From: a virus
Lineage: Duplodnaviria > Caudoviricetes
Virus record (IMG/VR): IMGVR_UViG_3300033141_002871
Location: 1-61,849 of that record
Length of the DNA: 61,849 bases
Direction: 5' to 3' (one strand)
How positions within the stretch are numbered: the first letter of the stretch is position 1; each line of letters starts with the position of its first letter. The translations under genes and the position numbers were made by a program. This document shows, piece after piece, positions 1 to 61,849 of the stretch. Below the pieces are notes generated by a model. It ran no database searches. It worked only from the letters and a program-made list of their open reading frames with translations, and was not told where the DNA came from.

Positions 1-1
1 G

Positions 2-2758
2 GTTCTGGCGCAGCTCTGCAACAGGTTCTTGGACGACCGGGCGCTGCATGCGGCACACCTGGTCGACGGGTTCGTACTGAGGTACGCGGCGAAGGACCTG
101 GGGGGCACGGTGAGGTTCCCGACGAACTGGAGGGAGCACAGAGACGGCAAGGCGGGCTTCGAGGGGGCATACGTCATGGCTCCGGTCGTCGGAATGCACG
201 AGCAGGTATGCGACCTCGACTTCTCGTCCCTGTACCCGTCGATAGTGATCTCCCTGAACATCGGCCCGGAGACGAAGCTGGGAAGGGATAGGGAACCCGG
301 AGGCGGGGTCGTGGTCGCCGAGAACGGAGTTGCCTTCCGGGCGGAGCCGGAGGGCGTGTTCTCGGCGGTCTCCAGGAGAGCGTTGAAAGCGCGGGCCGGC
401 TGGAAGAAGAAGGCGCGGGAATTGGAGGCCGAGGGGAAGGACGGGAGCCTGGAGCACCGGATCGCGAAGCAGAGGTCAGACGCCTGGAAGGTCCTGGCGA
501 ACTCCCTCTACGGCGTGGTCTCCTCGCCGTTCTCCCGGTTTGCGGACAAGGAGTGCGGGGAGGCGATCACGCTCACGGCGAAGGCGGTGATCAAGACAGT
601 CATCAAGGAAGCGAAAAAGGACGGCTTTCGAGTTGTATATGGGGATAGCATTACCGAAGACCGTACTGTTGTCTTACAGAAGCCAAACGGAGCGATTCTG
701 ATAGACTCTATCGGCAATGTTTGGAGGAGGTTCGTTAGGGATTGCGCGAGGGGAAGAAAGGAGAGGGGCACACTTCCGGGGTTCAAGGCACTTGCGAGGG
801 ATAAAAATGGCAGGGTCGGGTGGTTTCCAGTTCGTTTGATTATTCGTCATAAAACCAAGAAAGAGGTATGGCTGGTATCGATGAAGCGGGGGCAGACAGA
901 GGTTACAGAGGATCATGGGATTGTCATAGGCAATGATGTCTACAGGCCCTCGGAGGTTATCGAGAAGAATCTGTGGTTTGAGTCGCTACCCGCTTTACCA
1001 CCAAATCACAAGGGTTTCGGAGTTCTCGACTTGTTTCAGTATCTTCAAGATGTGGAGGTAACGTGGGACTATAAAGGGAGACTTGTCGAGAGATATTTCA
1101 ATGTCGATTCTGAGAGCATTGTGCTTACTGGCTGGGGGAAAGACAGGAGGATGCGGAGGTTTTATCGCCGTGGCAGCCCGGAGATGATGTCGCTTCTCAG
1201 ATTGATAGGGGCCTACGTTGCGGAGGGTAGCGTCACAACTCCAGACTCCGGCAATAGATGGTGTCTTTCAATCTCACAAAATGACGTTGATTGGCTGAAT
1301 GGGATTAGGGAGGATTTCGCGACTGTTTTCCCCGGGACTTACATTTCGCGCCCATTTCATACTTGTGGGTCATATGTGTTGCGGGCGGGTTCAATTTTGC
1401 CATCGATTGCGATGATGGGTCTTTGTGGCATGGGCTCCAGAGAAAAGCGACTTCCAGAGTTTGTATTTGAGCTGCAGAAGGCAGAGTTTGCGGTTCTCTT
1501 TGAAAAGTTGCTTGAGGGGGATGGTTCGGTTAAGAGCAACGGTGTGACTTACACGACAATCTCGCAAGTTCTGATTGCACAGTTGTCGTATCTCTTGGCG
1601 CTCCAAGGATTAGACCATGCGATCCATTATCGAGAGTCAAAAGGCTCATGGAATATCAGATTGCGACCTCCGAATAGTGAGAGGGTGCGTGGGAGGATAA
1701 AGCATACCAAGAGGACTTCAAACGGATATGTCTATGACCTAGAGGTGGAAGGGGCTCACACGTTTGTTGATGGCGTCGGCAGAGTATTATTGCACAACAC
1801 TGATTCGGTGTTCATCAAGTCGACGAAGGAGGTGGCCGAGGAGTTCGCGGAGAAGAGGTGCGCCGAGGTAGTCGACGAGTACATGGCGGCGAGGGGTGCG
1901 AAGACGGGGCTAGTTCGGCTCAAGGTCGATGCGATGTTCGACCGGATTTTCTTCTTGGCGAAGAAGCGGTATGCGGGAAGGAAGGATACCGGCAAGTGGG
2001 AGATCCGGGGCCTGGAGCTTATCAGGTCCGACGGTTGCAGGTACGCGCGGGAGATGCAGCGCAGGATCATCACGTTCCTCCTGGAGTCCGGAACGCCGCG
2101 CCCGCAGGTTGCCGCGAACATTGTCAAGAAGTGGGCGGACAAGTTGTTTGCCGGGGAGGTTCCGGTCGACGATCTCATGTTCGCTCAGTCGCTCTCCAGG
2201 AAGCCGGAGGAGTACAAGACGAAGCCGGTGCATGTTCGTATCGCCGAAAAGATGCTTGGCGACGGTAAGGAGGTTTATGTGGGGATGAAGATCCCCTACG
2301 TGTTGACTGGGGCGTCGGGTGGTAGGTTGGAGGCGGTGCACGTTGACGATTTCGACGGCAAGCTGAACGCCGCACTCTACTGGAAGCGGAAGGTCTACCT
2401 GCCTACTCGCCGGATACTCGACGCGGTGTTTCCGGAGCAGAAGGACGTGTGGGCGTCGCTGCTGAACTATGAGCCGGCGCGGCGGCAGCGGGAGATGTTC
2501 GAGCGGCCGGAGGAGAATGTTGCCGACCCAGTGCTGCTGAAGCTGGGAGCGCCGACCACCGGGCAGATGGAGGAGGTGAAGGGGGTTGTTGAAAAATATC
2601 CTGGGAAGCACGAGATGAAGCTGGAGGTGGATACTGGGGACTCGCTGGTGGTTCTGAGTACTGAGACGAGGGTGAGGATCTGCCCCGACCTTGTCAAGGA
2701 CGTGGAGCGGATTGTCGGACGCAGGGTGTACTATGGGCCTGAGAACTGGGATAAGTGA
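2..2758 (+). CDS. polB: Family B DNA polymerase (5'-truncated by the window) with intein and C-terminal extension
   Basis: PolB motifs DFSSLYPSI, KVLANSLYG, YGD/TDS (split by the intein), KKRYAG, IRGLE; frame is open from the window start. Confidence 0.96.
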   Translation, partial: VLAQLCNRFLDDRALHAAHLVDGFVLRYAAKDLGGTVRFPTNWREHRDGKAGFEGAYVMAPVVGMHEQVCDLDFSSLYPSIVISLNIGPETKLGRDREPGGGVVVAENGVAFRAEPEGVFSAVSRRALKARAGWKKKARELEAEGKDGSLEHRIAKQRSDAWKVLANSLYGVVSSPFSRFADKECGEAITLTAKAVIKTVIKEAKKDGFRVVYGDSITEDRTVVLQKPNGAILIDSIGNVWRRFVRDCARGRKERGTLPGFKALARDKNGRVGWFPVRLIIRHKTKKEVWLVSMKRGQTEVTEDHGIVIGNDVYRPSEVIEKNLWFESLPALPPNHKGFGVLDLFQYLQDVEVTWDYKGRLVERYFNVDSESIVLTGWGKDRRMRRFYRRGSPEMMSLLRLIGAYVAEGSVTTPDSGNRWCLSISQNDVDWLNGIREDFATVFPGTYISRPFHTCGSYVLRAGSILPSIAMMGLCGMGSREKRLPEFVFELQKAEFAVLFEKLLEGDGSVKSNGVTYTTISQVLIAQLSYLLALQGLDHAIHYRESKGSWNIRLRPPNSERVRGRIKHTKRTSNGYVYDLEVEGAHTFVDGVGRVLLHNTDSVFIKSTKEVAEEFAEKRCAEVVDEYMAARGAKTGLVRLKVDAMFDRIFFLAKKRYAGRKDTGKWEIRGLELIRSDGCRYAREMQRRIITFLLESGTPRPQVAANIVKKWADKLFAGEVPVDDLMFAQSLSRKPEEYKTKPVHVRIAEKMLGDGKEVYVGMKIPYVLTGASGGRLEAVHVDDFDGKLNAALYWKRKVYLPTRRILDAVFPEQKDVWASLLNYEPARRQREMFERPEENVADPVLLKLGAPTTGQMEEVKGVVEKYPGKHEMKLEVDTGDSLVVLSTETRVRICPDLVKDVERIVGRRVYYGPENWDK
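647..1798 (+). mobile_element. Intein with LAGLIDADG homing endonuclease in PolB motif C (384 aa)
   Basis: Inserted YGD|S...VYDLEVEGAHTF...LLHN|TDS; block B TEDH; LAGLIDADG helices LIGAYVAEGS and FEKLLEGDGS; visibly lower GC than the exteins. Confidence 0.95.
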
Positions 2759-3351
2759 AAGGAGAGGACATGCCGAAGATTCCAAAGTCGAGAAGGAAGG
2801 AGATCGTGGAGGAGGTCAGAGCTTCCAAGCTGGCCGGAGGATTTGACGAGGACACGCTTGCTTACTTCCGGAAGGAACTGGACATCGACATCGTGGAGGA
2901 GTACCGGGAGCTGAAGGGTGTCGCGCGGGTTCCGGCAGACAAACTGATGGACCGGATGGAACTGGCCCGGGCGGTCAACGCTTGCGGGCTCTCCGCGAGG
3001 AGGGCGAACCTGATCTATCTGAAGGCAAGGGCGGAGCGGGAGTTGTTCCGGATCGAGTTCGACCGGAAGATGCGCGAACTTGCCCGCAAGGCGACAGAGA
3101 GGGTCGAGCGGTGGATGGAGGAGAACGAGGTCAAGAAGAAGCAGATCACGAAGGACATGGTACAGCAGGAGATCGCCAGCGACCCGGAGTTGCGGCGGGA
3201 GTACGAGTATCTGGTGAGACGACAGGAGGAGCTAAAGGCGATCCGGGACGACTGCCAGGTGCTCGCGAAGGAGTGGGCGGACCGGAAGTGGACTCTCCGG
3301 GCGCAGGTCCAGCTTGTTGTCTCGGAGCGGGAAGTGAAGATGTCAGACTGA
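2755..3351 (+). CDS. Helical/coiled-coil protein, UvsY-like recombination mediator candidate
   Basis: KQITKDMVQQEIASDPE...KEWADRKWTL resembles the UvsY pattern; lies upstream of SSB/RecA. Confidence 0.5.
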   Translation: MKGEDMPKIPKSRRKEIVEEVRASKLAGGFDEDTLAYFRKELDIDIVEEYRELKGVARVPADKLMDRMELARAVNACGLSARRANLIYLKARAERELFRIEFDRKMRELARKATERVERWMEENEVKKKQITKDMVQQEIASDPELRREYEYLVRRQEELKAIRDDCQVLAKEWADRKWTLRAQVQLVVSEREVKMSD

Positions 3352-3370
3352 CTATTTAGGAGATAAATAA
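3352..3370. promoter_or_regulatory. 19-bp palindromic site, copy 1
   Basis: CTATTTAGGAGATAAATAA, intergenic; matches TTATTTATC-N-GATAAATAA. Confidence 0.75.
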
Positions 3371-3371
3371 A

Positions 3372-3569
3372 GTGGAGGCGACTCCAGAGGACTTTGCTGC
3401 GTGGATACGGGAGTACGGCGACAGGAGGTACAGGGATGGATATCGTGACGCAATACGGGAGCTGTTCAAGGTTCGGGAATGGTTGATGCGGCAACAGGAC
3501 AAGAAGTGGCGACAGGAGGTCCGAGAGTGGGTTGACAATCTCATAGAGGAGATGGGAGCGAGAACATGA
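3372..3569 (+). CDS. Hypothetical protein
   Basis: Fills gap; overlaps the next start. Confidence 0.6.
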   Translation: MEATPEDFAAWIREYGDRRYRDGYRDAIRELFKVREWLMRQQDKKWRQEVREWVDNLIEEMGART

Positions 3570-3793
3570 AGGCGAAGAAGGTCTGGGCGTTAAAGGGGAG
3601 GACATTGCATTTAGGAGACCACAATTTTGCCAAGTTCGAGTATGGCATCGAAGTGGAAGTCGAGGAGGACGAGAAGGCATTGGCGGCTCATAAGTATGCG
3701 AATGAATATGTCGACCGTCTGCTCAATGAGGAGCAATCACGGATTGAAGAGGTATATGGGCCGGTCAAAATCATAAGACGGAGAAGGAGGTGA
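3566..3793 (+). CDS. Hypothetical protein
   Basis: ATGA overlap with upstream gene; upstream RBS-like sequence. Confidence 0.6.
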   Translation: MKAKKVWALKGRTLHLGDHNFAKFEYGIEVEVEEDEKALAAHKYANEYVDRLLNEEQSRIEEVYGPVKIIRRRRR

Positions 3794-3796
3794 CAC

Positions 3797-5062
3797 ATGG
3801 GAAAGGTAGACAGGGACAAGTTCAAGAGCGATTCGGGTTCTCGGTTTCGGCGAGGCGGGAGGTTCTCCTCTTGGAAAAAGGAGGGAGAGACGGTCGGGTT
3901 CATCCACCCGATGTTCGGGCTGTGGGAGCGGTGGACCCACGGTACCTTGCCGTCGTTCGAGGAGCAGGACGACGGGACGTACATGGTGCGCCGCCGTGCT
4001 ATCAACTGCATGGCGACATCGTCGGACAAGGTGCCGAGCAGCGAGTGTCCGACCTGCCTGCTACAGGAGTTCGCGCGGCAGAAGATTGCCGAGGGAGTTG
4101 ACGACGACGAGGCGATCCTGGACGTCGGTAAGGGGAAGGACCGGATCGTCTACACTCTGAAGGATCTGGCCGGCGAGGCCGGTTACTACACGGACCCGAC
4201 CGCGCGGAAGCAGGTGGTGTTTGCTTGGATTCCTCGGGATAAGGAGTACGAGGAGCTACGCGACGCCGTCGAGATCATCACGGGGCCGCAGACCCTTGGG
4301 TCCCGGATCATCGAGGTGATCGAGGACGAGATCAAGGAGCGCGGTGAGGTCCGCGGGGACGTGGAGGTTCCCGCCGGTTTCGAGCTGGGCCTTCGCAAAG
4401 GCTCACTGGTTCTCATCTCAGACGACGAAGAGATCAAGTGGAGCCCGTTCGGCCTCAAGCTGAAGTACCGGAAGAACGAGACCGCGCAGAACAAGTACGG
4501 GGCCTCGAAGATGGACCGGGACCTGTGCGAGGTGACGCCGAAGATCGCTCAGGTCATGGTCGCGGACGAGGAGGAGCTGGGTATCGACTTGGAGAGGATG
4601 TGTGAGCCGACCAGCTACGACCGGCAGATGGAGATCATCGGGTCGTCGTGGTCGAGTCGCGCGGTGCCTTTCGAGGAGTTCGAGGAGTTCGCGAGGCTGA
4701 GGGGGAAGACCGCCGGCTCTTCGAGGGTCAGGAAGCCGAAGACGGCATCGCCCCGCAACAGGGAGAACGCCGGGAGGAGCGCGAAGGACTCCCGCGGGGT
4801 CTTCTGCCCCGAGTGTGGCGAGGAGAACCGAGCAGGCGCGAAGTTCTGCCAGGGCTGCGGGAGCAAGCTGGGAGGTCGGGAGAAGCCTGCCAGGGATTCC
4901 GATGACAAGGTCGACGACGGTGGCCAGAAGAAGACCGGCGGTGAGGTGGGGAAGGTTCGATGCCCTGAGTGTAACGAGATGGTCGAGCCGATGCGGCCGT
5001 CCGGTAGGTGCCCCGAGTGCGGAGTAAAGCTCGGGGGGCTGGACGACGACGTCCCGTTCTAA
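3797..5062 (+). CDS. Putative ssDNA-binding protein with zinc ribbons and SSB-like acidic tail
   Basis: GGAGGTGA RBS; internal C-x13-CPTC; two C-terminal double CxxC ribbons; ends LDDDVPF; immediately upstream of RecA. Confidence 0.65.
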   Translation: MGKVDRDKFKSDSGSRFRRGGRFSSWKKEGETVGFIHPMFGLWERWTHGTLPSFEEQDDGTYMVRRRAINCMATSSDKVPSSECPTCLLQEFARQKIAEGVDDDEAILDVGKGKDRIVYTLKDLAGEAGYYTDPTARKQVVFAWIPRDKEYEELRDAVEIITGPQTLGSRIIEVIEDEIKERGEVRGDVEVPAGFELGLRKGSLVLISDDEEIKWSPFGLKLKYRKNETAQNKYGASKMDRDLCEVTPKIAQVMVADEEELGIDLERMCEPTSYDRQMEIIGSSWSSRAVPFEEFEEFARLRGKTAGSSRVRKPKTASPRNRENAGRSAKDSRGVFCPECGEENRAGAKFCQGCGSKLGGREKPARDSDDKVDDGGQKKTGGEVGKVRCPECNEMVEPMRPSGRCPECGVKLGGLDDDVPF

Positions 5063-5072
5063 GAGGTGAAAG

Positions 5073-6161
5073 GTGAAAAAGAAGAAGGCGGCGAAGAAGA
5101 AAAGGCGGCGAAGCGGAAGCGGCGGCGCGACACTGGACGCTCTGCGCATGGTCTATGAGGGGATACAGGATGTCGTGCCGGTGGCCTCGATGCCGTCCGA
5201 ACAGGTGGTCCCGACTCTTCTGACGTCCTACAACAGGGCGACCGGCGTCGGAGGGCACCCGCTCGGGTGCATCACCCTGATTCACGGCCCGGAGCAGGTC
5301 GGAAAGTCGGTCCTGGCGCTGGCGATTGCAGAGTCGCTGCGCCGGGCCGGCCACCCGGCGATGGTGTTCGACACAGAGTTCGCCGGAGAACGGGAGTGGT
5401 ACAGCGCGATCACTCCGGAGAGCGGGTACAAGAGGGTCGGGGACCTGGACGAGGTCATTGCGAACGTCAACCGGATGATCGACAACCTCGCGAAGGCGAA
5501 GGCCAAGAAGCTCGTTCCGGAGGACGTCGGCTGTGTGTTCGTGGTTGACAGCTTGACGAAGCTGCTTCCGCGCTCGCTCCTGGAGAAGATCGAGAGCGAG
5601 GGAGTGGAGAAGCAGTACCCGCTCCAGGCGCAGTGGGTGTCGCTCTGGTCCAAGGCGCTCGTTCCGCTCCTCTACAGGTCCAACAGCTCGATGATCATCG
5701 TTCTGCAGGAGCGTGCGGCGCTGGACGCCACGAGGCCGGGGCAGAAGCAGTACAAAGTCACGTTGGGCAAGAGCGTTCAGTACGACAACCGGCTGCGGAT
5801 ACGGGTCGAGTACGCGAAGAAGGTGAAGCGGGGGGATCGGGTGGTCGGCATGGAGTGTCACTACCGGATCTGGAACAACAAGCTGACCGGGACCACGTTC
5901 GAGGAGGGCGTCTTCTACACGAGCAACGGCAAGGGGGACGTCCCGAAGGGACTGGACCTTGTCCGGGAGGCGGTCGAGGAGGCCCTGCTTCGGAAGCTGC
6001 TGAGATCGCGGAAGCGGAGGAAGATCGACTACATGATGATCGAGGTCGACGGGGAGACTGCGTTCGAGGTTTGCGGAGGGAAGAGCGACGTTCGGGAGCT
6101 GCTGTCTTCCGACCCGGAGGAGTTCGAGAGGTTCGTCGGCATTCTGAATAGGAGGGAGTGA
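5073..6161 (+). CDS. RecA/UvsX-like recombinase
   Basis: GVGGHPLGCITLIHGPEQVGKS (Walker A), FDTE, FVVDSLT (Walker B), NNK. Confidence 0.9.
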   Translation: MKKKKAAKKKRRRSGSGGATLDALRMVYEGIQDVVPVASMPSEQVVPTLLTSYNRATGVGGHPLGCITLIHGPEQVGKSVLALAIAESLRRAGHPAMVFDTEFAGEREWYSAITPESGYKRVGDLDEVIANVNRMIDNLAKAKAKKLVPEDVGCVFVVDSLTKLLPRSLLEKIESEGVEKQYPLQAQWVSLWSKALVPLLYRSNSSMIIVLQERAALDATRPGQKQYKVTLGKSVQYDNRLRIRVEYAKKVKRGDRVVGMECHYRIWNNKLTGTTFEEGVFYTSNGKGDVPKGLDLVREAVEEALLRKLLRSRKRRKIDYMMIEVDGETAFEVCGGKSDVRELLSSDPEEFERFVGILNRRE

Positions 6162-6162
6162 T

Positions 6163-6885
6163 ATGCGGATTCTATGCACCGGCGACTGGCATCTTGGCCT
6201 AGTTGTCGGGGGATACGACTTCCACGATGACATCGTCGAGATGTGCCAGGCGATAGTCGAGGACGCGGACAAGGCAGATCTGGTGGTTCACCTCGGCGAC
6301 CTGTTTCATTCCCCACGGCCGGACCCGAGGGCTTACGCGGCGGCGATAGAGCTGCTCGGCTCGTTCCATCCGAACGTCATGGTCCTGGCGGGGAATCACG
6401 ACGTGGGCCGGGGAACCGTGGCCGACTACAGGAACGGTGGAAGGGCACCGGCTCCTGACGCCTTCGAGCCGCTCCGGAAGGTACTGAAGAATGTCGCGTT
6501 CATCTCATACCCGACGATCTTCGAGTACGAGGACCTGTCGTTCGGCGTTCTGCCGTACGTGACGGACACGGTGGCGAGACACGTTGAAGGGTCGACGGCG
6601 CAGGAGTGGATCGAAAAGGTCTACAGGGAATCTCTCCGGGCCGGAGTGAAGGCGGTGTTTTCGCATCTGGAAGTCGAAGGGGCGAAGTTGGGAGAGAATA
6701 CGGTGATGCGGGGGACCGGGCTGTCGCTTCCGGAGACCTCGGCTCCGTGCCCGATAGTGAACGGGCACATCCACAGGAACCAGGTTGTCGGCGGCACGAT
6801 CATACCGGGCTCGGTGGTTCCGACCGAGTTCAAGCGGGAGCGCGAAGAGAAGGGCTACGTGGTCATCCGCGTTCTGGAGAACTGA
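6163..6885 (+). CDS. Mre11/SbcD-like metallophosphoesterase (nuclease domain only)
   Basis: GDWHLG, GDLFH, GNHD, SH, GHIH, PGS, KGY motifs. Confidence 0.9.
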   Translation: MRILCTGDWHLGLVVGGYDFHDDIVEMCQAIVEDADKADLVVHLGDLFHSPRPDPRAYAAAIELLGSFHPNVMVLAGNHDVGRGTVADYRNGGRAPAPDAFEPLRKVLKNVAFISYPTIFEYEDLSFGVLPYVTDTVARHVEGSTAQEWIEKVYRESLRAGVKAVFSHLEVEGAKLGENTVMRGTGLSLPETSAPCPIVNGHIHRNQVVGGTIIPGSVVPTEFKREREEKGYVVIRVLEN

Positions 6886-6886
6886 T

Positions 6887-9259
6887 ATGGCGAAGAAGAG
6901 AAGGAAGAGACGACCGACAATCGACAGGCCGTCGTTCGAGTTCAGGAGCTTGCCGGCTCGGCAGGCGATTGTCGTAGACATCGGGGTGGACGACGACGGC
7001 GGGTACAGGGACGAGCCGCGAGCGGACATGATTCCCCGAGGCTGCGTCGTGAAGCCGGTCCTGAGGTACAGGGAGGGGAACGAGGCGGCGGCTTCGGCGG
7101 CTCTGGAGAAGGTCCGTGCGAGACTCCTTGAGACTGCGAGGTACGTGCGCCCGGCGGAGCGGATCGTGGCGAGGGCGCAGGGCGCGGAGGAGAAGGGTGT
7201 TCCGAGTCACCTGCCGCCCGGCACTGCGATCAAGGCGTGGCTTCGGGAACAGTCTTTCGCGGAGAGCGACCGAGAGGCCATCGAGAAGCTGGCTCTGGAG
7301 TATGTCGGGGACCATGAGTTCTCGCCGCCGGTCGTTCAACCATTCACCATCGATTCTGTCTCCGTCAAGAACTTCATGCCGTTCCGGGGAGAGTACACCT
7401 TGGAGGTGCCTGTCGGCTTGATCGGAGTGGTCGGCAGGTACGAGGGGCAGGAGGGCAGGAGCAACCGCGCGGGCAAGAGCGCCTTCCTGGACGCGATCCT
7501 GTACGCTCTTTACGACGAGGCGCGCGGGGCGAAGGTGTTGGATGACGCGGTCCACGCCGGCGAGTCGGAGATGGCGGTCCGCCTGTTGCTCGGCGGGACG
7601 GAGGTACAGCGCGGATACTCAGGTGGCAAGACGAGGATCTACATTGATGGCAACACGGTGAAATCCCGGGAGGCCGCGACGGAGGTATCGGAGAGGATCG
7701 TCGGCATGGGCAAGGCGGACTTCCTCCGGACCTGCTATGTCCGGCAGGGGGACCTGGAGGCGATCCTGAGCCAGACGTCCGGCAGGCTGAAGGAGGACAT
7801 TTTTCGGTGGCGCGGTCTCGACTACTGGCTGGAACTGGAGACCTTGGTCAAGGCAGACCTTTCCGTTGTCGAGCGGGGATACCAGGATCACAGATACGCG
7901 GAAGCCAAGCTTTCCGAAGAGCTAGAGGATCTGTCCGGGGTGACCGAGGCCAAGGTGGAGAAGGCGAAGGCCCGGGTGGAGGAGGCCCGGCGGCACCTTG
8001 CGAAGTTTACCTCTTTGGAGGCGGAGCTGAGGGCTGCACAGGCGGAGCACGACCGCGCGCTGCGCCATGTGCAGTCGAAGAAGAGGGCGAAGCTGTTTGC
8101 ATCGGCGGCGCGGAAGATTGGGAAGCTGAGGGCGAAGCTGGACGAGATGCAGGAGGTGCAGTCCAAGATTCGCTATGAGATGAGGCAGTTGGAGGACCAG
8201 ACCGCAGAAATCTCGAACTTTCTTCGCAAAGGATTTGACGGGGTGTGCCCTATCGACTCGGAACAGTGCCCGAGGTGCGACGAGATAAACAGCCGACAGG
8301 AGGTGTTTCGGAAGAAGAAGAAGGAACTGGAGGAGAAGCGCAAGCCGCTGGTAGCCGACCTTCGGAAGCTGTCCGACGAGATCATGAACGTAGAGGACGA
8401 TCTGCGGGAGGCGGAACGCGAGAAGACCCTGGGCGAGGATGCGAGACGAGAGGTCGACAGGTACGACGGTCCTTCCCTGGAGGAGGCCGAGAAGAGGTTG
8501 GAGGACCTGGAACGTCCGGAGGGTATCAGGGAGGCGAAGCGGAGCGTCGAGGCCGCGGAGCAGGAGTACGACGACATTCGCGCCGCGTTCCGGCGCAGGG
8601 AGTTGTGCGTGGAGAAGATTGCCGAGCACCGGAAGGCGGCGCAGGAGCTTGCCGGGGACCTTCGGGTTCTCCGGGCGGTGCGGCTCATGTTCTCCTCGCG
8701 GGGCATCCCGATGGCGATGGTGCAGGAGTCGCTCCGGCAGATCGAGCGGCAGGTCAACAGCATCCTGGAGAAGCTCGGCACGGACCACAGGTTGAGGTTC
8801 GAGACCGGTCGGGAGTTGAAATCTCTTGCCAAGGTGTGTCGGAAGTGCGGCGCGCCGTTCCCGGACTCTGCCAGGGTGAAGAAGTGCACCGAGTGCGGCG
8901 CGGACAGGCCGAGGGAGAGGAGCGACGAGCTGCGCCCGATGATCACGGAGGGTAGCCGGAAGCAGACCTTCGACCAGGACAGCGGCGCGGGGAGGGCTCT
9001 TATCGCTCTTGCCACCAGGGTGTCCATCGCGCTGTTTCTCGGAGCCAAGGTGCTGTTCCTCGACGAGGTCTGCGGGGCTCTGGACTCCTACCACCTGGAC
9101 CTGATGATTCGGCTGCTGCAGGAGCTTCCGAGGATGGGGTTCCGGCAGGTGTTCGTGATAAGCCACCAACAGGAGGTGGCCGACTCGATTCGGCAGAAGA
9201 TCGTGGCTACCCGGATTCAGGAGGAGAACAGGTCGGAGCTGTCGGTGGAGGCCGGTTGA
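6887..9259 (+). CDS. Rad50/SbcC-like ATPase with ~140-aa N-terminal extension
   Basis: VKNFMPF, SNRAGKS Walker A, YVRQG Q-loop, coiled coils, Cys cluster CPIDSEQCPRC, DSGAG signature, LFLDE, ISH; likely ATG 6887. Confidence 0.9.
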   Translation: MAKKRRKRRPTIDRPSFEFRSLPARQAIVVDIGVDDDGGYRDEPRADMIPRGCVVKPVLRYREGNEAAASAALEKVRARLLETARYVRPAERIVARAQGAEEKGVPSHLPPGTAIKAWLREQSFAESDREAIEKLALEYVGDHEFSPPVVQPFTIDSVSVKNFMPFRGEYTLEVPVGLIGVVGRYEGQEGRSNRAGKSAFLDAILYALYDEARGAKVLDDAVHAGESEMAVRLLLGGTEVQRGYSGGKTRIYIDGNTVKSREAATEVSERIVGMGKADFLRTCYVRQGDLEAILSQTSGRLKEDIFRWRGLDYWLELETLVKADLSVVERGYQDHRYAEAKLSEELEDLSGVTEAKVEKAKARVEEARRHLAKFTSLEAELRAAQAEHDRALRHVQSKKRAKLFASAARKIGKLRAKLDEMQEVQSKIRYEMRQLEDQTAEISNFLRKGFDGVCPIDSEQCPRCDEINSRQEVFRKKKKELEEKRKPLVADLRKLSDEIMNVEDDLREAEREKTLGEDARREVDRYDGPSLEEAEKRLEDLERPEGIREAKRSVEAAEQEYDDIRAAFRRRELCVEKIAEHRKAAQELAGDLRVLRAVRLMFSSRGIPMAMVQESLRQIERQVNSILEKLGTDHRLRFETGRELKSLAKVCRKCGAPFPDSARVKKCTECGADRPRERSDELRPMITEGSRKQTFDQDSGAGRALIALATRVSIALFLGAKVLFLDEVCGALDSYHLDLMIRLLQELPRMGFRQVFVISHQQEVADSIRQKIVATRIQEENRSELSVEAG

Positions 9260-9957
9260 TGAAGAGGCGGAAGAAGAGCGTCGGGCTGTCTAAGGTGGTT
9301 GGGATGGACCTGTCGCTGAACCACGGTGCCATTGTGTGCCTGGACCGCGGAAGACTGTGGCGGGTCTTGTGGGCGACGACGAAGGCCGCGGCCTCGAAGA
9401 GGAAGGACGCCACAAGGATTGACATCCCGAAGAATCTGCAGCGAGAGGAGAAGGAGGTGTGGCGGCTCGACTGGTGGGCGAAGTACCTGCGCGAGGTGCT
9501 CGAATCGCTCTGCCCCGACATCGTTGCGTTCGAAGGCTACGCGATGGGCAAGTCGCAGAGGGCACACCAGATCGGAGAGCTGGGCGGGGTTGCCCGCCTA
9601 ACCTGCTGGCGGCTCGGCGTTCGATTCCGCATCTACGACCCGTCGACCATCAAGATGTTCGCGACCCACAACGGGGGAGCCGACAAGGTCGAGGTTGGCG
9701 ATGCTGTGAAGGAGAGGTGGGGAGTGAACTTCGATTCCCTGGATCCGCCTTCCCGGTCTCGGAAGAAGAGGAAGGAGACGAGCGAGGACTTGTACGACGC
9801 CTACGCCATCGCGCGGCTCGCGTGGACCGAGGTGTGGCTGAGGAGGGGTGTTATTCTTCTCAGCGATCTTCATGAGAAGGAGATACAGGCGTTCAACCGG
9901 GTGACTCGGGCAAATCCTGAGAACCTGTTGTCGAAGGACTGGTTGAGGAGGGGATAA
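9256..9957 (+). CDS. RuvC-like Holliday junction resolvase
   Basis: VGMDLSL, FEGYA, GELGGV, PSTIKMFAT..G.ADK, DAYAIA. Confidence 0.85.
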   Translation: MMKRRKKSVGLSKVVGMDLSLNHGAIVCLDRGRLWRVLWATTKAAASKRKDATRIDIPKNLQREEKEVWRLDWWAKYLREVLESLCPDIVAFEGYAMGKSQRAHQIGELGGVARLTCWRLGVRFRIYDPSTIKMFATHNGGADKVEVGDAVKERWGVNFDSLDPPSRSRKKRKETSEDLYDAYAIARLAWTEVWLRRGVILLSDLHEKEIQAFNRVTRANPENLLSKDWLRRG

Positions 9958-9959
9958 AG

Positions 9960-10523
9960 GTGATACCGGAAACTAAAATTAACGACGTCAGGGTCGAGCA
10001 CTTCGAGGTGTCGGAATCTGAATCCGCTCTGACCTACATTAGGGGACGCGGGGTTCCTCCGGGGAAGTATGTCCGGTTATTCGTTGACGGCGACCTGATG
10101 ATGTCTAACACGCCGGAAGAGATCCGCAGCAACATGGATTTCATTATTTTCGCGACTGGGGATGTGTTGGTAGCCGGGCTGGGTTTGGGAGTTATTTTGC
10201 ACAAGCCGCTGGAGCGGGAGGACGTGAAGAGCATCCTGGTGATCGAGAAGTCGCAGGACGTCATAGACGCGGTGCTGCCGCATATCGGGCACCCCAGGCT
10301 CGAAGTGGTCTGCGCCGATATCTTCGACTGGAGACCCCCGAAGGGTAGGAAGTGGGATACCATCTACTTCGACATCTGGCCGGATATTTGCGTCGACAAC
10401 CTGGAAGATATCTCCAGGCTCAAGCGCAAATTTGCGCGCCGGCTCCGGAGGGACAACCCGAAGGCGTGGATGGCGGCTTGGCAAGAGGACACTCTGCGTT
10501 ACATGAGAAGGAAGGGAAGATAA
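9960..10523 (+). CDS. SAM-dependent methyltransferase (spermidine-synthase-like fold)
   Basis: MMSNTPEE, VLVAGLGLG, VIEKSQDVI, ADIF, YFDIW. Confidence 0.8.
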   Translation: MIPETKINDVRVEHFEVSESESALTYIRGRGVPPGKYVRLFVDGDLMMSNTPEEIRSNMDFIIFATGDVLVAGLGLGVILHKPLEREDVKSILVIEKSQDVIDAVLPHIGHPRLEVVCADIFDWRPPKGRKWDTIYFDIWPDICVDNLEDISRLKRKFARRLRRDNPKAWMAAWQEDTLRYMRRKGR

Positions 10524-11062
10524 TGTCGAAAAGAAGGAGGAAGCTGACGTTCGAGAAGGTAGTGGAGAAGGTTCTCGGAAATTCGCTGTTCAGTTTTATA
10601 CAGCGCATGTTTCAGCTTATGGAGATCACGGAGAACGAGATCGAGAAGGCGAAGCAGAGGTGGCCGGAGAGGACTGACATGCTTCACAGATCGTTCATGC
10701 TCCTGAGACCGACAAGCGAGGCAATGAGCGATGTCGGTGAGGTGTTCTACCGGCACCATTGCCGGGAGATTCTGAGGAGGGTCGCAGAAGGTGGGGACAC
10801 CAGGATGGGAACGACTCTGGAGGTGGTGCTGGCGCTGAGAGAGGCTTCGTTAGTGTCACCGCTGAAGAGAGACCCGGCCGTGCTTTATGCCAAGCTGTTC
10901 ATGCGATGCGGACAGAAAGTATTGAGCGAGGATTCCGAGCTGGCGAGGTTGATGTGGGACATGGCAAGGGACGAGAGCTACCGGGGAGCATGTGACGAGA
11001 TCGAGTCGGATCTGAGGAGGAAGCTATCTGTCTCTGACAGGGTCTTGCAACCGGAACGGTGA
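10523..11062 (+). CDS. Hypothetical protein
   Basis: TAATG coupling; starts MSKRRRK. Confidence 0.65.
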   Translation: MSKRRRKLTFEKVVEKVLGNSLFSFIQRMFQLMEITENEIEKAKQRWPERTDMLHRSFMLLRPTSEAMSDVGEVFYRHHCREILRRVAEGGDTRMGTTLEVVLALREASLVSPLKRDPAVLYAKLFMRCGQKVLSEDSELARLMWDMARDESYRGACDEIESDLRRKLSVSDRVLQPER

Positions 11063-11082
11063 GGGTGATATGATGCCTGGCA

Positions 11083-11715
11083 ATGGGTGCGAGATGGTAC
11101 ATTGCGGAAGTGGAAGAGGTAGCGCGGTTATCCCTGAAGAGGGCTGCCTCCAGGGCTTCCATTCGGGTCTGGGAGCCGCACCTGACAGTCAGGTACGTGA
11201 AGGACGGGAGGTGGACGGACGGAAGTGTCAGGCTCGCGGAGGGGTACGTGTTTCTTCGCGGGGAGTCGACGGAGGTGGTCGCGAAGGTAGTCGGGTCCGT
11301 GAGGGGCGCGAGACTGCTGCAGTCGAGGCGCAGGCCGGCGGTCCTTTCCGACGAGGACGTCGCGAGGTACGAGCAGGCGGAGAGGCTGGCGGTCCAGATC
11401 ACTCCGGGCATCGTGAGGTCGGGGGCGCGGGTCGCCGTTCGGAAGGACGTCCGTTCGCCGTACGCGGGATTGGTCGGAAGGTATCTCGACATGGGACTGG
11501 CGCTCAGGGGCGGGACGATGTACTCGCTGGTCGAGTTCGACATGTGGGGCCACACAAAGGTGGACTTCGTACCTGCCGATCATATTGAGGAGGCGCAGTG
11601 CGAGAGCCTGTTATCGTGTACGGATGGGATTATAGGGCGGTTAGGAGCGACGCTGTCGAGCCCGTTGCGACCGATCCGTTCGAGGGCCTCGACGGGGCAG
11701 GAGACAGAGGGGTGA
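11083..11715 (+). CDS. NusG/RfaH-family transcription factor
   Basis: N-terminal WY, GYVFL, P(A)VLSDEDV (NGN domain); KOW-like GARVAV...SPYAGLVG. Confidence 0.75.
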   Translation: MGARWYIAEVEEVARLSLKRAASRASIRVWEPHLTVRYVKDGRWTDGSVRLAEGYVFLRGESTEVVAKVVGSVRGARLLQSRRRPAVLSDEDVARYEQAERLAVQITPGIVRSGARVAVRKDVRSPYAGLVGRYLDMGLALRGGTMYSLVEFDMWGHTKVDFVPADHIEEAQCESLLSCTDGIIGRLGATLSSPLRPIRSRASTGQETEG

Positions 11716-12641
11716 GCTGGGATGCGGTTCGCGAGATTGAGTGCCTGTTGTGGCCGAGGGAGCGACTGCTCCTCGGGCTTATGCGGCTCGGGAAGACACC
11801 GAGCGAGGTCGCGAGGATTCTGGGGTTTCCGAGGCGGCAGCGGGCGGCCGAGGAGATGCGGCGGGTCATCTCTGTCATATCCTTCTACGCGGGGCACTAC
11901 GAGACGGTCCGGAGGTTGTATCGGGGCAGGGTCAACCTTGACAGACGGCAGCTCATCGCGGTCCGGATGTACGCGGCCGGCAGAATCAATCAGAGGAGGG
12001 TCGCGGAGCTGCTCGGTTTTCGGCACAGGAGGGCTCTCTGCACCATGCTCCTACGGGCACGGGCCAGGCTCGCAGAGGCGGGCGACCATGAGGTATTACA
12101 ACTGCTCAGGGACTGCGCGAAGCGGAGGAAGAGCCTGCGGATGCGAAGGAGGAGACTGATGTCTACCGACGCTTGGCGAGATGACGTGAAGAGACGGCTG
12201 CTTCAGATGCTCGGGAAGGTCTGGTACGAGTGGGGCGGTCAGGACCTGGGGCGGCGCAGGGCGGACTGTTCTGGGCTGGTGCTTGAGGTCTTGAAGGAGG
12301 CAAGGGTTCTGCCTCCTACCGTCAAGGACATGACGGCGCACCAGCTCTCCAGGCTGTTCCGGCGTCGGGTCAAGAGGCCGCTGCCGGGGGATCTCGCGTT
12401 CTACGGCGGAAGCTGGTCTCGGGTTACTCACGTCATGTTTTACATGGGGGAAGTGGACGGGATCGAGGGGATGGTTGCCGGGATGTGCGGTGGCCGCAGG
12501 AACATGAAGGCTTCGTGGGCCAGGAAGGTCGGTGCCGGACTGTGGTTGCGACCGGCGAAGTACCGGAAGGACTTTCTCGGGTTTTCCCGGGTCGAGTTGA
12601 TTGTGGCGGATCAGCTCGGGATTTATTTATTGTCTAAATAA
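11598..12641 (+). CDS. Tandem sigma70-region-4-like HTH domains in frame with an NlpC/P60 peptidase (internal start at 12159)
   Basis: HTHs GKTPSEVARILG and INQRRVAELLG; NlpC/P60 YEWGG, DCSGLV, PGDLAFY, THV; GGAGG before in-frame ATG 12159. Confidence 0.75.
   Translation: MREPVIVYGWDYRAVRSDAVEPVATDPFEGLDGAGDRGVSWDAVREIECLLWPRERLLLGLMRLGKTPSEVARILGFPRRQRAAEEMRRVISVISFYAGHYETVRRLYRGRVNLDRRQLIAVRMYAAGRINQRRVAELLGFRHRRALCTMLLRARARLAEAGDHEVLQLLRDCAKRRKSLRMRRRRLMSTDAWRDDVKRRLLQMLGKVWYEWGGQDLGRRRADCSGLVLEVLKEARVLPPTVKDMTAHQLSRLFRRRVKRPLPGDLAFYGGSWSRVTHVMFYMGEVDGIEGMVAGMCGGRRNMKASWARKVGAGLWLRPAKYRKDFLGFSRVELIVADQLGIYLLSK
12623..12641. promoter_or_regulatory. 19-bp palindromic site, copy 2
   Basis: TTATTTATTGTCTAAATAA overlapping a stop codon, just before an RBS. 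Confidence 0.7.
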
Positions 12642-12651
12642 AGGAGGCGGT

Positions 12652-13044
12652 ATGGCGGACGTTATTGCAGAGATTTCGAAGGTCGTTGGGAGCGGGACTC
12701 TGACGGAGTACCAGAGGAGGTTCCTCCGGGCCAGGTGGCTTCTCGCGAACATGGGAAAGGAGAGGGTGGACGAGGCGGTCGCCGCCGGGATGCTGGAGCC
12801 GGACGCTAGGGCGTTCATCGAGGAGACGGCCGAGCTTGTCCGGAAGATCGAGGACGGCAGGGCCGAGCCGGGGGATCTTCAGCAGATAGTGCTGGACCGG
12901 CTGGAGGACACCTACATGTGGTCGCAGCCGAGGGCGAAGCTGACGGTCGCGGAGAAGAGGCAGGTTGCCGAGTGGTGCCGGAGAGACGGGCATAGCAACC
13001 TGGCCGACGAAGTCGAGAGAGGAATCAGGGAGGACAGCGGATGA
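12652..13044 (+). CDS. Hypothetical protein
   Basis: AAGGAGG RBS, ATG 12652. Confidence 0.65.
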   Translation: MADVIAEISKVVGSGTLTEYQRRFLRARWLLANMGKERVDEAVAAGMLEPDARAFIEETAELVRKIEDGRAEPGDLQQIVLDRLEDTYMWSQPRAKLTVAEKRQVAEWCRRDGHSNLADEVERGIREDSG

Positions 13045-13574
13045 TCGGATCTCTCGGCAGGTGCCCCCGTTGCTGGGGGTATGAGTGTGACTGCGAGACC
13101 ACGGAGTTGAATAGGGCTAAGGTAGAGAGAAGGGAACCTAATGAAGAGAGGGAGGCAAGCATGGACGTATTCGGAAACGATAACTATCCGTTGAACGAGA
13201 ACCACAACCCGAGCCGACGGCTGGAGAACATGAAGCCGGCCCCGAGGTGCTACATCGTCTGGAAGCCGAAGACTCCGGATGCCAGGGAGGTTCGGGGAAT
13301 CATCCGTCCAGGCTCGGCGGTCTGGGAGCCGAACTGCGCGAAGGTAGTCGCGGCCGGGGACGGATGCGAGCTGGCGAAGCCGGGCGACTACGTGTTCTGG
13401 TCGATGTTCGGCCGGGTGGACCGGGAGACCGGGGAGATCGACCACGGCAACAAGCCGTCTCCGGTCGTCTGGGGCTTCACGGACGAGGAGCCGGCGTTTT
13501 ACACGATCCATGAGCGGGACGTCGTTGCGGTGACGAAGAGTGGCGCGGAGGATGAGAGGTTGAGCGAGTTGTAA
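13041..13574 (+). CDS. GroES/Cpn10-like co-chaperonin
   Basis: MKP...GIIRP...KVVAAGDG...KPGDYVFW...IHERDVVAV; true start may be a later ATG. Confidence 0.7.
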   Translation: MIGSLGRCPRCWGYECDCETTELNRAKVERREPNEEREASMDVFGNDNYPLNENHNPSRRLENMKPAPRCYIVWKPKTPDAREVRGIIRPGSAVWEPNCAKVVAAGDGCELAKPGDYVFWSMFGRVDRETGEIDHGNKPSPVVWGFTDEEPAFYTIHERDVVAVTKSGAEDERLSEL

Positions 13575-14218
13575 TGCCGAAGCGTAAGAAAAAGAGAGTG
13601 CTTGACCCTTTCTCGGTCTATGTGCAGGACCCGGAGATGAGTCTTCCCGGGCTGTCTCGGAAAATCGGCGTGCCTCTCAACACCTTGAAGAAGATCTCGG
13701 CTCGGGAAGGGTGGGTCGAGAGGAAGAAGAAATTTTGGGATGACGTGAGGAGGCAGGCGACCGAGGACGCGGCGAGGCGGATCTCCGAGGAGATGGGCGA
13801 CGCGATAGTGGAGGCTACCCGGAGGCACAGGGACGAGGGGAAGGGTCTTCAGACAGTCGGCGTCAAGATGCTGAGGGAGGCCGACCGTCTGATAAAGGCG
13901 GCCGAGGAGGGCTGGAAGTGCCCGGAGTGCGGCAAGCCGGTCGGACTGCCGAAGCTGAAGCCGGGCGAGGCGCTGAGGGCCGCGGTGCAGAGCGTGAAGG
14001 GCGGGGTAGAGGTGGAGAGGCGCGCGCTCGGGCTCGCGGAAACGATAGTCAAGATCGAGTTCGCGAGGGAGTACGGGAAGGTGGTTGTTGATATTGTCGG
14101 GAAATACATTGACGACCCGGTGGTGCTGAGGAACATCGCGAGGGACTTGGACTCGTTCACCGCCGCGGAAGAGGAGAAGCTGGAGCAGTGGTCGGAGCAC
14201 GGCAAGCTGCTTCAGTGA
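13574..14218 (+). CDS. Putative terminase small subunit
   Basis: HTH SLPGLSRKIGVPLNTLKKISAREGW, helical body, ERRALGL; CPEC insert. Confidence 0.6.
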   Translation: MPKRKKKRVLDPFSVYVQDPEMSLPGLSRKIGVPLNTLKKISAREGWVERKKKFWDDVRRQATEDAARRISEEMGDAIVEATRRHRDEGKGLQTVGVKMLREADRLIKAAEEGWKCPECGKPVGLPKLKPGEALRAAVQSVKGGVEVERRALGLAETIVKIEFAREYGKVVVDIVGKYIDDPVVLRNIARDLDSFTAAEEEKLEQWSEHGKLLQ

Positions 14219-14251
14219 GTCTTGAAACCCTAGTAGACAGGAGGTGAAGAG

Positions 14252-14656
14252 ATGCGGGAGGACGGTAGGATTGCGCGCCTGTTGCGCGACAAGGACCATG
14301 TGGAGTATCGACATCTGAGGTTCAGGAGGGGAGGCGCAGTTACCGTGGCTTTTCGGAAGGCTCAGCCTCCGGCGGATGAGGGTGTTCTGCAGATGGCTTT
14401 TTCATTCTGTAATCCAAAGGACCAATTTTCGAGGGCGGACGGCAGGGCGAGGTCGTTGATCCGGTTGCTCAGAAGGGGAGGCATCAGGATGGGCCACGAG
14501 AGGTTTCGAGTTGCCGTGAAGGTCAGAATATCGCTGGAAGATACGCTCTTTGCCGGATTGTCTGCACTAAGGAAACGGAAGAGGCTTCCGACTTGGCTTG
14601 TAAGGCAATTTGAGAAGGAGATCGGTGGTGAGGGTCTGGCTGCTCAGGCGCAGTGA
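14252..14656 (+). CDS. Hypothetical phage protein
   Basis: GGAGGTGA RBS; FSFCNPKDQFSR..GR motif typical of a phage family. Confidence 0.7.
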   Translation: MREDGRIARLLRDKDHVEYRHLRFRRGGAVTVAFRKAQPPADEGVLQMAFSFCNPKDQFSRADGRARSLIRLLRRGGIRMGHERFRVAVKVRISLEDTLFAGLSALRKRKRLPTWLVRQFEKEIGGEGLAAQAQ

Positions 14657-15438
14657 CGGAAGGTTCTCCGGCATTATGGGTGCAATCCACGTGTTCATGT
14701 CGGAGGAAGCCGCCGCTACAGAGATGGAACTGACCGGAAGACGAGGGAGCAAGTGGAGAATTGTGAGGGCGAGGCTGGAGGTCGAGGATGACAACGAGGA
14801 AGATGGTTCCGGACAGGCGGAAGCTGGTCGGTAGGTTCTGGACGCGCGACGACTGGTCCTGGCAAGGATACGTCAGTCTGGGCCTGCACGGCAGGGCATA
14901 CGTCGTGATCGAGCACAACCGGGCGGAGAACAGGAAGGGGCCGGGGGACTGCGACCTGGTCATGTATATCGCTGAGAGAGACGGCAATGGCAAGGAGTGA
15001 AAGATGGAGAAATCCGGGGAGGCGCGCGAGGTCTACAGGTGCAGATTTTGCCGGAGGGAGTTCGGTTCGAGGATCGCGTTGAGTCGGCATATGAACGAGA
15101 GGGCGAGGCTGGGAACGTGTCCTGTGAAGTCGAGGAAGAGAGGTCGTCGAAGTACTGTCGGGACTTGAAGCGGGCGTCTTGCGGCGAGTGGAACAAACAA
15201 GAGGACGTCGAGGAGTTTACGTGAGGGAGGAGATATGCTGGTAATATTTTCAAGACCGGAGAAGCTCGCGGAGTACCTGAAGGAACAAGGTTTCCGGGTA
15301 GAGACGGACGACATAGAGTTCTCAGGGGTGAGGATGAGAATTATACGGTGGGAGGGACCGGACAAGCGGCAGCTCTCGTTGCTGGAGGCTGCGAGGAGTC
15401 AGGAGTCTCTGTTTGTCGAGGAGGAAGATGATGAATAA
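14610..15438 (+). other. Run of four small coupled hypothetical ORFs (14610-14834, 14788-15000, 14997-15224, 15235-15438)
   Basis: Overlapping starts/stops and RBSs; the last ORF contains QLSLL and QESLF. Confidence 0.55.
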
Positions 15439-15961
15439 TCTGCCCGACAAGCGGTACTCCGTGATCTATGCAGATCCTCCTTGGTCCTACAGGGACAGGA
15501 GCATGAATAGAGGAGGGTCTGCGCGGCACTACGAGACCCTTCTGGTGAAAGATGTCATGTTGCTTCCGGTGCAGCGAATTTCCGCTTCCGACTGCATGTT
15601 GTTTCTCTGGACGACTTGTCCGATACTTCCGGTGGCTCTTTCGGTCATGACCGCCTGGGGCTTCTCGTACAGGACAGTCGCGTTCGTCTGGGTCAAGACT
15701 ACCGGCAAGGGAGATCTTGCCTGGGGCATGGGGCACTGGACCAGGGCGAACGCGGAGCTGTGCCTGCTCGGGATCAATGGCAAGCCGAAGCGGGTATCTG
15801 CCGGCGTTCATCAGGTCGTCATGTCACGGAGGCTGGAGCACAGCAGGAAGCCGGCAGAGGTGCGGGACCTGATAGTGCAGCTCGCCGGCGACGTGCCCCG
15901 GATCGAGCTGTTCGCCAGGGAGAGGGTTCCGGGCTGGGATGCCTGGGGAAAAGAGGTGTGA
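15428..15961 (+). CDS. MT-A70 family adenine methyltransferase
   Basis: IYADPPW, LFLWTT, WGF.Y.TVAFVWVK, TRANAE, HSRKP, IELFAR. Confidence 0.92.
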   Translation: MMNNLPDKRYSVIYADPPWSYRDRSMNRGGSARHYETLLVKDVMLLPVQRISASDCMLFLWTTCPILPVALSVMTAWGFSYRTVAFVWVKTTGKGDLAWGMGHWTRANAELCLLGINGKPKRVSAGVHQVVMSRRLEHSRKPAEVRDLIVQLAGDVPRIELFARERVPGWDAWGKEV

Positions 15962-15962
15962 G

Positions 15963-16289
15963 ATGGGAAGGAAGAAACACAGGTTATGCGGAGCGGATGG
16001 AGATTTCAGAGATGACTATTTTCAGGCTGTGAAGATGTGGGGGTGGACGGCACAGGAGATGGTACTGGCGGAGGAGTGCGCCGAGCTGGCCGCTGCGTAT
16101 CTTCGGAAAGGTAGAACCAACAGACCGGAGGCCCTAGAACAGTTCTATGAGGAGTGTGCCGACGTCTCTGTGATGATCGATCAGCTCTTGGTCGCGGCAC
16201 CTCTGGAGATTCGACAGCGTGTGTTGGAGAAGAAGGCGAAGAAGCTGGCGATGCTGAGGGAGAAACTCAGTGCCGAGGAAGGAGACTGA
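15963..16289 (+). CDS. MazG-like nucleotide pyrophosphohydrolase
   Basis: EECAEL...EECADV motifs. Confidence 0.75.
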   Translation: MGRKKHRLCGADGDFRDDYFQAVKMWGWTAQEMVLAEECAELAAAYLRKGRTNRPEALEQFYEECADVSVMIDQLLVAAPLEIRQRVLEKKAKKLAMLREKLSAEEGD

Positions 16290-16953
16290 GATCGCCGCTG
16301 CCGTCCTGAAGTGGCTCGGGGCGGACGGCTGGGACTGCTACCCAGAGGTGTCGTGGAAGGGGCAGGCGCGGGCGGACATCGTGGCTGTCCGGGGTCCGCT
16401 GCTCTGGGTCATCGAGACGAAGACCTCCCTGGGCCTGAAGGTGATCTCACAGGCGCGCTACTGGCTGCGACTCGGAGCGATGATGGCGAGCATCGCGGTT
16501 CCGAAACAGAGGAAATTTCGCAGGTCCGGGGCCGACCGGGAGTTGGCGAAGAGGGTCTGTGAGTGGCTCGGGGTCGGGATGCTGACGGTCGGCTCCGTTG
16601 GCAGCATTTCCGAGCCTATCCCGGCCCGGCTGCACAGGAGGAACCGGGGTCTCAGCAGGAGGATCGCCGACTACCTGACACCGGAGATGAAGCGGTACAC
16701 GGCGGGGAACGCGGAGTCAAGGTACTGGACTCCGTTCAAGGAGACGGTTAGACGGGCGCGGATGCACATCTCTGTCAATCAGGGTTGCACGGTCAAGGAC
16801 TTGGTCGACTCAATCCGGCACCACTATGCATCGTCGGCTTCGGCGCGGCAGCACCTTGTCGAACACATTTTGGAGGGCAGACTTCCGGGAGTGCGGGCGG
16901 AGAAGGATGGGAAAATTTGGAGACTATATTTTGAAAAAGGAGAGGGAAGATGA
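16270..16953 (+). CDS. PD-(D/E)XK nuclease-like protein with C-terminal wHTH-like region
   Basis: YPEV, RADIVA, VIETKT, ISQA. Confidence 0.7.
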   Translation: MPRKETEIAAAVLKWLGADGWDCYPEVSWKGQARADIVAVRGPLLWVIETKTSLGLKVISQARYWLRLGAMMASIAVPKQRKFRRSGADRELAKRVCEWLGVGMLTVGSVGSISEPIPARLHRRNRGLSRRIADYLTPEMKRYTAGNAESRYWTPFKETVRRARMHISVNQGCTVKDLVDSIRHHYASSASARQHLVEHILEGRLPGVRAEKDGKIWRLYFEKGEGR

Positions 16954-17543
16954 GGAAAGAAGGTTTGTTTCTGTGTCTGATTTTGGTGGCCGGTTTGGCG
17001 GTCAACGCGATGACTGGTCGATGCGTGTATTTGCGCGGCAAAGAGGACGGGAGAAATGACATCATCCAGAAAGAGAATCCCCGCGATTTATTCGCCGAAG
17101 AAGAGTTGCGGTGGGTCACACATTCTCATGTGCTCGACGGGCCTGCCGACTACAGGACCGGCGTGCTCTGCGAGTTGTACGATATCGGTCCGAACGAGGT
17201 TGGGTACTGCGGGTACATCGACATGAGGGGGGTCTACGCGATAGGCATACAGATACTCACCGATAATCCGCAGGCGAAGGATGAGATGTACCTACGCTTT
17301 GAATGCACGGCCGAGGATGACGACACGGAGCCTGCCAGGTGCGCGTACACTGACGTGACCGAGCAGGTGAGGGGATTTCCGGAGATAACAGACAGGAATT
17401 TGTATCTCATGTTCATGGGTTCGGCGCTCCCGATGCCTGCCAGGTATTGCCGGCTCAAGTACCTGGCATATGGAGATGTTGGAGACCAGACGTTGGTCGT
17501 TTTTTATACGACGCTGGGGCCTCCGGCAGGGGTGTGGAGATGA
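16950..17543 (+). CDS. Signal/anchor-bearing protein, paralogue of the C-terminal domain of 39782-40648
   Basis: N-terminal hydrophobic segment; shared LC.L, YCGYIDM, GIQI, FEC..DD.T.PA.C.Y.D.T, YCR.KY, VFY. Confidence 0.75.
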   Translation: MRKEGLFLCLILVAGLAVNAMTGRCVYLRGKEDGRNDIIQKENPRDLFAEEELRWVTHSHVLDGPADYRTGVLCELYDIGPNEVGYCGYIDMRGVYAIGIQILTDNPQAKDEMYLRFECTAEDDDTEPARCAYTDVTEQVRGFPEITDRNLYLMFMGSALPMPARYCRLKYLAYGDVGDQTLVVFYTTLGPPAGVWR

Positions 17544-18542
17544 CAATGTGGTGGTTTGATCCTAGTTGGAGGAATGCACGATGCACAAACTGCGGCGTGA
17601 GGATAGTAGATACGGGGGGCGATCCCGATTGGGGATACTGTTATGACTGCTACAGTCACATGGTGAGCCAACAACAGGAATACGAGTCACCAGATTCGCC
17701 GATTGTTTGCTCAATCTGTAAGAACGATTACGCGGTCTGCATGGAAAGCGGGTTTGATGTTTGTTCGCCGGAGTGTGCCGACGAGGCGGTGAGAAGATCG
17801 CGCAGCCATTTTCGATAACTGGAGGTGGAAAGATGAGAGCCCCCAGAACAGCCAGAGAAGCCGCCTGGCTCTCGTTGGTCCACTGGCGGAAGATGAACCG
17901 GTGGGTTGAAAAGCAGAATCCTGCTGTGTACCCAAGCAACATCAACATGCGCGGGGCAATATTCGTCAACTGGAAGGGGCGGTACTGTGCCCTGTGCACA
18001 TGGTCACGGGCAGAGGCAAATCGCTGCCATGAGGATAGGGAGGGCTTTACGCCGTGTTTTTACTGCCCATTGGCCAAGAAGTATGGTCCTTGCGGTACTG
18101 AAGGGAATGCTTGGGCGGAGAATGTTTGGACATTGGTAAACTCGGCTGATACCTGGGCCGAGTGGCTCAAGTATGGCCGCCGCATGGAGCGGCAGATTGA
18201 GACCGTGTGGAGGGAATTGAGATGATGAAGTTCGGAGTTTTTCTGGACGGTCCGCTGGCAGGGGAGTTTAGAAGAGTGGAGGCCCTGCCGAAGATCAACA
18301 TTCCTCTGCCCAAGAGGATAACTGTATGTGACTGCGACCCGGAGTTTGAGTCGGTCACCGAGGACGCACCTGCGGGGGTATTCACGTATTACCGGATCGC
18401 CATCGGAGAACAGATCGCGTTCTACTCGAAGTACGAGGATGACTACGAGGCGATCAAGTGGAGTATCAAGACGATGTTGCTCTCCAACATCAACGCTGAT
18501 GTCTGGGTCCGCAACTGCAGAAGCCTGCGGGCCTACGAGTAG
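17540..18542 (+). other. Three small Cys-rich hypothetical ORFs (17540-17818, 17833-18225, 18222-18542)
   Basis: Coupled ORFs with CxxC pairs and RBSs. Confidence 0.6.
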
Positions 18543-18552
18543 GGGGTGTGTC

Positions 18553-18912
18553 ATGATTCTGGTATTTGTTTCTGGCCCGATAGCTGCGAACAATACGTGG
18601 CTGCGGGAGCGCAACATTCGGAGAGCGGAGGAGGTTGCCTTGGAGCTGTTGGAGTACGGCTACTCGGTGTTCTGCCCGCACACGATGACCCGGTTCTTCG
18701 AGGGTGCGTTACCACCGAAGGACTTTTACCAGGCAGACCTAGAGGTGCTGCGTCGCTGCGACGCGGTCCTTCTCATTCCGGGCTGGGAGGACAGTACTGG
18801 ATCGCGTGAGGAGCTGAGGGAGGCGAACCGGAGAGGGATTCCGGCGTTCACGGACCTGAACGTACTGAAGATGGCGCTTCCGCCCTGCGGCGGAGAGGAG
18901 GAAGGAACATGA
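18553..18912 (+). CDS. Nucleoside 2-deoxyribosyltransferase-like (DUF4406/DUF1937 type) protein
   Basis: VFVSGP, FCPH, LRRCDAVLLIPGWEDSTGSREE. Confidence 0.8.
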   Translation: MILVFVSGPIAANNTWLRERNIRRAEEVALELLEYGYSVFCPHTMTRFFEGALPPKDFYQADLEVLRRCDAVLLIPGWEDSTGSREELREANRRGIPAFTDLNVLKMALPPCGGEEEGT

Positions 18913-19377
18913 AGTGCGATATCTGCGGTTGGGAGGCGGCGGTCGAGTACGAGTTATCTCGGTTCAAGAGCAGCTTCCGGGTCGAGACGGACACGGACAA
19001 GGTGTGCCAGGCGTGCCTTTCCGCTCTGGAGAAGATGGAGCGGGAGGCGAGGGAGCGGGTCCAGGAGTTCGTGGAGAAGGAGACGATGGAGTTGGGGCAG
19101 AGGATCGTCGACATGAAGGCGAAGTTCAGGGGGGAGATTGTTGAGGACGATACCGATGGCTGAGGAGCAGATCAGCCTGTTCCTTCAGGAAAGGAAACCG
19201 GAGGAGCCGGAGCTTCCGCGCTGTGTGAACTGCGGGAGAAGGGAGGGGACGGCGAAGGTCTATGTCCAGTCGGCGCAGGAGCTGGCGCCTGGTATCTACA
19301 AGGGTGTTTGTCATGAGAAGTGCCTGCGTCGTAGGTTCTGCGAAAAGACGAGTAGCAAGGGGAGTCCAGCGCCGTGA
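18909..19377 (+). other. Two small zinc-finger ORFs (18909-19163, 19156-19377)
   Basis: CDICG...CQAC; CVNCG...CHEKC; the second starts MAEEQISLF. Confidence 0.6.
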
Positions 19378-19796
19378 GCAAGGCAACCGAGCTGGAGGTT
19401 GTCTGTCCTTACTGTGGCAGGCCTGCAGAGCTTGTGGATATCCAGGTGATCTATGGCAAGAGCTACGGGTTGATCTGGCTTTGTCGGCCATGCGAGGCCT
19501 GGGTTGGGACGCACAAGAACAGCAAGAAGCACGCACCTCTCGGCAGGCTTGCGAACGAGGAGTTGCGGAACTGGAAGAAGCGAGCGCATGAGCGCTTTGA
19601 TCTGCTATGGCAGCGCAAGGTTAGGAAGGAGGGGTGCACTGTAACAGCTGCAAGGCGGGCCGCTTATAAGTGGTTGGCGGAGCAACTCGGGATCTCAATG
19701 CGGGCTTGTCACATCGGCAGGTTTGACGTTGAGCAGTGCAAGAGGACCGTGGCGATTTGTGCGATGAAAGGAGGCAAGAATGAAAGTGTTGCCTGA
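19374..19796 (+). CDS. DUF3268-like zinc-finger protein
   Basis: CPYCG, CRPCEAWVGTH, PLGRLAN, AH..FD.LW, AYKWLA, CHIG.FD. Confidence 0.8.
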   Translation: MSKATELEVVCPYCGRPAELVDIQVIYGKSYGLIWLCRPCEAWVGTHKNSKKHAPLGRLANEELRNWKKRAHERFDLLWQRKVRKEGCTVTAARRAAYKWLAEQLGISMRACHIGRFDVEQCKRTVAICAMKGGKNESVA

Positions 19797-21374
19797 AGGA
19801 ACAGAGAGCAAGGAAAGGGAGAAGAAGAGGTGGGATGTCTACATGGCTTGGCAAAGGACGGTGGCAGATTTGAGGGGACTGTCGGAAGTTGCCCGGCAGT
19901 TTGGCAGCATAGTACAGAACCCTGTGCTTATGCAGGCCGATGAGCCGTTGTTGGTGGAGTATGTGGAGCGGTGCGCTAGCTTTGTGGCGAGGATCGAAGA
20001 TACGGTTGAGCAGGTGCGCAAGCTATGCGCCAAGTCGGTTGTCGTGGTCACAAGCACTGAAGGAGTGGAGTTGAGCGAAGGAGGAGAGCCATGACAAAGA
20101 CGTGTGGAGAATGTCCGTGGTGGGCGGTAGAGGACCGCGAGTTGCCTGGCTCGAAATGGGGAATGTGTAGGTATCACAGGTTTTTGCAAGCGAAGGACTA
20201 TAAGACTTGCAAAGAGCGTCGCATGTTTGAGTCCCTGCGCGATGAAGTGAGGAGGTTGCGGGCGGGAAACAAGTCGCTTGGATCAGACCTGGAGAAAACG
20301 AAGCGTGACCTGGAGTTTCTACGCGGACAGTCTCCTACGTGCCCGAACTGCGGTGTTCGTTCGCTGGATTACGATCCAGACGGGAAAGTGTATGCATGCA
20401 GGATCTGTGGAGAGAGGTACACTGAGCACGCCCTGGAGTTCATCGGAAGAGATGGGCGCATGCCAGCAAGCACGTTTCAACTGCTGGAGCAACTGCGAGC
20501 AGAGGTACAGCGACTGCAGAGGGAGCTGAACGTCGTTCTCAAGAACAAAGGAGGTATAGAGTGAAGCGGAAGGAGAGACAGATGGGTAGCGGGGATTATT
20601 CCAATCGGATCTTTTACTGCAGAGCGGAACACATATGGCAACCTGGTATCAAGGCCTTCAAGGTCTTGCACCCGGATGCGGTGGAACTACGGCAGGAGGA
20701 TGGTTGGCCGGGTGGCGATGTGGTGGTTTATGAGTGCCCGCACTGCAAGCATCGCTTCAGGATAGAACTTCCGCAGTGAACAAGAAAAGGAGATGTAGAA
20801 TGAAACTGAGCAAGGCAGAGGAGAGCTAGTTGATGTACCTGGAGACGCGGGCGGTGGATCATAGGGGTTGGGTGGATGCAAGCTTGATGAGCGAGGAGGA
20901 TTTCACCACTGCAAAAAAGTGGAACGAGGAAGGCTACGTCAAGTTCGGCCGGGTGGTCTTCGATGACGCCAACCGTGCTTCCAGCCTCCACCACCACCTT
21001 ACGCACTGGTGCGAGTTGTCGGAGGCGGTCTGGGAGGATGTAATCCGGTTGCGCAGGGAGCGGGCCGAGCGTGGCCTTCAGAATCGCACTTACAAGCGCA
21101 CGGAGGAGAAGCAAACATGAGGGTATGCGTGAATTATAGAGATGGATATTCACCTACTACCGGTCTGGAAGGAAAGAACCCCCCAGGGAATGTATCAGAT
21201 ACAGCGGTCAAAATGTGGGAGTGCCCCGAGTTCCTGAAGGTCGACATCAATGAACTGCTGTTCAAATACGCGCCAAAGAGCATGACCATCGGGGAGTTCG
21301 ACGAACTGGCGGGCAAAGTCTATGCGACGATAGTCGAGAGGTGCGAGAAATTTTCGGCTGACAAGGAGGATTGA
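19780..21374 (+). other. Five small hypothetical ORFs (19780-20094, 20091-20564, 20561-20779, 20800/20830-21120, 21117-21374)
   Basis: Coupled ORFs with RBSs, several Zn ribbons; lower GC than core genes. Confidence 0.55.
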
Positions 21375-21453
21375 CCTTGAGGTGGCCGATGACAGTTTTA
21401 TGGGACTTGGTTCGATGCAGTGACAAACGACTGAAGAGGCAAGGAGTAGTATC

Positions 21454-21705
21454 ATGAAAAATCGCGAGGTACAGGTGATGGTTGAAGCTTGTCGGCTAAC
21501 AGATGAGATGCTGGACGCACAGTACCCCAGTGATTTACACATACCGGGTGTCGTGTACGATCCCAAGAACAGGTGCGCCTATATCGACACATCGGAAGGT
21601 CGAATGCGGGTAGTCGTGGGTGACTACATCGTCAGGGACTGGAACGGGGATCTCTACCTATGCAAGCCCGATGAATTTGAGGCAATCTACGAGGTGCTGC
21701 CATGA
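21454..21705 (+). CDS. PGDYG-like phage protein
   Basis: IDTSEG.M....GDYIV....G..Y.CKPD.FE..YE. Confidence 0.75.
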   Translation: MKNREVQVMVEACRLTDEMLDAQYPSDLHIPGVVYDPKNRCAYIDTSEGRMRVVVGDYIVRDWNGDLYLCKPDEFEAIYEVLP

Positions 21706-22941
21706 CCGTCATCGACCGGGCGAGAAATCTAGCCGCCATGTGGAATCCGATCATGTCACGAACAGCCGAGGTGCTTAACGAGTTGGCCGACAAGCTGGAA
21801 GCTGTGGTTGCCAACATTGGGGACAAGTGCCCGCCGGGTGCTGACTGCGAACACGAGCACCCGGACGATCTTGCTTGCGCGAAGTGCTGGCGCAAATGGC
21901 TGGAGGGATGACCATGACCATTCTTGAGCGGGCACGGGAGTTGGCGGCCCTGGCCGAGAAGACGACCAGGGGGCCGTGGACCGCATTTACCGATGACAGC
22001 AGGTACCCACCGCACACGAACATCGCGGCTGTCACCAGAAAGGGAACATCGTTGGTTTTCTCGCTGCCGGGGCACGACAAAGAGGAACCGGATGTTGAAC
22101 TCATCGCCGCCGCCCCCGAGATGGCCGAACTGTTGGGCAGGCTGGCGGGGAAGCTGGAGGATCTGCTTCCGGACTCGATGGGCAAGTGCCCGCCGTCTCG
22201 GCGCTATCGGAACTGCCCGGCGAATATCGACAGTTGCCCCGATTGCTGGCAGGAGTGGCTTGAAAGATGAATCGAACTGTCGCTGTATTACCAGGAGCCC
22301 GACGAATGACCATCCTCGCCACCAAAGAAAGGAAGTGAGACAATGAGAAGAAAGATAAAGACTGTTCCAATGTCCGAGGCTGCCGAGGCCATAGCAGAGG
22401 CAGTAGGAGCAAAGCCCGGGGATACGATAGAGATTGCGGCTCCACAATTCACGCGCACACCAGACATGCCGGCATCAGCGTGCCCACCGGGTAGCAGCGT
22501 TGAGTGGAGTGACTTGAAGAAAATGACGGTCAAGCAACTCAAGGAGCTTGGCTGTGGAAACTGGGACGGCAGACTGATGCTGTTCCCTGGCGAGTGGTAT
22601 CATCATATCCCTGCCGGTTACGAAGTGGAAGGTATTTCTGGGAACAAGGAAGCATTTATTGCCGGTGTAACCGATGACGACATCAGGTTTGGGTGCTTGC
22701 CGTACGGTGTCCCCGCGGTTGATGGCAAGGTTGAGGTCGAAGACTAGCCATGGCCACCCTCGCCATCGACCCGGGCCGGCGCAGTGGCAGGTGTCTGATT
22801 TGGAACGACAAGCCCACCTCGGGCATCGTGGACGGGACGACCTGCCTGTCCGAGGTGGAGAAGTGCGCTGCTCATGACCTGGCTGGAGAGGATGTCGTGC
22901 CGTTTTGCCTCGGTTGTTGGCAGGAGCGGCTTGACAGTTGA
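21702..22941 (+). other. Small ORFs 21702-21911, 21908-22270 (Ead/Ea22-like), 22343-22747, 22750-22941
   Basis: AEKTTRGPW...ELIAAAPE in 21908; three ORFs end in CxxCWxx(W/R)L. Confidence 0.6.
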
Positions 22942-22986
22942 TCGAAGGTCCTGGGGCTGATACTATCCGGAGCCGAGGAGGACAAG

Positions 22987-23274
22987 ATGAGAGAAAATGA
23001 GGAGCATACTGAAAAGATCCATATTCGGGTGAAGCTGAACGTTAGGGCGGGCGTGCCGACATTGAACGGGTCGGTATACCCCAAGGAGCTGCTGGACAGG
23101 GCCATCAAGGAGAGGCGCGAGGACTTCCGGCTCGGCAAGGTGCTCCTCACCTCGGACTACGAGTTCCCTCCGCGGGGAATGCTCGGCCAGGTGCAGGACA
23201 TCCGGGTCGACGACGACGACGAGGTCTGGGCGGAGGTGGAGGTGGACAGGGGCGCGGTGCCGATACCCGAATGA
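22987..23274 (+). CDS. Truncated paralogue of the gp21-type prohead protease N-terminal half
   Basis: AGVPTLNGSVYPKELLDRAI ... DDEVWAEVEV aligns by eye to AGKVTANGRLY ... DGEVMGEIEV of 35909. Confidence 0.55.
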   Translation: MRENEEHTEKIHIRVKLNVRAGVPTLNGSVYPKELLDRAIKERREDFRLGKVLLTSDYEFPPRGMLGQVQDIRVDDDDEVWAEVEVDRGAVPIPE

Positions 23275-23483
23275 GCGACGGAGCCAGTCATTGAGGAGTG
23301 TGTGGTGGAAACGTTGTTGATGAGGACGGCGGGCCGAATCCCCATGTGGTCAAGCCGACCGTCCAATAGTCCGGTGGCAACCAGTTGGGGCCAACCCGAC
23401 GGGACCTGCTGGGGCACGTACCAGCCAAACCCGGCGAGCTGGGTGGAAGGCCCGGCATTTTATTTACAACGGAAGGGAGGAAG

Positions 23484-24259
23484 ATGATGGAGATCGAACC
23501 GGTGACGGAGGGCATGGTGGACGCATTGATTCGTGCTGTGGGTCCCATGTCCGCCCAGGTTAGCGGACTGTACGAGGTAGACCTTGAAAGAGGCCGTGGC
23601 GTGCTGGGCAAGTTGAAGCACTGCCTGTGGGACACCAGTGGTAGGCGCATCACGGTAGTGGTGTCATCCGATGGTGGGGTGATTATAAGTCGGAGCAAAG
23701 AGAAGGACGGAGAGGACTATTGAGCGACAATAGCTCACGAAACGATATCAGGAAGTATTGCCCAGACTGGTACGACGGTCCGTCAGATCCACATCTACGG
23801 GTAAGTCCTGTATTTGAGAATGGTAAAAGGACTGGGTTGTGGAGGTGTCACTACACAAGGAGGCGGCATGGGACAATCGTGTGAAAAATGCGGCAGCGAC
23901 GAGCTAGAGATCATTTCCGAGGAGCCGGCTCCGCACATCGGTCCGGGCTATGTGCTGGCGACCAAGAGGTGCCGCAGATGTGGGGCGGTCCAGGAGCAGA
24001 AGGGAGTCGGCAGGGAAGACGCCCAGGGTCAGGAGGGTGAGGGATGTACCCGGACAACTGTCACGGTAGGGGCGGCATCCGGTGGGGCGTCAGAAGGGAC
24101 GAGCCCTGGACCCCGCCGGACGACCTGAAGGAGAGGGTCAACAACCTGCTGTTCCCGGTGGTGCCGGAGGACATGACCATCGGAAAGTTCGAGGAGATCG
24201 CCGCCGGGCTGTACGATCTGATCTGCGACTCTGTCGAAAATTATTTATCGGATAAATAA
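23484..24259 (+). other. Small ORFs 23484-23723, 23868-24128 (Zn ribbon), 24044-24259
   Basis: RBSs present; 24044 resembles 21117. Confidence 0.55.
24241..24259. promoter_or_regulatory. 19-bp palindromic site, copy 3 (perfect)
   Basis: TTATTTATCGGATAAATAA. Confidence 0.8.
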
Positions 24260-24282
24260 GAGACTTAATTTAGGAGGACCAG

Positions 24283-25518
24283 ATGGGCAAGAAGCGTAGG
24301 TCGAAGGTCGCGGGAGTACCTACAGAGAGAAGGCGCTTGTCTGAGTTGATTCCTGCCAGCTACAACCCGCGCAAGATTTCCGACGAAGCCAAACTTGCCC
24401 TGAGAAGGAGCATCGAGGAGTTCGGGCTGGTCCAGCCGATAGTCTGGAACAGGAGGACCGGGAGGGTTGTCGGCGGGCATCAGAGGCTCTCGATCCTGGC
24501 GGAAATGGGTGTCAGGGAGGTCGAGGTGGCCGAGGTGGATCTCGACGACTCCCATGAGAAAGCCTTGAACATAGCTTTGAACAGCGAGCGGTTGCAGGGA
24601 GAGTGGGATCTGCCGGCGCTGCGGGAGGTCCTGGGTGGCCTGGAGGCCGAGGGTTTGGGCGGGTTGTTGAAGGATCTGGATGTCGAAGGCCTGTTGTCCG
24701 ATATGGTGAGGGAGTACGAGAGCGACCCGAGGTGCTTGCTGGACAAACCCAAGTCCGCAGGATCCGCGCCGGCCTACCCCGAGCCGGACGCGGATGCCTC
24801 AGAGGTTGTCAGAGAGTGCGACCGGATGGTCGTCGAGTTCTCGGGCGGGAAGGACTCCACGGTCGCACTGGGATGGGCGCGGGCGGTATCGGAGAGGACG
24901 GGTCGGCCGTTGACGGCCCTGTTCGTCGAGACGGGCGCGGAGTTCCCGGATCTGACACTTCATGTGGCGAGGGTGTGCCGGGAGATGGGTGTCGACCTGA
25001 AAATGCTGCACCCGGAGCGAAACATCGTGGCGCACTATTACGGTGTCGGGAAGTGGCCAAGCCCCATTTACAGGGACTGCCAGTCCAGGTTCATAAACGA
25101 CGTGGTCGACCGGTACTGCCGACAGCAGTTCGGAGAAGAGATAGTGGCGACTATCAGGGGAGGACGCAAGGATCAGAAGACGTCCCGGACAAGGGGCATC
25201 GCATGCAAGAGGGTGTCCGGTAAGGGGCCGGTCAAGTGGCTGATTAGCCCGATGTACGGACAAGACTCCGAGTCTTACGCCGCCGAGTTGAAGAGAGTGG
25301 AAAGGCACCTGTGGCGCGGCTACAACTTGGGGTTCGTGCGGACCGCCTGCTGGATGTGCCCGTTCCAACTGACCGAGCAGTGGGAGGCGATGAAGAAACA
25401 CTACCCGCTGCTGTGGAGAGGCATGCTGCACCTGTCGAAGACCTTGGAGTTCCAGGTGGCCAGAGGGGACAGATACTGGCCCAGGTTCAGAAACTACTGG
25501 AGGAGAGCCTCCGAGTAA
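24283..25518 (+). CDS. ParB/Srx N-terminal domain fused to PAPS-reductase-like (PP-loop) domain
   Basis: YNPRKI, SIEEFGLVQPIVWN, GGHQR; then FSGGKDS, ETGAEFP, GFVRTACWMCPF. Confidence 0.88.
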   Translation: MGKKRRSKVAGVPTERRRLSELIPASYNPRKISDEAKLALRRSIEEFGLVQPIVWNRRTGRVVGGHQRLSILAEMGVREVEVAEVDLDDSHEKALNIALNSERLQGEWDLPALREVLGGLEAEGLGGLLKDLDVEGLLSDMVREYESDPRCLLDKPKSAGSAPAYPEPDADASEVVRECDRMVVEFSGGKDSTVALGWARAVSERTGRPLTALFVETGAEFPDLTLHVARVCREMGVDLKMLHPERNIVAHYYGVGKWPSPIYRDCQSRFINDVVDRYCRQQFGEEIVATIRGGRKDQKTSRTRGIACKRVSGKGPVKWLISPMYGQDSESYAAELKRVERHLWRGYNLGFVRTACWMCPFQLTEQWEAMKKHYPLLWRGMLHLSKTLEFQVARGDRYWPRFRNYWRRASE

Positions 25519-25566
25519 GCATGGGAGTGCACGGCATGCAAATCCCCAAAGATATTTTCTCCGTAA

Positions 25567-25585
25567 TTATTTATCGGATAAATAA
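25567..25585. promoter_or_regulatory. 19-bp palindromic site, copy 4 (perfect) in the AT-rich gap before terL
   Basis: TTATTTATCGGATAAATAA flanked by degenerate copies. Confidence 0.8.
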
Positions 25586-25719
25586 AACGGGGACCGAACC
25601 GGCATGCTCGTTATTTTCAGGAGGAATAAATGCCCCTTTGTTTCCCGAGGAAAATAGTTCCGAGAACACTCCGGCCCGGAACTGGTCCGGTGCTCCCGAA
25701 TAAAGAGGAAAAATAAATA

Positions 25720-27786
25720 ATGGGCAGCGGAAGGACGTTCGCGGAGCAGGTCACCCGGCTCCTGGAACAGAGGGCCAGGGAGCTGGAGGTGCGCCGCCAG
25801 GTCCTGGACTTCGCGGAGATGTCGAGGGAGGAGGCGGAGCGGAGGCTCCGGGAGGACAGGGAGCCGCTGCCGCCCCGCAAGTGGATCGAGAACGAGTACT
25901 TCTCCGGCCCGCTGGCCCGCGGCATGTACGACGTCCTGAAGGAGAGGTTCTGCGAGGTCTTCGAGAGGAACGCCTTCGAGGTCCTCATGGCCGGCGCGAT
26001 CGGTTTCGGCAAGACGACTCTGTCCATCGGCATCCACCTCTACAGTCTCTACCTGCTCTCCTGCTACGGGGTGCCCCAGAGGGCGTTCCGCGACATGGTG
26101 GAGTCGGCGCAGATTCTCATGCTGAACCTGAACACGACGAAGGACAAGGCGAAGAACAGCTACTACATGGACCTGTACCGGCTGGTCCACAGCACGCCGT
26201 ACTTCCAGAGGGACTTCCCTCCGATGAAGGGAGTGGTGAACGAGCTGAGGTTTCCGCAGAAGAACGTCATGTGCTCGTTCGCCGGCGCGACGAAGACGGC
26301 GGCCGAGTCCGAGCACCTCGTCTTCTGCGTGCTCGACGAGGCGAACCTGTACGACGTCGTGGAGAGGTCGAGGCGGAGCGAGAGGGCGGACGCGAAGTAC
26401 GACGAGGCGGAGGTCGTTTACGCATCCGCGCTGCGGCGTATGCAGACCCGGTACATGCTGCCGGACGGCACGATGCCCCCGCCTTGCAAGTTGATCTCCC
26501 TCTGCAAGGAGACCTACCCCAACAGCTTCATGCGCCGGAAGATCCGGGAGGCGAGGCAGAAGGGGTGGACGGAGCCGGACCAGAACGGCAGGGTCCGGAC
26601 GATCGTTATCGAGTACGCGGAGTGGGAGACGAAGCCGCCGGAGACCTACGAGAAGAGCTACTTCTGGATTCGCACCGGGACGCGGACGGAGAGCCCGAGG
26701 ATAATCGAGGACGAGAAGGAGGCGGAGCGGGAGAGGAGGGAGCAAGAGAAGAGGAAGGTACAGGGAGTACCGGAGGACGAGCTGTGCGAGGTGATACAGG
26801 TCCCGAGGGCCGGCGGCGAGTACCTCGTGTCCGCCCGGTCGAACCTGTCCGACTTCATTCGCGACATCTGCGGCCGGGCGACGGAGGCGTCTCAGATGTT
26901 CTTCCCGAGACGGGAGTCCCTGTTCAAGGCAGTGCGGAAGGAGGGGGAGGGGCCGTGGAAGGGGGAGGTCTGCCATCACCCGTACACGGCCGAGGAGACG
27001 ACCCTGCTCGACGGGGCCTTTCTGATCAAGGAGAGACTCGCCGAGAAGAGGGACGGTGTCTGGAGACCGCTGGTGAACCCGGCCGCGATTCGGCACGTAC
27101 ACGTCGACATCGGCCTGACCGGGGACGCTGCGGGCATCGCGATGGGGCATGTCTCGGACTGGAAGGACGTCGTGAGGTCCTCCCCCGGAGGTTCCCCGAC
27201 GATGGTCCGGCTTCCGGTTCTCTGGTACGACTTCCTGCTGAGGGTGATTCCGCCGCTCGGCGGAGAGATTCCCTACTCTGGGATTCGCGGCATCATCTAC
27301 TCGCTGAGGGGGCTCGGGTTCAAGGCAGGGCTCGTGACCTACGACAGCTTTCAGCGCACCTGGGCGCAGGAGCTTTCCACCGAGGGGTTCCGGTGCGAGC
27401 TGCTGAGCGTGGACTCCGGCATCGACCCCTACATCGAGCTGAAGGCGGCGTACCTGGAGGACAGGCTGAGCGTCTACCCGTACCCGCAGGTCGAGGGAGA
27501 GCTGGCGGCCCTGGAGAGGGTCTATACCGGGCAGGTAAGGGACGGCAGGCCGGTCGAGAAGATAGACCACCCTCCTGGCGGCGAGAAGGACGTGGCCGAT
27601 GCGATGGCGGGGGTCGCGTATACCCTGGTGAGGGTGGCGTCCACCCGCATTCCGGTCTCGCCGTTCTCCGTGGAGGTCGCGGAGAACGAGTCGGTCGGGG
27701 AGAAGGAGTCGAAGAAGCGGAGGCTGTTCGAGGAGGGGAGGTGGGACGAGCTGTACGATCTGATGAAGCGAGAGGAAGAGGGTTGA
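25720..27786 (+). CDS. terL: Terminase large subunit
   Basis: GAIGFGKT Walker A, VLDEA Walker B; nuclease HVDIGLTGD, TYDSFQ, IDHP..GEKDVADAMAG. Confidence 0.92.
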   Translation: MGSGRTFAEQVTRLLEQRARELEVRRQVLDFAEMSREEAERRLREDREPLPPRKWIENEYFSGPLARGMYDVLKERFCEVFERNAFEVLMAGAIGFGKTTLSIGIHLYSLYLLSCYGVPQRAFRDMVESAQILMLNLNTTKDKAKNSYYMDLYRLVHSTPYFQRDFPPMKGVVNELRFPQKNVMCSFAGATKTAAESEHLVFCVLDEANLYDVVERSRRSERADAKYDEAEVVYASALRRMQTRYMLPDGTMPPPCKLISLCKETYPNSFMRRKIREARQKGWTEPDQNGRVRTIVIEYAEWETKPPETYEKSYFWIRTGTRTESPRIIEDEKEAERERREQEKRKVQGVPEDELCEVIQVPRAGGEYLVSARSNLSDFIRDICGRATEASQMFFPRRESLFKAVRKEGEGPWKGEVCHHPYTAEETTLLDGAFLIKERLAEKRDGVWRPLVNPAAIRHVHVDIGLTGDAAGIAMGHVSDWKDVVRSSPGGSPTMVRLPVLWYDFLLRVIPPLGGEIPYSGIRGIIYSLRGLGFKAGLVTYDSFQRTWAQELSTEGFRCELLSVDSGIDPYIELKAAYLEDRLSVYPYPQVEGELAALERVYTGQVRDGRPVEKIDHPPGGEKDVADAMAGVAYTLVRVASTRIPVSPFSVEVAENESVGEKESKKRRLFEEGRWDELYDLMKREEEG

Positions 27787-27787
27787 T

Positions 27788-27806
27788 TTATTTATCTGCT
27801 AAATAA
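27788..27806. promoter_or_regulatory. 19-bp palindromic site, copy 5
   Basis: TTATTTATCTGCTAAATAA directly after the terL stop. Confidence 0.75.
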
Positions 27807-27852
27807 GGACGGGAGGTGGCGAGTGGCGTTCAAAGAAGAAAGGAGGTTGGCG

Positions 27853-28239
27853 ATGAGAGCGGCGATTGTTTTCTTGGCGGTTCTCTTGATCTCCGGATGC
27901 GGGGCGGACCCTGGGGGTTCCCTGGCCGACGGAGGCGGAGAGGAGCAGGACTGGTTCGCGGAGTACTACGCGGACTGCGTGGAGGCGTGCGGCCTCTACA
28001 ACGAGGCGATGGTTACGTGCGGAAAGGTCCCGGTCGAGGACTGCGTGAGGCTCCAGTGGGACCACGGCTCGACGAACGAGGAGTGCCGGGGCTGGCGCAA
28101 CGAGGCGACCGGCGACATGTGGGGCGTCGAGTGCTGGAGGGCGGTTCTGCAGCGGCTCGCATACGGGGAGTACGACTGCGCGAAGCTGGAGCAGCCCTGC
28201 GACGGGTGCGTTCCGAACGTGACGGGGTGCGCGCTTTGA
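27853..28239 (+). CDS. Cys-rich lipoprotein
   Basis: AGGAGG RBS; signal MRAAIVFLAVLLISG|C with lipobox; about ten further Cys. Confidence 0.75.
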   Translation: MRAAIVFLAVLLISGCGADPGGSLADGGGEEQDWFAEYYADCVEACGLYNEAMVTCGKVPVEDCVRLQWDHGSTNEECRGWRNEATGDMWGVECWRAVLQRLAYGEYDCAKLEQPCDGCVPNVTGCAL

Positions 28240-28320
28240 CGGCTGGTGCCATACACGGGACTTGCGGAGGATGGTGTGAGTGGCGTGGATTCGCCGCCCA
28301 CGCCGCCTCCTGTCTTTGGC

Positions 28321-28366
28321 GGCGGGAGAGCTTGGTCGAGAGGCCCGGCTCTCCCGCCTCCTTTTT
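28321..28366 (+). terminator. Rho-independent terminator
   Basis: GGCGGGAGAGC...GCTCTCCCGCC stem followed by TCCTTTTT. Confidence 0.75.
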
Positions 28367-28387
28367 GCGTTTCGAGGAGGTGTCGCG

Positions 28388-28579
28388 GTGAAAGATCCTT
28401 TCTGGTGTCCGGATGCGGGGAAGTACGCGAAGGACGGAGTCGTCTACAACCAGGTCAACGGGATGTGGGTCAGCAACGCGCGGTGCGCGAAGTGGGGCAG
28501 ATGCAGGGACTGCGCGACCGAGAATGAGAAGAAGGAGAAAGCCGGCGAGGTCAAGGAACTGCTGGAGGTGGACAGATGA
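28388..28579 (+). CDS. Small Cys-containing hypothetical protein
   Basis: GGAGG RBS, GTG start, coupled to the next gene. Confidence 0.55.
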   Translation: MKDPFWCPDAGKYAKDGVVYNQVNGMWVSNARCAKWGRCRDCATENEKKEKAGEVKELLEVDR

Positions 28580-29049
28580 GCGGCGAGAATAATCTGGCGG
28601 CCCGGCTAGAGGCCGCGGTGATGAGCGACGGCAAGCTGGACGGCGGGGAGTTCGAGGCTTTGGAGCGGGAGTTCGCTCCGGCCCTGAACCTGTCTCCGTG
28701 TCCCTGTGGGAGCGGAAAGAAGTTCAACGAGTGCTGCAAGGCGAACTGGCAGCTCCTCCAGCGGACTCGGAACCGGGCCAGGGAAGAGCAGAGGGCGACC
28801 CGGAAGGAGCAGGCAGGGGAGGGCCGGGGTCTGGAGTGGCTGCTGCGGATAGGAGTGGATCCGAGGGGCGGCCTGGTGATAGACGACGCCGGCAGCGGAA
28901 AGAGGCTGCCGATGATCGGGGTCGTCGAGCTGCTGTTCAAGGCGTGGATGGACGCATTCCTCCGCCTCTCCTCGATGGAGGCGATGAGGGCGGCGCAGCA
29001 GGCCACCAGGCCCGAGTCGAAACCGGGACCTGGAAAGATCGTGTTGTGA
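28576..29049 (+). CDS. SEC-C motif protein
   Basis: PCPCGSGKKFNECC. Confidence 0.8.
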   Translation: MSGENNLAARLEAAVMSDGKLDGGEFEALEREFAPALNLSPCPCGSGKKFNECCKANWQLLQRTRNRAREEQRATRKEQAGEGRGLEWLLRIGVDPRGGLVIDDAGSGKRLPMIGVVELLFKAWMDAFLRLSSMEAMRAAQQATRPESKPGPGKIVL

Positions 29050-29059
29050 GGAGGTCGAC

Positions 29060-30688
29060 GTGGCGAACGAGTACCCCGTGATCCTGTACCGGAGGGACGA
29101 CGGAGAGCTGGAGAAGAGGGTCGTCATTCCGGAGAGCGTGTTCACCGAGATGACCAGCGCGGAGGCGATGGCGAAGCAGGCCAGGGCCGCCGGCTTCTGG
29201 ACTCGGCTCCGGCGCTGGTTCGGGCAGAGGACAGACGAGGCCCCGGACGAGCAGACGACAGAGATCGGCGGGGTGCCTGTCGCCGACGTCGGAGGTTCCC
29301 TCGCGGAAGAGGAGACTGCCCGGAGGGACGAGACGACCCGACTGGCTCGGTATCGCGACTACATCCGGATGGACGAGGACTGCGTCGAGCTTGGCAGGGC
29401 TCTCACGGTCACGGCCCGCAATGTGTTCATGTCCAAGGAGGGGGACGAGGAGTCGTACAAGGTGGTGGCGGACAACCCGTCGACCCAGAAGATGCTTGAC
29501 GACTTGGACGACCGGATCGACCTGCCGGAGGCGATGCCCGGCATCTGCCGGAGCGCGCTCCTCTACGGAGACGAGTTCGAGGAGGTGGTCGCGGAGGAGC
29601 GCACGAACCTCGTGGTGCGGCTCAAGTGGCTGGACCCGGAGATGACGACCCGGAACGAGGACGAGTACGGGAGGTTGATCGCCAAGGCCGCCTTCACCGT
29701 GAAGACCGAGGGTGAGATGGACGGGGTGCCCCTGCACGCCTGGCAGGTGATTCATCTGCGGCACGCGCACCAGAGGGGGGCGAGGTACGGCAGATCCTTC
29801 CTCTTCCATGCGCGCCGGCCCTGGCGGCTCCTGGAGCCGATGGAGGACAACGTGGTGAACACCCGCTATACTCGGTCCTCCGACATCTTGGCGGTCACGA
29901 TTCCGCTGCCTCCGAACTGCACGTCTGACGAGGCGGAGCGGATTGTCTCCAAGTTCATCCACAAGCTGAAGAAGCGGCGGGTAGTCGACTCTAGCGGGAA
30001 GGTCGACTGGAGACGTGCTCCCTTGCCGGACTCTGCGGACATCGTGATAGGGCAGCCGAGCGGGGAGAACGTGGCGAAGGCGACGATCCAGAGGCTCGGG
30101 GTGTCCGGCGCTCTCGGGGAGGTGACCGACGTCAAGTACTTCCAGCGCAAGCTGCTGACGGCGACCGGCGTCCCCCCCTCCTATCTCGGGATCGAGGAGA
30201 GCGTGAACGCCAAGGCGACGTTAAGTTGGGAGGACTTAAATTTCGCGAGAGAAATAAGAGCGATACAGAAGGAGATGGCGTGGTTTCAGCGGCAGCTCTA
30301 CAACCGCCAGATCGTCCTGCTCGGTGGGACTCCGGAGAAGGATCTCTACAGGATCGTCTATCCGGCGATAAGCATGGTCGACGAGGAGCTGAAGATGAGC
30401 GTCGAGCAGATGCGGTGGACGATCTTCGGCCAGGCCAGGGGCAGCGGCATTCCGGTCCGGTGGCTCCTGCGAAGGATCATCGGCCTGTCGGAGGAGGATG
30501 TCGAGGAGCTGTACGCGATGGGCCTCCGGGACGAGCCCGGGACTTCGGAGAAGCCGCCGGTCGGCGCGGAGGAGCACGCGAGGGACCGGGTGTTCCGGGA
30601 CATGCGGCTGGCGAACGACATACAGACCCTGCGGGACATGATCCGGGTCATCCGGAGAGAGAGGCTGAACAGGCCGCTGGAGGCTTGA
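29060..30688 (+). CDS. Portal protein, T4 gp20-like
   Basis: YGDEF, WQVIHLR, YGRSFL, MED..V..R..R, DVKYFQRKL..A.GVP.SYL, ED..FAR.I; position between terL and MuF. Confidence 0.88.
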   Translation: MANEYPVILYRRDDGELEKRVVIPESVFTEMTSAEAMAKQARAAGFWTRLRRWFGQRTDEAPDEQTTEIGGVPVADVGGSLAEEETARRDETTRLARYRDYIRMDEDCVELGRALTVTARNVFMSKEGDEESYKVVADNPSTQKMLDDLDDRIDLPEAMPGICRSALLYGDEFEEVVAEERTNLVVRLKWLDPEMTTRNEDEYGRLIAKAAFTVKTEGEMDGVPLHAWQVIHLRHAHQRGARYGRSFLFHARRPWRLLEPMEDNVVNTRYTRSSDILAVTIPLPPNCTSDEAERIVSKFIHKLKKRRVVDSSGKVDWRRAPLPDSADIVIGQPSGENVAKATIQRLGVSGALGEVTDVKYFQRKLLTATGVPPSYLGIEESVNAKATLSWEDLNFAREIRAIQKEMAWFQRQLYNRQIVLLGGTPEKDLYRIVYPAISMVDEELKMSVEQMRWTIFGQARGSGIPVRWLLRRIIGLSEEDVEELYAMGLRDEPGTSEKPPVGAEEHARDRVFRDMRLANDIQTLRDMIRVIRRERLNRPLEA

Positions 30689-30691
30689 CCG

Positions 30692-31291
30692 ATGAAGCTG
30701 TGGATTCTGAGACGGCTGACCTGGTTCTCGCTGAGGTGCGGGATCTACTATCTCTGGTCCAGAATCTACCAGAGGCTGTTCGAGTCCACCTGGCTCGACT
30801 ACACGAAGGTCCCGCTGTTTCCCAGTGTCGGAGCGATAGAAGACTGTGTCGAGAAGATGAAGTGGCGACCGGACAAGTGGTGGATGTTCTGGGACGCTGT
30901 TTCCGCCCCGGGGGCGGTCTGGGCCAGGTACTTCGAGGGGAAGGAGGCAGGCGACTGTGAAGATGTGTCCTTGGCTGCCGCCACGGCCCTGAGGGAGTGG
31001 CTGAGGCACCATCGGATGCACGTCGAGGTGACTGGCCTGTACCTCCTCACGGTTCCCTGGCTGGGCAGGGACGGGAAGGTGGGGGGGCACAGCGTCTGCG
31101 CCATCTCCTACGTCGATGTCGACGGAACGAAGAAGTGGGCGCACTGGAGCAACTGGAACCGAATACTGTGGGGACGCGAGACGGTCGAGGACGTCGTACG
31201 CGAGATCCTGCGCGGCAACTACTCTTTGGGCTGGGCTCTTGCGGACCTGGACCTGAGGCTTGTGAGATACGGGGGATGGGAGAATCCGTGA
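30692..31291 (+). CDS. Transglutaminase-like cysteine-protease-fold protein
   Basis: GDCEDVS and GHSVC motifs. Confidence 0.6.
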   Translation: MKLWILRRLTWFSLRCGIYYLWSRIYQRLFESTWLDYTKVPLFPSVGAIEDCVEKMKWRPDKWWMFWDAVSAPGAVWARYFEGKEAGDCEDVSLAAATALREWLRHHRMHVEVTGLYLLTVPWLGRDGKVGGHSVCAISYVDVDGTKKWAHWSNWNRILWGRETVEDVVREILRGNYSLGWALADLDLRLVRYGGWENP

Positions 31292-32391
31292 ACGCTTCGC
31301 TGGCAGAAGAGCTGCTGTCCCTTTCCGAGGACGATCTAGAGGACCTGGAGACCGTGCTTGTCGGGGCGGCCCCCGAGTTCGAGGAGGCGGCCCCGCGTGT
31401 TCTGAGACTGGCGAGTGGGATGGACAAGGTCCGGGCCTCCTACTACCGGAGGTTCGAGAAGCTGACGGCGGACCTGGAGAGGAAGGCGATCACCCTGCGG
31501 CAGTTCGAGAAGGAGGCACACGACCTCATCTCGACGACGTTCCGGGACGTCTACAGGACGCACCGGGGCAGGACGCTGACTCCGGGGGACGAGGAGTGGC
31601 TCTCCAGGGCCAGCGCGGAGGAGCTGAGGTACGCCTCGAAGTTCGGCAAGGACATCGATGCAGGCAATCTGAAGATGCCGAGACAGAGGCGGGCGATGCT
31701 GTACGCGCAGACCCTGAACGGGATCGCCCTGAACGCGAAGATCGAGGCGCTCCCGGACAACTCGCGGATCTGGTGGCGTCTAGGTCGTGGGGAGCATTGC
31801 ATTGACTGCTTGATTCTCGCCGCGAACTCGCCTTACACGAAGTGGAACCTCCCGACAACTCCGAGATCCGGTGATACCCGCTGCGTCAGTAATTGTTTGT
31901 GCAAACTTGAAGTGAATCTGGGAGTACTGAGCCGGGCGGAGCGGGAGGACGCCGCGGAGTACGCGCAGAAGCGGGACCAGAGCCTGAACGACATGCTGAG
32001 GCCGGTGAAGCCGCCGCGGGGGATGAGACTGGCGGAGCCGGCCGAGCTGAGGGTAATCGACGGGCTGCGGATGCGGATGAACCTGCTGCGGCGGAGGATG
32101 GCGGAGCCCGGCCTGGATCCGAAGGAGCTTCGGAAGCTGGCAGCGGAGAGGAGCAGGATCAACGCGAAGCTGATCGACTATCTGGAGGAGCGGGGCATCT
32201 ACGACGTCCCGGTCTGGAGTGTCGACGACGTGCTGGACGAGCGCCATGTCGGGCGCAGGGCGGTCCAGGAGCTGTTTCGGCACGGGATAGACGGCCGGAG
32301 CCTCTCTCTGGTCGAGAAGCGGCACCTCACCGCGATGCTCGACCGGTACGAGAAGGAGGTCGGGGAGCTGTTCTCCGACGAGGTTATTTAG
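31288..32391 (+). CDS. Head morphogenesis (MuF/gp7-like) protein
   Basis: RAMLYA, WWRLG..EHCIDC, P..G.T.C.SNC.C.L; follows portal; GTG 31288. Confidence 0.75.
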   Translation: MNASLAEELLSLSEDDLEDLETVLVGAAPEFEEAAPRVLRLASGMDKVRASYYRRFEKLTADLERKAITLRQFEKEAHDLISTTFRDVYRTHRGRTLTPGDEEWLSRASAEELRYASKFGKDIDAGNLKMPRQRRAMLYAQTLNGIALNAKIEALPDNSRIWWRLGRGEHCIDCLILAANSPYTKWNLPTTPRSGDTRCVSNCLCKLEVNLGVLSRAEREDAAEYAQKRDQSLNDMLRPVKPPRGMRLAEPAELRVIDGLRMRMNLLRRRMAEPGLDPKELRKLAAERSRINAKLIDYLEERGIYDVPVWSVDDVLDERHVGRRAVQELFRHGIDGRSLSLVEKRHLTAMLDRYEKEVGELFSDEVI

Positions 32392-32402
32392 GGGATAAAT
32401 AA
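32384..32402. promoter_or_regulatory. 19-bp palindromic site, copy 6
   Basis: TTATTTAGGGGATAAATAA abutting ATG 32403. Confidence 0.75.
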
Positions 32403-33075
32403 ATGGTCGAGACCTGGAACTACGTGGCCGGAGATCTGAGGGGCGTCGGGCTGATGCTGGCGGAGGCGCTGCGGGCGGCGGTCGGGACGAGGGTCCGGGT
32501 AGCGCCCCTGGAGATGTCCATCGCCTCCAAGCTGGGGCTGTGGCTGAGGGGCGAAACGGAGGACGTCAAGACAGTCCGTGAGAGGCTTGAGAAAGTCTTG
32601 GACGAGAGGAAGATCGAGTGGCACGCGCTGAGGTGGACGGAGAACCGGGCGAGAGGAGGCTGAGATGGCATTGTCGATGACGAAGAGCGAGCTGGTGAAG
32701 ATGCTGGACGCGAAGATCCGGTCGAGGGTCAGGTGGAGGCTGGACGAGATAGTGGACCGGGAGTCCGGGTTCGGGAATCCACCGACCGTTGACGAGAAGA
32801 AGCTGAAGGCCCTGGCCGCCCGGATCTACGACGACGTCATCTCGGACAGCAGCTACGACGAGAACCTGCTGAAGGCGACGAGGGCGCTGGGGGACGGTAA
32901 GTTCACCGCGACCTACGTCCGGCGGCTGATCAAGAGGGGCCTCGGGGACGGCACGTTCACGGTCGAATCGGCTCGGTTGGCCAAGCTGGTCACTGAGGCT
33001 GTGAAGGTGGAGACCGAGAGGAAGGCAGTTACCTTCACGACGAAGAGCGGAAAAAAGGTGGTCTTCAAGGGATGA
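32403..33075 (+). other. Two hypothetical ORFs (32403-32663, 32665-33075)
   Basis: Coupled ORFs in the head module. Confidence 0.6.
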
Positions 33076-34028
33076 AGGTCCTGGTCACTGGAGGGCTCGG
33101 GTTCATCGGCTCGGCCCTGGTTCGGAAGCTGCTGAGGCGGGGGGACTCGGTCCTGAACGTGGACACGATGACCTACGCCGCCGATCCACAGAATGTCAAC
33201 GAGGTGATGCCGAGCGATCGGTACGAGTTCGCGAAGCGGGACGTTGCCGATTCGGAAGCCTTCGCCGACATTTGCCTCCGGTACGGGCCGGACGCTATCG
33301 TCCACCTCGCTGCGCACTCCCACGTCGGCAACTCGATCAAGGAGCCGGCACCGTTCTACCGGGCGAACTACCTCGGGACGGTCTCTGTGCTTGAGGCCGC
33401 GAAGAGGCTCGGATGCAGGGTGCTCTGCGTCGGCACCGACGAGGTGTACGGAGACAGGGAGGGGGCGGAGCCGGCGACGGAGAACACTGCGATGAAGCCG
33501 TCGAGCCCCTACTCCGCCTCTAAGGCGGCCGCGGACCTCGTCTGTGGTGCGTATCGTCGGACCTACGGGGTGGACGTCGTGGTGGCGAGGCCCTGCAACT
33601 GCTACGGACCCTATCAGCACCCGGAGAAGCTGGTCCCGAAGGCCCTGATCTCGATGGCGTGTGGATCGAAGGTGCCGCTCTACGGGGACGGGCAACAGGT
33701 CCGGGAGTGGCTCTACGTCGAGGACTGTGCGGAGGCCCTGCTCATCCTCCTGGAGAAGGGGGAGGCCGGAGATGCGTACAACGTGGGTAGCGGGGAGAGG
33801 CTGTCGAACGTCGAGCTGCTGAAGACGCTGGCGGACCTCTGCGGTGTGAGCTACGCGGACTCGATCCGGCCGGTTCAGGACAGGCCGGGGCACGACCGGA
33901 AGTACGCGATGGACAGCTCCAGGCTGGCGGCCCTCGGCTGGAAGCCGGGCTTCGACCCGGAGGAGGGGTTCGCGGCGACCGCCGAGTGGTACAGGCTGAA
34001 CGACTGGTGGTGGAGGTGGAAGATATGA
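33072..34028 (+). CDS. rfbB: dTDP-glucose 4,6-dehydratase
   Basis: VTGGLGFIGS, TYAAD, HLAAHSHV, TDEVYG, SPYSASKA, PEKLVP, DRPGHDRKY. Confidence 0.93.
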   Translation: MKVLVTGGLGFIGSALVRKLLRRGDSVLNVDTMTYAADPQNVNEVMPSDRYEFAKRDVADSEAFADICLRYGPDAIVHLAAHSHVGNSIKEPAPFYRANYLGTVSVLEAAKRLGCRVLCVGTDEVYGDREGAEPATENTAMKPSSPYSASKAAADLVCGAYRRTYGVDVVVARPCNCYGPYQHPEKLVPKALISMACGSKVPLYGDGQQVREWLYVEDCAEALLILLEKGEAGDAYNVGSGERLSNVELLKTLADLCGVSYADSIRPVQDRPGHDRKYAMDSSRLAALGWKPGFDPEEGFAATAEWYRLNDWWWRWKI

Positions 34029-35912
34029 GCGACCCTGCGAAGGAGCTGTTCTCGGAGATTCGGGGCAGGGTCTACGCGGCCCAGGCGAAGAAGCTGAAGG
34101 GGCTGGTCGGGAGGCACGTGGTGAGGGACGGAGTGACGTTCCTGGTCGTCTCAGCGTCGAAGGGGAAGGTCGTGGTGAGCGACACGAAGACGCCGCTGAA
34201 GCAGACGACGACGTTCTCCGCGAGGTCCTTTCTGAGCAAGGCCGTCGAGATCATGGAGGTGTGAGATGCCGACGACTACCGGAGACATCGCGACGTTCCC
34301 AGGAGTCGTCGCGAGGAAGCGGAAGAGGAAGAAGAGGGCGAAGGCGTCGGCCCGGTGGAAGCTGGTCGGCTCCGCGGTCGACGAGCACTTCGCGTCCCTC
34401 CTGGAGAAGGTCAAGACCGGAGACAGCCGGGAGGGCGGGATGTCGATGCTCCGAGCATGGTTCGGACTCGGCTTGCTCAAGAAGAAGCTGCCGAAGGCGG
34501 GCAGGCACGTAATCACGAAGCTGGGCAAGGGAAGGTACAGGATCACGAGGGTAAAATGAAGGTGAGAAGGAAGAGACTGCTGGAGCATGCAGAGTACCCG
34601 AGACCGCATCCGCATACGAGGTGCCGGATACTCGGGCCGGAGCTGGTCAACGGGATGCAGACATGGCGGGTCTTCAGGTACGACCGGGCGCGGGACGGAA
34701 GGATCGTCGAGCGGCAGGTCGGAGACCGGTGCCTCAGCTTCCGGGAGGCTGAGCGGAGGGTCCAGGACGTGCTGAGCGGCCGGCGGGTCGTCTACTTCGG
34801 CCCGCACCGGTTCGAGCCGAAGCCATATGCGGGACAGGCTGCAAGTGGTTGAGGAGGGTATTGTTTCATGTCGGTATTGGAAGACGCGGTGAGAAGGGCT
34901 GTGGACGAGATCCTCTTGGAGTACGGCACGAGTGCCGGTGCGAAGAAGGGCTGGAAGACCAGGAGACGCGGGAAGAGATGGTCAAGGAAGAGGATCGGCC
35001 AGGTGATGCGGAGAATGCGCGGGAAGAGGATGGAGTATGGCCAGCCGGCGATCAAGGTGAACTACCGGACCCGGAGGAAGGCGTCTAGCCCGAAGGTTCC
35101 TGTCCGGTTCGGCGGTGGGAATCCTTCGGACTACGGGTTCAAGCGAGGTTGACGATGACCGAGAAGACGAGAGAAGCGGTGAAAGAGGCGGTCCTGGACG
35201 TGATCGAGAAGTACGTCGGGTTCGCCAAGCTGAAGAAGCAGTTGGCGAAGCGGGGCGCGCATACTCCCGCGGCCCTGGCCGCCTGGATCGGTCGATCCAA
35301 GTACGGGGCGAAGAAGTTTACCAAGTACGCGGCCAAGGGCAAGAAGATGCGCGGAGTCGCCCCGATCAAGAAGAGCAGGAAGAAGCGCCGGAGGAAGTGA
35401 GAGTGGCAGTGCACTGGACATCGCTAGAGGCGATCCGACTCTGGGGCGTTCCCGTCGAGGTGGACGGGAGCGATCTCACGCTGACCCAGGCCCGGGTTCT
35501 GGCCGGCATGGTCGGGAAGCTCATGGTGGAGGCGGAGCACTCCAAGGAGGTCGCTGTCAAGATGGCCCTGGAGGCGTTCCGCCGGATGTACGAGCGGAGC
35601 GACGATGGTTGGAGGGCGAGGAGGTCTGTCGAGGTGCACGGAGGAAAGAAGGTGCGGAACCGGCACTACGTGAAGGACGCGCTGGAGCGTCGAGCCGACG
35701 ACACCGGTGATAGTGGGAAAGCCGCAGTCCTGCTGGTGAGGTCCATGCTGGAGGCCGGGAGGCGAAACAGCGGACAGGACAGGAGTAGGATAGCGGCGGC
35801 GATGTCGAGCCTGCTCGACGTCCTTGACAACGCGGACCAGGAGGCGGTGCTCCGAGACCTTGGCAAGCGGCTCGGAGCGAGTGTCAGGCTGGTCAGGAGG
35901 AAGGCGAAGTGA
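34025..35912 (+). other. Six small basic ORFs (34025-34264, 34266-34559, 34556-34852, 34868-35152, 35155-35400, 35403-35912); candidate internal head proteins
   Basis: Tightly coupled, K/R-rich, immediately upstream of the prohead protease. Confidence 0.6.
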
Positions 35913-37267
35913 ATCTGCTTACCGAACAGGTGCCCTACTACACCCGGATGGAGGTCCTGACGGAGGACGCGAAGTCCCTCCCGAAGGGCGTCATCATGCG
36001 GGCGAAGGGCAAGCTGGCGCACGCCGGGAAGGTCACCGCCAACGGCCGGCTCTATCGGGTTCCGCTGATGCAGCGGGAGATCGAGAGAGTGATGAGGCAG
36101 GGCGGCGAGATCGAGGAGCGTGCGATGATCGGCGAGACGGACCACCCCAACGCGGAGCGGGGAGGTCCTTCGGTGCGCCAGTCGGCGTTCATCGTGACGG
36201 GGCTCGGGATGAACGCGGACGGCGAGGTGATGGGCGAGATCGAGGTGGTCGGCACGGAGGCGGGCAAGGACCTGGCCGCGCTGATCCGGGCAGGAGCGCA
36301 GGTCGGCTTCTCGTCGAGGGCCAGGGGCTCGGCGACGACGAAGCGGATGACCAGCCAGGACCCGGACTACGAGCGGAACAGGGACTGGGACGGCCGCGAG
36401 TTCGAGGAGGTCAACGACGACTTCCGGCTCGTGACGTTCGACTCCGTGATCGGGCCTGCCGTCTCGGACGCCCACGTCAGTGACTACAACGAACAGAAGG
36501 AGGATGTCATGGAGATCAAGCTGGAGGACGTTCTCAAGAACGAGGAGCTGCTGAAGCAGGTCCTGGAGAGCGAGCCGGCGAAGAAGCGGGTCGAGGACGC
36601 CGTGAAGGAGGCCCTCGCGAAGCAGGAGGAGAAGTTCGCCGGCGAGGTGAAGGAGATGGTCCGGGAGTACCTCGGCTCGGAGGAGTTCATGTCGCAGTTC
36701 GAGGTGGAGGAAGGCGAGGACCAGAACGAGGGTGACGAGGAGCTGAAGTGCGCGGAATGCGGCACTCCTCTCCTGGCGGAGGGCAAGTTCTGCCCCGGCT
36801 GCGGCATCCCGATCTCCCGCGCCCTGCCCGAGAAGAACGAGGGCAAGAGGGACCCCGACGAGAAGGACAAGGAGATCGAGGAGCTTCGGAAGCGCGTCGA
36901 GCAGATCGAGAAGGTCGCGAAGGAGAAGGACGAGAAGATCGCCGCGCTGGAGTCCCGCGAGGAGGAGCGGAAGCTGGCCGCCGAGGTGGACCGGGCGGTC
37001 GCGGAGGCCCTGGAGGGACAGCCCGTCGTGATCGCGGACCATGTCCGGGCGGACATCGACGAGCTGCGGGAGCGCGACAAGGGTCTGGACGCCGACGCCG
37101 CCAAGGAGTTTGTCGAGGCCCGGATCAAGAAGTACAGGGGCGTCGTCGAGGCAGTCGGCGGGGACCTGACCGAGGCCGCCGGCTTCGCACGGGTCAACCC
37201 TTCGGACCGCCAGCGGGACGCCGGCGGGGACGACGAGCTGACCCACTTGCTCGACGCCTACGACTGA
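35909..37267 (+). CDS. T4 gp21-type prohead protease fused to scaffold (nested start at 36509)
   Basis: NGRLY, GETDHP, GFSSRARGS, LVTFDSV..PA; AAGGAGG before in-frame ATG 36509; acidic coiled coil with double CxxC. Confidence 0.88.
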   Translation: MNLLTEQVPYYTRMEVLTEDAKSLPKGVIMRAKGKLAHAGKVTANGRLYRVPLMQREIERVMRQGGEIEERAMIGETDHPNAERGGPSVRQSAFIVTGLGMNADGEVMGEIEVVGTEAGKDLAALIRAGAQVGFSSRARGSATTKRMTSQDPDYERNRDWDGREFEEVNDDFRLVTFDSVIGPAVSDAHVSDYNEQKEDVMEIKLEDVLKNEELLKQVLESEPAKKRVEDAVKEALAKQEEKFAGEVKEMVREYLGSEEFMSQFEVEEGEDQNEGDEELKCAECGTPLLAEGKFCPGCGIPISRALPEKNEGKRDPDEKDKEIEELRKRVEQIEKVAKEKDEKIAALESREEERKLAAEVDRAVAEALEGQPVVIADHVRADIDELRERDKGLDADAAKEFVEARIKKYRGVVEAVGGDLTEAAGFARVNPSDRQRDAGGDDELTHLLDAYD

Positions 37268-37283
37268 GGAAGGAGGTATTACC

Positions 37284-38510
37284 ATGAACCTGACCGAGCA
37301 ACTGAAGAGCATGCAGGCGGACGGCCTGCTCAACCCGGCCGAGGCCCCCTGGGTCTTCGAGGACGAGCGGCGTCGTGCCAGGTGGGGCAAGTGGTTCGAG
37401 GGCAAGCACGATCTGGCCGAGGACCGCGTGCTCAAGAGTATGCAGATGGACGAGTCCGAGCTGGGCCTGATCCGGCGGCAGACCGAAGTCCTGCTCGACA
37501 ACTACCTGTCCGAGGCGGTGGGTGCGTACCACGCCCTGTCGGGACGGCGCATCCGCTCCCTGGAGGAGGCGACCAACACGTCCGACATCGCGACCTTCAC
37601 CACGCAGGCGCTTCCGCTGATCCGGAAGATCTGGCCGCGCCTCTTCGCGAACCAGGTCGCCTCCGTGCAGCCGATGAAGGGGCCGACAGCGAAGGCGCAC
37701 ACGCTCGACTTCACGTACTGCAGCGCCGGGGAGACCTACAGCTCCGGCTCCTCGATCTACGCGAACGAGGACCCGGACTACAGCGACGACCCGGGCGAGT
37801 GCAGCGACCCGAACGAGATGTGCCTCAAGATAACCTCCGCGACCATCACCGCAGAGACGAAGAAGCTGGCCGCGGAGTGGAGCCAGGAGGCCAGCCAGGA
37901 CCTCGGCTCGCAGTACGGTCTGTCCCTGAACAACGAGATGACCAAGATCATGGGGATGCAGATCGAGCGCGAGATCAACCGCGTGGTTATCAACGGGATC
38001 GTCAGCGCCGCGACGACCAACACGAACTGGACCAGGACGCACCCGGCCGCTCCGAGCGCGTGGGCCAACGCGACTCCGCGGCAGTACGCCGAGTCGATCT
38101 TCGACGCGATCTGCGATGCCGACAACCAGATCTTCACCAGGGTCTACGAGCACGGGAACTTCATCCTGTGCGGTGCAAACTTCGCGAACCGGCTCCGGAA
38201 GCTCAACAGCTTCCGGTCACTGGACACCACCGCGGGCCAGAGCCGGGTCGTGACCGGCCCCAACCTGTTCGGCACGCTGTCCGAGCAGTACCGGTGCTAC
38301 CACGATCCGTTCTTCACGGCTGACAAGGCGGTGGTCGGACTGAAGAGCGGAAACTGGCCCTTCACCGGCTACGTACACATGCCCTACGTCCCGCTGTGGA
38401 GCACCCCGATCATCTGGAACAGCAAGATGTGCCCCAGCAAGGGAGTGATGACCCGCTACGGGAAGTACGCCAAGAACGGCGACTTCTACGCGACCGTGAC
38501 CGTGGTGTAA
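37284..38510 (+). CDS. Major capsid protein, T4 gp23-like
   Basis: SVQPMKGPT, KLAAEWSQEASQDL, EINRVVI, MPYVPL, PSKGVMTRYG; strong C-ending codon bias. Confidence 0.92.
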   Translation: MNLTEQLKSMQADGLLNPAEAPWVFEDERRRARWGKWFEGKHDLAEDRVLKSMQMDESELGLIRRQTEVLLDNYLSEAVGAYHALSGRRIRSLEEATNTSDIATFTTQALPLIRKIWPRLFANQVASVQPMKGPTAKAHTLDFTYCSAGETYSSGSSIYANEDPDYSDDPGECSDPNEMCLKITSATITAETKKLAAEWSQEASQDLGSQYGLSLNNEMTKIMGMQIEREINRVVINGIVSAATTNTNWTRTHPAAPSAWANATPRQYAESIFDAICDADNQIFTRVYEHGNFILCGANFANRLRKLNSFRSLDTTAGQSRVVTGPNLFGTLSEQYRCYHDPFFTADKAVVGLKSGNWPFTGYVHMPYVPLWSTPIIWNSKMCPSKGVMTRYGKYAKNGDFYATVTVV

Positions 38511-38522
38511 CCGTGAACGTCT

Positions 38523-38568
38523 GGGCTGCGCGGTTCGAGTTAGGTATTGTGCCGCGCAGTCCTTTTTT
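38523..38568 (+). terminator. Rho-independent terminator after the capsid gene
   Basis: GGGCTGCGCGG...CCGCGCAGTCC followed by TTTTTT. Confidence 0.75.
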
Positions 38569-38612
38569 GTATATTCGCGGCGGAGTCGAACCTTAACCGA
38601 CAGGAGGAGAGA

Positions 38613-39251
38613 ATGGCGAAGCGCAGGAAGCTGGTGGTCAAGAAGGAAGATGGTTCGATGGCTCAGATCGAGCTGGGAGATCCGGTCAACTTCTCGGAGC
38701 CGCTGAAGGACGATGACCTCGGGGTCGTTCCGGAGTTCGTCAACATCACGATGAAGGTGCAGCTCGTCACGGTTCCGCACGATCCGAACGCGACGATTTC
38801 CGTGCCCCCGATGGGGATTCTGAGGGGAGCACAGTGGCGCAGCCTCTCGGAACCCGCGCCGGGCTGGGGTCGGACTCCTCCGTTCCTGGAGCGGAAGCTC
38901 AGGAGCGACGGAAGCTACGATCCGAAGTACCTGTTGACGGAGGAGCAGGCTCTTGCCGAGATCAACGGGGTGCCGGGGGTCAAGCCGGGTCTTTCGAACC
39001 GGCAGCGGATTCAGATGCTGGTGCAGAACGGGGTGATCGTCGAGACGGACGAGGTGACCCGGCTCGGATACCGGAGTTCGTTCATGGGTCCGAGCACGTA
39101 CCGGAACACGGACGCTGTGGATGCTCGGAGGAGAGCGCCCGACGACAGGCCGCGCGTGACCGGCGCTGCGATGGAGCGGATCTTCGCGCTGCAGGAGGCG
39201 GAGCGGAGACGCCAGGAGGAGACAGGCATGCTGGAGGCGGGGACCGTGTAG
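38613..39251 (+). CDS. Hypothetical head-associated protein with the N-x-T-x-K-x-Q motif
   Basis: AGGAGG RBS; VNITMKVQLV...ISVPPMGIL. Confidence 0.7.
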   Translation: MAKRRKLVVKKEDGSMAQIELGDPVNFSEPLKDDDLGVVPEFVNITMKVQLVTVPHDPNATISVPPMGILRGAQWRSLSEPAPGWGRTPPFLERKLRSDGSYDPKYLLTEEQALAEINGVPGVKPGLSNRQRIQMLVQNGVIVETDEVTRLGYRSSFMGPSTYRNTDAVDARRRAPDDRPRVTGAAMERIFALQEAERRRQEETGMLEAGTV

Positions 39252-39269
39252 GGCGGTCCCTTCTTTTTT
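39240..39269 (+). terminator. Rho-independent terminator
   Basis: GGGACCG-loop-CGGTCCC followed by TTCTTTTTT. Confidence 0.7.
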
Positions 39270-39297
39270 CTCCGGGGGGAGAAAGAGGGGATAGGAG

Positions 39298-39777
39298 ATG
39301 CCGGCCGACGAGAAGAAGATGATCGAGGAGATTGTGAAGGCAATCGACTCGCGTCTGACTCTGCACCACAGGAACAATGGCTACGCGACGAAGGGAGAGT
39401 TGAACGCGAAGGTCGAGGTTCTGCAGAGGGGGATGGACTCGGTCGCGACTCTCGTCGGAGAGGTGAAGCGGGGAGTGGAGCGGCAGGAGAAGACCACCGG
39501 GAAGCTGGAGAGGGTAGTGAACGAGTTGAAGACGGGGCTTGACGTCCACCTGGGGCAGCACCAACAGGAGGAGAAGATTCGGCAGGCGAATGTCGCGGAG
39601 GGGAGCCTCCGGGTGAAGGGGAGGGGGAATCTGATAGCCGTGACCGGTCTGGCACTGACGATGGCGGCGATGCTGGCCGCCGCCGTGCTCTGGGTGTCCG
39701 GGCTGAGGTCGGACATACAGAGGCTGACGACGAACATGGCCCCGCCCCACCTGGAGGCGGAAGGGTCTGGGAGGTAG
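39298..39777 (+). CDS. Coiled-coil protein with a C-terminal transmembrane helix
   Basis: LIAVTGLALTMAAMLAAAVLWV. Confidence 0.65.
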   Translation: MPADEKKMIEEIVKAIDSRLTLHHRNNGYATKGELNAKVEVLQRGMDSVATLVGEVKRGVERQEKTTGKLERVVNELKTGLDVHLGQHQQEEKIRQANVAEGSLRVKGRGNLIAVTGLALTMAAMLAAAVLWVSGLRSDIQRLTTNMAPPHLEAEGSGR

Positions 39778-39781
39778 TAAG

Positions 39782-40648
39782 ATGAGAAGATTGATTCTGG
39801 TTCTTCTGGGCGTTCTGCTCGCTTTCTCCGCAGGGGCGGACGCGAAGGTCGGGTACCCGCAGCAGTGCTGCGACAACGCGACGGACCCGACGAGCTGCGA
39901 GTGGTTGACCTGTGACGAGCTGAGGTCCGGCTCCTCCAGCAGCTTGCCGACATACGTCGACCTCTACAGGGTCGGTGGTGTGAGCGTGAACGTCAACGGC
40001 GGGAACCGGGACGGCGGGACACAGACCGTCACGCTGGCCGACGACGATCCGGCGGTGACCTCTCTAGGCGTCATGGACGACTGGGACGCGACGGAGGGCG
40101 AAGCGGCATCGAGCGACGGCGCGACTATCATGGTCGAGGCCAAGTCCTCTCAGAAGAGCGCGGTCGACGACGGGGACGCGGTGATGCCGGTAGCGAACCT
40201 GAACGGTGAGTTGGTGACCGCGGGCTACTCCTGGACCACGAACAGCAACAGGTCCGAGGAGCAGGACCCGATATCTTCTCACCACAATGAGAATACCCTC
40301 TGCGACCTGACGAACATCGCCACCAACACGACCGACTACTGCGGCTACATCGACATGGACGATTACAGGTCGTTGGGAATTCAGATAGAGACCTCGGGTA
40401 CTGCGCCGACCGACGTGTTGACCGTGACGTTCGAGTGCTCGATTCAGGACGACAATACGGCTCCTGCAAGTTGTACGTACCAAGACATAACGAACGACTT
40501 GTTCGGGGTGGCGAGCGTGGTTGACTCAAATGATTTTTGGATTGTCAGTACGCCGCTGCCAGTCAAGTACTGTCGGGTCAAGTACGTTACCTCGAACGAC
40601 GGTGGCAACGACGCCGACCTGACGGTGTTCTACAAGGTACTGTACTGA
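39782..40648 (+). CDS. Sec-signal-peptide, D/T/S- and Cys-rich beta protein
   Basis: MRRLILVLLGVLLAFSAGADA signal; C-terminal domain paralogous to 16950. Confidence 0.75.
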   Translation: MRRLILVLLGVLLAFSAGADAKVGYPQQCCDNATDPTSCEWLTCDELRSGSSSSLPTYVDLYRVGGVSVNVNGGNRDGGTQTVTLADDDPAVTSLGVMDDWDATEGEAASSDGATIMVEAKSSQKSAVDDGDAVMPVANLNGELVTAGYSWTTNSNRSEEQDPISSHHNENTLCDLTNIATNTTDYCGYIDMDDYRSLGIQIETSGTAPTDVLTVTFECSIQDDNTAPASCTYQDITNDLFGVASVVDSNDFWIVSTPLPVKYCRVKYVTSNDGGNDADLTVFYKVLY

Positions 40649-41250
40649 TGCTACCCCGTCGTAGCGCGATATTCCTGGGCCTGGCCGGCCTGCTGCTGGC
40701 GGGCGTCGGCGTGTTCGGCTGGGACGGCTCGAAGTGGTGGCGGGTCAGGGTGGACCAGAACAGCCAGTCGGTCGTGTCCATTCAGGAGGTGCACCATCAC
40801 ATTCACGACGGCGACCATTTCTTTGTCGGCGGCTACGACAGCTTGGACAACGGGGACACCACGGAGTTTGTGATCGACACGCCGGCCACGGGTGAAATCC
40901 ATATGGAGTTCGCCTACAGTTCGAACAAGGCGTACACGCTGGAACTGTGGGAAGGGGCAACGTACACCGGGGGCACTTCGGTGGACCCGGTGAACAGCAA
41001 CCGGCAGAGCACGAACACCGCCGCGCTGGTGGTGAAGAAGAACCCGACGACCGTTGACACCTCGGGGGCAACCAAGCTGCTGGAGATCGCCATAGGCGCC
41101 GGGGGCCGGTTTGCCTCGGCCACGGAGGTAGCCGACAGCCGCGAAAACGAGATGGTGTTGAAACAGTCTGAGGTATATTACTACAAGATCACGAGCAACG
41201 AAGCCGGGGCTACGCTGACCTACCTGGGCTCGTGGTACGAGATTGACTGA
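40648..41250 (+). CDS. Beta-rich protein with N-terminal signal/anchor
   Basis: MLPRRSAIFLGLAGLLLAGVGVFG; TGATG coupling. Confidence 0.7.
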   Translation: MLPRRSAIFLGLAGLLLAGVGVFGWDGSKWWRVRVDQNSQSVVSIQEVHHHIHDGDHFFVGGYDSLDNGDTTEFVIDTPATGEIHMEFAYSSNKAYTLELWEGATYTGGTSVDPVNSNRQSTNTAALVVKKNPTTVDTSGATKLLEIAIGAGGRFASATEVADSRENEMVLKQSEVYYYKITSNEAGATLTYLGSWYEID

Positions 41251-41264
41251 CAGGAGGAACGGAG

Positions 41265-41627
41265 ATGAACACGCGAATCGCACTGGTAATGGCCGCCGCG
41301 CTGGGCATGGCCGTGGGCGGGGCAGGACTGTTGATGGCAAAGAAGGGAGACCGGGAAGTGGTGGACCACACCGTGGACTCGATGAGCGAGCAGGAGCTGA
41401 CGCCCGCTGCCCGGCCGGAGAGACCGTCGCGGCCGCCCGAGTTGACGCCGCAGCAGGTGCGGCAGATCGTCGGCGCACTGCGCGATGTTGAGGCCCACAA
41501 CGGGCTGCTGGGCATCGCCCACGAGTTCGGGTGCTCGCTGGGCCAAGTGAAGATGATCAAGCAGGCCAGGGATCGGCGGTTGCGGGAGCTGCACCCGGCC
41601 GAGCCCGAGCCCGGCGAAATCGAGTAG
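41265..41627 (+). CDS. Membrane-anchored protein with possible HTH
   Basis: N-terminal hydrophobic helix; GIAHEFGCSLGQV. Confidence 0.6.
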   Translation: MNTRIALVMAAALGMAVGGAGLLMAKKGDREVVDHTVDSMSEQELTPAARPERPSRPPELTPQQVRQIVGALRDVEAHNGLLGIAHEFGCSLGQVKMIKQARDRRLRELHPAEPEPGEIE

Positions 41628-41637
41628 GAGCGCGGAC

Positions 41638-42987
41638 ATGAGACGGCTTGCGCTGGCAATGCTGCTGGTGGCCTGTGCCTGGCCGGCGCGGGCTGGTATC
41701 ATCGACGACCTCAAGGCCGAGGGGGTGCTGGTTCTCTACCACGACTATCGGAGCCGCTCGTTCCACGACTTCTCGGGCAACGGCAACGACGGTACGCCTA
41801 CCGATGTCCATTTCTCCGGCAACAGGGGTGTGCGGTTCCCGGCCAGTACTAGCGTAATCACCGTGTCCGATTCGCCGGAACTCCAGTTGACGGAGGGGAC
41901 GCTGGTGGTGTTCGGGGAGTTTTTGAGCCAAGAATATAACGAGCGAATAATCAGCAAGCGAGACAACGGTGGAACGAACTATGAAATGCACTTGCAAGTA
42001 ACTCCGGTTCCTAGGCTCTATTTGTACGATGGCACCTACGGAAGGTTTATTAACGCCAATATTACCGGAAGGAAGTATATTGCGATCAACATGAAGGACG
42101 GGGAAGCATGTGAAGCATACGTAGATGGTGTATCTATCGGATTGTTTTACAACACCAGTGTGATCAGCGTAGACGATGCACCATTGTTGATCGGTCACAG
42201 ATATGGAAATCTTTACAATCTCCGCTCCACCCTCACCGCCGCTCTGATCATCAACCGCAAGCTCACCGCCAGCGAGCACGCCGAACTCTACGCCGAGCTA
42301 TCGGGCATGCGGTGGCCTAGCCGGGGCTTCTTCCGCGACAAGGACGCCGACAGCACGGACGGGCGAGTCCAGTTCGCGACCACCTGGGCGGCGGAAGAAT
42401 CGTACAGCCTGACAAGCGGCTGGATTCCGAACACGCCGCTGAAAATCTCCAGCGGCACCTGGAGCGTGATCACCGAGCAGGTGGACGGCAAGCTCTCGAA
42501 GGTGCTCCGGTGCGACAGCGCGGGCATCGTCTACCTGGACACCAGCATCGTGACCGGGAGCCCGACGGAGGACGCTTATGGGACGTGGGAGTGGTGGTTG
42601 AACAAGGGGGCCAGCACCGTGCCGAACGTGATCTTTGCGTCCAACTCTGCGGGCACCGCTGGCTATCAAATCAAGCTCAAGGCCGACGAATCGGTATACC
42701 TGCAAAAGCTAGCCAGCACAGACCTGGCCTACTCGGCGTCGTCTTACGTGAGCGCGTCCGCATGGCACCGATACCGCGTCACCCGCCGGGATACCGATGG
42801 GCGGTTCCACGTCTACGTCGACGGCTCGCTGATGACCGTGGCCGGTGGCAGCAACCCGGTGACCAACAACGATGTGACCACGGCGGTGGTGCTGGCTCTC
42901 GACCTGGACGCCGGGGACAAGGTGTCCCTCGGCGCCCTGAAGGGCGGCAACCAGCTAGTCAAGTGGCGCGGTGTCAACGCGCCGTAA
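41638..42987 (+). CDS. Signal-peptide LamG/concanavalin-A-like lectin-fold protein
   Basis: MRRLALAMLLVACAWPARA signal; DFSGNGNDGT, IISKRD, YVDG, LLIG, NRKLTASE; second domain WHRYRVTR...VYVDG. Confidence 0.8.
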   Translation: MRRLALAMLLVACAWPARAGIIDDLKAEGVLVLYHDYRSRSFHDFSGNGNDGTPTDVHFSGNRGVRFPASTSVITVSDSPELQLTEGTLVVFGEFLSQEYNERIISKRDNGGTNYEMHLQVTPVPRLYLYDGTYGRFINANITGRKYIAINMKDGEACEAYVDGVSIGLFYNTSVISVDDAPLLIGHRYGNLYNLRSTLTAALIINRKLTASEHAELYAELSGMRWPSRGFFRDKDADSTDGRVQFATTWAAEESYSLTSGWIPNTPLKISSGTWSVITEQVDGKLSKVLRCDSAGIVYLDTSIVTGSPTEDAYGTWEWWLNKGASTVPNVIFASNSAGTAGYQIKLKADESVYLQKLASTDLAYSASSYVSASAWHRYRVTRRDTDGRFHVYVDGSLMTVAGGSNPVTNNDVTTAVVLALDLDAGDKVSLGALKGGNQLVKWRGVNAP

Positions 42988-42999
42988 AGGAGGCCCACG

Positions 43000-43152
43000 A
43001 TGACGACACGGAGACCGAGAAGGGACGGAAGCGGCAGAGGCAGGGGACAGCCCGGAGGAGGCCGGCGCGGCCGGAACACGGGCGGTTGCTCGAAGGGCGG
43101 CCCCGGCCACGGCAGGGGTGGCGGACGTGGGAGAGGTACGGGGAGGAGATAG
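43000..43152 (+). CDS. 50-aa Arg/Gly-rich protein (not in ORF track)
   Basis: AAGGAGG RBS; MTTRRPRRDGSGRGRGQPGGGRRGRNTGGCSKGGPGHGRGGGRGRGTGRR. Confidence 0.65.
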   Translation: MTTRRPRRDGSGRGRGQPGGGRRGRNTGGCSKGGPGHGRGGGRGRGTGRR

Positions 43153-43346
43153 TGAAGGTGAAGCGGACGAGGCTGTGCCCGAGCTGCGGGTCCATTCAGC
43201 GCGTCGGCTATCCGTGCTCTGTCTGCCGCTACCCAATATGCGAGGAGAAGATGCAGGAGCCGTTGAAACGATGTCCCGACTGTGGCACGATGATTCCTGC
43301 GGACGGTATTTGCCCCTGGTGCGGCAATGACAATAGGAGCGGCTGA
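43152..43346 (+). CDS. Small double zinc-ribbon protein
   Basis: GGAGG RBS, GTG start; four CxxC pairs. Confidence 0.65.
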   Translation: MKVKRTRLCPSCGSIQRVGYPCSVCRYPICEEKMQEPLKRCPDCGTMIPADGICPWCGNDNRSG

Positions 43347-44047
43347 TGGCGACCCTGTCAGACATGAGAGACGAGGTGAGGCGGAGGATCGGAAGCCCGG
43401 ACACCACCGAGGTTCCGAACAGCGACATCGAGGCGGTGATTCAGAGCGAGGCGCTTGACTGGCTGAACAGGAGGCTCCCGGGTCGGAAGATCTCCTCGTT
43501 CACGACGGTCAAGGACCAGCAGGACTACGATGAGAAGCCGGCCAACGCCTACCTCGTGACTGCCGTCTGGTGGATGGAGAGCGACTTCCAGTTCTTCTCC
43601 CCGTCGATGAAGTACGTCGCGCAGGACCAGGACATCAACGAGAAGCTGGCGGGGTTCGACATCTACAAGGACACTGCGCTGGTCGAGGCGTTCTACAAGC
43701 AGCTTGAGACGTACAAGCACAACTTCAAGGGGGAGGGCTTCGAGACGGACGAGGGGAAGATCCGGCTGGAGCCCGTCCCGTCCTCCGGGGGAGACACGGT
43801 CTACTTCGAGTACAGCTACCCGAGGTGGAGCGACCCGACGGGCGTTCCGGACCGCCTTGTTCCCGGACTGAAGAAGAAGGCCGCCGCGATAATCCTCGAC
43901 TACCTGGCCGTGAGGCGCGGCCGGGTAAGGGGCGGCCGCAACTTCACCGGGGGCGGGGGAGAGAGGGAGGCGAACCTTGCCGGGAAGTTCCACGCGGAGG
44001 CGGATGGGGAGGTTCCGGCGCTAACAGTCGCTATCGGGCGGGGATGA
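43346..44047 (+). CDS. Head-tail adaptor/neck protein candidate
   Basis: MATLSDMRDEVRRRIG, FTTVKDQQDY, IRLEPVP pattern typical of adaptors; position after the capsid module. Confidence 0.65.
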   Translation: MATLSDMRDEVRRRIGSPDTTEVPNSDIEAVIQSEALDWLNRRLPGRKISSFTTVKDQQDYDEKPANAYLVTAVWWMESDFQFFSPSMKYVAQDQDINEKLAGFDIYKDTALVEAFYKQLETYKHNFKGEGFETDEGKIRLEPVPSSGGDTVYFEYSYPRWSDPTGVPDRLVPGLKKKAAAIILDYLAVRRGRVRGGRNFTGGGGEREANLAGKFHAEADGEVPALTVAIGRG

Positions 44048-46908
44048 TGAGCAAGAAAAAGGGTCGTCCTCTGTGGAGACAGAACGTCAGCGGGAAGCGG
44101 CAGATCGTCTCGCAGTATCCGAAATCAATCGTTGTGGAGCCTGGAGAGTGGGTGAGATCGGACGTCGTCGGCTGGGACACAGACGATTTCTCGGAGCCTA
44201 CAAAGATGAGTTCGTCGTTCAGTCGGATGGCAGAGGTGCGGGACGTGCACGGAAACGTCGTGCGGATTCTCGTTCCTGATACCGGGCCAACATCTCCAGG
44301 CGTCGAGGTTCCGGGAGGATCCGTCTCCATTGTTGTTCCGGTCTATGGACAGCACGAGTACCTGGCGGAGTGTCTCCGGGCGATCCGGAGGTCCAGTTCC
44401 CACGCCTTGGCGGAGGTCGTGGTCGTCGACGACAAGCCGGACGAGCCGGTCCCGGACGAGTTGGCGGCCGGGTGCGTTCTGGTGCGGAACGAGAGGAACG
44501 TGGGGTTCGGTGCCGCGTGCAACCGGGGCGCGGAGAAGTCGGCCGCCCCGTGGATTCTGTTCCTGAACAGCGACTGCGTGCCGGCCGGGGACTGGCTCTC
44601 GGATCTGCTCCGGACCGCGAGGCGGATGGCCGCGGAGGTGGTCGGAGCGCGGCTCCTCTACCCTCAGAGCCGCTCGGTGCAGCACGGCGGGATGAAGCGG
44701 GACGGTGACCTGTTCGTCCACGAGAAGGGAAAGTTGTCGGAGTTCTCGGAGGATCGGCACGTCCTCGCGGTCAGCGGGGCCTGCATGCTGGTGAGTCGGC
44801 AGGCGTGGGAGAGGCTCGGCGGGTTCGATCCGGAGTACGGGAAGGGGTACTTCGAGGACGTCGACCTGTGCCTGAGCTGGATCGAGGTCGGCGGCAGGGT
44901 CGCCTACTGCGGCTCGACGGAGATCGAGCACCACGAGTCGGTGTCGCAGGGGAAGCGGACGAAGGAGTGGGAGGAGCGGTTACAGAGGTCCGCCTCCGTG
45001 TTCCGGAAGAAGTGGCCGGCGACGCGGCTGGACGCGGCTGTAGAGAAGTATCCGCCGGTCCCGAGGGTGGATATCGTGGTCGCGGTGCACAACGCGCTGA
45101 GGCAGACGGCGGACTGCCTCAGGTCAATCGAGGAGAGGACTCCCGGCTGGATCGACTGGGAGGTGACGGTCCTGGACGACGCGAGCGAGCGGTTCGTCTC
45201 CGAGTGGCTCCGGGCCTGGTGCCGGGAGCACGAGAGGTTCTGCTACGTCCGGAGCGAGGTGAACCGTGGCTACCTTTCCTCGATAGACGAGGCAACGAGA
45301 ATCACTAGCCGTGAGTGGATCTGCTACGTGAACAGCGACGTCATCGTTACGGACGGCTGGCTCGGCGCGATGCTCTGCGCCGCCGAGGCCGACCCGAGGG
45401 TCAAGATCGTGAACCCGCACACGAACAGCGCCGCCCACCTGTCGATCCAACCGCCGCCCGGCTCCAACTACGTTGATGCAGACGCCCGGCTCATGGTGTC
45501 GAGCCCGCGCCGCAGGTTCGACGTCGTGACCCCGGTCGGCTTCTGCATGTTGGTCGAGCGGGAGGCCCTGGCCGAGTGCGGCGGCTGGGACGTCGAGTAC
45601 TACGGGAGGGGGTACGGCGAGGAGTGCGACCTCTACATGAGGATGCTGGAGCGCGGGTACAGGTCGGTCGTCGCGGACGACTGCTACGTCCTGCACGAGG
45701 GCGGGGCGACGTTCGGCCTGTTCGGCAGCAAGGCGGACCAGGAGCGGGCCGGCTACCTCCGCTTCATGAAGCGGTGGAAGGCAGGCATCGAGCCGATGCT
45801 GGCCCGGTTCAACCGGGAGGCCCCGCACCGGGTCTCCGAGGCCGCGATGACCGGGGCGACGACGGAGCGTCCGAGGGTCGTGTTCGCCTTCTCCGGGGAG
45901 GCGACCCTATGCGGCGGGGTGCTGGCGGTCGTCCACATCTGCAACCGGCTAATCGAGCACGGGTGGAACGCCACGTTCGCCTGCACGAGGCTCTCCCCCG
46001 AGACCCTGAAGCTGCTCGGCGCGAGGTTCAGGCCCCTGGTCTACTCGGATCGGGCGAGACTGATTTCCGGCCTGGCGGCCCAGGCACCCGCCGTGATCGT
46101 GGCGACGATCTGGTTCAGCGTGCGGGACGTGCTGGCGGCCTGCGGGAAGGCCGAGGGACTCGTTCCCGCTTACTTCGTCCAGGACGTCGAGTACATGTTT
46201 CGGTATCCGAGCGGGGAGCCCTACGTCTCGGAGGAGGAGGTCGTCGGGACGTGGCTGTCGATTGACAGCATTGTGGCCAATTCGGACTGGGTTCTGGAGA
46301 CCATTCGCGAGAAGACTGGGGATTCCTCTCTGGGCCGGAAGATCGGGATCGGGGTGGACCCGCTAGTATTCTACCCGAGGGAGAAGCCGTCCGACCGGAT
46401 CGTCGTGATGGCGCATTGCCGACCGTCGACTCCTCGGAGAGGATGGGACGTGCTGGCAAGGGTTCTGGCCGGGCTGAAGGCGTCGTTCGGGGACGCTGTG
46501 CGGACGGTCGTCTACGACCAGAAGCCGGTCGGCATTCGAGTCGACGAGTCGATGGGCCGGGTTTCCCCGCACGAGCTGGCGAGGCGGATGGGGGAGGCGC
46601 ACCTGTTCCTGGAGGGCTCCAGGTTCCAGGGCTGGGGAATGCAGGCCCTGGAGGCGATGTCGTGCGGCTGCGCTTTAGTGAGTACGGAGAACCGGGGCAT
46701 CGACAACTACGGTACGGACGGCTACGACTGCGTCGTTGTTCCTCCCCACTCTCCGGAGGCGATGCTCGGGGCGGCGAGCGCATTGGTACGTGATGCCGGT
46801 TTGAGGGCTGGTATCGGGCACTGCGCACGCGAAACTGCCAAGCGGTTCGACTGGTCGGTCGTCGGGGAGGCGTGGCACGGATTCCTCTCCGATTTATTTA
46901 GCGGATAA
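44044..46908 (+). CDS. Multidomain glycosyltransferase (GT2-GT2-GT4-like) with N-terminal motif
   Basis: SIVVPVY, NVGFGAACN, FLNSD, YFEDVD; second GT2 VNSD, YGEECD; GT-B CGGV, QGWGMQALEAMSCG. Confidence 0.9.
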   Translation: MMSKKKGRPLWRQNVSGKRQIVSQYPKSIVVEPGEWVRSDVVGWDTDDFSEPTKMSSSFSRMAEVRDVHGNVVRILVPDTGPTSPGVEVPGGSVSIVVPVYGQHEYLAECLRAIRRSSSHALAEVVVVDDKPDEPVPDELAAGCVLVRNERNVGFGAACNRGAEKSAAPWILFLNSDCVPAGDWLSDLLRTARRMAAEVVGARLLYPQSRSVQHGGMKRDGDLFVHEKGKLSEFSEDRHVLAVSGACMLVSRQAWERLGGFDPEYGKGYFEDVDLCLSWIEVGGRVAYCGSTEIEHHESVSQGKRTKEWEERLQRSASVFRKKWPATRLDAAVEKYPPVPRVDIVVAVHNALRQTADCLRSIEERTPGWIDWEVTVLDDASERFVSEWLRAWCREHERFCYVRSEVNRGYLSSIDEATRITSREWICYVNSDVIVTDGWLGAMLCAAEADPRVKIVNPHTNSAAHLSIQPPPGSNYVDADARLMVSSPRRRFDVVTPVGFCMLVEREALAECGGWDVEYYGRGYGEECDLYMRMLERGYRSVVADDCYVLHEGGATFGLFGSKADQERAGYLRFMKRWKAGIEPMLARFNREAPHRVSEAAMTGATTERPRVVFAFSGEATLCGGVLAVVHICNRLIEHGWNATFACTRLSPETLKLLGARFRPLVYSDRARLISGLAAQAPAVIVATIWFSVRDVLAACGKAEGLVPAYFVQDVEYMFRYPSGEPYVSEEEVVGTWLSIDSIVANSDWVLETIREKTGDSSLGRKIGIGVDPLVFYPREKPSDRIVVMAHCRPSTPRRGWDVLARVLAGLKASFGDAVRTVVYDQKPVGIRVDESMGRVSPHELARRMGEAHLFLEGSRFQGWGMQALEAMSCGCALVSTENRGIDNYGTDGYDCVVVPPHSPEAMLGAASALVRDAGLRAGIGHCARETAKRFDWSVVGEAWHGFLSDLFSG

Positions 46909-46912
46909 ATAA
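46894..46912. promoter_or_regulatory. 19-bp palindromic site, copy 7
   Basis: TTATTTAGCGGATAAATAA overlapping the GT stop codon. Confidence 0.75.
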
Positions 46913-46923
46913 GGGAGGTCCCG

Positions 46924-47934
46924 ATGAGGATCATGTTGAACAACTACTCGTATCCTGGCCTGGTCCGCGCGCTGGAGGATGCGGGGCACGAGGTCCTCGG
47001 GAAGACCGCCGGGCCGGACGAGTTCAACTGGTGGCATCACCTGATCAACCTGGGGAGGTCAAACGAGGAGTACGACGCGATTCTCCGCTCCCAGATCGAG
47101 GAGCACCGGCCCGACGTCTACTTGTGCGGCAAGGGCTGGCACTTCTCGAAGATGATCTCTCCGGAGACGACCGAGTGGATTCGGGAGAGGGTCGGCTGCA
47201 CCCTGTACTGGAGCCTCGACGATCCGGACTTCATGCAGACGTTCTCGGAGCTGGAGATGTGGCGCGGCTACGACGTCGCCCTGACCTGCTGCGGCGAGTG
47301 CGTGAGGCAGTACGAGGAGATGGGTCTGGAGGCGCACCTGTTCTGGCCGGCCTGGGACCAGGAGGCGAGGGAGCCGGTCGTCGAGGTCCCGGAGGACAAG
47401 AGGTTCGCTGACTTCCTGATCGTCGGGACTCCCTACGCGCACACGGTTCCGGCGAGGCGGGACGTCGCGAAGGCGGTGTCGGAGCTGGGCGCGGACCTCT
47501 GGCTCTACGGTCCTGATAGCTGGGTGAAGCAGGAGCACGGCGGTTACTCGTCGCTCTGGAAGCACTACCACGGGTACTGGAAGGAGTGGGGCAGGGTCCA
47601 CGACCTGTTCGCCGGTGCCAGGGTCAACTTCTCGAATCATGTCAGGCGGGCCGAGGGTTACTTGAATGATCGGGTTCCGATGGTGATGGGGGTTGGCGGG
47701 GTGCTCTTTCTCGACCGGCAGCCGGGCCTGGACAAGTGGTTCGTCGACGGGGAGGAGGTCGTGTTCTTCGACGACCTGAAGGACCTCGTCTCGAAGCTGA
47801 TGTACTACCTTCCGAGGCCGGAAGAGAGGGCGAGGATCGGCAGGGCCGCGAGGGAGAAGACGCTGTCGGCGCACACGTACAGGCACCGGGCTGAGCAGCT
47901 CCTTGACATCCTGGCGGCGAGGGGGCTGAAGTGA
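46924..47934 (+). CDS. CgeB-like GT-B glycosyltransferase
   Basis: WSLDDP, LNDRV, F.DGEEVVFF, R.RIGRAARE..L..HTY.HRA. Confidence 0.85.
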   Translation: MRIMLNNYSYPGLVRALEDAGHEVLGKTAGPDEFNWWHHLINLGRSNEEYDAILRSQIEEHRPDVYLCGKGWHFSKMISPETTEWIRERVGCTLYWSLDDPDFMQTFSELEMWRGYDVALTCCGECVRQYEEMGLEAHLFWPAWDQEAREPVVEVPEDKRFADFLIVGTPYAHTVPARRDVAKAVSELGADLWLYGPDSWVKQEHGGYSSLWKHYHGYWKEWGRVHDLFAGARVNFSNHVRRAEGYLNDRVPMVMGVGGVLFLDRQPGLDKWFVDGEEVVFFDDLKDLVSKLMYYLPRPEERARIGRAAREKTLSAHTYRHRAEQLLDILAARGLK

Positions 47935-48353
47935 AGACCCGGGGTAACGTAAACGTCCATCCGACCGCGGAGATTCGCAGCGACGTGGAGCAGGTGTCGA
48001 TGATTGCCCTGGAGGGCGGCTTGATTGAGATCGGGGAGGGAGTGTTCGTCAACAACGGGGTCTGGATTCGCTCCGCGGCAAGCGTGTCTATCGGAGCCTG
48101 GTCGAAGATCGGCCCGAGAGTGATGATCATGGATTCCGACTCCCACGACACCGCTCCGGGACACGGGCCAGCGTCGGGGGCGAAGCCGGTCGTCATTGAG
48201 GAGGACGTCTGGATCGGGGCTGGGGCGATCATCCTGAAAGGTGTCCGGATCGGAAAGCACTCGGTCGTCGGAGCCGGCTCCGTAGTTACCCGGGACATAC
48301 CTGCGTCCACCATCGTTGCCGGAAACCCTGCGAGGGTTCTGAGGCAGGTATGA
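47931..48353 (+). CDS. Hexapeptide-repeat sugar O-acetyltransferase
   Basis: DSDSH, PVVIEEDVWIGAGAIILKGVRIG, VGAGSVVTRDIP, AGNPAR. Confidence 0.92.
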   Translation: MKTRGNVNVHPTAEIRSDVEQVSMIALEGGLIEIGEGVFVNNGVWIRSAASVSIGAWSKIGPRVMIMDSDSHDTAPGHGPASGAKPVVIEEDVWIGAGAIILKGVRIGKHSVVGAGSVVTRDIPASTIVAGNPARVLRQV

Positions 48354-49477
48354 GGCTCCTTTTTGTCAACCCGAGGGGGAGCGTTTCGGACGGCAAGTGG
48401 CTGCCGCTCGGGTTCGCCGGCGTGGCGACCCTGGCGATTCGGGCCGGGCACGAGGTGCTCCTTGTCGACGAAGAAGCGGGCCGTGGGTTCTCCGGGAAGG
48501 ATCTGGGCTGGTGCGACGTCGTTTGCGTAACTGGGATGACTCATCAGGCTGCCGGGATTCGGAGAGTCGCTGAGAGATCTCTGGAGGTCGGTCGGCGGGT
48601 GATTGTCGGCGGCGTGCACGCGAGCCTGACAGCGGACGGACTGCCGGAGGGCGCGGAGAGGTTCCGGGGGCCTGCAGAACATGCCTTTCTGGAGGCCCTG
48701 GAGGCCCCTGGGAGCGCGAGGGCCGGAAGACCCGACCCGGACCACCTGATGCCGCCGAACAGGCTCAGAACGGGCTGGAGGCGCTACAGGGAGGCGGTTG
48801 ATGGCAGGAGGGCAGCGCGGGTTCTCGGAGCGGTGGGCTGCCCGTTCCGATGCAAGTACTGCTGCAACCGGACACTGACCGGCGGACGATTCAAGCCGAG
48901 GTCCCCCGGTTCAGTCGCCAGGGAATTCAAGTGGCTGAAGCGGGAGGGGGTGGAGATCGTCCTGTTCGCGATGTCCGCCTTCTCGATCCGGCGCGCCTGG
49001 GTCGAGGACGTGTGTGGGCGACTGGCGAAGATCGGCATTCCTTGGCGGGCGACGACCCGGGTGGACCTGGTAGACGCCGATCTGCTTCGGACGATGAAGG
49101 CCGGAGGATGCGAGCGGCTCGGGTTCGGGGTGGAGTCGGGAGACGACGAGATTCTGAGGATCATCGGCAAGGGGACGACCGTGGAGCAGGCGGAACGCGC
49201 CTTCCGGCTCTGCCGAGAGGTTGGACTAGATACTTGGGCGATGTTGATGACCCACGTGCCCGGGGAGACTCATGCGAGCCTGCGGAGAACAAGGAGATTC
49301 GCCGATCGGCTCCGTTCCGAGTTCGGGGCTGAAGTGACCTTCCAGCGGTTCAGTCCGCTACCCGGCAGCGCGTTCTGGGACGAGCTGGACCGGTGGGGAG
49401 TGGTCGACGAGGCGGACGGGACCGGGTTCGGCCCGGTCAAGTTCACGCCCTGGGACTTCGTGGAGGTGGGGAGATGA
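48350..49477 (+). CDS. B12-binding radical SAM protein (class B methyltransferase-like)
   Basis: PLG, IVGGVHAS, GCPFRCKYC, FGVESG, PGET, PLPGS. Confidence 0.9.
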   Translation: MRLLFVNPRGSVSDGKWLPLGFAGVATLAIRAGHEVLLVDEEAGRGFSGKDLGWCDVVCVTGMTHQAAGIRRVAERSLEVGRRVIVGGVHASLTADGLPEGAERFRGPAEHAFLEALEAPGSARAGRPDPDHLMPPNRLRTGWRRYREAVDGRRAARVLGAVGCPFRCKYCCNRTLTGGRFKPRSPGSVAREFKWLKREGVEIVLFAMSAFSIRRAWVEDVCGRLAKIGIPWRATTRVDLVDADLLRTMKAGGCERLGFGVESGDDEILRIIGKGTTVEQAERAFRLCREVGLDTWAMLMTHVPGETHASLRRTRRFADRLRSEFGAEVTFQRFSPLPGSAFWDELDRWGVVDEADGTGFGPVKFTPWDFVEVGR

Positions 49478-50412
49478 AGTTGCTTCTGACGAACCACGGG
49501 ATGTCCGACTTCGCCGGTTCGGAGCTGGCGACCTACACGCTGGCGCACATGCTGAGGCGGCAGGGGCACGACCCGTGGGTCTACACGCCGAGGCCGGGCC
49601 AGGTGTCGGCCAGGCTCGGAGACGTGGGCTTCAAGGTAACCGGCGACGTGACCGAGTGGAGAGAGGAGAGGTTTGACGTCGTCCACTTCCACCACAGGGT
49701 CTGCGTGCCCCCGGTGCGTGCGGTGTTCCCGGACCTGCCCGCGATTTACGTGAGCCACGGAGTGATCCCCGACCTGGAGAAGCCGCCCCTGGACGCCGGG
49801 ATCGACAGGTTCGTCGCGGTCAGCGAGGAGGTGGAGGGGATGCTGCAGAGACTCGGAGTTTCACCGGACCGGATCTCCGTCATCCGGAACGGAGTGAACC
49901 TGTGCCGGTTCAAGCCGCTCAGGCGCGTCTCTGCAAAGTTGAATCGGGTGCTGGTGATCTCCAACCACTTTCCCACGTCGCTCTGGAAGCTGCTGCAGAC
50001 CGCATGCAAGAGGCTCGGCGCGGAACTGCGCGGCATCGGGATCGGTCTGGACCGGGGTCCGACGTGGGAGACAGAGACCCTTATGAACTGGGCGGATCTC
50101 GTCGTGTCCCTGGGCCGGGGCGCTTTGGAGGCGATGGCGTGCGCGAGGGCGGTCCTGGTCTGGGACGTGCACGGCGGGGACGGTCTGGTCACTCCGGACA
50201 CGTACCCGGCGATTCGGAAGTGCAACTTCTCCGGGCGCGCGGTTGGCGAGGACTACGGCCTGGAGAGGCTGGTCGACCTGCTGCGGCAGTACCGGCCCGA
50301 TATGGGCGCTGTGAACCGGAAGCTGGCGATGTACAGGCACGACTCAGAGAGGTTGATATGGGATTACGAGAGGGTCTACGAGTGGGCAGTCGAGAGGAGG
50401 TCATCATGCTGA
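49474..50412 (+). CDS. GT-B/GT4-like glycosyltransferase
   Basis: AGSE, VAVSEE, IRNGVNL.RF, LGRGALEAMAC. Confidence 0.82.
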   Translation: MKLLLTNHGMSDFAGSELATYTLAHMLRRQGHDPWVYTPRPGQVSARLGDVGFKVTGDVTEWREERFDVVHFHHRVCVPPVRAVFPDLPAIYVSHGVIPDLEKPPLDAGIDRFVAVSEEVEGMLQRLGVSPDRISVIRNGVNLCRFKPLRRVSAKLNRVLVISNHFPTSLWKLLQTACKRLGAELRGIGIGLDRGPTWETETLMNWADLVVSLGRGALEAMACARAVLVWDVHGGDGLVTPDTYPAIRKCNFSGRAVGEDYGLERLVDLLRQYRPDMGAVNRKLAMYRHDSERLIWDYERVYEWAVERRSSC

Positions 50413-51962
50413 GACTGAGATACGCTTCCCCCGTTCCGAACGAGCAGGTCAACCTCGCGTTCGGGCCGACAAGGGAGAGGCACTACAGCAGGGTTCGCGA
50501 TGTGTCCAGCTTCTCCGGGGAGGGCGAGAACCTGATCTTCATAGTCGGAGCGCCGAGGAGCGGGACGACGTGGCTCCTGAAGCTGCTGGAGGAGCACCCG
50601 GACGTCGTCGGGGTGAGGCGCGGCGACCTCGGGCTCGGGGATCCGGTCGGCCCGTACCTGGAGACCGGTGCGTTCACGGAGGCCGCCGGTCTTCCGGACT
50701 CGGAGATCCGGGAGAGGTTCCGAGTCTTGACCGAGAGGAACCCCGGTAAGGTGCTGGTGGAGAAGACTCCGATGCACCTGATGTGCGTCGACCGGATAAG
50801 GGAGGTCTTCCCGAAGGCCGCGATCATCCTGACGAGGCGGGAGGGGCGGGACGCCTTCGCGTCCATACTGGCGGCCGGGAAGGACCCGGAATCCTGGTGG
50901 AGGGACGCCCCGACGACCGCGGAGGCCGCCGCGAAGCTGTGGCTTGATTACGCCATCGCGTCGAGTCGCTGCGAGGGCTGCTACAATCCCTACGTCGTGC
51001 GGTACGAGGACCTGGTGTTCGACACCGAGGGCACCTTGGAGGAGCTGCTGAGAGCCCATGGTCTTGACCAGGCATATGTCAGGAGCCAGGTGGAGGCGTG
51101 CGTCGGCGGGAGGAACATCGAGGTCCCCGGAGTGTTTCGGCGCGGTATCGTCGGCGGGTGGAAGGGAGACCTGAGCCCGGCAGAGCTGGAGACCTTCGAG
51201 ATCGTCGCGGGCAAGATGAACTGGCGGCCGGCATGGAAGCGTAGCGAGCAGCCGGACCTGACGGTCGTTCTGTCCTGCTTCGAGCGGCCGAGGAGCCTGA
51301 GCCGGTCGGTTCAGTCTCTCCTCGACCAGACGATCCTTCCGAGGATGGAGGTCATCGTATGCGACGACGGATCGTCGAACCCGGCGACCCGCCGAATGCT
51401 GCGGATGCTGGAGAACCGGGAAGGGTTCCGCGTGATTCGCGGGGACAGGACATCGCCGACCCACAAGGAGGGTTTCTGCACGTTCACCCAGTTGATCAAC
51501 CGGGCGATGCACTGCGCCTCCGGGCGCTACGTGACCTACTTGTGCGACGGGGACGAGTACCGGCCGAACCGGTGCGGACTCCACGTCAGGCACCTCGACG
51601 AGAACCCAGACTGCTTCGCGGTCTGGTCGAGGAGCGAGTGGCTGAGGGACGGCGTGCCGGAGGCGGAGCGGGGATTCAATGGCTCGGCTTCGGAACTGAG
51701 GAATGCGATCGCGAACGGCAACTTCATCCACCACTGTGAGTTCACGCACCGGAGGACCGGGCTGAGGTGGAGCACGTCGCCGGACTCCTGGCGGTTCGCG
51801 GACTGGCTGTTCCTGCAGCGGCTGTTGCTCGACGGAAAGAGGTTCGAGGAGCTGGACGCGGTAACCCAGGTGAAGCACTACGACTCGGAGAGTCTCGGCA
51901 GGTCGATGGGCGAAAGGAAGGAGGCATTCGTGGACGTCGTGAGGAGGAGGATGAAGGGATGA
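50406..51962 (+). CDS. Sulfotransferase fused to GT2
   Basis: GAPRSGTTWL (PAPS loop), EKTP, REGRD, VRYEDL, FRRGIVGGWK; then GT2 VCDDGS; ATG 50406. Confidence 0.88.
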   Translation: MLRLRYASPVPNEQVNLAFGPTRERHYSRVRDVSSFSGEGENLIFIVGAPRSGTTWLLKLLEEHPDVVGVRRGDLGLGDPVGPYLETGAFTEAAGLPDSEIRERFRVLTERNPGKVLVEKTPMHLMCVDRIREVFPKAAIILTRREGRDAFASILAAGKDPESWWRDAPTTAEAAAKLWLDYAIASSRCEGCYNPYVVRYEDLVFDTEGTLEELLRAHGLDQAYVRSQVEACVGGRNIEVPGVFRRGIVGGWKGDLSPAELETFEIVAGKMNWRPAWKRSEQPDLTVVLSCFERPRSLSRSVQSLLDQTILPRMEVIVCDDGSSNPATRRMLRMLENREGFRVIRGDRTSPTHKEGFCTFTQLINRAMHCASGRYVTYLCDGDEYRPNRCGLHVRHLDENPDCFAVWSRSEWLRDGVPEAERGFNGSASELRNAIANGNFIHHCEFTHRRTGLRWSTSPDSWRFADWLFLQRLLLDGKRFEELDAVTQVKHYDSESLGRSMGERKEAFVDVVRRRMKG

Positions 51963-51994
51963 ACCGGAGGGTGAAGGGATGAACCGGAGGGTGA
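51952..51994 (+). repeat. 20-bp tandem duplication at a gene junction
   Basis: TGAAGGGATGAACCGGAGGG x2. Confidence 0.9.
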
Positions 51995-52698
51995 GCGCGA
52001 TAGTGAGCAGCTTCAACCGGCCGGAGGGCCTGCGCAGGTCCCTGGAGTCGGTGATTCAACAGACAATCGACGCGGAGATCATCGTGTGCGACGACGCCTC
52101 GACGGACCAGGAGGTGATGGAGATCCTGGAGGACGCCGAGGCCCGGTTCGGTGCGAGGATCGTCCGGGGAGAGCCGGTGTCGGTGAGCCGGAAGACCGAG
52201 GTCTGTACGTTCACGCGCCTGATAAACCGGGCGATGGACCTGGCGACCGGGGACTACGTTAGCTACCTGACGGACGGCAACTCGTGGCTCCCGGGCAGGT
52301 GCGCGGAGTACGTGAAGGTCCTGGACACGAGGCCGGACATATTTCTGGTCTGGGGCATGGTGCAGAACGTGAGGGACGGGGTGCCGCAGTCCATGCCCGC
52401 CTTCTTCCCGCTGAGGCACTGGCAGGTGGTGAACCAGTTGCGCCGGTTCAACATCATCGATCACAGCTCGGTGATGCATCGTCGGACCGCTGTGCGGTGG
52501 GACGAGGGGCCGGAGTCGTGGCGCTGCGCCGACTGGCTGTTCTGGAAAAGGCTCCTCGCGGCAGGACACGGGAAGTTTGTCAATCTGCCGGTGCACGGGG
52601 AGGTGTTCTATGACGAACCCGACAGTCTCGGTCGCTCGATGGTCGAGCGGGGCGAGGCGCTCGGAGACGTGCTCGCTTCGCGAGCAGAAGGAGGCTGA
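51979..52698 (+). CDS. GT2 glycosyltransferase (paralogue of the 50406 C-terminal domain)
   Basis: VCDDAS, CTFT.LINRAM, ADWLF, SLGRSM shared with the upstream domain. Confidence 0.88.
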   Translation: MNRRVSAIVSSFNRPEGLRRSLESVIQQTIDAEIIVCDDASTDQEVMEILEDAEARFGARIVRGEPVSVSRKTEVCTFTRLINRAMDLATGDYVSYLTDGNSWLPGRCAEYVKVLDTRPDIFLVWGMVQNVRDGVPQSMPAFFPLRHWQVVNQLRRFNIIDHSSVMHRRTAVRWDEGPESWRCADWLFWKRLLAAGHGKFVNLPVHGEVFYDEPDSLGRSMVERGEALGDVLASRAEGG

Positions 52699-52699
52699 G

Positions 52700-53038
52700 A
52701 TGGGCCTGAGGTATGCGAGGAACGTGAGCGGGAAGATCCAGATCGTCCCGAACTACGAGACGGGCGTTGCCCTGGAGATTGCCCCGGGGGAGATCGTGCT
52801 GTACGAGAAGGTGGCTCCGGACGGAAAGCTGTTTCCCGGATTTGAGCTACACTCAGAGGTCGAGCCGTACAGTCCGAAGGCCCCGAAGAGGCCGCCGACC
52901 CCAAAGGTTCCGGTGCCTCCGAAGACTCCGGTTCCGGAAAAGGAGAAGGCCATCGCCCCGAAGAGGACCGCGAAGCCGAGGAAGAAGACCGGGGCGAAGC
53001 CGAGGAAGCGGGCGACTCGGAAGAAGGCGGCCAAGTGA
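52700..53038 (+). CDS. Small protein with RNVSGKIQIV motif and a P/K/A-rich histone-H1-like tail
   Basis: AAGGAGG RBS, ATG 52700. Confidence 0.75.
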   Translation: MGLRYARNVSGKIQIVPNYETGVALEIAPGEIVLYEKVAPDGKLFPGFELHSEVEPYSPKAPKRPPTPKVPVPPKTPVPEKEKAIAPKRTAKPRKKTGAKPRKRATRKKAAK

Positions 53039-53047
53039 CCCGGCCGC

Positions 53048-53066
53048 TCATTTATCGGATAAATAA
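53048..53066. promoter_or_regulatory. 19-bp palindromic site, copy 8
   Basis: TCATTTATCGGATAAATAA abutting ATG 53067. Confidence 0.75.
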
Positions 53067-53243
53067 ATGAAGCTGACGGCGGTCAGAAACCTGAGCGGGA
53101 AGATCCAGGTGATCAACGGGCGGTCCTACGCGCCGGGCGATCTGGTGCCGGTGGAGGATTCGATCCTGGCGGATGGTAGGGTTCTCCCGACCCTCGGGCC
53201 GCCGCCGGACACGCGCAGGATTGCCAATCGAGGTGGCGGGTGA
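53067..53243 (+). CDS. 58-aa protein with RNLSGKIQVI motif (not in ORF track)
   Basis: MKLTAVRNLSGKIQVINGRSYAPGDLV...; GTGA overlap with the next gene. Confidence 0.7.
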   Translation: MKLTAVRNLSGKIQVINGRSYAPGDLVPVEDSILADGRVLPTLGPPPDTRRIANRGGG

Positions 53244-54379
53244 AAGCGCGAGAGGTACGAGGAGCGGGTTCTCCTCGCGGAGCAAGTGTAGACCTCTACA
53301 CCTACGGTCAGGGCGGGAACAGCGTCTTGATCGTGAACCGAGCAATCGCGACCGGCCTGCGGGAGGCCGGTCTGCTGAGGAGGGACCTGACGCCTCCGCT
53401 GCGGCCGGAGAAGGGCGGGGTGGACTGGGAAGGCGTCGCGGCGATGCGAGGGAAGGTGGAGCCGGGAGCGGACGCGGTCGTGTGCCAGGCCGGAGTTTCT
53501 CTGGAGGTGATGGAGAGGGTCCGGGCGGTCGATCCTGGAGCGACGATATTCCTGCAGCGGGACTCCTCCCATTGCAGGACGTGGCGCGACCTCATGCTGA
53601 GGGAGATGGACAGGTTCGGCATCCGCTGGGAGGTCTACGGGGGCGGGCTGCTGGAGCGGGAGGAGCGGGAGTACGAGCTGGCGGACCGGATAACGGTCCT
53701 CTCAGGCTGGGTCAGAAGCACGTTCAAGGAGCACGGTCTGGGGGAGAAGGTGGTCTACGTCGGACCGCAGACGTTCGACCGGGCGCAGTGGCCGGCGATG
53801 CCTCCTCCGCAGGGCCGGATGTTCCGGGTGCTGTTCGCCGGGCAGACCGGCCTTCGCAAAGGGCTGTTCTACCTCTTGGAGGCGTGGAAGCGGCTCTCGC
53901 TGAGGGACGCGCAGTTGCTGGTGGCCGGCATGCCGGAGCCGTCGTGCCCGGAGCTGGGCCGAGAGGTCGCCCGGAGGGTCGCGGACACCCCGTCCTGCGT
54001 CTCCCTCGGGTTCGTCCCGATGCACAAGATGCACAGCCTCTACGCGAGCTGCCACGTGCTTTGCATTCCGTCGATAGAGGAGGGGTCGACGATGACGGCG
54101 CTTGAGGCGCTCTCAACCGGTCGGCCGGTCATCGCATCGACCCAGGCCGGAGTGGACGTGCTGGAGCACGGGGTCAACGGGTTCCTGGTAGAGCCGGGCG
54201 AGTGGGAGCCGATAGCGGACGCACTCGCCTGGTACGCGGAACACAGAGACGTGTGGAGGGAACACTCGGAGGCGGCCCCGGAGGCTGTGAGGGAATGCGA
54301 CGTCCCGCAGTTCGGCAGGAGGTACGCGGAGAATCTACTAGGGGTCCTTTCAGGCCATACCGGGGACGAGCACGGATAG
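53240..54379 (+). CDS. GT4 glycosyltransferase
   Basis: EYELADRI.V.S, LFAGQ..LRKG, PSIEEG, LEALSTGRPVIAS, NGFLV. Confidence 0.9.
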   Translation: MKAREVRGAGSPRGASVDLYTYGQGGNSVLIVNRAIATGLREAGLLRRDLTPPLRPEKGGVDWEGVAAMRGKVEPGADAVVCQAGVSLEVMERVRAVDPGATIFLQRDSSHCRTWRDLMLREMDRFGIRWEVYGGGLLEREEREYELADRITVLSGWVRSTFKEHGLGEKVVYVGPQTFDRAQWPAMPPPQGRMFRVLFAGQTGLRKGLFYLLEAWKRLSLRDAQLLVAGMPEPSCPELGREVARRVADTPSCVSLGFVPMHKMHSLYASCHVLCIPSIEEGSTMTALEALSTGRPVIASTQAGVDVLEHGVNGFLVEPGEWEPIADALAWYAEHRDVWREHSEAAPEAVRECDVPQFGRRYAENLLGVLSGHTGDEHG

Positions 54380-54395
54380 TGCAGAGGAGCGAGAA

Positions 54396-54839
54396 ATGGG
54401 AACGAAAATCGACTCGAACGTTGCTGGCAGCTCGATCCACGGAGATGCGCTGGGTACTCAGGCGATCATCGAGGAGAAGTATGCGTGGCAGCAGGAGCGG
54501 GGCTGGCAGTTCAACCCGACCCTGGACGTGAAAAGGTACACGGAAACGAGTGGAGATCCGTCCGCGCATATCCAGCCGACTCGAACCCAGGTGACCAGCG
54601 TAGGCGGGGTTTCCCTGGAGTCCATGCCGTGCACTGTGGACGAGTACAAGAAGACGTACGAGCACCGGTGGGGTGGTGTGGCGGAGGCGGGGGATCGGGT
54701 GTTCGTGATCTACGACGTCGAGGTTCTGCCTTCCGACCGGATCGAGTACGACGGGAACGTCTACGAGCCGGTGTCCGTCGACTACAGGAGGGAGTCGGGC
54801 CGGTGCGAGATCCTGGCGAGGCGTGCCTCGGCCGCCTGA
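54396..54839 (+). CDS. Head-closure/stopper-like protein
   Basis: SDRIEYDGNVYE pattern; position before tail-completion genes. Confidence 0.6.
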   Translation: MGTKIDSNVAGSSIHGDALGTQAIIEEKYAWQQERGWQFNPTLDVKRYTETSGDPSAHIQPTRTQVTSVGGVSLESMPCTVDEYKKTYEHRWGGVAEAGDRVFVIYDVEVLPSDRIEYDGNVYEPVSVDYRRESGRCEILARRASAA

Positions 54840-54883
54840 TTTGCCAAACGTAGGACGCGGAGGGGATCGGTGAAGGAGGTTCT

Positions 54884-55459
54884 GTGTTTACGTTGACTCA
54901 CAACACCCCGCAGATCCGTGACAGGCTGATTCGACTGAAGGCACTGATCGACGGAGGTTGGCAGAGGGACATCGTGCGGATGATGGAGCGGGCCAGGGAC
55001 ACTGTGTCGAGACTCACTCCGAGGTCCGAGGCGGTTCCGGGAGTCAAGGCATCGCGGAAGCGGCGTGGGCACGTCGCGGACGGCTGGACCCTGAAGGTGA
55101 TCGGCGGGAAGGCGAAGTCCCGGATTCCCGTCCTGACCGTCGTCTACAACCGATACACTCACCGACCGGACGGGAAGAAGCTGGCGAACGCCATCCTCGG
55201 GGAGTCGAGGGGGCACAAGTTCACGGTGTTGGAGATCCTGGAGTACGGGACCAGACCTCACAAGATTTTGCCGAAAGAAAAGAGCGTTTTGCACTTCCGC
55301 ACGAGGGAAGGCGAGGAAGTGTTCACGATGCACGCGAACCATCCTGGTACGAGGCCCTACGCGATGGTTCGCATGACCAGGGCCAAACTGCACATGTGGT
55401 CGGTGGCGTTGAACCGGAAGTGGAAGAGGAAGATCGAGAGACACTGGAGGAGAGGTTGA
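54884..55459 (+). CDS. HK97 gp10-like tail completion protein
   Basis: LEYGTRPH.I.PK..SVLHF...HPGTRP. Confidence 0.75.
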   Translation: MFTLTHNTPQIRDRLIRLKALIDGGWQRDIVRMMERARDTVSRLTPRSEAVPGVKASRKRRGHVADGWTLKVIGGKAKSRIPVLTVVYNRYTHRPDGKKLANAILGESRGHKFTVLEILEYGTRPHKILPKEKSVLHFRTREGEEVFTMHANHPGTRPYAMVRMTRAKLHMWSVALNRKWKRKIERHWRRG

Positions 55460-55966
55460 GTGGCTGTTCCGGCGAAGAGGAAGAGCAGCAACATCGTGCT
55501 GTCGATCAACAGGTTCGTGAGGGATAACTTCGCGACGCCGAACAGCATCACTGTCAATTATCAGGATCGGGCGTTTGACTCGTCCGACAAGGACCTGTGG
55601 GTAGACGTCAGCGTGCTGAACCACGGCGCAGGGCGGAAAGGAGAGACTCTGGTGCAGTTCGACGTGTACAGCCGAATCGAGGGTCCGGTTCCCGGCGGAG
55701 ACCAGTACGGGCAGACCCTCGCGGAGACGGTGGACAAGCTCCACGCGGCGATGCACGTCGACACTGTTCCGGTGTACGACTTCTCGACGCCCACGAGCCC
55801 CAGCGCCACGGGCAGCGTGCTGATCGTCCAGAACAGCGCAGGCAAGCTCCGAGAGCCGGAGGACGACCGGGAGTTGTTCTTCGAGGACGGAGTCGCGAGG
55901 CGCAGCGTGACCTACAGGTTCGTGATGGCAGGCGACCTTAGCAGGTCGCCGTCGTACTACGACTAG
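55460..55966 (+). CDS. Tail terminator-like protein
   Basis: Size and position; VQFDVYS. Confidence 0.55.
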   Translation: MAVPAKRKSSNIVLSINRFVRDNFATPNSITVNYQDRAFDSSDKDLWVDVSVLNHGAGRKGETLVQFDVYSRIEGPVPGGDQYGQTLAETVDKLHAAMHVDTVPVYDFSTPTSPSATGSVLIVQNSAGKLREPEDDRELFFEDGVARRSVTYRFVMAGDLSRSPSYYD

Positions 55967-55980
55967 GAAGGAGGTGCGCA

Positions 55981-56529
55981 GTGTACGCAGGCTTCACGAA
56001 GCAGGGTGGAGTCGACGAGAGCGCCTACGTGGTCGGTCACTGGAGCGAGGTGCTGGCGAACGTATCCGCCACGGACTACTACATCGGCAACTGCCCGGAT
56101 GGGACGCTGGAGATCTCCCGCGAGTACTACACTCACGAGGACACGTCCCTACCGCGCAAGGTCGACCTGGTGGTTCCGATCCGGACCGGCATGAAGTTCA
56201 GCGGGACTGTCGAGGAGATCAACCGACAGAACGTGAGTTGGCTGCTGGGGCAGACGCTGGCCCCGTCGTCCAACTACATCTATGTCGGCGCGATGGCTCC
56301 GGCGCAGTTCTTCACCTTCAGGGGCCGCCGACACCGGCCGAGCGACAACGTCGCGATTGAGTTCTGCATGTGGAAGTGCATGGTCTCTTCGCTGTTCTCG
56401 CTCGGGAGCGGAGACGACGCGCAGGGTAGCCCGCTGGAGGTGATTGCTCTCGACGACACGGACGGAGACTACGGCGGAGGTTCCACGGATCCGCTCGGGT
56501 ACATCTGGGTGCCCGACAAGGGATCGTGA
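55981..56529 (+). CDS. Major tail (tube) protein
   Basis: AAGGAGG RBS, beta-rich, precedes chaperones and tape measure; no sheath gene in the module. Confidence 0.65.
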   Translation: MYAGFTKQGGVDESAYVVGHWSEVLANVSATDYYIGNCPDGTLEISREYYTHEDTSLPRKVDLVVPIRTGMKFSGTVEEINRQNVSWLLGQTLAPSSNYIYVGAMAPAQFFTFRGRRHRPSDNVAIEFCMWKCMVSSLFSLGSGDDAQGSPLEVIALDDTDGDYGGGSTDPLGYIWVPDKGS

Positions 56530-56568
56530 TCCTCGCCTGGCGGGACGCCCCTCGCCCCAGAGTTGATC

Positions 56569-56594
56569 ACCGCGGCCCGGGCGTGGGCCGCGGT
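56569..56594 (+). terminator. GC-rich hairpin after the tail tube gene
   Basis: ACCGCGGCCC-N6-GGGCCGCGGT; poor U-tract. Confidence 0.45.
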
Positions 56595-56622
56595 ACCTTG
56601 TTGACAGGACAGGAGGCGGGAA

Positions 56623-57183
56623 GTGGATAGCTACAAGGAGTTCATGCCGCGAAGGATGGACGTGATGGTCGGCGGGAAGAAGCTGGTGGTTCGGGAGTTC
56701 AACGCGGCGAAGCGGGATGCGATAGTCCGGATGGTGGTGGACGACCTGGACCTCGGCGCGGCCGGCCGATCTTTCAGCGAGGCCGTCGCGAGGTTTCGCG
56801 AGAGCCAGGAGGGCGAGGAGCCGGGGGCCGAGAAGGTCGGCGCAGTGTTCCAGCAGATGAGAGGGATCGTGAAGAAGGTCCTGGGCAGGGACCTGACGTC
56901 TCTGATGTGCGTGACCCTGGACGTCGCGGAGAACCGAGAGGCCGTCGGTCTCGGGAAGGAGAAGATCGAGGAGCACCCGCAGCACAGGTTCCGGCACTGC
57001 CCCGCGATGTGGCGGTGGGTCGAGGACAACCTGCTGCTGCGGAACGAGCCCGAGATCGTGAAGGCAATCGTCGAGGTCAACGACTTCTCGACGCTCGTAA
57101 AAAACTGGTCGACCCTCGTCGCGGACCTGACCGGCGCGGCGGGGGAGGAGAGCGAGGAGACGAGCGGGCAGGCTTCGGACTGA
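56623..57183 (+). CDS. Tail assembly chaperone (gpG-like)
   Basis: Position; contains slippery A AAA AAC at 57099-57105. Confidence 0.75.
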   Translation: MDSYKEFMPRRMDVMVGGKKLVVREFNAAKRDAIVRMVVDDLDLGAAGRSFSEAVARFRESQEGEEPGAEKVGAVFQQMRGIVKKVLGRDLTSLMCVTLDVAENREAVGLGKEKIEEHPQHRFRHCPAMWRWVEDNLLLRNEPEIVKAIVEVNDFSTLVKNWSTLVADLTGAAGEESEETSGQASD

Positions 57184-57515
57184 TGGACGTCGTGACCCTC
57201 GTGGCTACCGCGAGGGGGACGACCGAGTGGGAGGTTGTAGAGATGTACACGGCCCGGCAGATAGAGCACATCGCGAAGGTCTACATGAAGGACAAGATGC
57301 TCGTTCTGGAGACCGTTGCCGGGTCGTTCAAGTCGGCCCAGAAGTCGGGCAGGAGCGGCAGTCTGGAGCGGATACTACGGCAGCAGCCGCTTCGGCCCGG
57401 AATGGAGAGGAAGATCCACGTCATCGACATCGACAAGGAGCCTGCGGACTCGCTGCGGGCCAAGGTCGACGCGCTGATGCGCGGAAAGGCGCTGATGCGC
57501 GGAAAGGCGCTGTGA
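57099..57515 (+). CDS. Tail assembly chaperone -1 frameshift extension (gpT-like)
   Basis: The -1 frame is open from the slippery site to TGA 57515. Confidence 0.7.
   Translation, partial: KKLVDPRRGPDRRGGGGERGDERAGFGLMDVVTLVATARGTTEWEVVEMYTARQIEHIAKVYMKDKMLVLETVAGSFKSAQKSGRSGSLERILRQQPLRPGMERKIHVIDIDKEPADSLRAKVDALMRGKALMRGKAL
57471..57512 (+). repeat. 18-bp in-frame tandem duplication (ALMRGK)
   Basis: GCGCTGATGCGCGGAAAG x2 plus GCGCTG. Confidence 0.9.
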
Positions 57516-57516
57516 T

Positions 57517-60500
57517 ATGCCGGAAAGAACGGACCTAGTACTCGGACTGAAGGGCGATCCATCGTCCGCGGTTGCGACGCTGGAGAAGATCGTCAAGGCT
57601 CTGGACCGGCTCGACAAGAAGCTGGACCGGGTCGGAACAGAGGCGGAGAATACCGCGAAGCGGTTTGAGACTGGGTTCGCGAGGGCCGCGCAGCGGATGT
57701 CCTCCAGCATCGGCAGGATGGTCAAGTACCTGGTGGCCGGTGCGGGAGTCGGGCTTGTCGGCTCGTTCTACAAGGCGATTGGAGCTGCCCGGGAGTTCGA
57801 GACGGCCCTGGGCGAGGTCTCCACGCTTCTCGGCGGCAAGGCCGTGCAGCAGATGGCGAAGTACCGGAAGGAGATCATCGAGCTGTCGAAGCGGTCGTCT
57901 TCCGGAGCCAACGAGCTGACGAGAGCCCTGTACCAGGTAATCTCCGCCGGGACGAAGGGAAGCCAGACCGTCGCCGGTGCGATGAAGCTATTGGAGACGG
58001 CACAGCACGCGGCGGTCGCCGGGGTGTCCGACACGTTCACCGCGGTCGACGTGCTCACGACCGCCCTGAACGCCTACGGGAAGTCGACCGAGGACGCCGA
58101 GAGGTTCTCCGACTCGCTGTTCGTGGCTGTTCGAGAGGGCAAGTTGACCTTCGGAGAGTTGGCCTCGCAGCTCGGCATGGTCGCCAGCATCGCGGCGAAC
58201 GCCGGAGTGTCCTTCGAGGAGGTGAACGCGGCGGTCGCGGCAATGACGAAGGCCGGCTTGTCGACCGACATCGCGGTGACTGCCCTCCGGGGAACCCTCG
58301 TTTCTCTGATGAAGCCGAGCAAGGACTTGAAGGCTGTCCTGGGCGATCCGGCAAAGACGCTGCGGGAGCGCGGGCTACTCGGCGCGATGGAGCTGATCGG
58401 CAAGGCTGCGGCCGGCGATTCCGCGAAGATGAGCAAGCTGATTCCCGACGTCCGCGCGTTGACCGGCGCGTCCATCCTCGCCGGGACCGGCCTGCAGAAC
58501 TTCCGCGACATCATGGAGAAGATGGGCGAGTCGACCGGGGCGATGGACACCGCCTACAGGAAGATGTCCGACACCTTCGAGGAGCAGACCCGGAGGTTCT
58601 GGAACACGGTCAACGCCGCCTTCATCGAGATCGGCAGCCGGCTCATGCCTGTCCTGATGGAGTACATGGAGAAGTTCTCCGCCTGGTTTGCGGAGAACGG
58701 GGACGAGGTGATCGACTGGATCACGAAGGCCGTCGAGACGATGGTCGAGTTCGGCAAGTGGGTCCTGGCGAACGGCAAGACCATCGTCACGATCCTCGCC
58801 TCAATGTGGGCGGTCGGGAAGATCACTGCGTTCGTCGGGGTTCTCAGGACGGCGGTCGGTCTCTACAAGGACCTGGCGAAGATTCCGATGACCGGGGCTC
58901 TCGGTCTGATGACTCGGCTCGCGGCCGCCGCAGCTCCTGCCGCTCTGATGTTCGGGGCGTGGAGCAAGACAGCCAGCGCGATCCAAGAGGCGAAGGCTGC
59001 CGGAAAGGCGGAGGCCGCGAAGCTCGCTGCCGGGTACGCGCCAGCGGTCCGGATCGCAGCCCCGGCCCTGGCCGGGATGTCTCCGGAGCAGCTCGCGGGA
59101 CTGCGAGGGGGAACCGCGCCCTACGAGTACTTGTTCGGCCAGGTGAAGGGGCAGTACCGGAGGCTGACCGGGTACGGCGCGACATACGGCATGGAGCAGA
59201 AGCTCCGGAAGGAGCTGGACCGGCTAATCGCGGACATGACGGAGCAGGCGGCGCAGCGAGGTGCCGAGGCCGTGGAGCAGGCCGTGGAGAAGGGAGCGGA
59301 GGCCGGAGCGCCGGAGGCCGCCAAGGTGTTGTCGAAGGAGGAGAAGAAGCGGAGGAAGGAGCTGCTGGCCGCTCGGAAGTCGTGGGCGCAGCTCCTGTCG
59401 TCCCTGGAGATGAGCCTGTCGACCCGGAGGCAGCGGCTGGAGCTGCGGTTCGCCGAAGAGTTGAAGAGGGTCCGGACGCTGGCGGCGAAGGCCGGGAAGG
59501 ACGCGGCGGTCGCGGAGGGGATGCTGAGGGAGAAGTTCGAGCGGGATCTGCAGAAGCTCCGGGAGGCCGACAGGAAGAGGCAGCTTGAGCACTGGCAGAA
59601 GGTGATCGACAGGTTCCAGAGGCAGCAGAAGATCTGGAGGGAGATCGAGGCGTCCGCGGCCGCGGGGATATCCGGCTGGTACGGGAAGATCGGCGGCGCG
59701 GAGCTGGAGACGGAGCAGGAGCGCAGGTTCTACAGGCTGGCTGCCGGGAGGAAGAAGGAGGGGGGAGGCTTCTGGTCGGACGTCTGGAGGGGCGCGAAGG
59801 AGCGGGGCGGCGCGATGATCACCGACGCCGCGATGGCGGCCGCCGGCGGCATCATGCGACCGTTCGGCCAGATCTGGGATCTTCTCGGATCCGCGATGGG
59901 CGGCGAGGGAGTGAGCGGTACCCGGCAGATGGTCGGAGGGATTGTCCAGGGTTGGGAGAACCTCGCGAGGAACCTGGGGCCGGTGCTCGACTACCTGGCG
60001 GAGGAGGGAATCCCGAAGCTGCTCTCCGCCTTCGTCGACGCCTTGCCGGAAGTGATCGACGCCATTGTGTCCCATGTCGACGATATCGTAGTCGCGGTGG
60101 TCGACAGGGTTCCTGACATCATAGACGCGGTGATCGAACAGATCCCGAACATCATACAGGAGATCATCAGGTCGATACCGATCATCGCGTGGGAGCTAGC
60201 GAAGGCGGTGGCCGAGGCGATAGGGAACATCGTCACGCTCGGCGGCGGGCTCGGGTACACGAAGAAGTGGGGAGGCAAGGTCCCGGTGCTCGGGCACGCC
60301 GCTGGCTTCGTCGCGGATATTGGAAAGGGGGCCTGGGGCTTTCTGAAGGGTCTCTTCTCGAAGCACGGGGGCGGGGTTGTCGGAGAGTTCGGGAGGACCG
60401 GGCTCGGCGGTATTCTACCGGGAGTCAGGGCGTACCATAGCGGCGGGATAGTCGGCGTGCTGGAGGGGTTCGTGTCCGCGTCCGACGCCTTCGTCGGCGC

Positions 60501-60819
60501 GGTGCGGGCGCACAGCGGAATGTTCGTCCGGCCCCGACTCGCGGCCGACGAGGTCCCGGTCATCGCGCAGGCCGGCGAGGGGATCATCCGGAGGAGCGTC
60601 GTCGAGGCGCTGGGCGGTGCGCCGGCGATTGAGGCGTTGAACCGTGGAGTAGTTCCGGGCGGGGACGTCCACTACCATGTTCATGCAGGAACGTTGTTTG
60701 CCAGGGACGCCGCGGAGATCGTCGATGAGCTTCAGGCAGAGAACTTTAGGCGTGGCAAGGGTAGATTGAGGGACTCAGTCATCACCGGTGTGCCGGGGTT
60801 CGAATCGAGGCGGAAGTAG
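57517..60819 (+). CDS. Tape measure protein (TP901 family core)
   Basis: ALYQVISAG, LTTALNAYG, GKLTFGELA, GVSFEE; C-terminal HGGG/HSGG and DEVPVIAQAGE. Confidence 0.92.
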   Translation: MPERTDLVLGLKGDPSSAVATLEKIVKALDRLDKKLDRVGTEAENTAKRFETGFARAAQRMSSSIGRMVKYLVAGAGVGLVGSFYKAIGAAREFETALGEVSTLLGGKAVQQMAKYRKEIIELSKRSSSGANELTRALYQVISAGTKGSQTVAGAMKLLETAQHAAVAGVSDTFTAVDVLTTALNAYGKSTEDAERFSDSLFVAVREGKLTFGELASQLGMVASIAANAGVSFEEVNAAVAAMTKAGLSTDIAVTALRGTLVSLMKPSKDLKAVLGDPAKTLRERGLLGAMELIGKAAAGDSAKMSKLIPDVRALTGASILAGTGLQNFRDIMEKMGESTGAMDTAYRKMSDTFEEQTRRFWNTVNAAFIEIGSRLMPVLMEYMEKFSAWFAENGDEVIDWITKAVETMVEFGKWVLANGKTIVTILASMWAVGKITAFVGVLRTAVGLYKDLAKIPMTGALGLMTRLAAAAAPAALMFGAWSKTASAIQEAKAAGKAEAAKLAAGYAPAVRIAAPALAGMSPEQLAGLRGGTAPYEYLFGQVKGQYRRLTGYGATYGMEQKLRKELDRLIADMTEQAAQRGAEAVEQAVEKGAEAGAPEAAKVLSKEEKKRRKELLAARKSWAQLLSSLEMSLSTRRQRLELRFAEELKRVRTLAAKAGKDAAVAEGMLREKFERDLQKLREADRKRQLEHWQKVIDRFQRQQKIWREIEASAAAGISGWYGKIGGAELETEQERRFYRLAAGRKKEGGGFWSDVWRGAKERGGAMITDAAMAAAGGIMRPFGQIWDLLGSAMGGEGVSGTRQMVGGIVQGWENLARNLGPVLDYLAEEGIPKLLSAFVDALPEVIDAIVSHVDDIVVAVVDRVPDIIDAVIEQIPNIIQEIIRSIPIIAWELAKAVAEAIGNIVTLGGGLGYTKKWGGKVPVLGHAAGFVADIGKGAWGFLKGLFSKHGGGVVGEFGRTGLGGILPGVRAYHSGGIVGVLEGFVSASDAFVGAVRAHSGMFVRPRLAADEVPVIAQAGEGIIRRSVVEALGGAPAIEALNRGVVPGGDVHYHVHAGTLFARDAAEIVDELQAENFRRGKGRLRDSVITGVPGFESRRK

Positions 60820-60821
60820 CA

Positions 60822-61309
60822 TGATAGGACAGAGACTACCAGACCATCGCAGCATTGCGCGAGTGCTTGCGGACCTTCCCGAGATTGCGGATTGGGTTGA
60901 GAAGAGGGGAAGGAACTCCAAGGGTGTGAACTGCTGGGGCGACATGCTGTTCGAGGCACAGAAGCTGTTTCCTTCTCGTCGGATAGCGGCGGCGATCCGG
61001 AGGCTGGAGCTTTGCGGTTGGGGCCGACTAGTCGTTCTGACCTGGTGTCCCTGGGATGAGGAACTGGACGTTCTGTGGACGGAAACCCGGAGCATCTTGC
61101 TGGACCGGGGAGGTATCCTGAGTTGGCGGCTGATAAGGCGGAGATTGCTGTACGGCGCGTTCGGGGAGGTCCGGCAGAGGTGGACAATCGTCCGAGAGGA
61201 ATGGATACGCAGGGTCGGTTTGACCGGGGAGGAAGATCCTAGGTTCTTGAGGCACGTCATTGACTGGCTTGAAGCCGGCGGAAAGGCAGCCTCCGGGCTT
61301 GGAGGGTGA
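60822..61309 (+). CDS. Hypothetical protein
   Basis: ATG two bases after the tape-measure stop. Confidence 0.5.
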
Positions 61310-61311
61310 AG

Positions 61312-61849
61312 ATGCGGCAGCTACTCGTTGGAGCTTTGCAGGACGAGAAGAACCTGGAGTGGATCAAGAGACCCTACGGCGAGGGGTGGACTCTGGACGT
61401 TCCGGAGCCGAACTCTTCCAACATCGGCAAGACGGGATTCTTCGGTTTCGGGTGTCGACCGTTATCGGACCAGAAGCTGACAGTTACTGTCGAACGGAGT
61501 GGGGATTACGTCGATTACTGGGAGCGCGGCGGCTTACGTGGAGGTGCACGCTTTATTTTCGAGCCTGAGTACCTGAAGGACTCTGACGGAAACGACGCAG
61601 TTGATGAAGTGAATCGGTTAGGCGGAGAGCGCGGAGACATTGCGTGGGTCGCCGCTAGTCTGGTGAACATCGGGCTCGGAATGCCGGCCAACAGCGGATA
61701 TCAGATTGGATCTATAAAAGCGAAGAAACTCACCAAGTGGGATTACCAGTCGGATCAAGTCGGGTATCAGGCGATAGCTGTGGCGGCGTCCAGGAAGATC
61801 AGTGACAACTCTTTGAAGTTCCACGTGTGGAGGATGAGTAGCGGCGTCA
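61312..61849 (+). CDS. Probable tail protein, 3'-truncated by the window
   Basis: GGAGG RBS; MRQLLVGALQDEKNLEW... open to the window end. Confidence 0.6.
   Translation, partial: MRQLLVGALQDEKNLEWIKRPYGEGWTLDVPEPNSSNIGKTGFFGFGCRPLSDQKLTVTVERSGDYVDYWERGGLRGGARFIFEPEYLKDSDGNDAVDEVNRLGGERGDIAWVAASLVNIGLGMPANSGYQIGSIKAKKLTKWDYQSDQVGYQAIAVAASRKISDNSLKFHVWRMSSGV

Follow-up and report, generated by a model that had tools for sequence, protein, structure and literature searches.

The locus described here raises the question of why the family-B DNA polymerase (PolB) of an uncultured, T4-like tailed bacteriophage should finish in a domain that resembles the last segment of DnaE, the alpha subunit of bacterial Pol III. 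Replicative polymerases of families B and C have no relation to each other and are regarded as parts of separate replisome designs. No prior description of a PolB with a DnaE-type tail was found in the literature searched, and the main text of a survey of the B family (PMC7544198) makes no mention of DnaE, PolIII, tau or clamp-binding. The window referred to below is the whole stretch of DNA that was analysed (61,849 nucleotides).

The polymerase gene and its tail

The polymerase gene is represented in the window by its 3' three quarters, as an open frame of 918 aa whose 5' end is open at the end of the window and contig. A full-length form of the same polymerase, P0002 (1217 aa), is 100% identical to it over the tail. 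The gene and its parts are as follows:

2 to 2758, + strand: truncated family-B DNA polymerase gene, 3' three quarters (open frame; PF00136, E 1.2e-41)
647 to 1798, + strand: LAGLIDADG intein of 384 aa within motif C, arranged YGD / S...HN / TDS (PF14528, E 1.3e-6)
2486 to 2500, + strand: QREMF, predicted clamp-binding motif of the bacterial beta type (conservation; shared alignment column with Pol II)
2501 to 2527, + strand: variable linker of ~9 residues, probably disordered (variation among relatives; low pLDDT)
2528 to 2755, + strand: DnaE-type C-terminal domain of ~76 residues (AF2 topology, PDB matches, hhalign)

With a PF00136 score of 143.4 bits (cut-off 23), the protein falls in family B. 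Its polymerase motif C is YGDTDS, which is split here between YGD and TDS by an insert that has the hallmarks of an intein: an endonuclease domain, Ser at position 1, a terminal His-Asn, Thr at position +1 and a conserved host motif as the insertion site. The Intein_splicing model matched it at E 4e-4, with a score (20.7 bits) below the cut-off of 35.8. An intein-free homologue, P0003, carries an uninterrupted YADTDS.

The last 90 residues of the polymerase, encoded with the stop codon at 2486–2758 of the + strand, translate as QREMF, the linker ERPEENVAD and the end domain PVLLKL...RRVYYGPENWDK. This is exactly the sequence quoted in the original prediction, which had placed QREMF after the thumb and ahead of a tail of ~80 aa. 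Since the PF00136 match ends at residue 804 of 918 and QREMF begins at residue 829, the motif sits just past the thumb. The linker that follows differs in both length and sequence among relatives, and pLDDT falls below 50 at tail residues 4–11 in both AF2 models.

A phmmer search with the 90-aa tail against 1.84 billion representatives returned seven proteins at E ≤0.001, namely P0002, five C-termini of related PolBs and one spurious repeat protein. The latter (P0005, 1072 aa) matched at E 1.2e-8 in six stretches and was set aside as an artefact of composition or repeats. A metagenome scan contributed 10 more loci with 41–52% identity. The end domain is present in 13 of the 14 distinct C-termini, and both motif and domain are kept while the relatives' identity over the tail is only 31–63%. 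A Q..[LMI]F sequence is expected ~0.12 times per protein of such composition, and the single one in full-length P0002 falls in a conserved column. The low expected count, the conserved column and the conservation at this level of identity together place the motif and domain beyond chance.

Two relatives, L069 and L070, keep the motif but end 17 residues past it, without the domain. They are sister to a domain-bearing PolB with support of 100/99. The domain is thus dispensable in at least one lineage, which provides a natural domain-less sister for comparison. Searches of viral contigs with the tail and P0003 as queries found no close relatives, and a PolB alignment searched against genome contigs gave five distant PolBs (20–31% identity), the domain being found in none. 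Among cultured phages, the best identity was at most ~28% for PolB, T4-like phages included, and at most 34% for the capsid protein.

Kinship of the end domain to DnaE

AF2 predicted a beta-alpha-beta-beta-alpha-beta topology for the end domain (strands at tail residues 16–21, 39–49, 54–63 and 82–85; helices at 25–36 and 67–77), with two models agreeing in topology at moderate confidence (pLDDT 73.6 and 72.2). When searched against the PDB with Foldseek, the first model had Taq Pol III alpha chains at ranks 1–5 (best E 5.9e-4, prob 1.00) and the second had Pol III alpha at ranks 1–7 (best E 1.3e-3). VIA-align, applied to the Foldseek list, also put Pol III alpha at ranks 1–5, with Z scores of 8.2 (a best score near 8 is common for this tool), 7.5, 7.2, 5.8 and 5.1, compared with 4.5 for the next fold. 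The matched regions, residues 1129–1205 of the Taq and 1078–1160 of the E. coli protein, are the extreme C-termini of alpha. An independent search of 48,161 chains found just two at Z ≥5, both of them again the extreme C-terminus of Pol III alpha: residues 1113–1200 of the Thermus aquaticus (Taq) protein (Z 8.2, rmsd 6.3 Å, 80 aligned) and 1078–1160 of the E. coli protein (Z 5.6, rmsd 3.1 Å, 76 aligned). A fold search of BFVD gave no match at E ≤0.001; the protein at rank 2 was a DNA polymerase of an uncultured siphovirus (E 0.1).

The C-terminal domain of DnaE1 is described in passages of PMC3919608 as tau-binding and poorly conserved, such that its detection needs HMM-HMM methods. Profiles of the phage tails were compared by hhalign with 23 DnaE C-terminal domains, all from Pseudomonadota (23 of 30 fetched loci, seven having been omitted for a wrong or broken frame). 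The comparison gave 75% (P 2.5e-5) with seven tails, rising to 87.7% (P 3.4e-6, 55 columns) with 13. Reversed alignments, used as controls, reached P 1.1e-3 and 4.2e-3, and the best of 30 column shuffles reached P 0.047. The reversed controls at P ~1e-3 indicate that part of the profile score comes from the symmetric periodicity of the beta-alpha-beta-beta-alpha-beta fold. In an hmmsearch, the tail profile detected 8 of the 23 DnaE domains at E <0.01 (best 2.6e-6), against 2 of 23 (best 5.9e-3) once the domains had been reversed. The top match of the 13-tail profile among PDB sequences was M. tuberculosis DnaE1, at residues 1113–1177 of 1184 (E 0.16).

Family models and simpler searches gave fainter signals. 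The best Pfam family over seven tails was PF20914 (DNA_pol_IIIA_C), found in one of the seven at E 0.024, below the cut-off. The window's own tail matched no Pfam family at E ≤0.1, nor PF20914 at E ≤10, and a search for PF20914 across the window gave nothing at E ≤1. No match reached the gathering score by which this model assigns a DnaE C-terminal domain, although the model is a narrow one, which responded in 6 of 14 control genomes and passed its cut-off in one. In the ESM Atlas, 14 of the 30 nearest named clusters belonged to the PF20914-carrying set, the top cluster of which scored 0.95, with 24% of its members carrying the family. The seven-tail HMM found nothing at E ≤10 in the E. coli K-12 chromosome, and in 201 Pseudomonadota genomes it gave 35 weak matches at E ≤1 (best 0.016), spread over open frames of various lengths. 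Given the K-12 result and the unspecific Pseudomonadota matches, plain HMM-to-sequence searching fails to single out DnaE. The tail had originally been said, from inspection by eye, to follow the pattern of the DnaE C-terminal domain, and this is what was found both by fold, with Pol III alpha as the top Foldseek match, and by profile-profile comparison.

The clamp motif and neighbouring replication genes

Of 14 distinct C-termini of relatives, 13 retain the motif Q-x-x-[L/M/I]-F; the other, P0009, has QGALP in its place. Across 13 tails the Q is invariant and the F at least 90% conserved. QREMF occupies the same alignment columns as the terminal QLGLF of E. coli Pol II, with Q779 and L782 invariant in eight rows. 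Passages of PMC3716654 describe QLGLF as the peptide by which Pol II binds beta and give the consensus QL[S/D]LF. The phage motif is of this five-residue bacterial type, without an aromatic pair at positions 7–8, and both its retention among relatives and the column shared with Pol II speak for the earlier reading of QREMF as a bacterial beta-type motif.

Modelling of the tail with the E. coli beta dimer, a stand-in for the host clamp, gave a score of 0.43 (0.43, 0.41 and 0.44 in separate runs) against 0.00 for the best of three controls, a value that may reflect likeness to solved peptide-beta complexes. Of 157 solved complexes 116 pass the mark of this fold test, as do 2 of 215 mismatches, but only 18 of the 157 pass it at ≤0.60. 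The runs agreed in at least 67% of contacts, with a partner pLDDT of at least 74. These models lend weak support to binding of the motif to beta.

Among the genes of the window are those for a T4-like capsid, portal and protease, UvsX and Mre11/Rad50-like (gp46/47-like) proteins. The gene after the polymerase is preceded by the Shine-Dalgarno sequence AAGGAG, and in relatives the genes upstream of PolB include a DnaB-like helicase, a DnaG-like primase and, in one, an IstB/DnaC-like loader. The Shine-Dalgarno sequence and the DnaB- and DnaG-like genes of the relatives indicate a bacterial host.

One check proposed with the original prediction was whether the genome lacks a clamp and clamp loader of its own. 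In the 61.8-kb window, Pfam (58 ORFs) and PHROGs (71) detected no clamp or clamp-loader family; the window is ~31% of the genome, so phage copies may exist in the remaining ~69%. Nor was either family detected within 10 kb on either side of PolB in the relatives L071, L070 and L073 (30 flanking ORFs, all searched with Pfam and the 16 unexplained ones also with PHROGs). In relatives, a gene of 354–422 aa lying upstream of PolB was weighed as a candidate beta-like clamp and rejected, as its product combines a zinc ribbon with an acidic linker and a DUF3102-like domain. The conserved gene adjoining PolB on its downstream side is UvsY-like according to the ESM Atlas, which we treat as a lead only. 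Its candidacy as a partner of the end domain is unsupported, the gene being kept in the domain-less L070.

Proposed docking on the host replisome and known systems

The chimeric PolB of the original prediction stands in its anatomy, with a motif in the Pol II column and an end domain that is DnaE-like in fold and profile, while its function at the replisome is something that we infer. We think it probable that the bacterial-type clamp motif and the domain homologous to the DnaE C-terminal domain are there for docking the polymerase on the replisome of the host. Helicase (DnaB-type), primase (DnaG-type) and PolB would come from the phage itself, and the host beta clamp would confer processivity via QREMF. 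The grafted DnaE-type domain would tether PolB to the host clamp loader through tau, and PolB would thereby replace Pol III alpha at the fork.

Kinship to DnaE is nevertheless no proof of tau binding, since the C-terminal domain of B. subtilis DnaE3 is reported in passages of PMC3919608 not to be the main tether. There is a modest chance that a true relative of the DnaE domain has been re-used for another partner, such as the phage DnaB-like helicase, an SSB tail or another replisome protein, with the motif still binding host beta. The differing role of the DnaE3 domain favours this, as do the own helicase and primase of the phage clade, the lineage that manages without the domain (L069/L070) and the variation of the tau C-terminal domain, for which passages of PMC4703070 report a lack of conservation between E. 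coli and T. aquaticus. There is no evident partner among the phage proteins, however: the UvsY-like neighbour persists where the domain is missing, and the zinc-ribbon and DUF3102-like protein encoded upstream of PolB in relatives is not a hub.

We see a small chance that the motif and domain serve a phage-encoded clamp and loader in the unseen part of the genome, as the T4 gp43 tail does with gp45, and leave those of the host unused. The motif argues otherwise, being of the bacterial type, without the aromatic pair and aligned with that of Pol II, and so do the bacterial-type replication genes (DnaB, DnaG) around PolB. The window and the flanks in relatives are also empty of any clamp or loader gene, whereas those of T4 adjoin gene 43. 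In favour are the T4-like head genes, UvsX and the gp46/47-like genes, the limited share of the genome covered (~31%), and the clamp-binding motifs reported in passages of PMC3201878 at the polymerase C-termini of T4-like phages. Very improbable, in our judgement, is that the end domain is an unrelated small ferredoxin-like domain convergent on a common fold and serving some other purpose, for example DNA binding or stability. Many chains of HMA, KaiB or ACT-like type do score Z 3–4.5 against it, the reversed controls came to P ~1e-3 and no single-sequence or Pfam match was significant. Yet five independent signals, each weak to moderate (Foldseek, the wide VIA-align search, hhalign, the PDB sequence profile, and Pfam with the Atlas), choose the DnaE domain; the profile signal strengthens with more sequences; and the position is the same, behind a beta motif at the very end of a replicative polymerase.

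If docking on the host replisome is correct, a family-C docking module, predicted to comprise a clamp hook and a tau-type domain, has come to sit on a family-B catalytic core, and the phage swaps the engine of the host replisome while keeping its chassis. Such a polymerase would naturally compete with Pol III alpha for tau and beta, and its tail would offer a compact, transferable tethering module for the study and engineering of bacterial replisomes. A further and more tentative possibility is that the whole T4-like clade has lost, or always lacked, a clamp and loader of the T4 type, and runs a hybrid replisome on host beta and the tau loader by way of a domain captured from a family-C replicase. 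Occupancy of tau might then displace alpha and help to stop host replication.

Of the known systems, Pol III alpha (DnaE1, PF20914) is closest to the phage end domain, sharing its fold, providing its best structural match and showing profile kinship to it. In both cases a replicative polymerase terminates in the domain, with a Q..[LM]F motif upstream of it, which in E. coli alpha is QADMF. The phage domain differs in being borne on a family-B rather than a family-C core, in being separated from the motif by just ~9 linker residues with no OB domain, and in a conserved terminal YYGxExWD that is absent from the 23 DnaE domains. E. coli Pol II, a cellular repair and restart polymerase rather than a phage replicase, is like the phage enzyme a family-B polymerase (24–28% identity to the seven aligned PolBs of the phage clade) with its motif after the thumb. 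Pol II ends at this motif, whereas the phage PolB continues with a linker and an extra domain. Groups of bacterial PolB with a beta-clamp motif have been reported (passages of PMC12926913). With T4 and RB69 gp43, described in passages of PMC3201878, the phage enzyme has in common that it is a replicative PolB accompanied by T4-like head genes and ending in a C-terminal clamp-binding peptide, here a predicted one. Unlike theirs, its motif is of the bacterial beta type, gp45/44/62 were not detected in the DNA examined, and the helicase and primase of its relatives are of the DnaB and DnaG types.

The polymerase gene and its surroundings

The tail under study (window positions 2486-2758, + strand) closes a polymerase gene that is interrupted by an intein:

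2..2758, + strand: family-B DNA polymerase (PolB), an open frame of 918 aa, cut by the contig end
647-1798, + strand: LAGLIDADG intein of 384 residues, which splits polymerase motif C (YGD/TDS)

The gene was assigned to PolB through PF00136 (E 1.2e-41), whose profile ends at residue 804 of 918, and its full-length database form (P0002, 1217 aa) is 100% identical to it across the tail. The translation given in the original prediction was exact: QREMF is followed by 9 variable residues and a 76-residue segment ending ...RRVYYGPENWDK. The intein is missing from a database protein of 80% identity (P0003) and from the other aligned relatives, and was thus regarded as a recent invasion.

The window covers an entire IMG/VR record (61,849 bases), which is linear and ∼31% complete (CheckV), with positive GC skew in all 2-kb windows; the likely genes picked all lie on the + strand and cover 94% of the window. 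Pfam and PHROGs identified a T4-type portal (PF07230), Gp23 capsid (PF07068), prohead protease and tape-measure protein, as well as a UvsX-like recombinase, Mre11/Rad50-like genes and a RuvC-like gene. No cultured phage is close, identities reaching at most about 28% for PolB and 34% for the capsid. Ten metagenome loci carry relatives with PolBs 41-52% identical and gene order kept. In three of them (L071, L070 and L073), an SF2 helicase, a DnaB-like helicase, a DnaG-like primase and a zinc-ribbon/DUF3102-like protein are encoded 5′ of PolB, L070 additionally having an IstB/DnaC-like ATPase upstream, while a conserved ∼200-aa protein, a ∼440-aa zinc-ribbon protein and UvsX follow 3′ of it. The bacterial-type replication parts, an NlpC/P60 domain encoded in the window and an AAGGAG ribosome site 12 nt past the PolB stop, before the next gene, point to a bacterium as the host. 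Other genes of interest in the window and the relatives are:

2770-3351: conserved helical protein, ∼193 aa, directly 3′ of PolB
3797-5062: protein of 421 aa, its C-terminus bearing two zinc ribbons
9960-10520, 15413-15961, 18328-18912 and 24283-25518: DNA/nucleotide modification genes
33072-34028 and 43825-54379: large sugar-modification island, amid structural genes
L071 8906-9967, L070 3221-4390 and L073 6158-7423: zinc-ribbon/DUF3102-like protein, between primase and PolB

The product of 2770-3351 shares 42-53% identity with its counterparts in L070, L071, L073 and L074 and matched no Pfam or PHROG family; its nearest ESM Atlas clusters have UvsY (PF11056) on 11-42% of their members, which serves as a lead only. 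The protein at 3797-5062 is conserved in the relatives, where it has about 444 aa and is encoded between the UvsY-like gene and UvsX; it is possibly the phage single-strand DNA-binding protein. The zinc-ribbon/DUF3102-like protein, with an N-terminal zinc ribbon, a long acidic low-complexity linker and a DUF3102-like domain, was seen in the relatives only; the window begins downstream of its expected position. The modification genes encode, in order, a methyltransferase (phrog_15480), an MT-A70 methyltransferase, a nucleoside 2-deoxyribosyltransferase-like protein and a ParB-N + PAPS-reductase fusion. The sugar island includes an NAD-dependent epimerase/dehydratase, several GT2 and GT4 glycosyltransferases (one of 1027 aa), a hexapeptide acyltransferase, a B12-binding radical SAM enzyme and a sulfotransferase-GT2 fusion.

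Conservation and probable kinship of the end domain

An exhaustive phmmer search of the 90-aa tail against 1.84 billion representatives returned seven proteins at E ≤ 0.001, namely P0002, the C-termini of five related PolBs and P0005. The last was rejected as a relative, being a repeat protein in which six short stretches matched. Across 14 distinct C-termini from the databases and metagenome loci, Q-x-x-[L/M/I]-F is present in 13, as QREMF, QQELF, QGDMF, QKDLF, QSDLF, QRSLF, QPTLF, QGDLF, QMTLF (two tails), QTNLF, QSSIF and QANLF; the exception, the database protein P0009, has QGALP at the motif position. Composition predicts ∼0.12 chance occurrences of Q..[LMI]F per protein; in P0002 the motif occurs just once. 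The end domain is likewise found in 13 of the 14 C-termini, at 31-63% identity to that of the window (22% in L077, where it is divergent with an insertion), and is preceded by a linker of variable length and sequence. One PolB variant is domain-less:

L069 3-2273 and L070 5339-7672: PolB ending 17 residues past QANLF, without the DnaE-like domain and with the next gene immediately after

The end domain had been predicted to resemble the extreme C-terminal domain of DnaE (bacterial Pol III alpha), and structure and profile comparisons agree on this. AlphaFold2 gave the same beta-alpha-beta-beta-alpha-beta topology from 7 and 13 rows (pLDDT 73.6 and 72.2). Against the PDB, Foldseek ranked T. aquaticus Pol III alpha 1-5 with the first model (best E 5.9e-4, the sole row at E ≤ 0.001; prob 1.00; query-normalised TM 0.57) and Pol III alpha chains 1-7 with the second (best E 1.3e-3). 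Within the Foldseek list, VIA-align placed the match in the extreme C-terminal domain of alpha in both species, at residues 1129-1205 in T. aquaticus (Z 7.5, 73 aligned at rmsd 3.2) and 1078-1160 in E. coli (Z 5.8, 76 aligned at rmsd 3.0). A Foldseek-independent search of 48,161 representative chains found just two at Z ≥ 5, both Pol III alpha: T. aquaticus 1113-1200, with a Z of 8.2 in a search where values near 8 are common as best score (rmsd 6.3, 80 aligned), and E. coli 1078-1160 (Z 5.6, rmsd 3.1, 76 aligned). The next folds were generic HMA, KaiB and ACT-like ones at Z ≤ 4.5. What counts most for these predicted models is how far the next fold trails and that the DnaE end domain was chosen repeatedly.

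At the sequence level, the window's tail matched no Pfam family, and the best family over seven tails was PF20914 (DNA_pol_IIIA_C; one of seven tails, E 0.024). In the PDB, the E value for M. tuberculosis DnaE1 (about residues 1113-1178 of 1184) fell from 0.99 for the single sequence to 0.29 for 7 tails and 0.16 for 13, where it was the top match. A DnaE set was drawn from 61 Pseudomonadota genomes (61/61 matched, 30 loci returned), from which 23 C-termini were aligned and seven left out for antisense or broken frame. Against these, hhalign scored 7 tails at 75.3% (P 2.5e-5) and 13 tails at 87.7% (P 3.4e-6), over 55 columns that run from helix 1 through strands 2-3 to helix 2. With one or the other alignment reversed, P was 1.1e-3 and 4.2e-3, which shows that the symmetric periodicity of the fold contributes to the score; the best of 30 column shuffles reached 0.047. 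The tail HMM found 8 of the 23 DnaE domains at E < 0.01 (best 2.6e-6), versus 2 of 23 when these were reversed (best 5.9e-3). The 7-tail HMM had no match in E. coli K-12, and its 35 weak matches (E ≤ 1) in 201 Pseudomonadota genomes fell in frames of all sizes and were not DnaE-specific. The DnaE C-terminal domain is itself poorly conserved, its detection having required HMM-HMM comparison (PMC3919608, in part), a difficulty that the tail domain shares. Of the 30 named clusters nearest to it in the ESM Atlas, 14 fall in the PF20914-carrying set; the best of these scores 0.95, and 24% of its members have the family. All evidence combined, the tail domain is very probably homologous to the DnaE C-terminal domain.

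The nearest Atlas clusters (query 2486-2755) also include free-standing 90-99-aa proteins from bacteria and tailed phages, some with PF20914, which suggests that the DnaE end domain may also spread as a gene of its own.

The clamp motif and a putative use of the host replisome

The phage motif aligns onto the terminal QLGLF of E. coli Pol II, with Q779 and L782 invariant over 8 rows. QLGLF is the beta-binding peptide of Pol II (consensus QL[S/D]LF; PMC3716654, in part), and bacterial PolB groups carry a beta-clamp motif (PMC12926913, in part). No aromatic pair was seen at positions 7-8, the rule for a PIP box (PMC3201878, in part); the motif is therefore not a PIP box. The 13-row tail alignment was folded with E. 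coli beta, in two copies, standing in for that of the host, and scored 0.43 (runs 0.43, 0.41 and 0.44) against 0.00 for the best of three controls. Of 157 solved complexes 116 had attained the pass mark, as had 2 of 215 mismatches, but only 18 of the 157 did so at ≤ 0.60. The runs shared at least 67% of contacts, with partner pLDDT of at least 74. As peptide-beta complexes have already been solved, this pass may only mirror likeness, and the model lends weak support.

The phage would supply its own helicase, primase and polymerase, recruit host beta via the PolB clamp motif, and hang PolB on the host clamp loader via the grafted DnaE-type domain. As indirect support, no clamp or loader family was found in the window ORFs (58 by Pfam, 71 by PHROGs), with ∼69% of the genome lying outside the window, nor in 30 ORFs flanking PolB in three relatives (30 by Pfam, 16 unexplained ones also by PHROGs). 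Use of host beta by the phage PolB is likely. Tau binding by the end domain is about as likely as not. The whole picture, phage helicase, primase and PolB on host beta and clamp loader, is somewhat favoured, within several limits: conservation of the tau C-terminal domain does not extend from E. coli to T. aquaticus, and this domain binds alpha differently (PMC4703070, in part), the end domain of B. subtilis DnaE3 is not its main tether (PMC3919608, in part), and one PolB lineage (L069/L070) does without the domain.

Origin of the combination

PolB, a beta motif of the Pol II kind and the DnaE end domain were each known already; their combination is new. No description of it was found in the literature. 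It does not appear in the consulted portions of two viral replicase surveys (PMC3201878, PMC4889955), and the main text of a B-family survey (PMC7544198) makes no mention of DnaE, PolIII, tau or clamp-binding.

A maximum-likelihood tree of 13 rows, rooted by midpoint only, with no resolution of the basal order and with one short outgroup row left out, placed the 10 clade members together (support 100/100). Within the clade, the domain-less L070 pairs as sister with L068, which has the domain (100/99), and the end domain is missing from all three outgroups (E. coli Pol II, L003 and L004). On the simplest reading, the domain was gained once at the base of the clade and later lost in L069/L070. 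The clamp motif is probably older than the domain, since such a motif (...QQELFD) also closes a remote PolB of 27% identity, encoded at 142-2391 of L004, a contig from a Patescibacteria MAG; like that of E. coli Pol II, it stands at the extreme C-terminus. The beta motif and end domain of DnaE have an OB fold between them, as seen in the E. coli sequence and described in part of PMC3919608, whereas the phage PolB has only a short linker there. On this comparison, the end domain was not copied together with the DnaE motif but joined to a pre-existing motif like that of Pol II.
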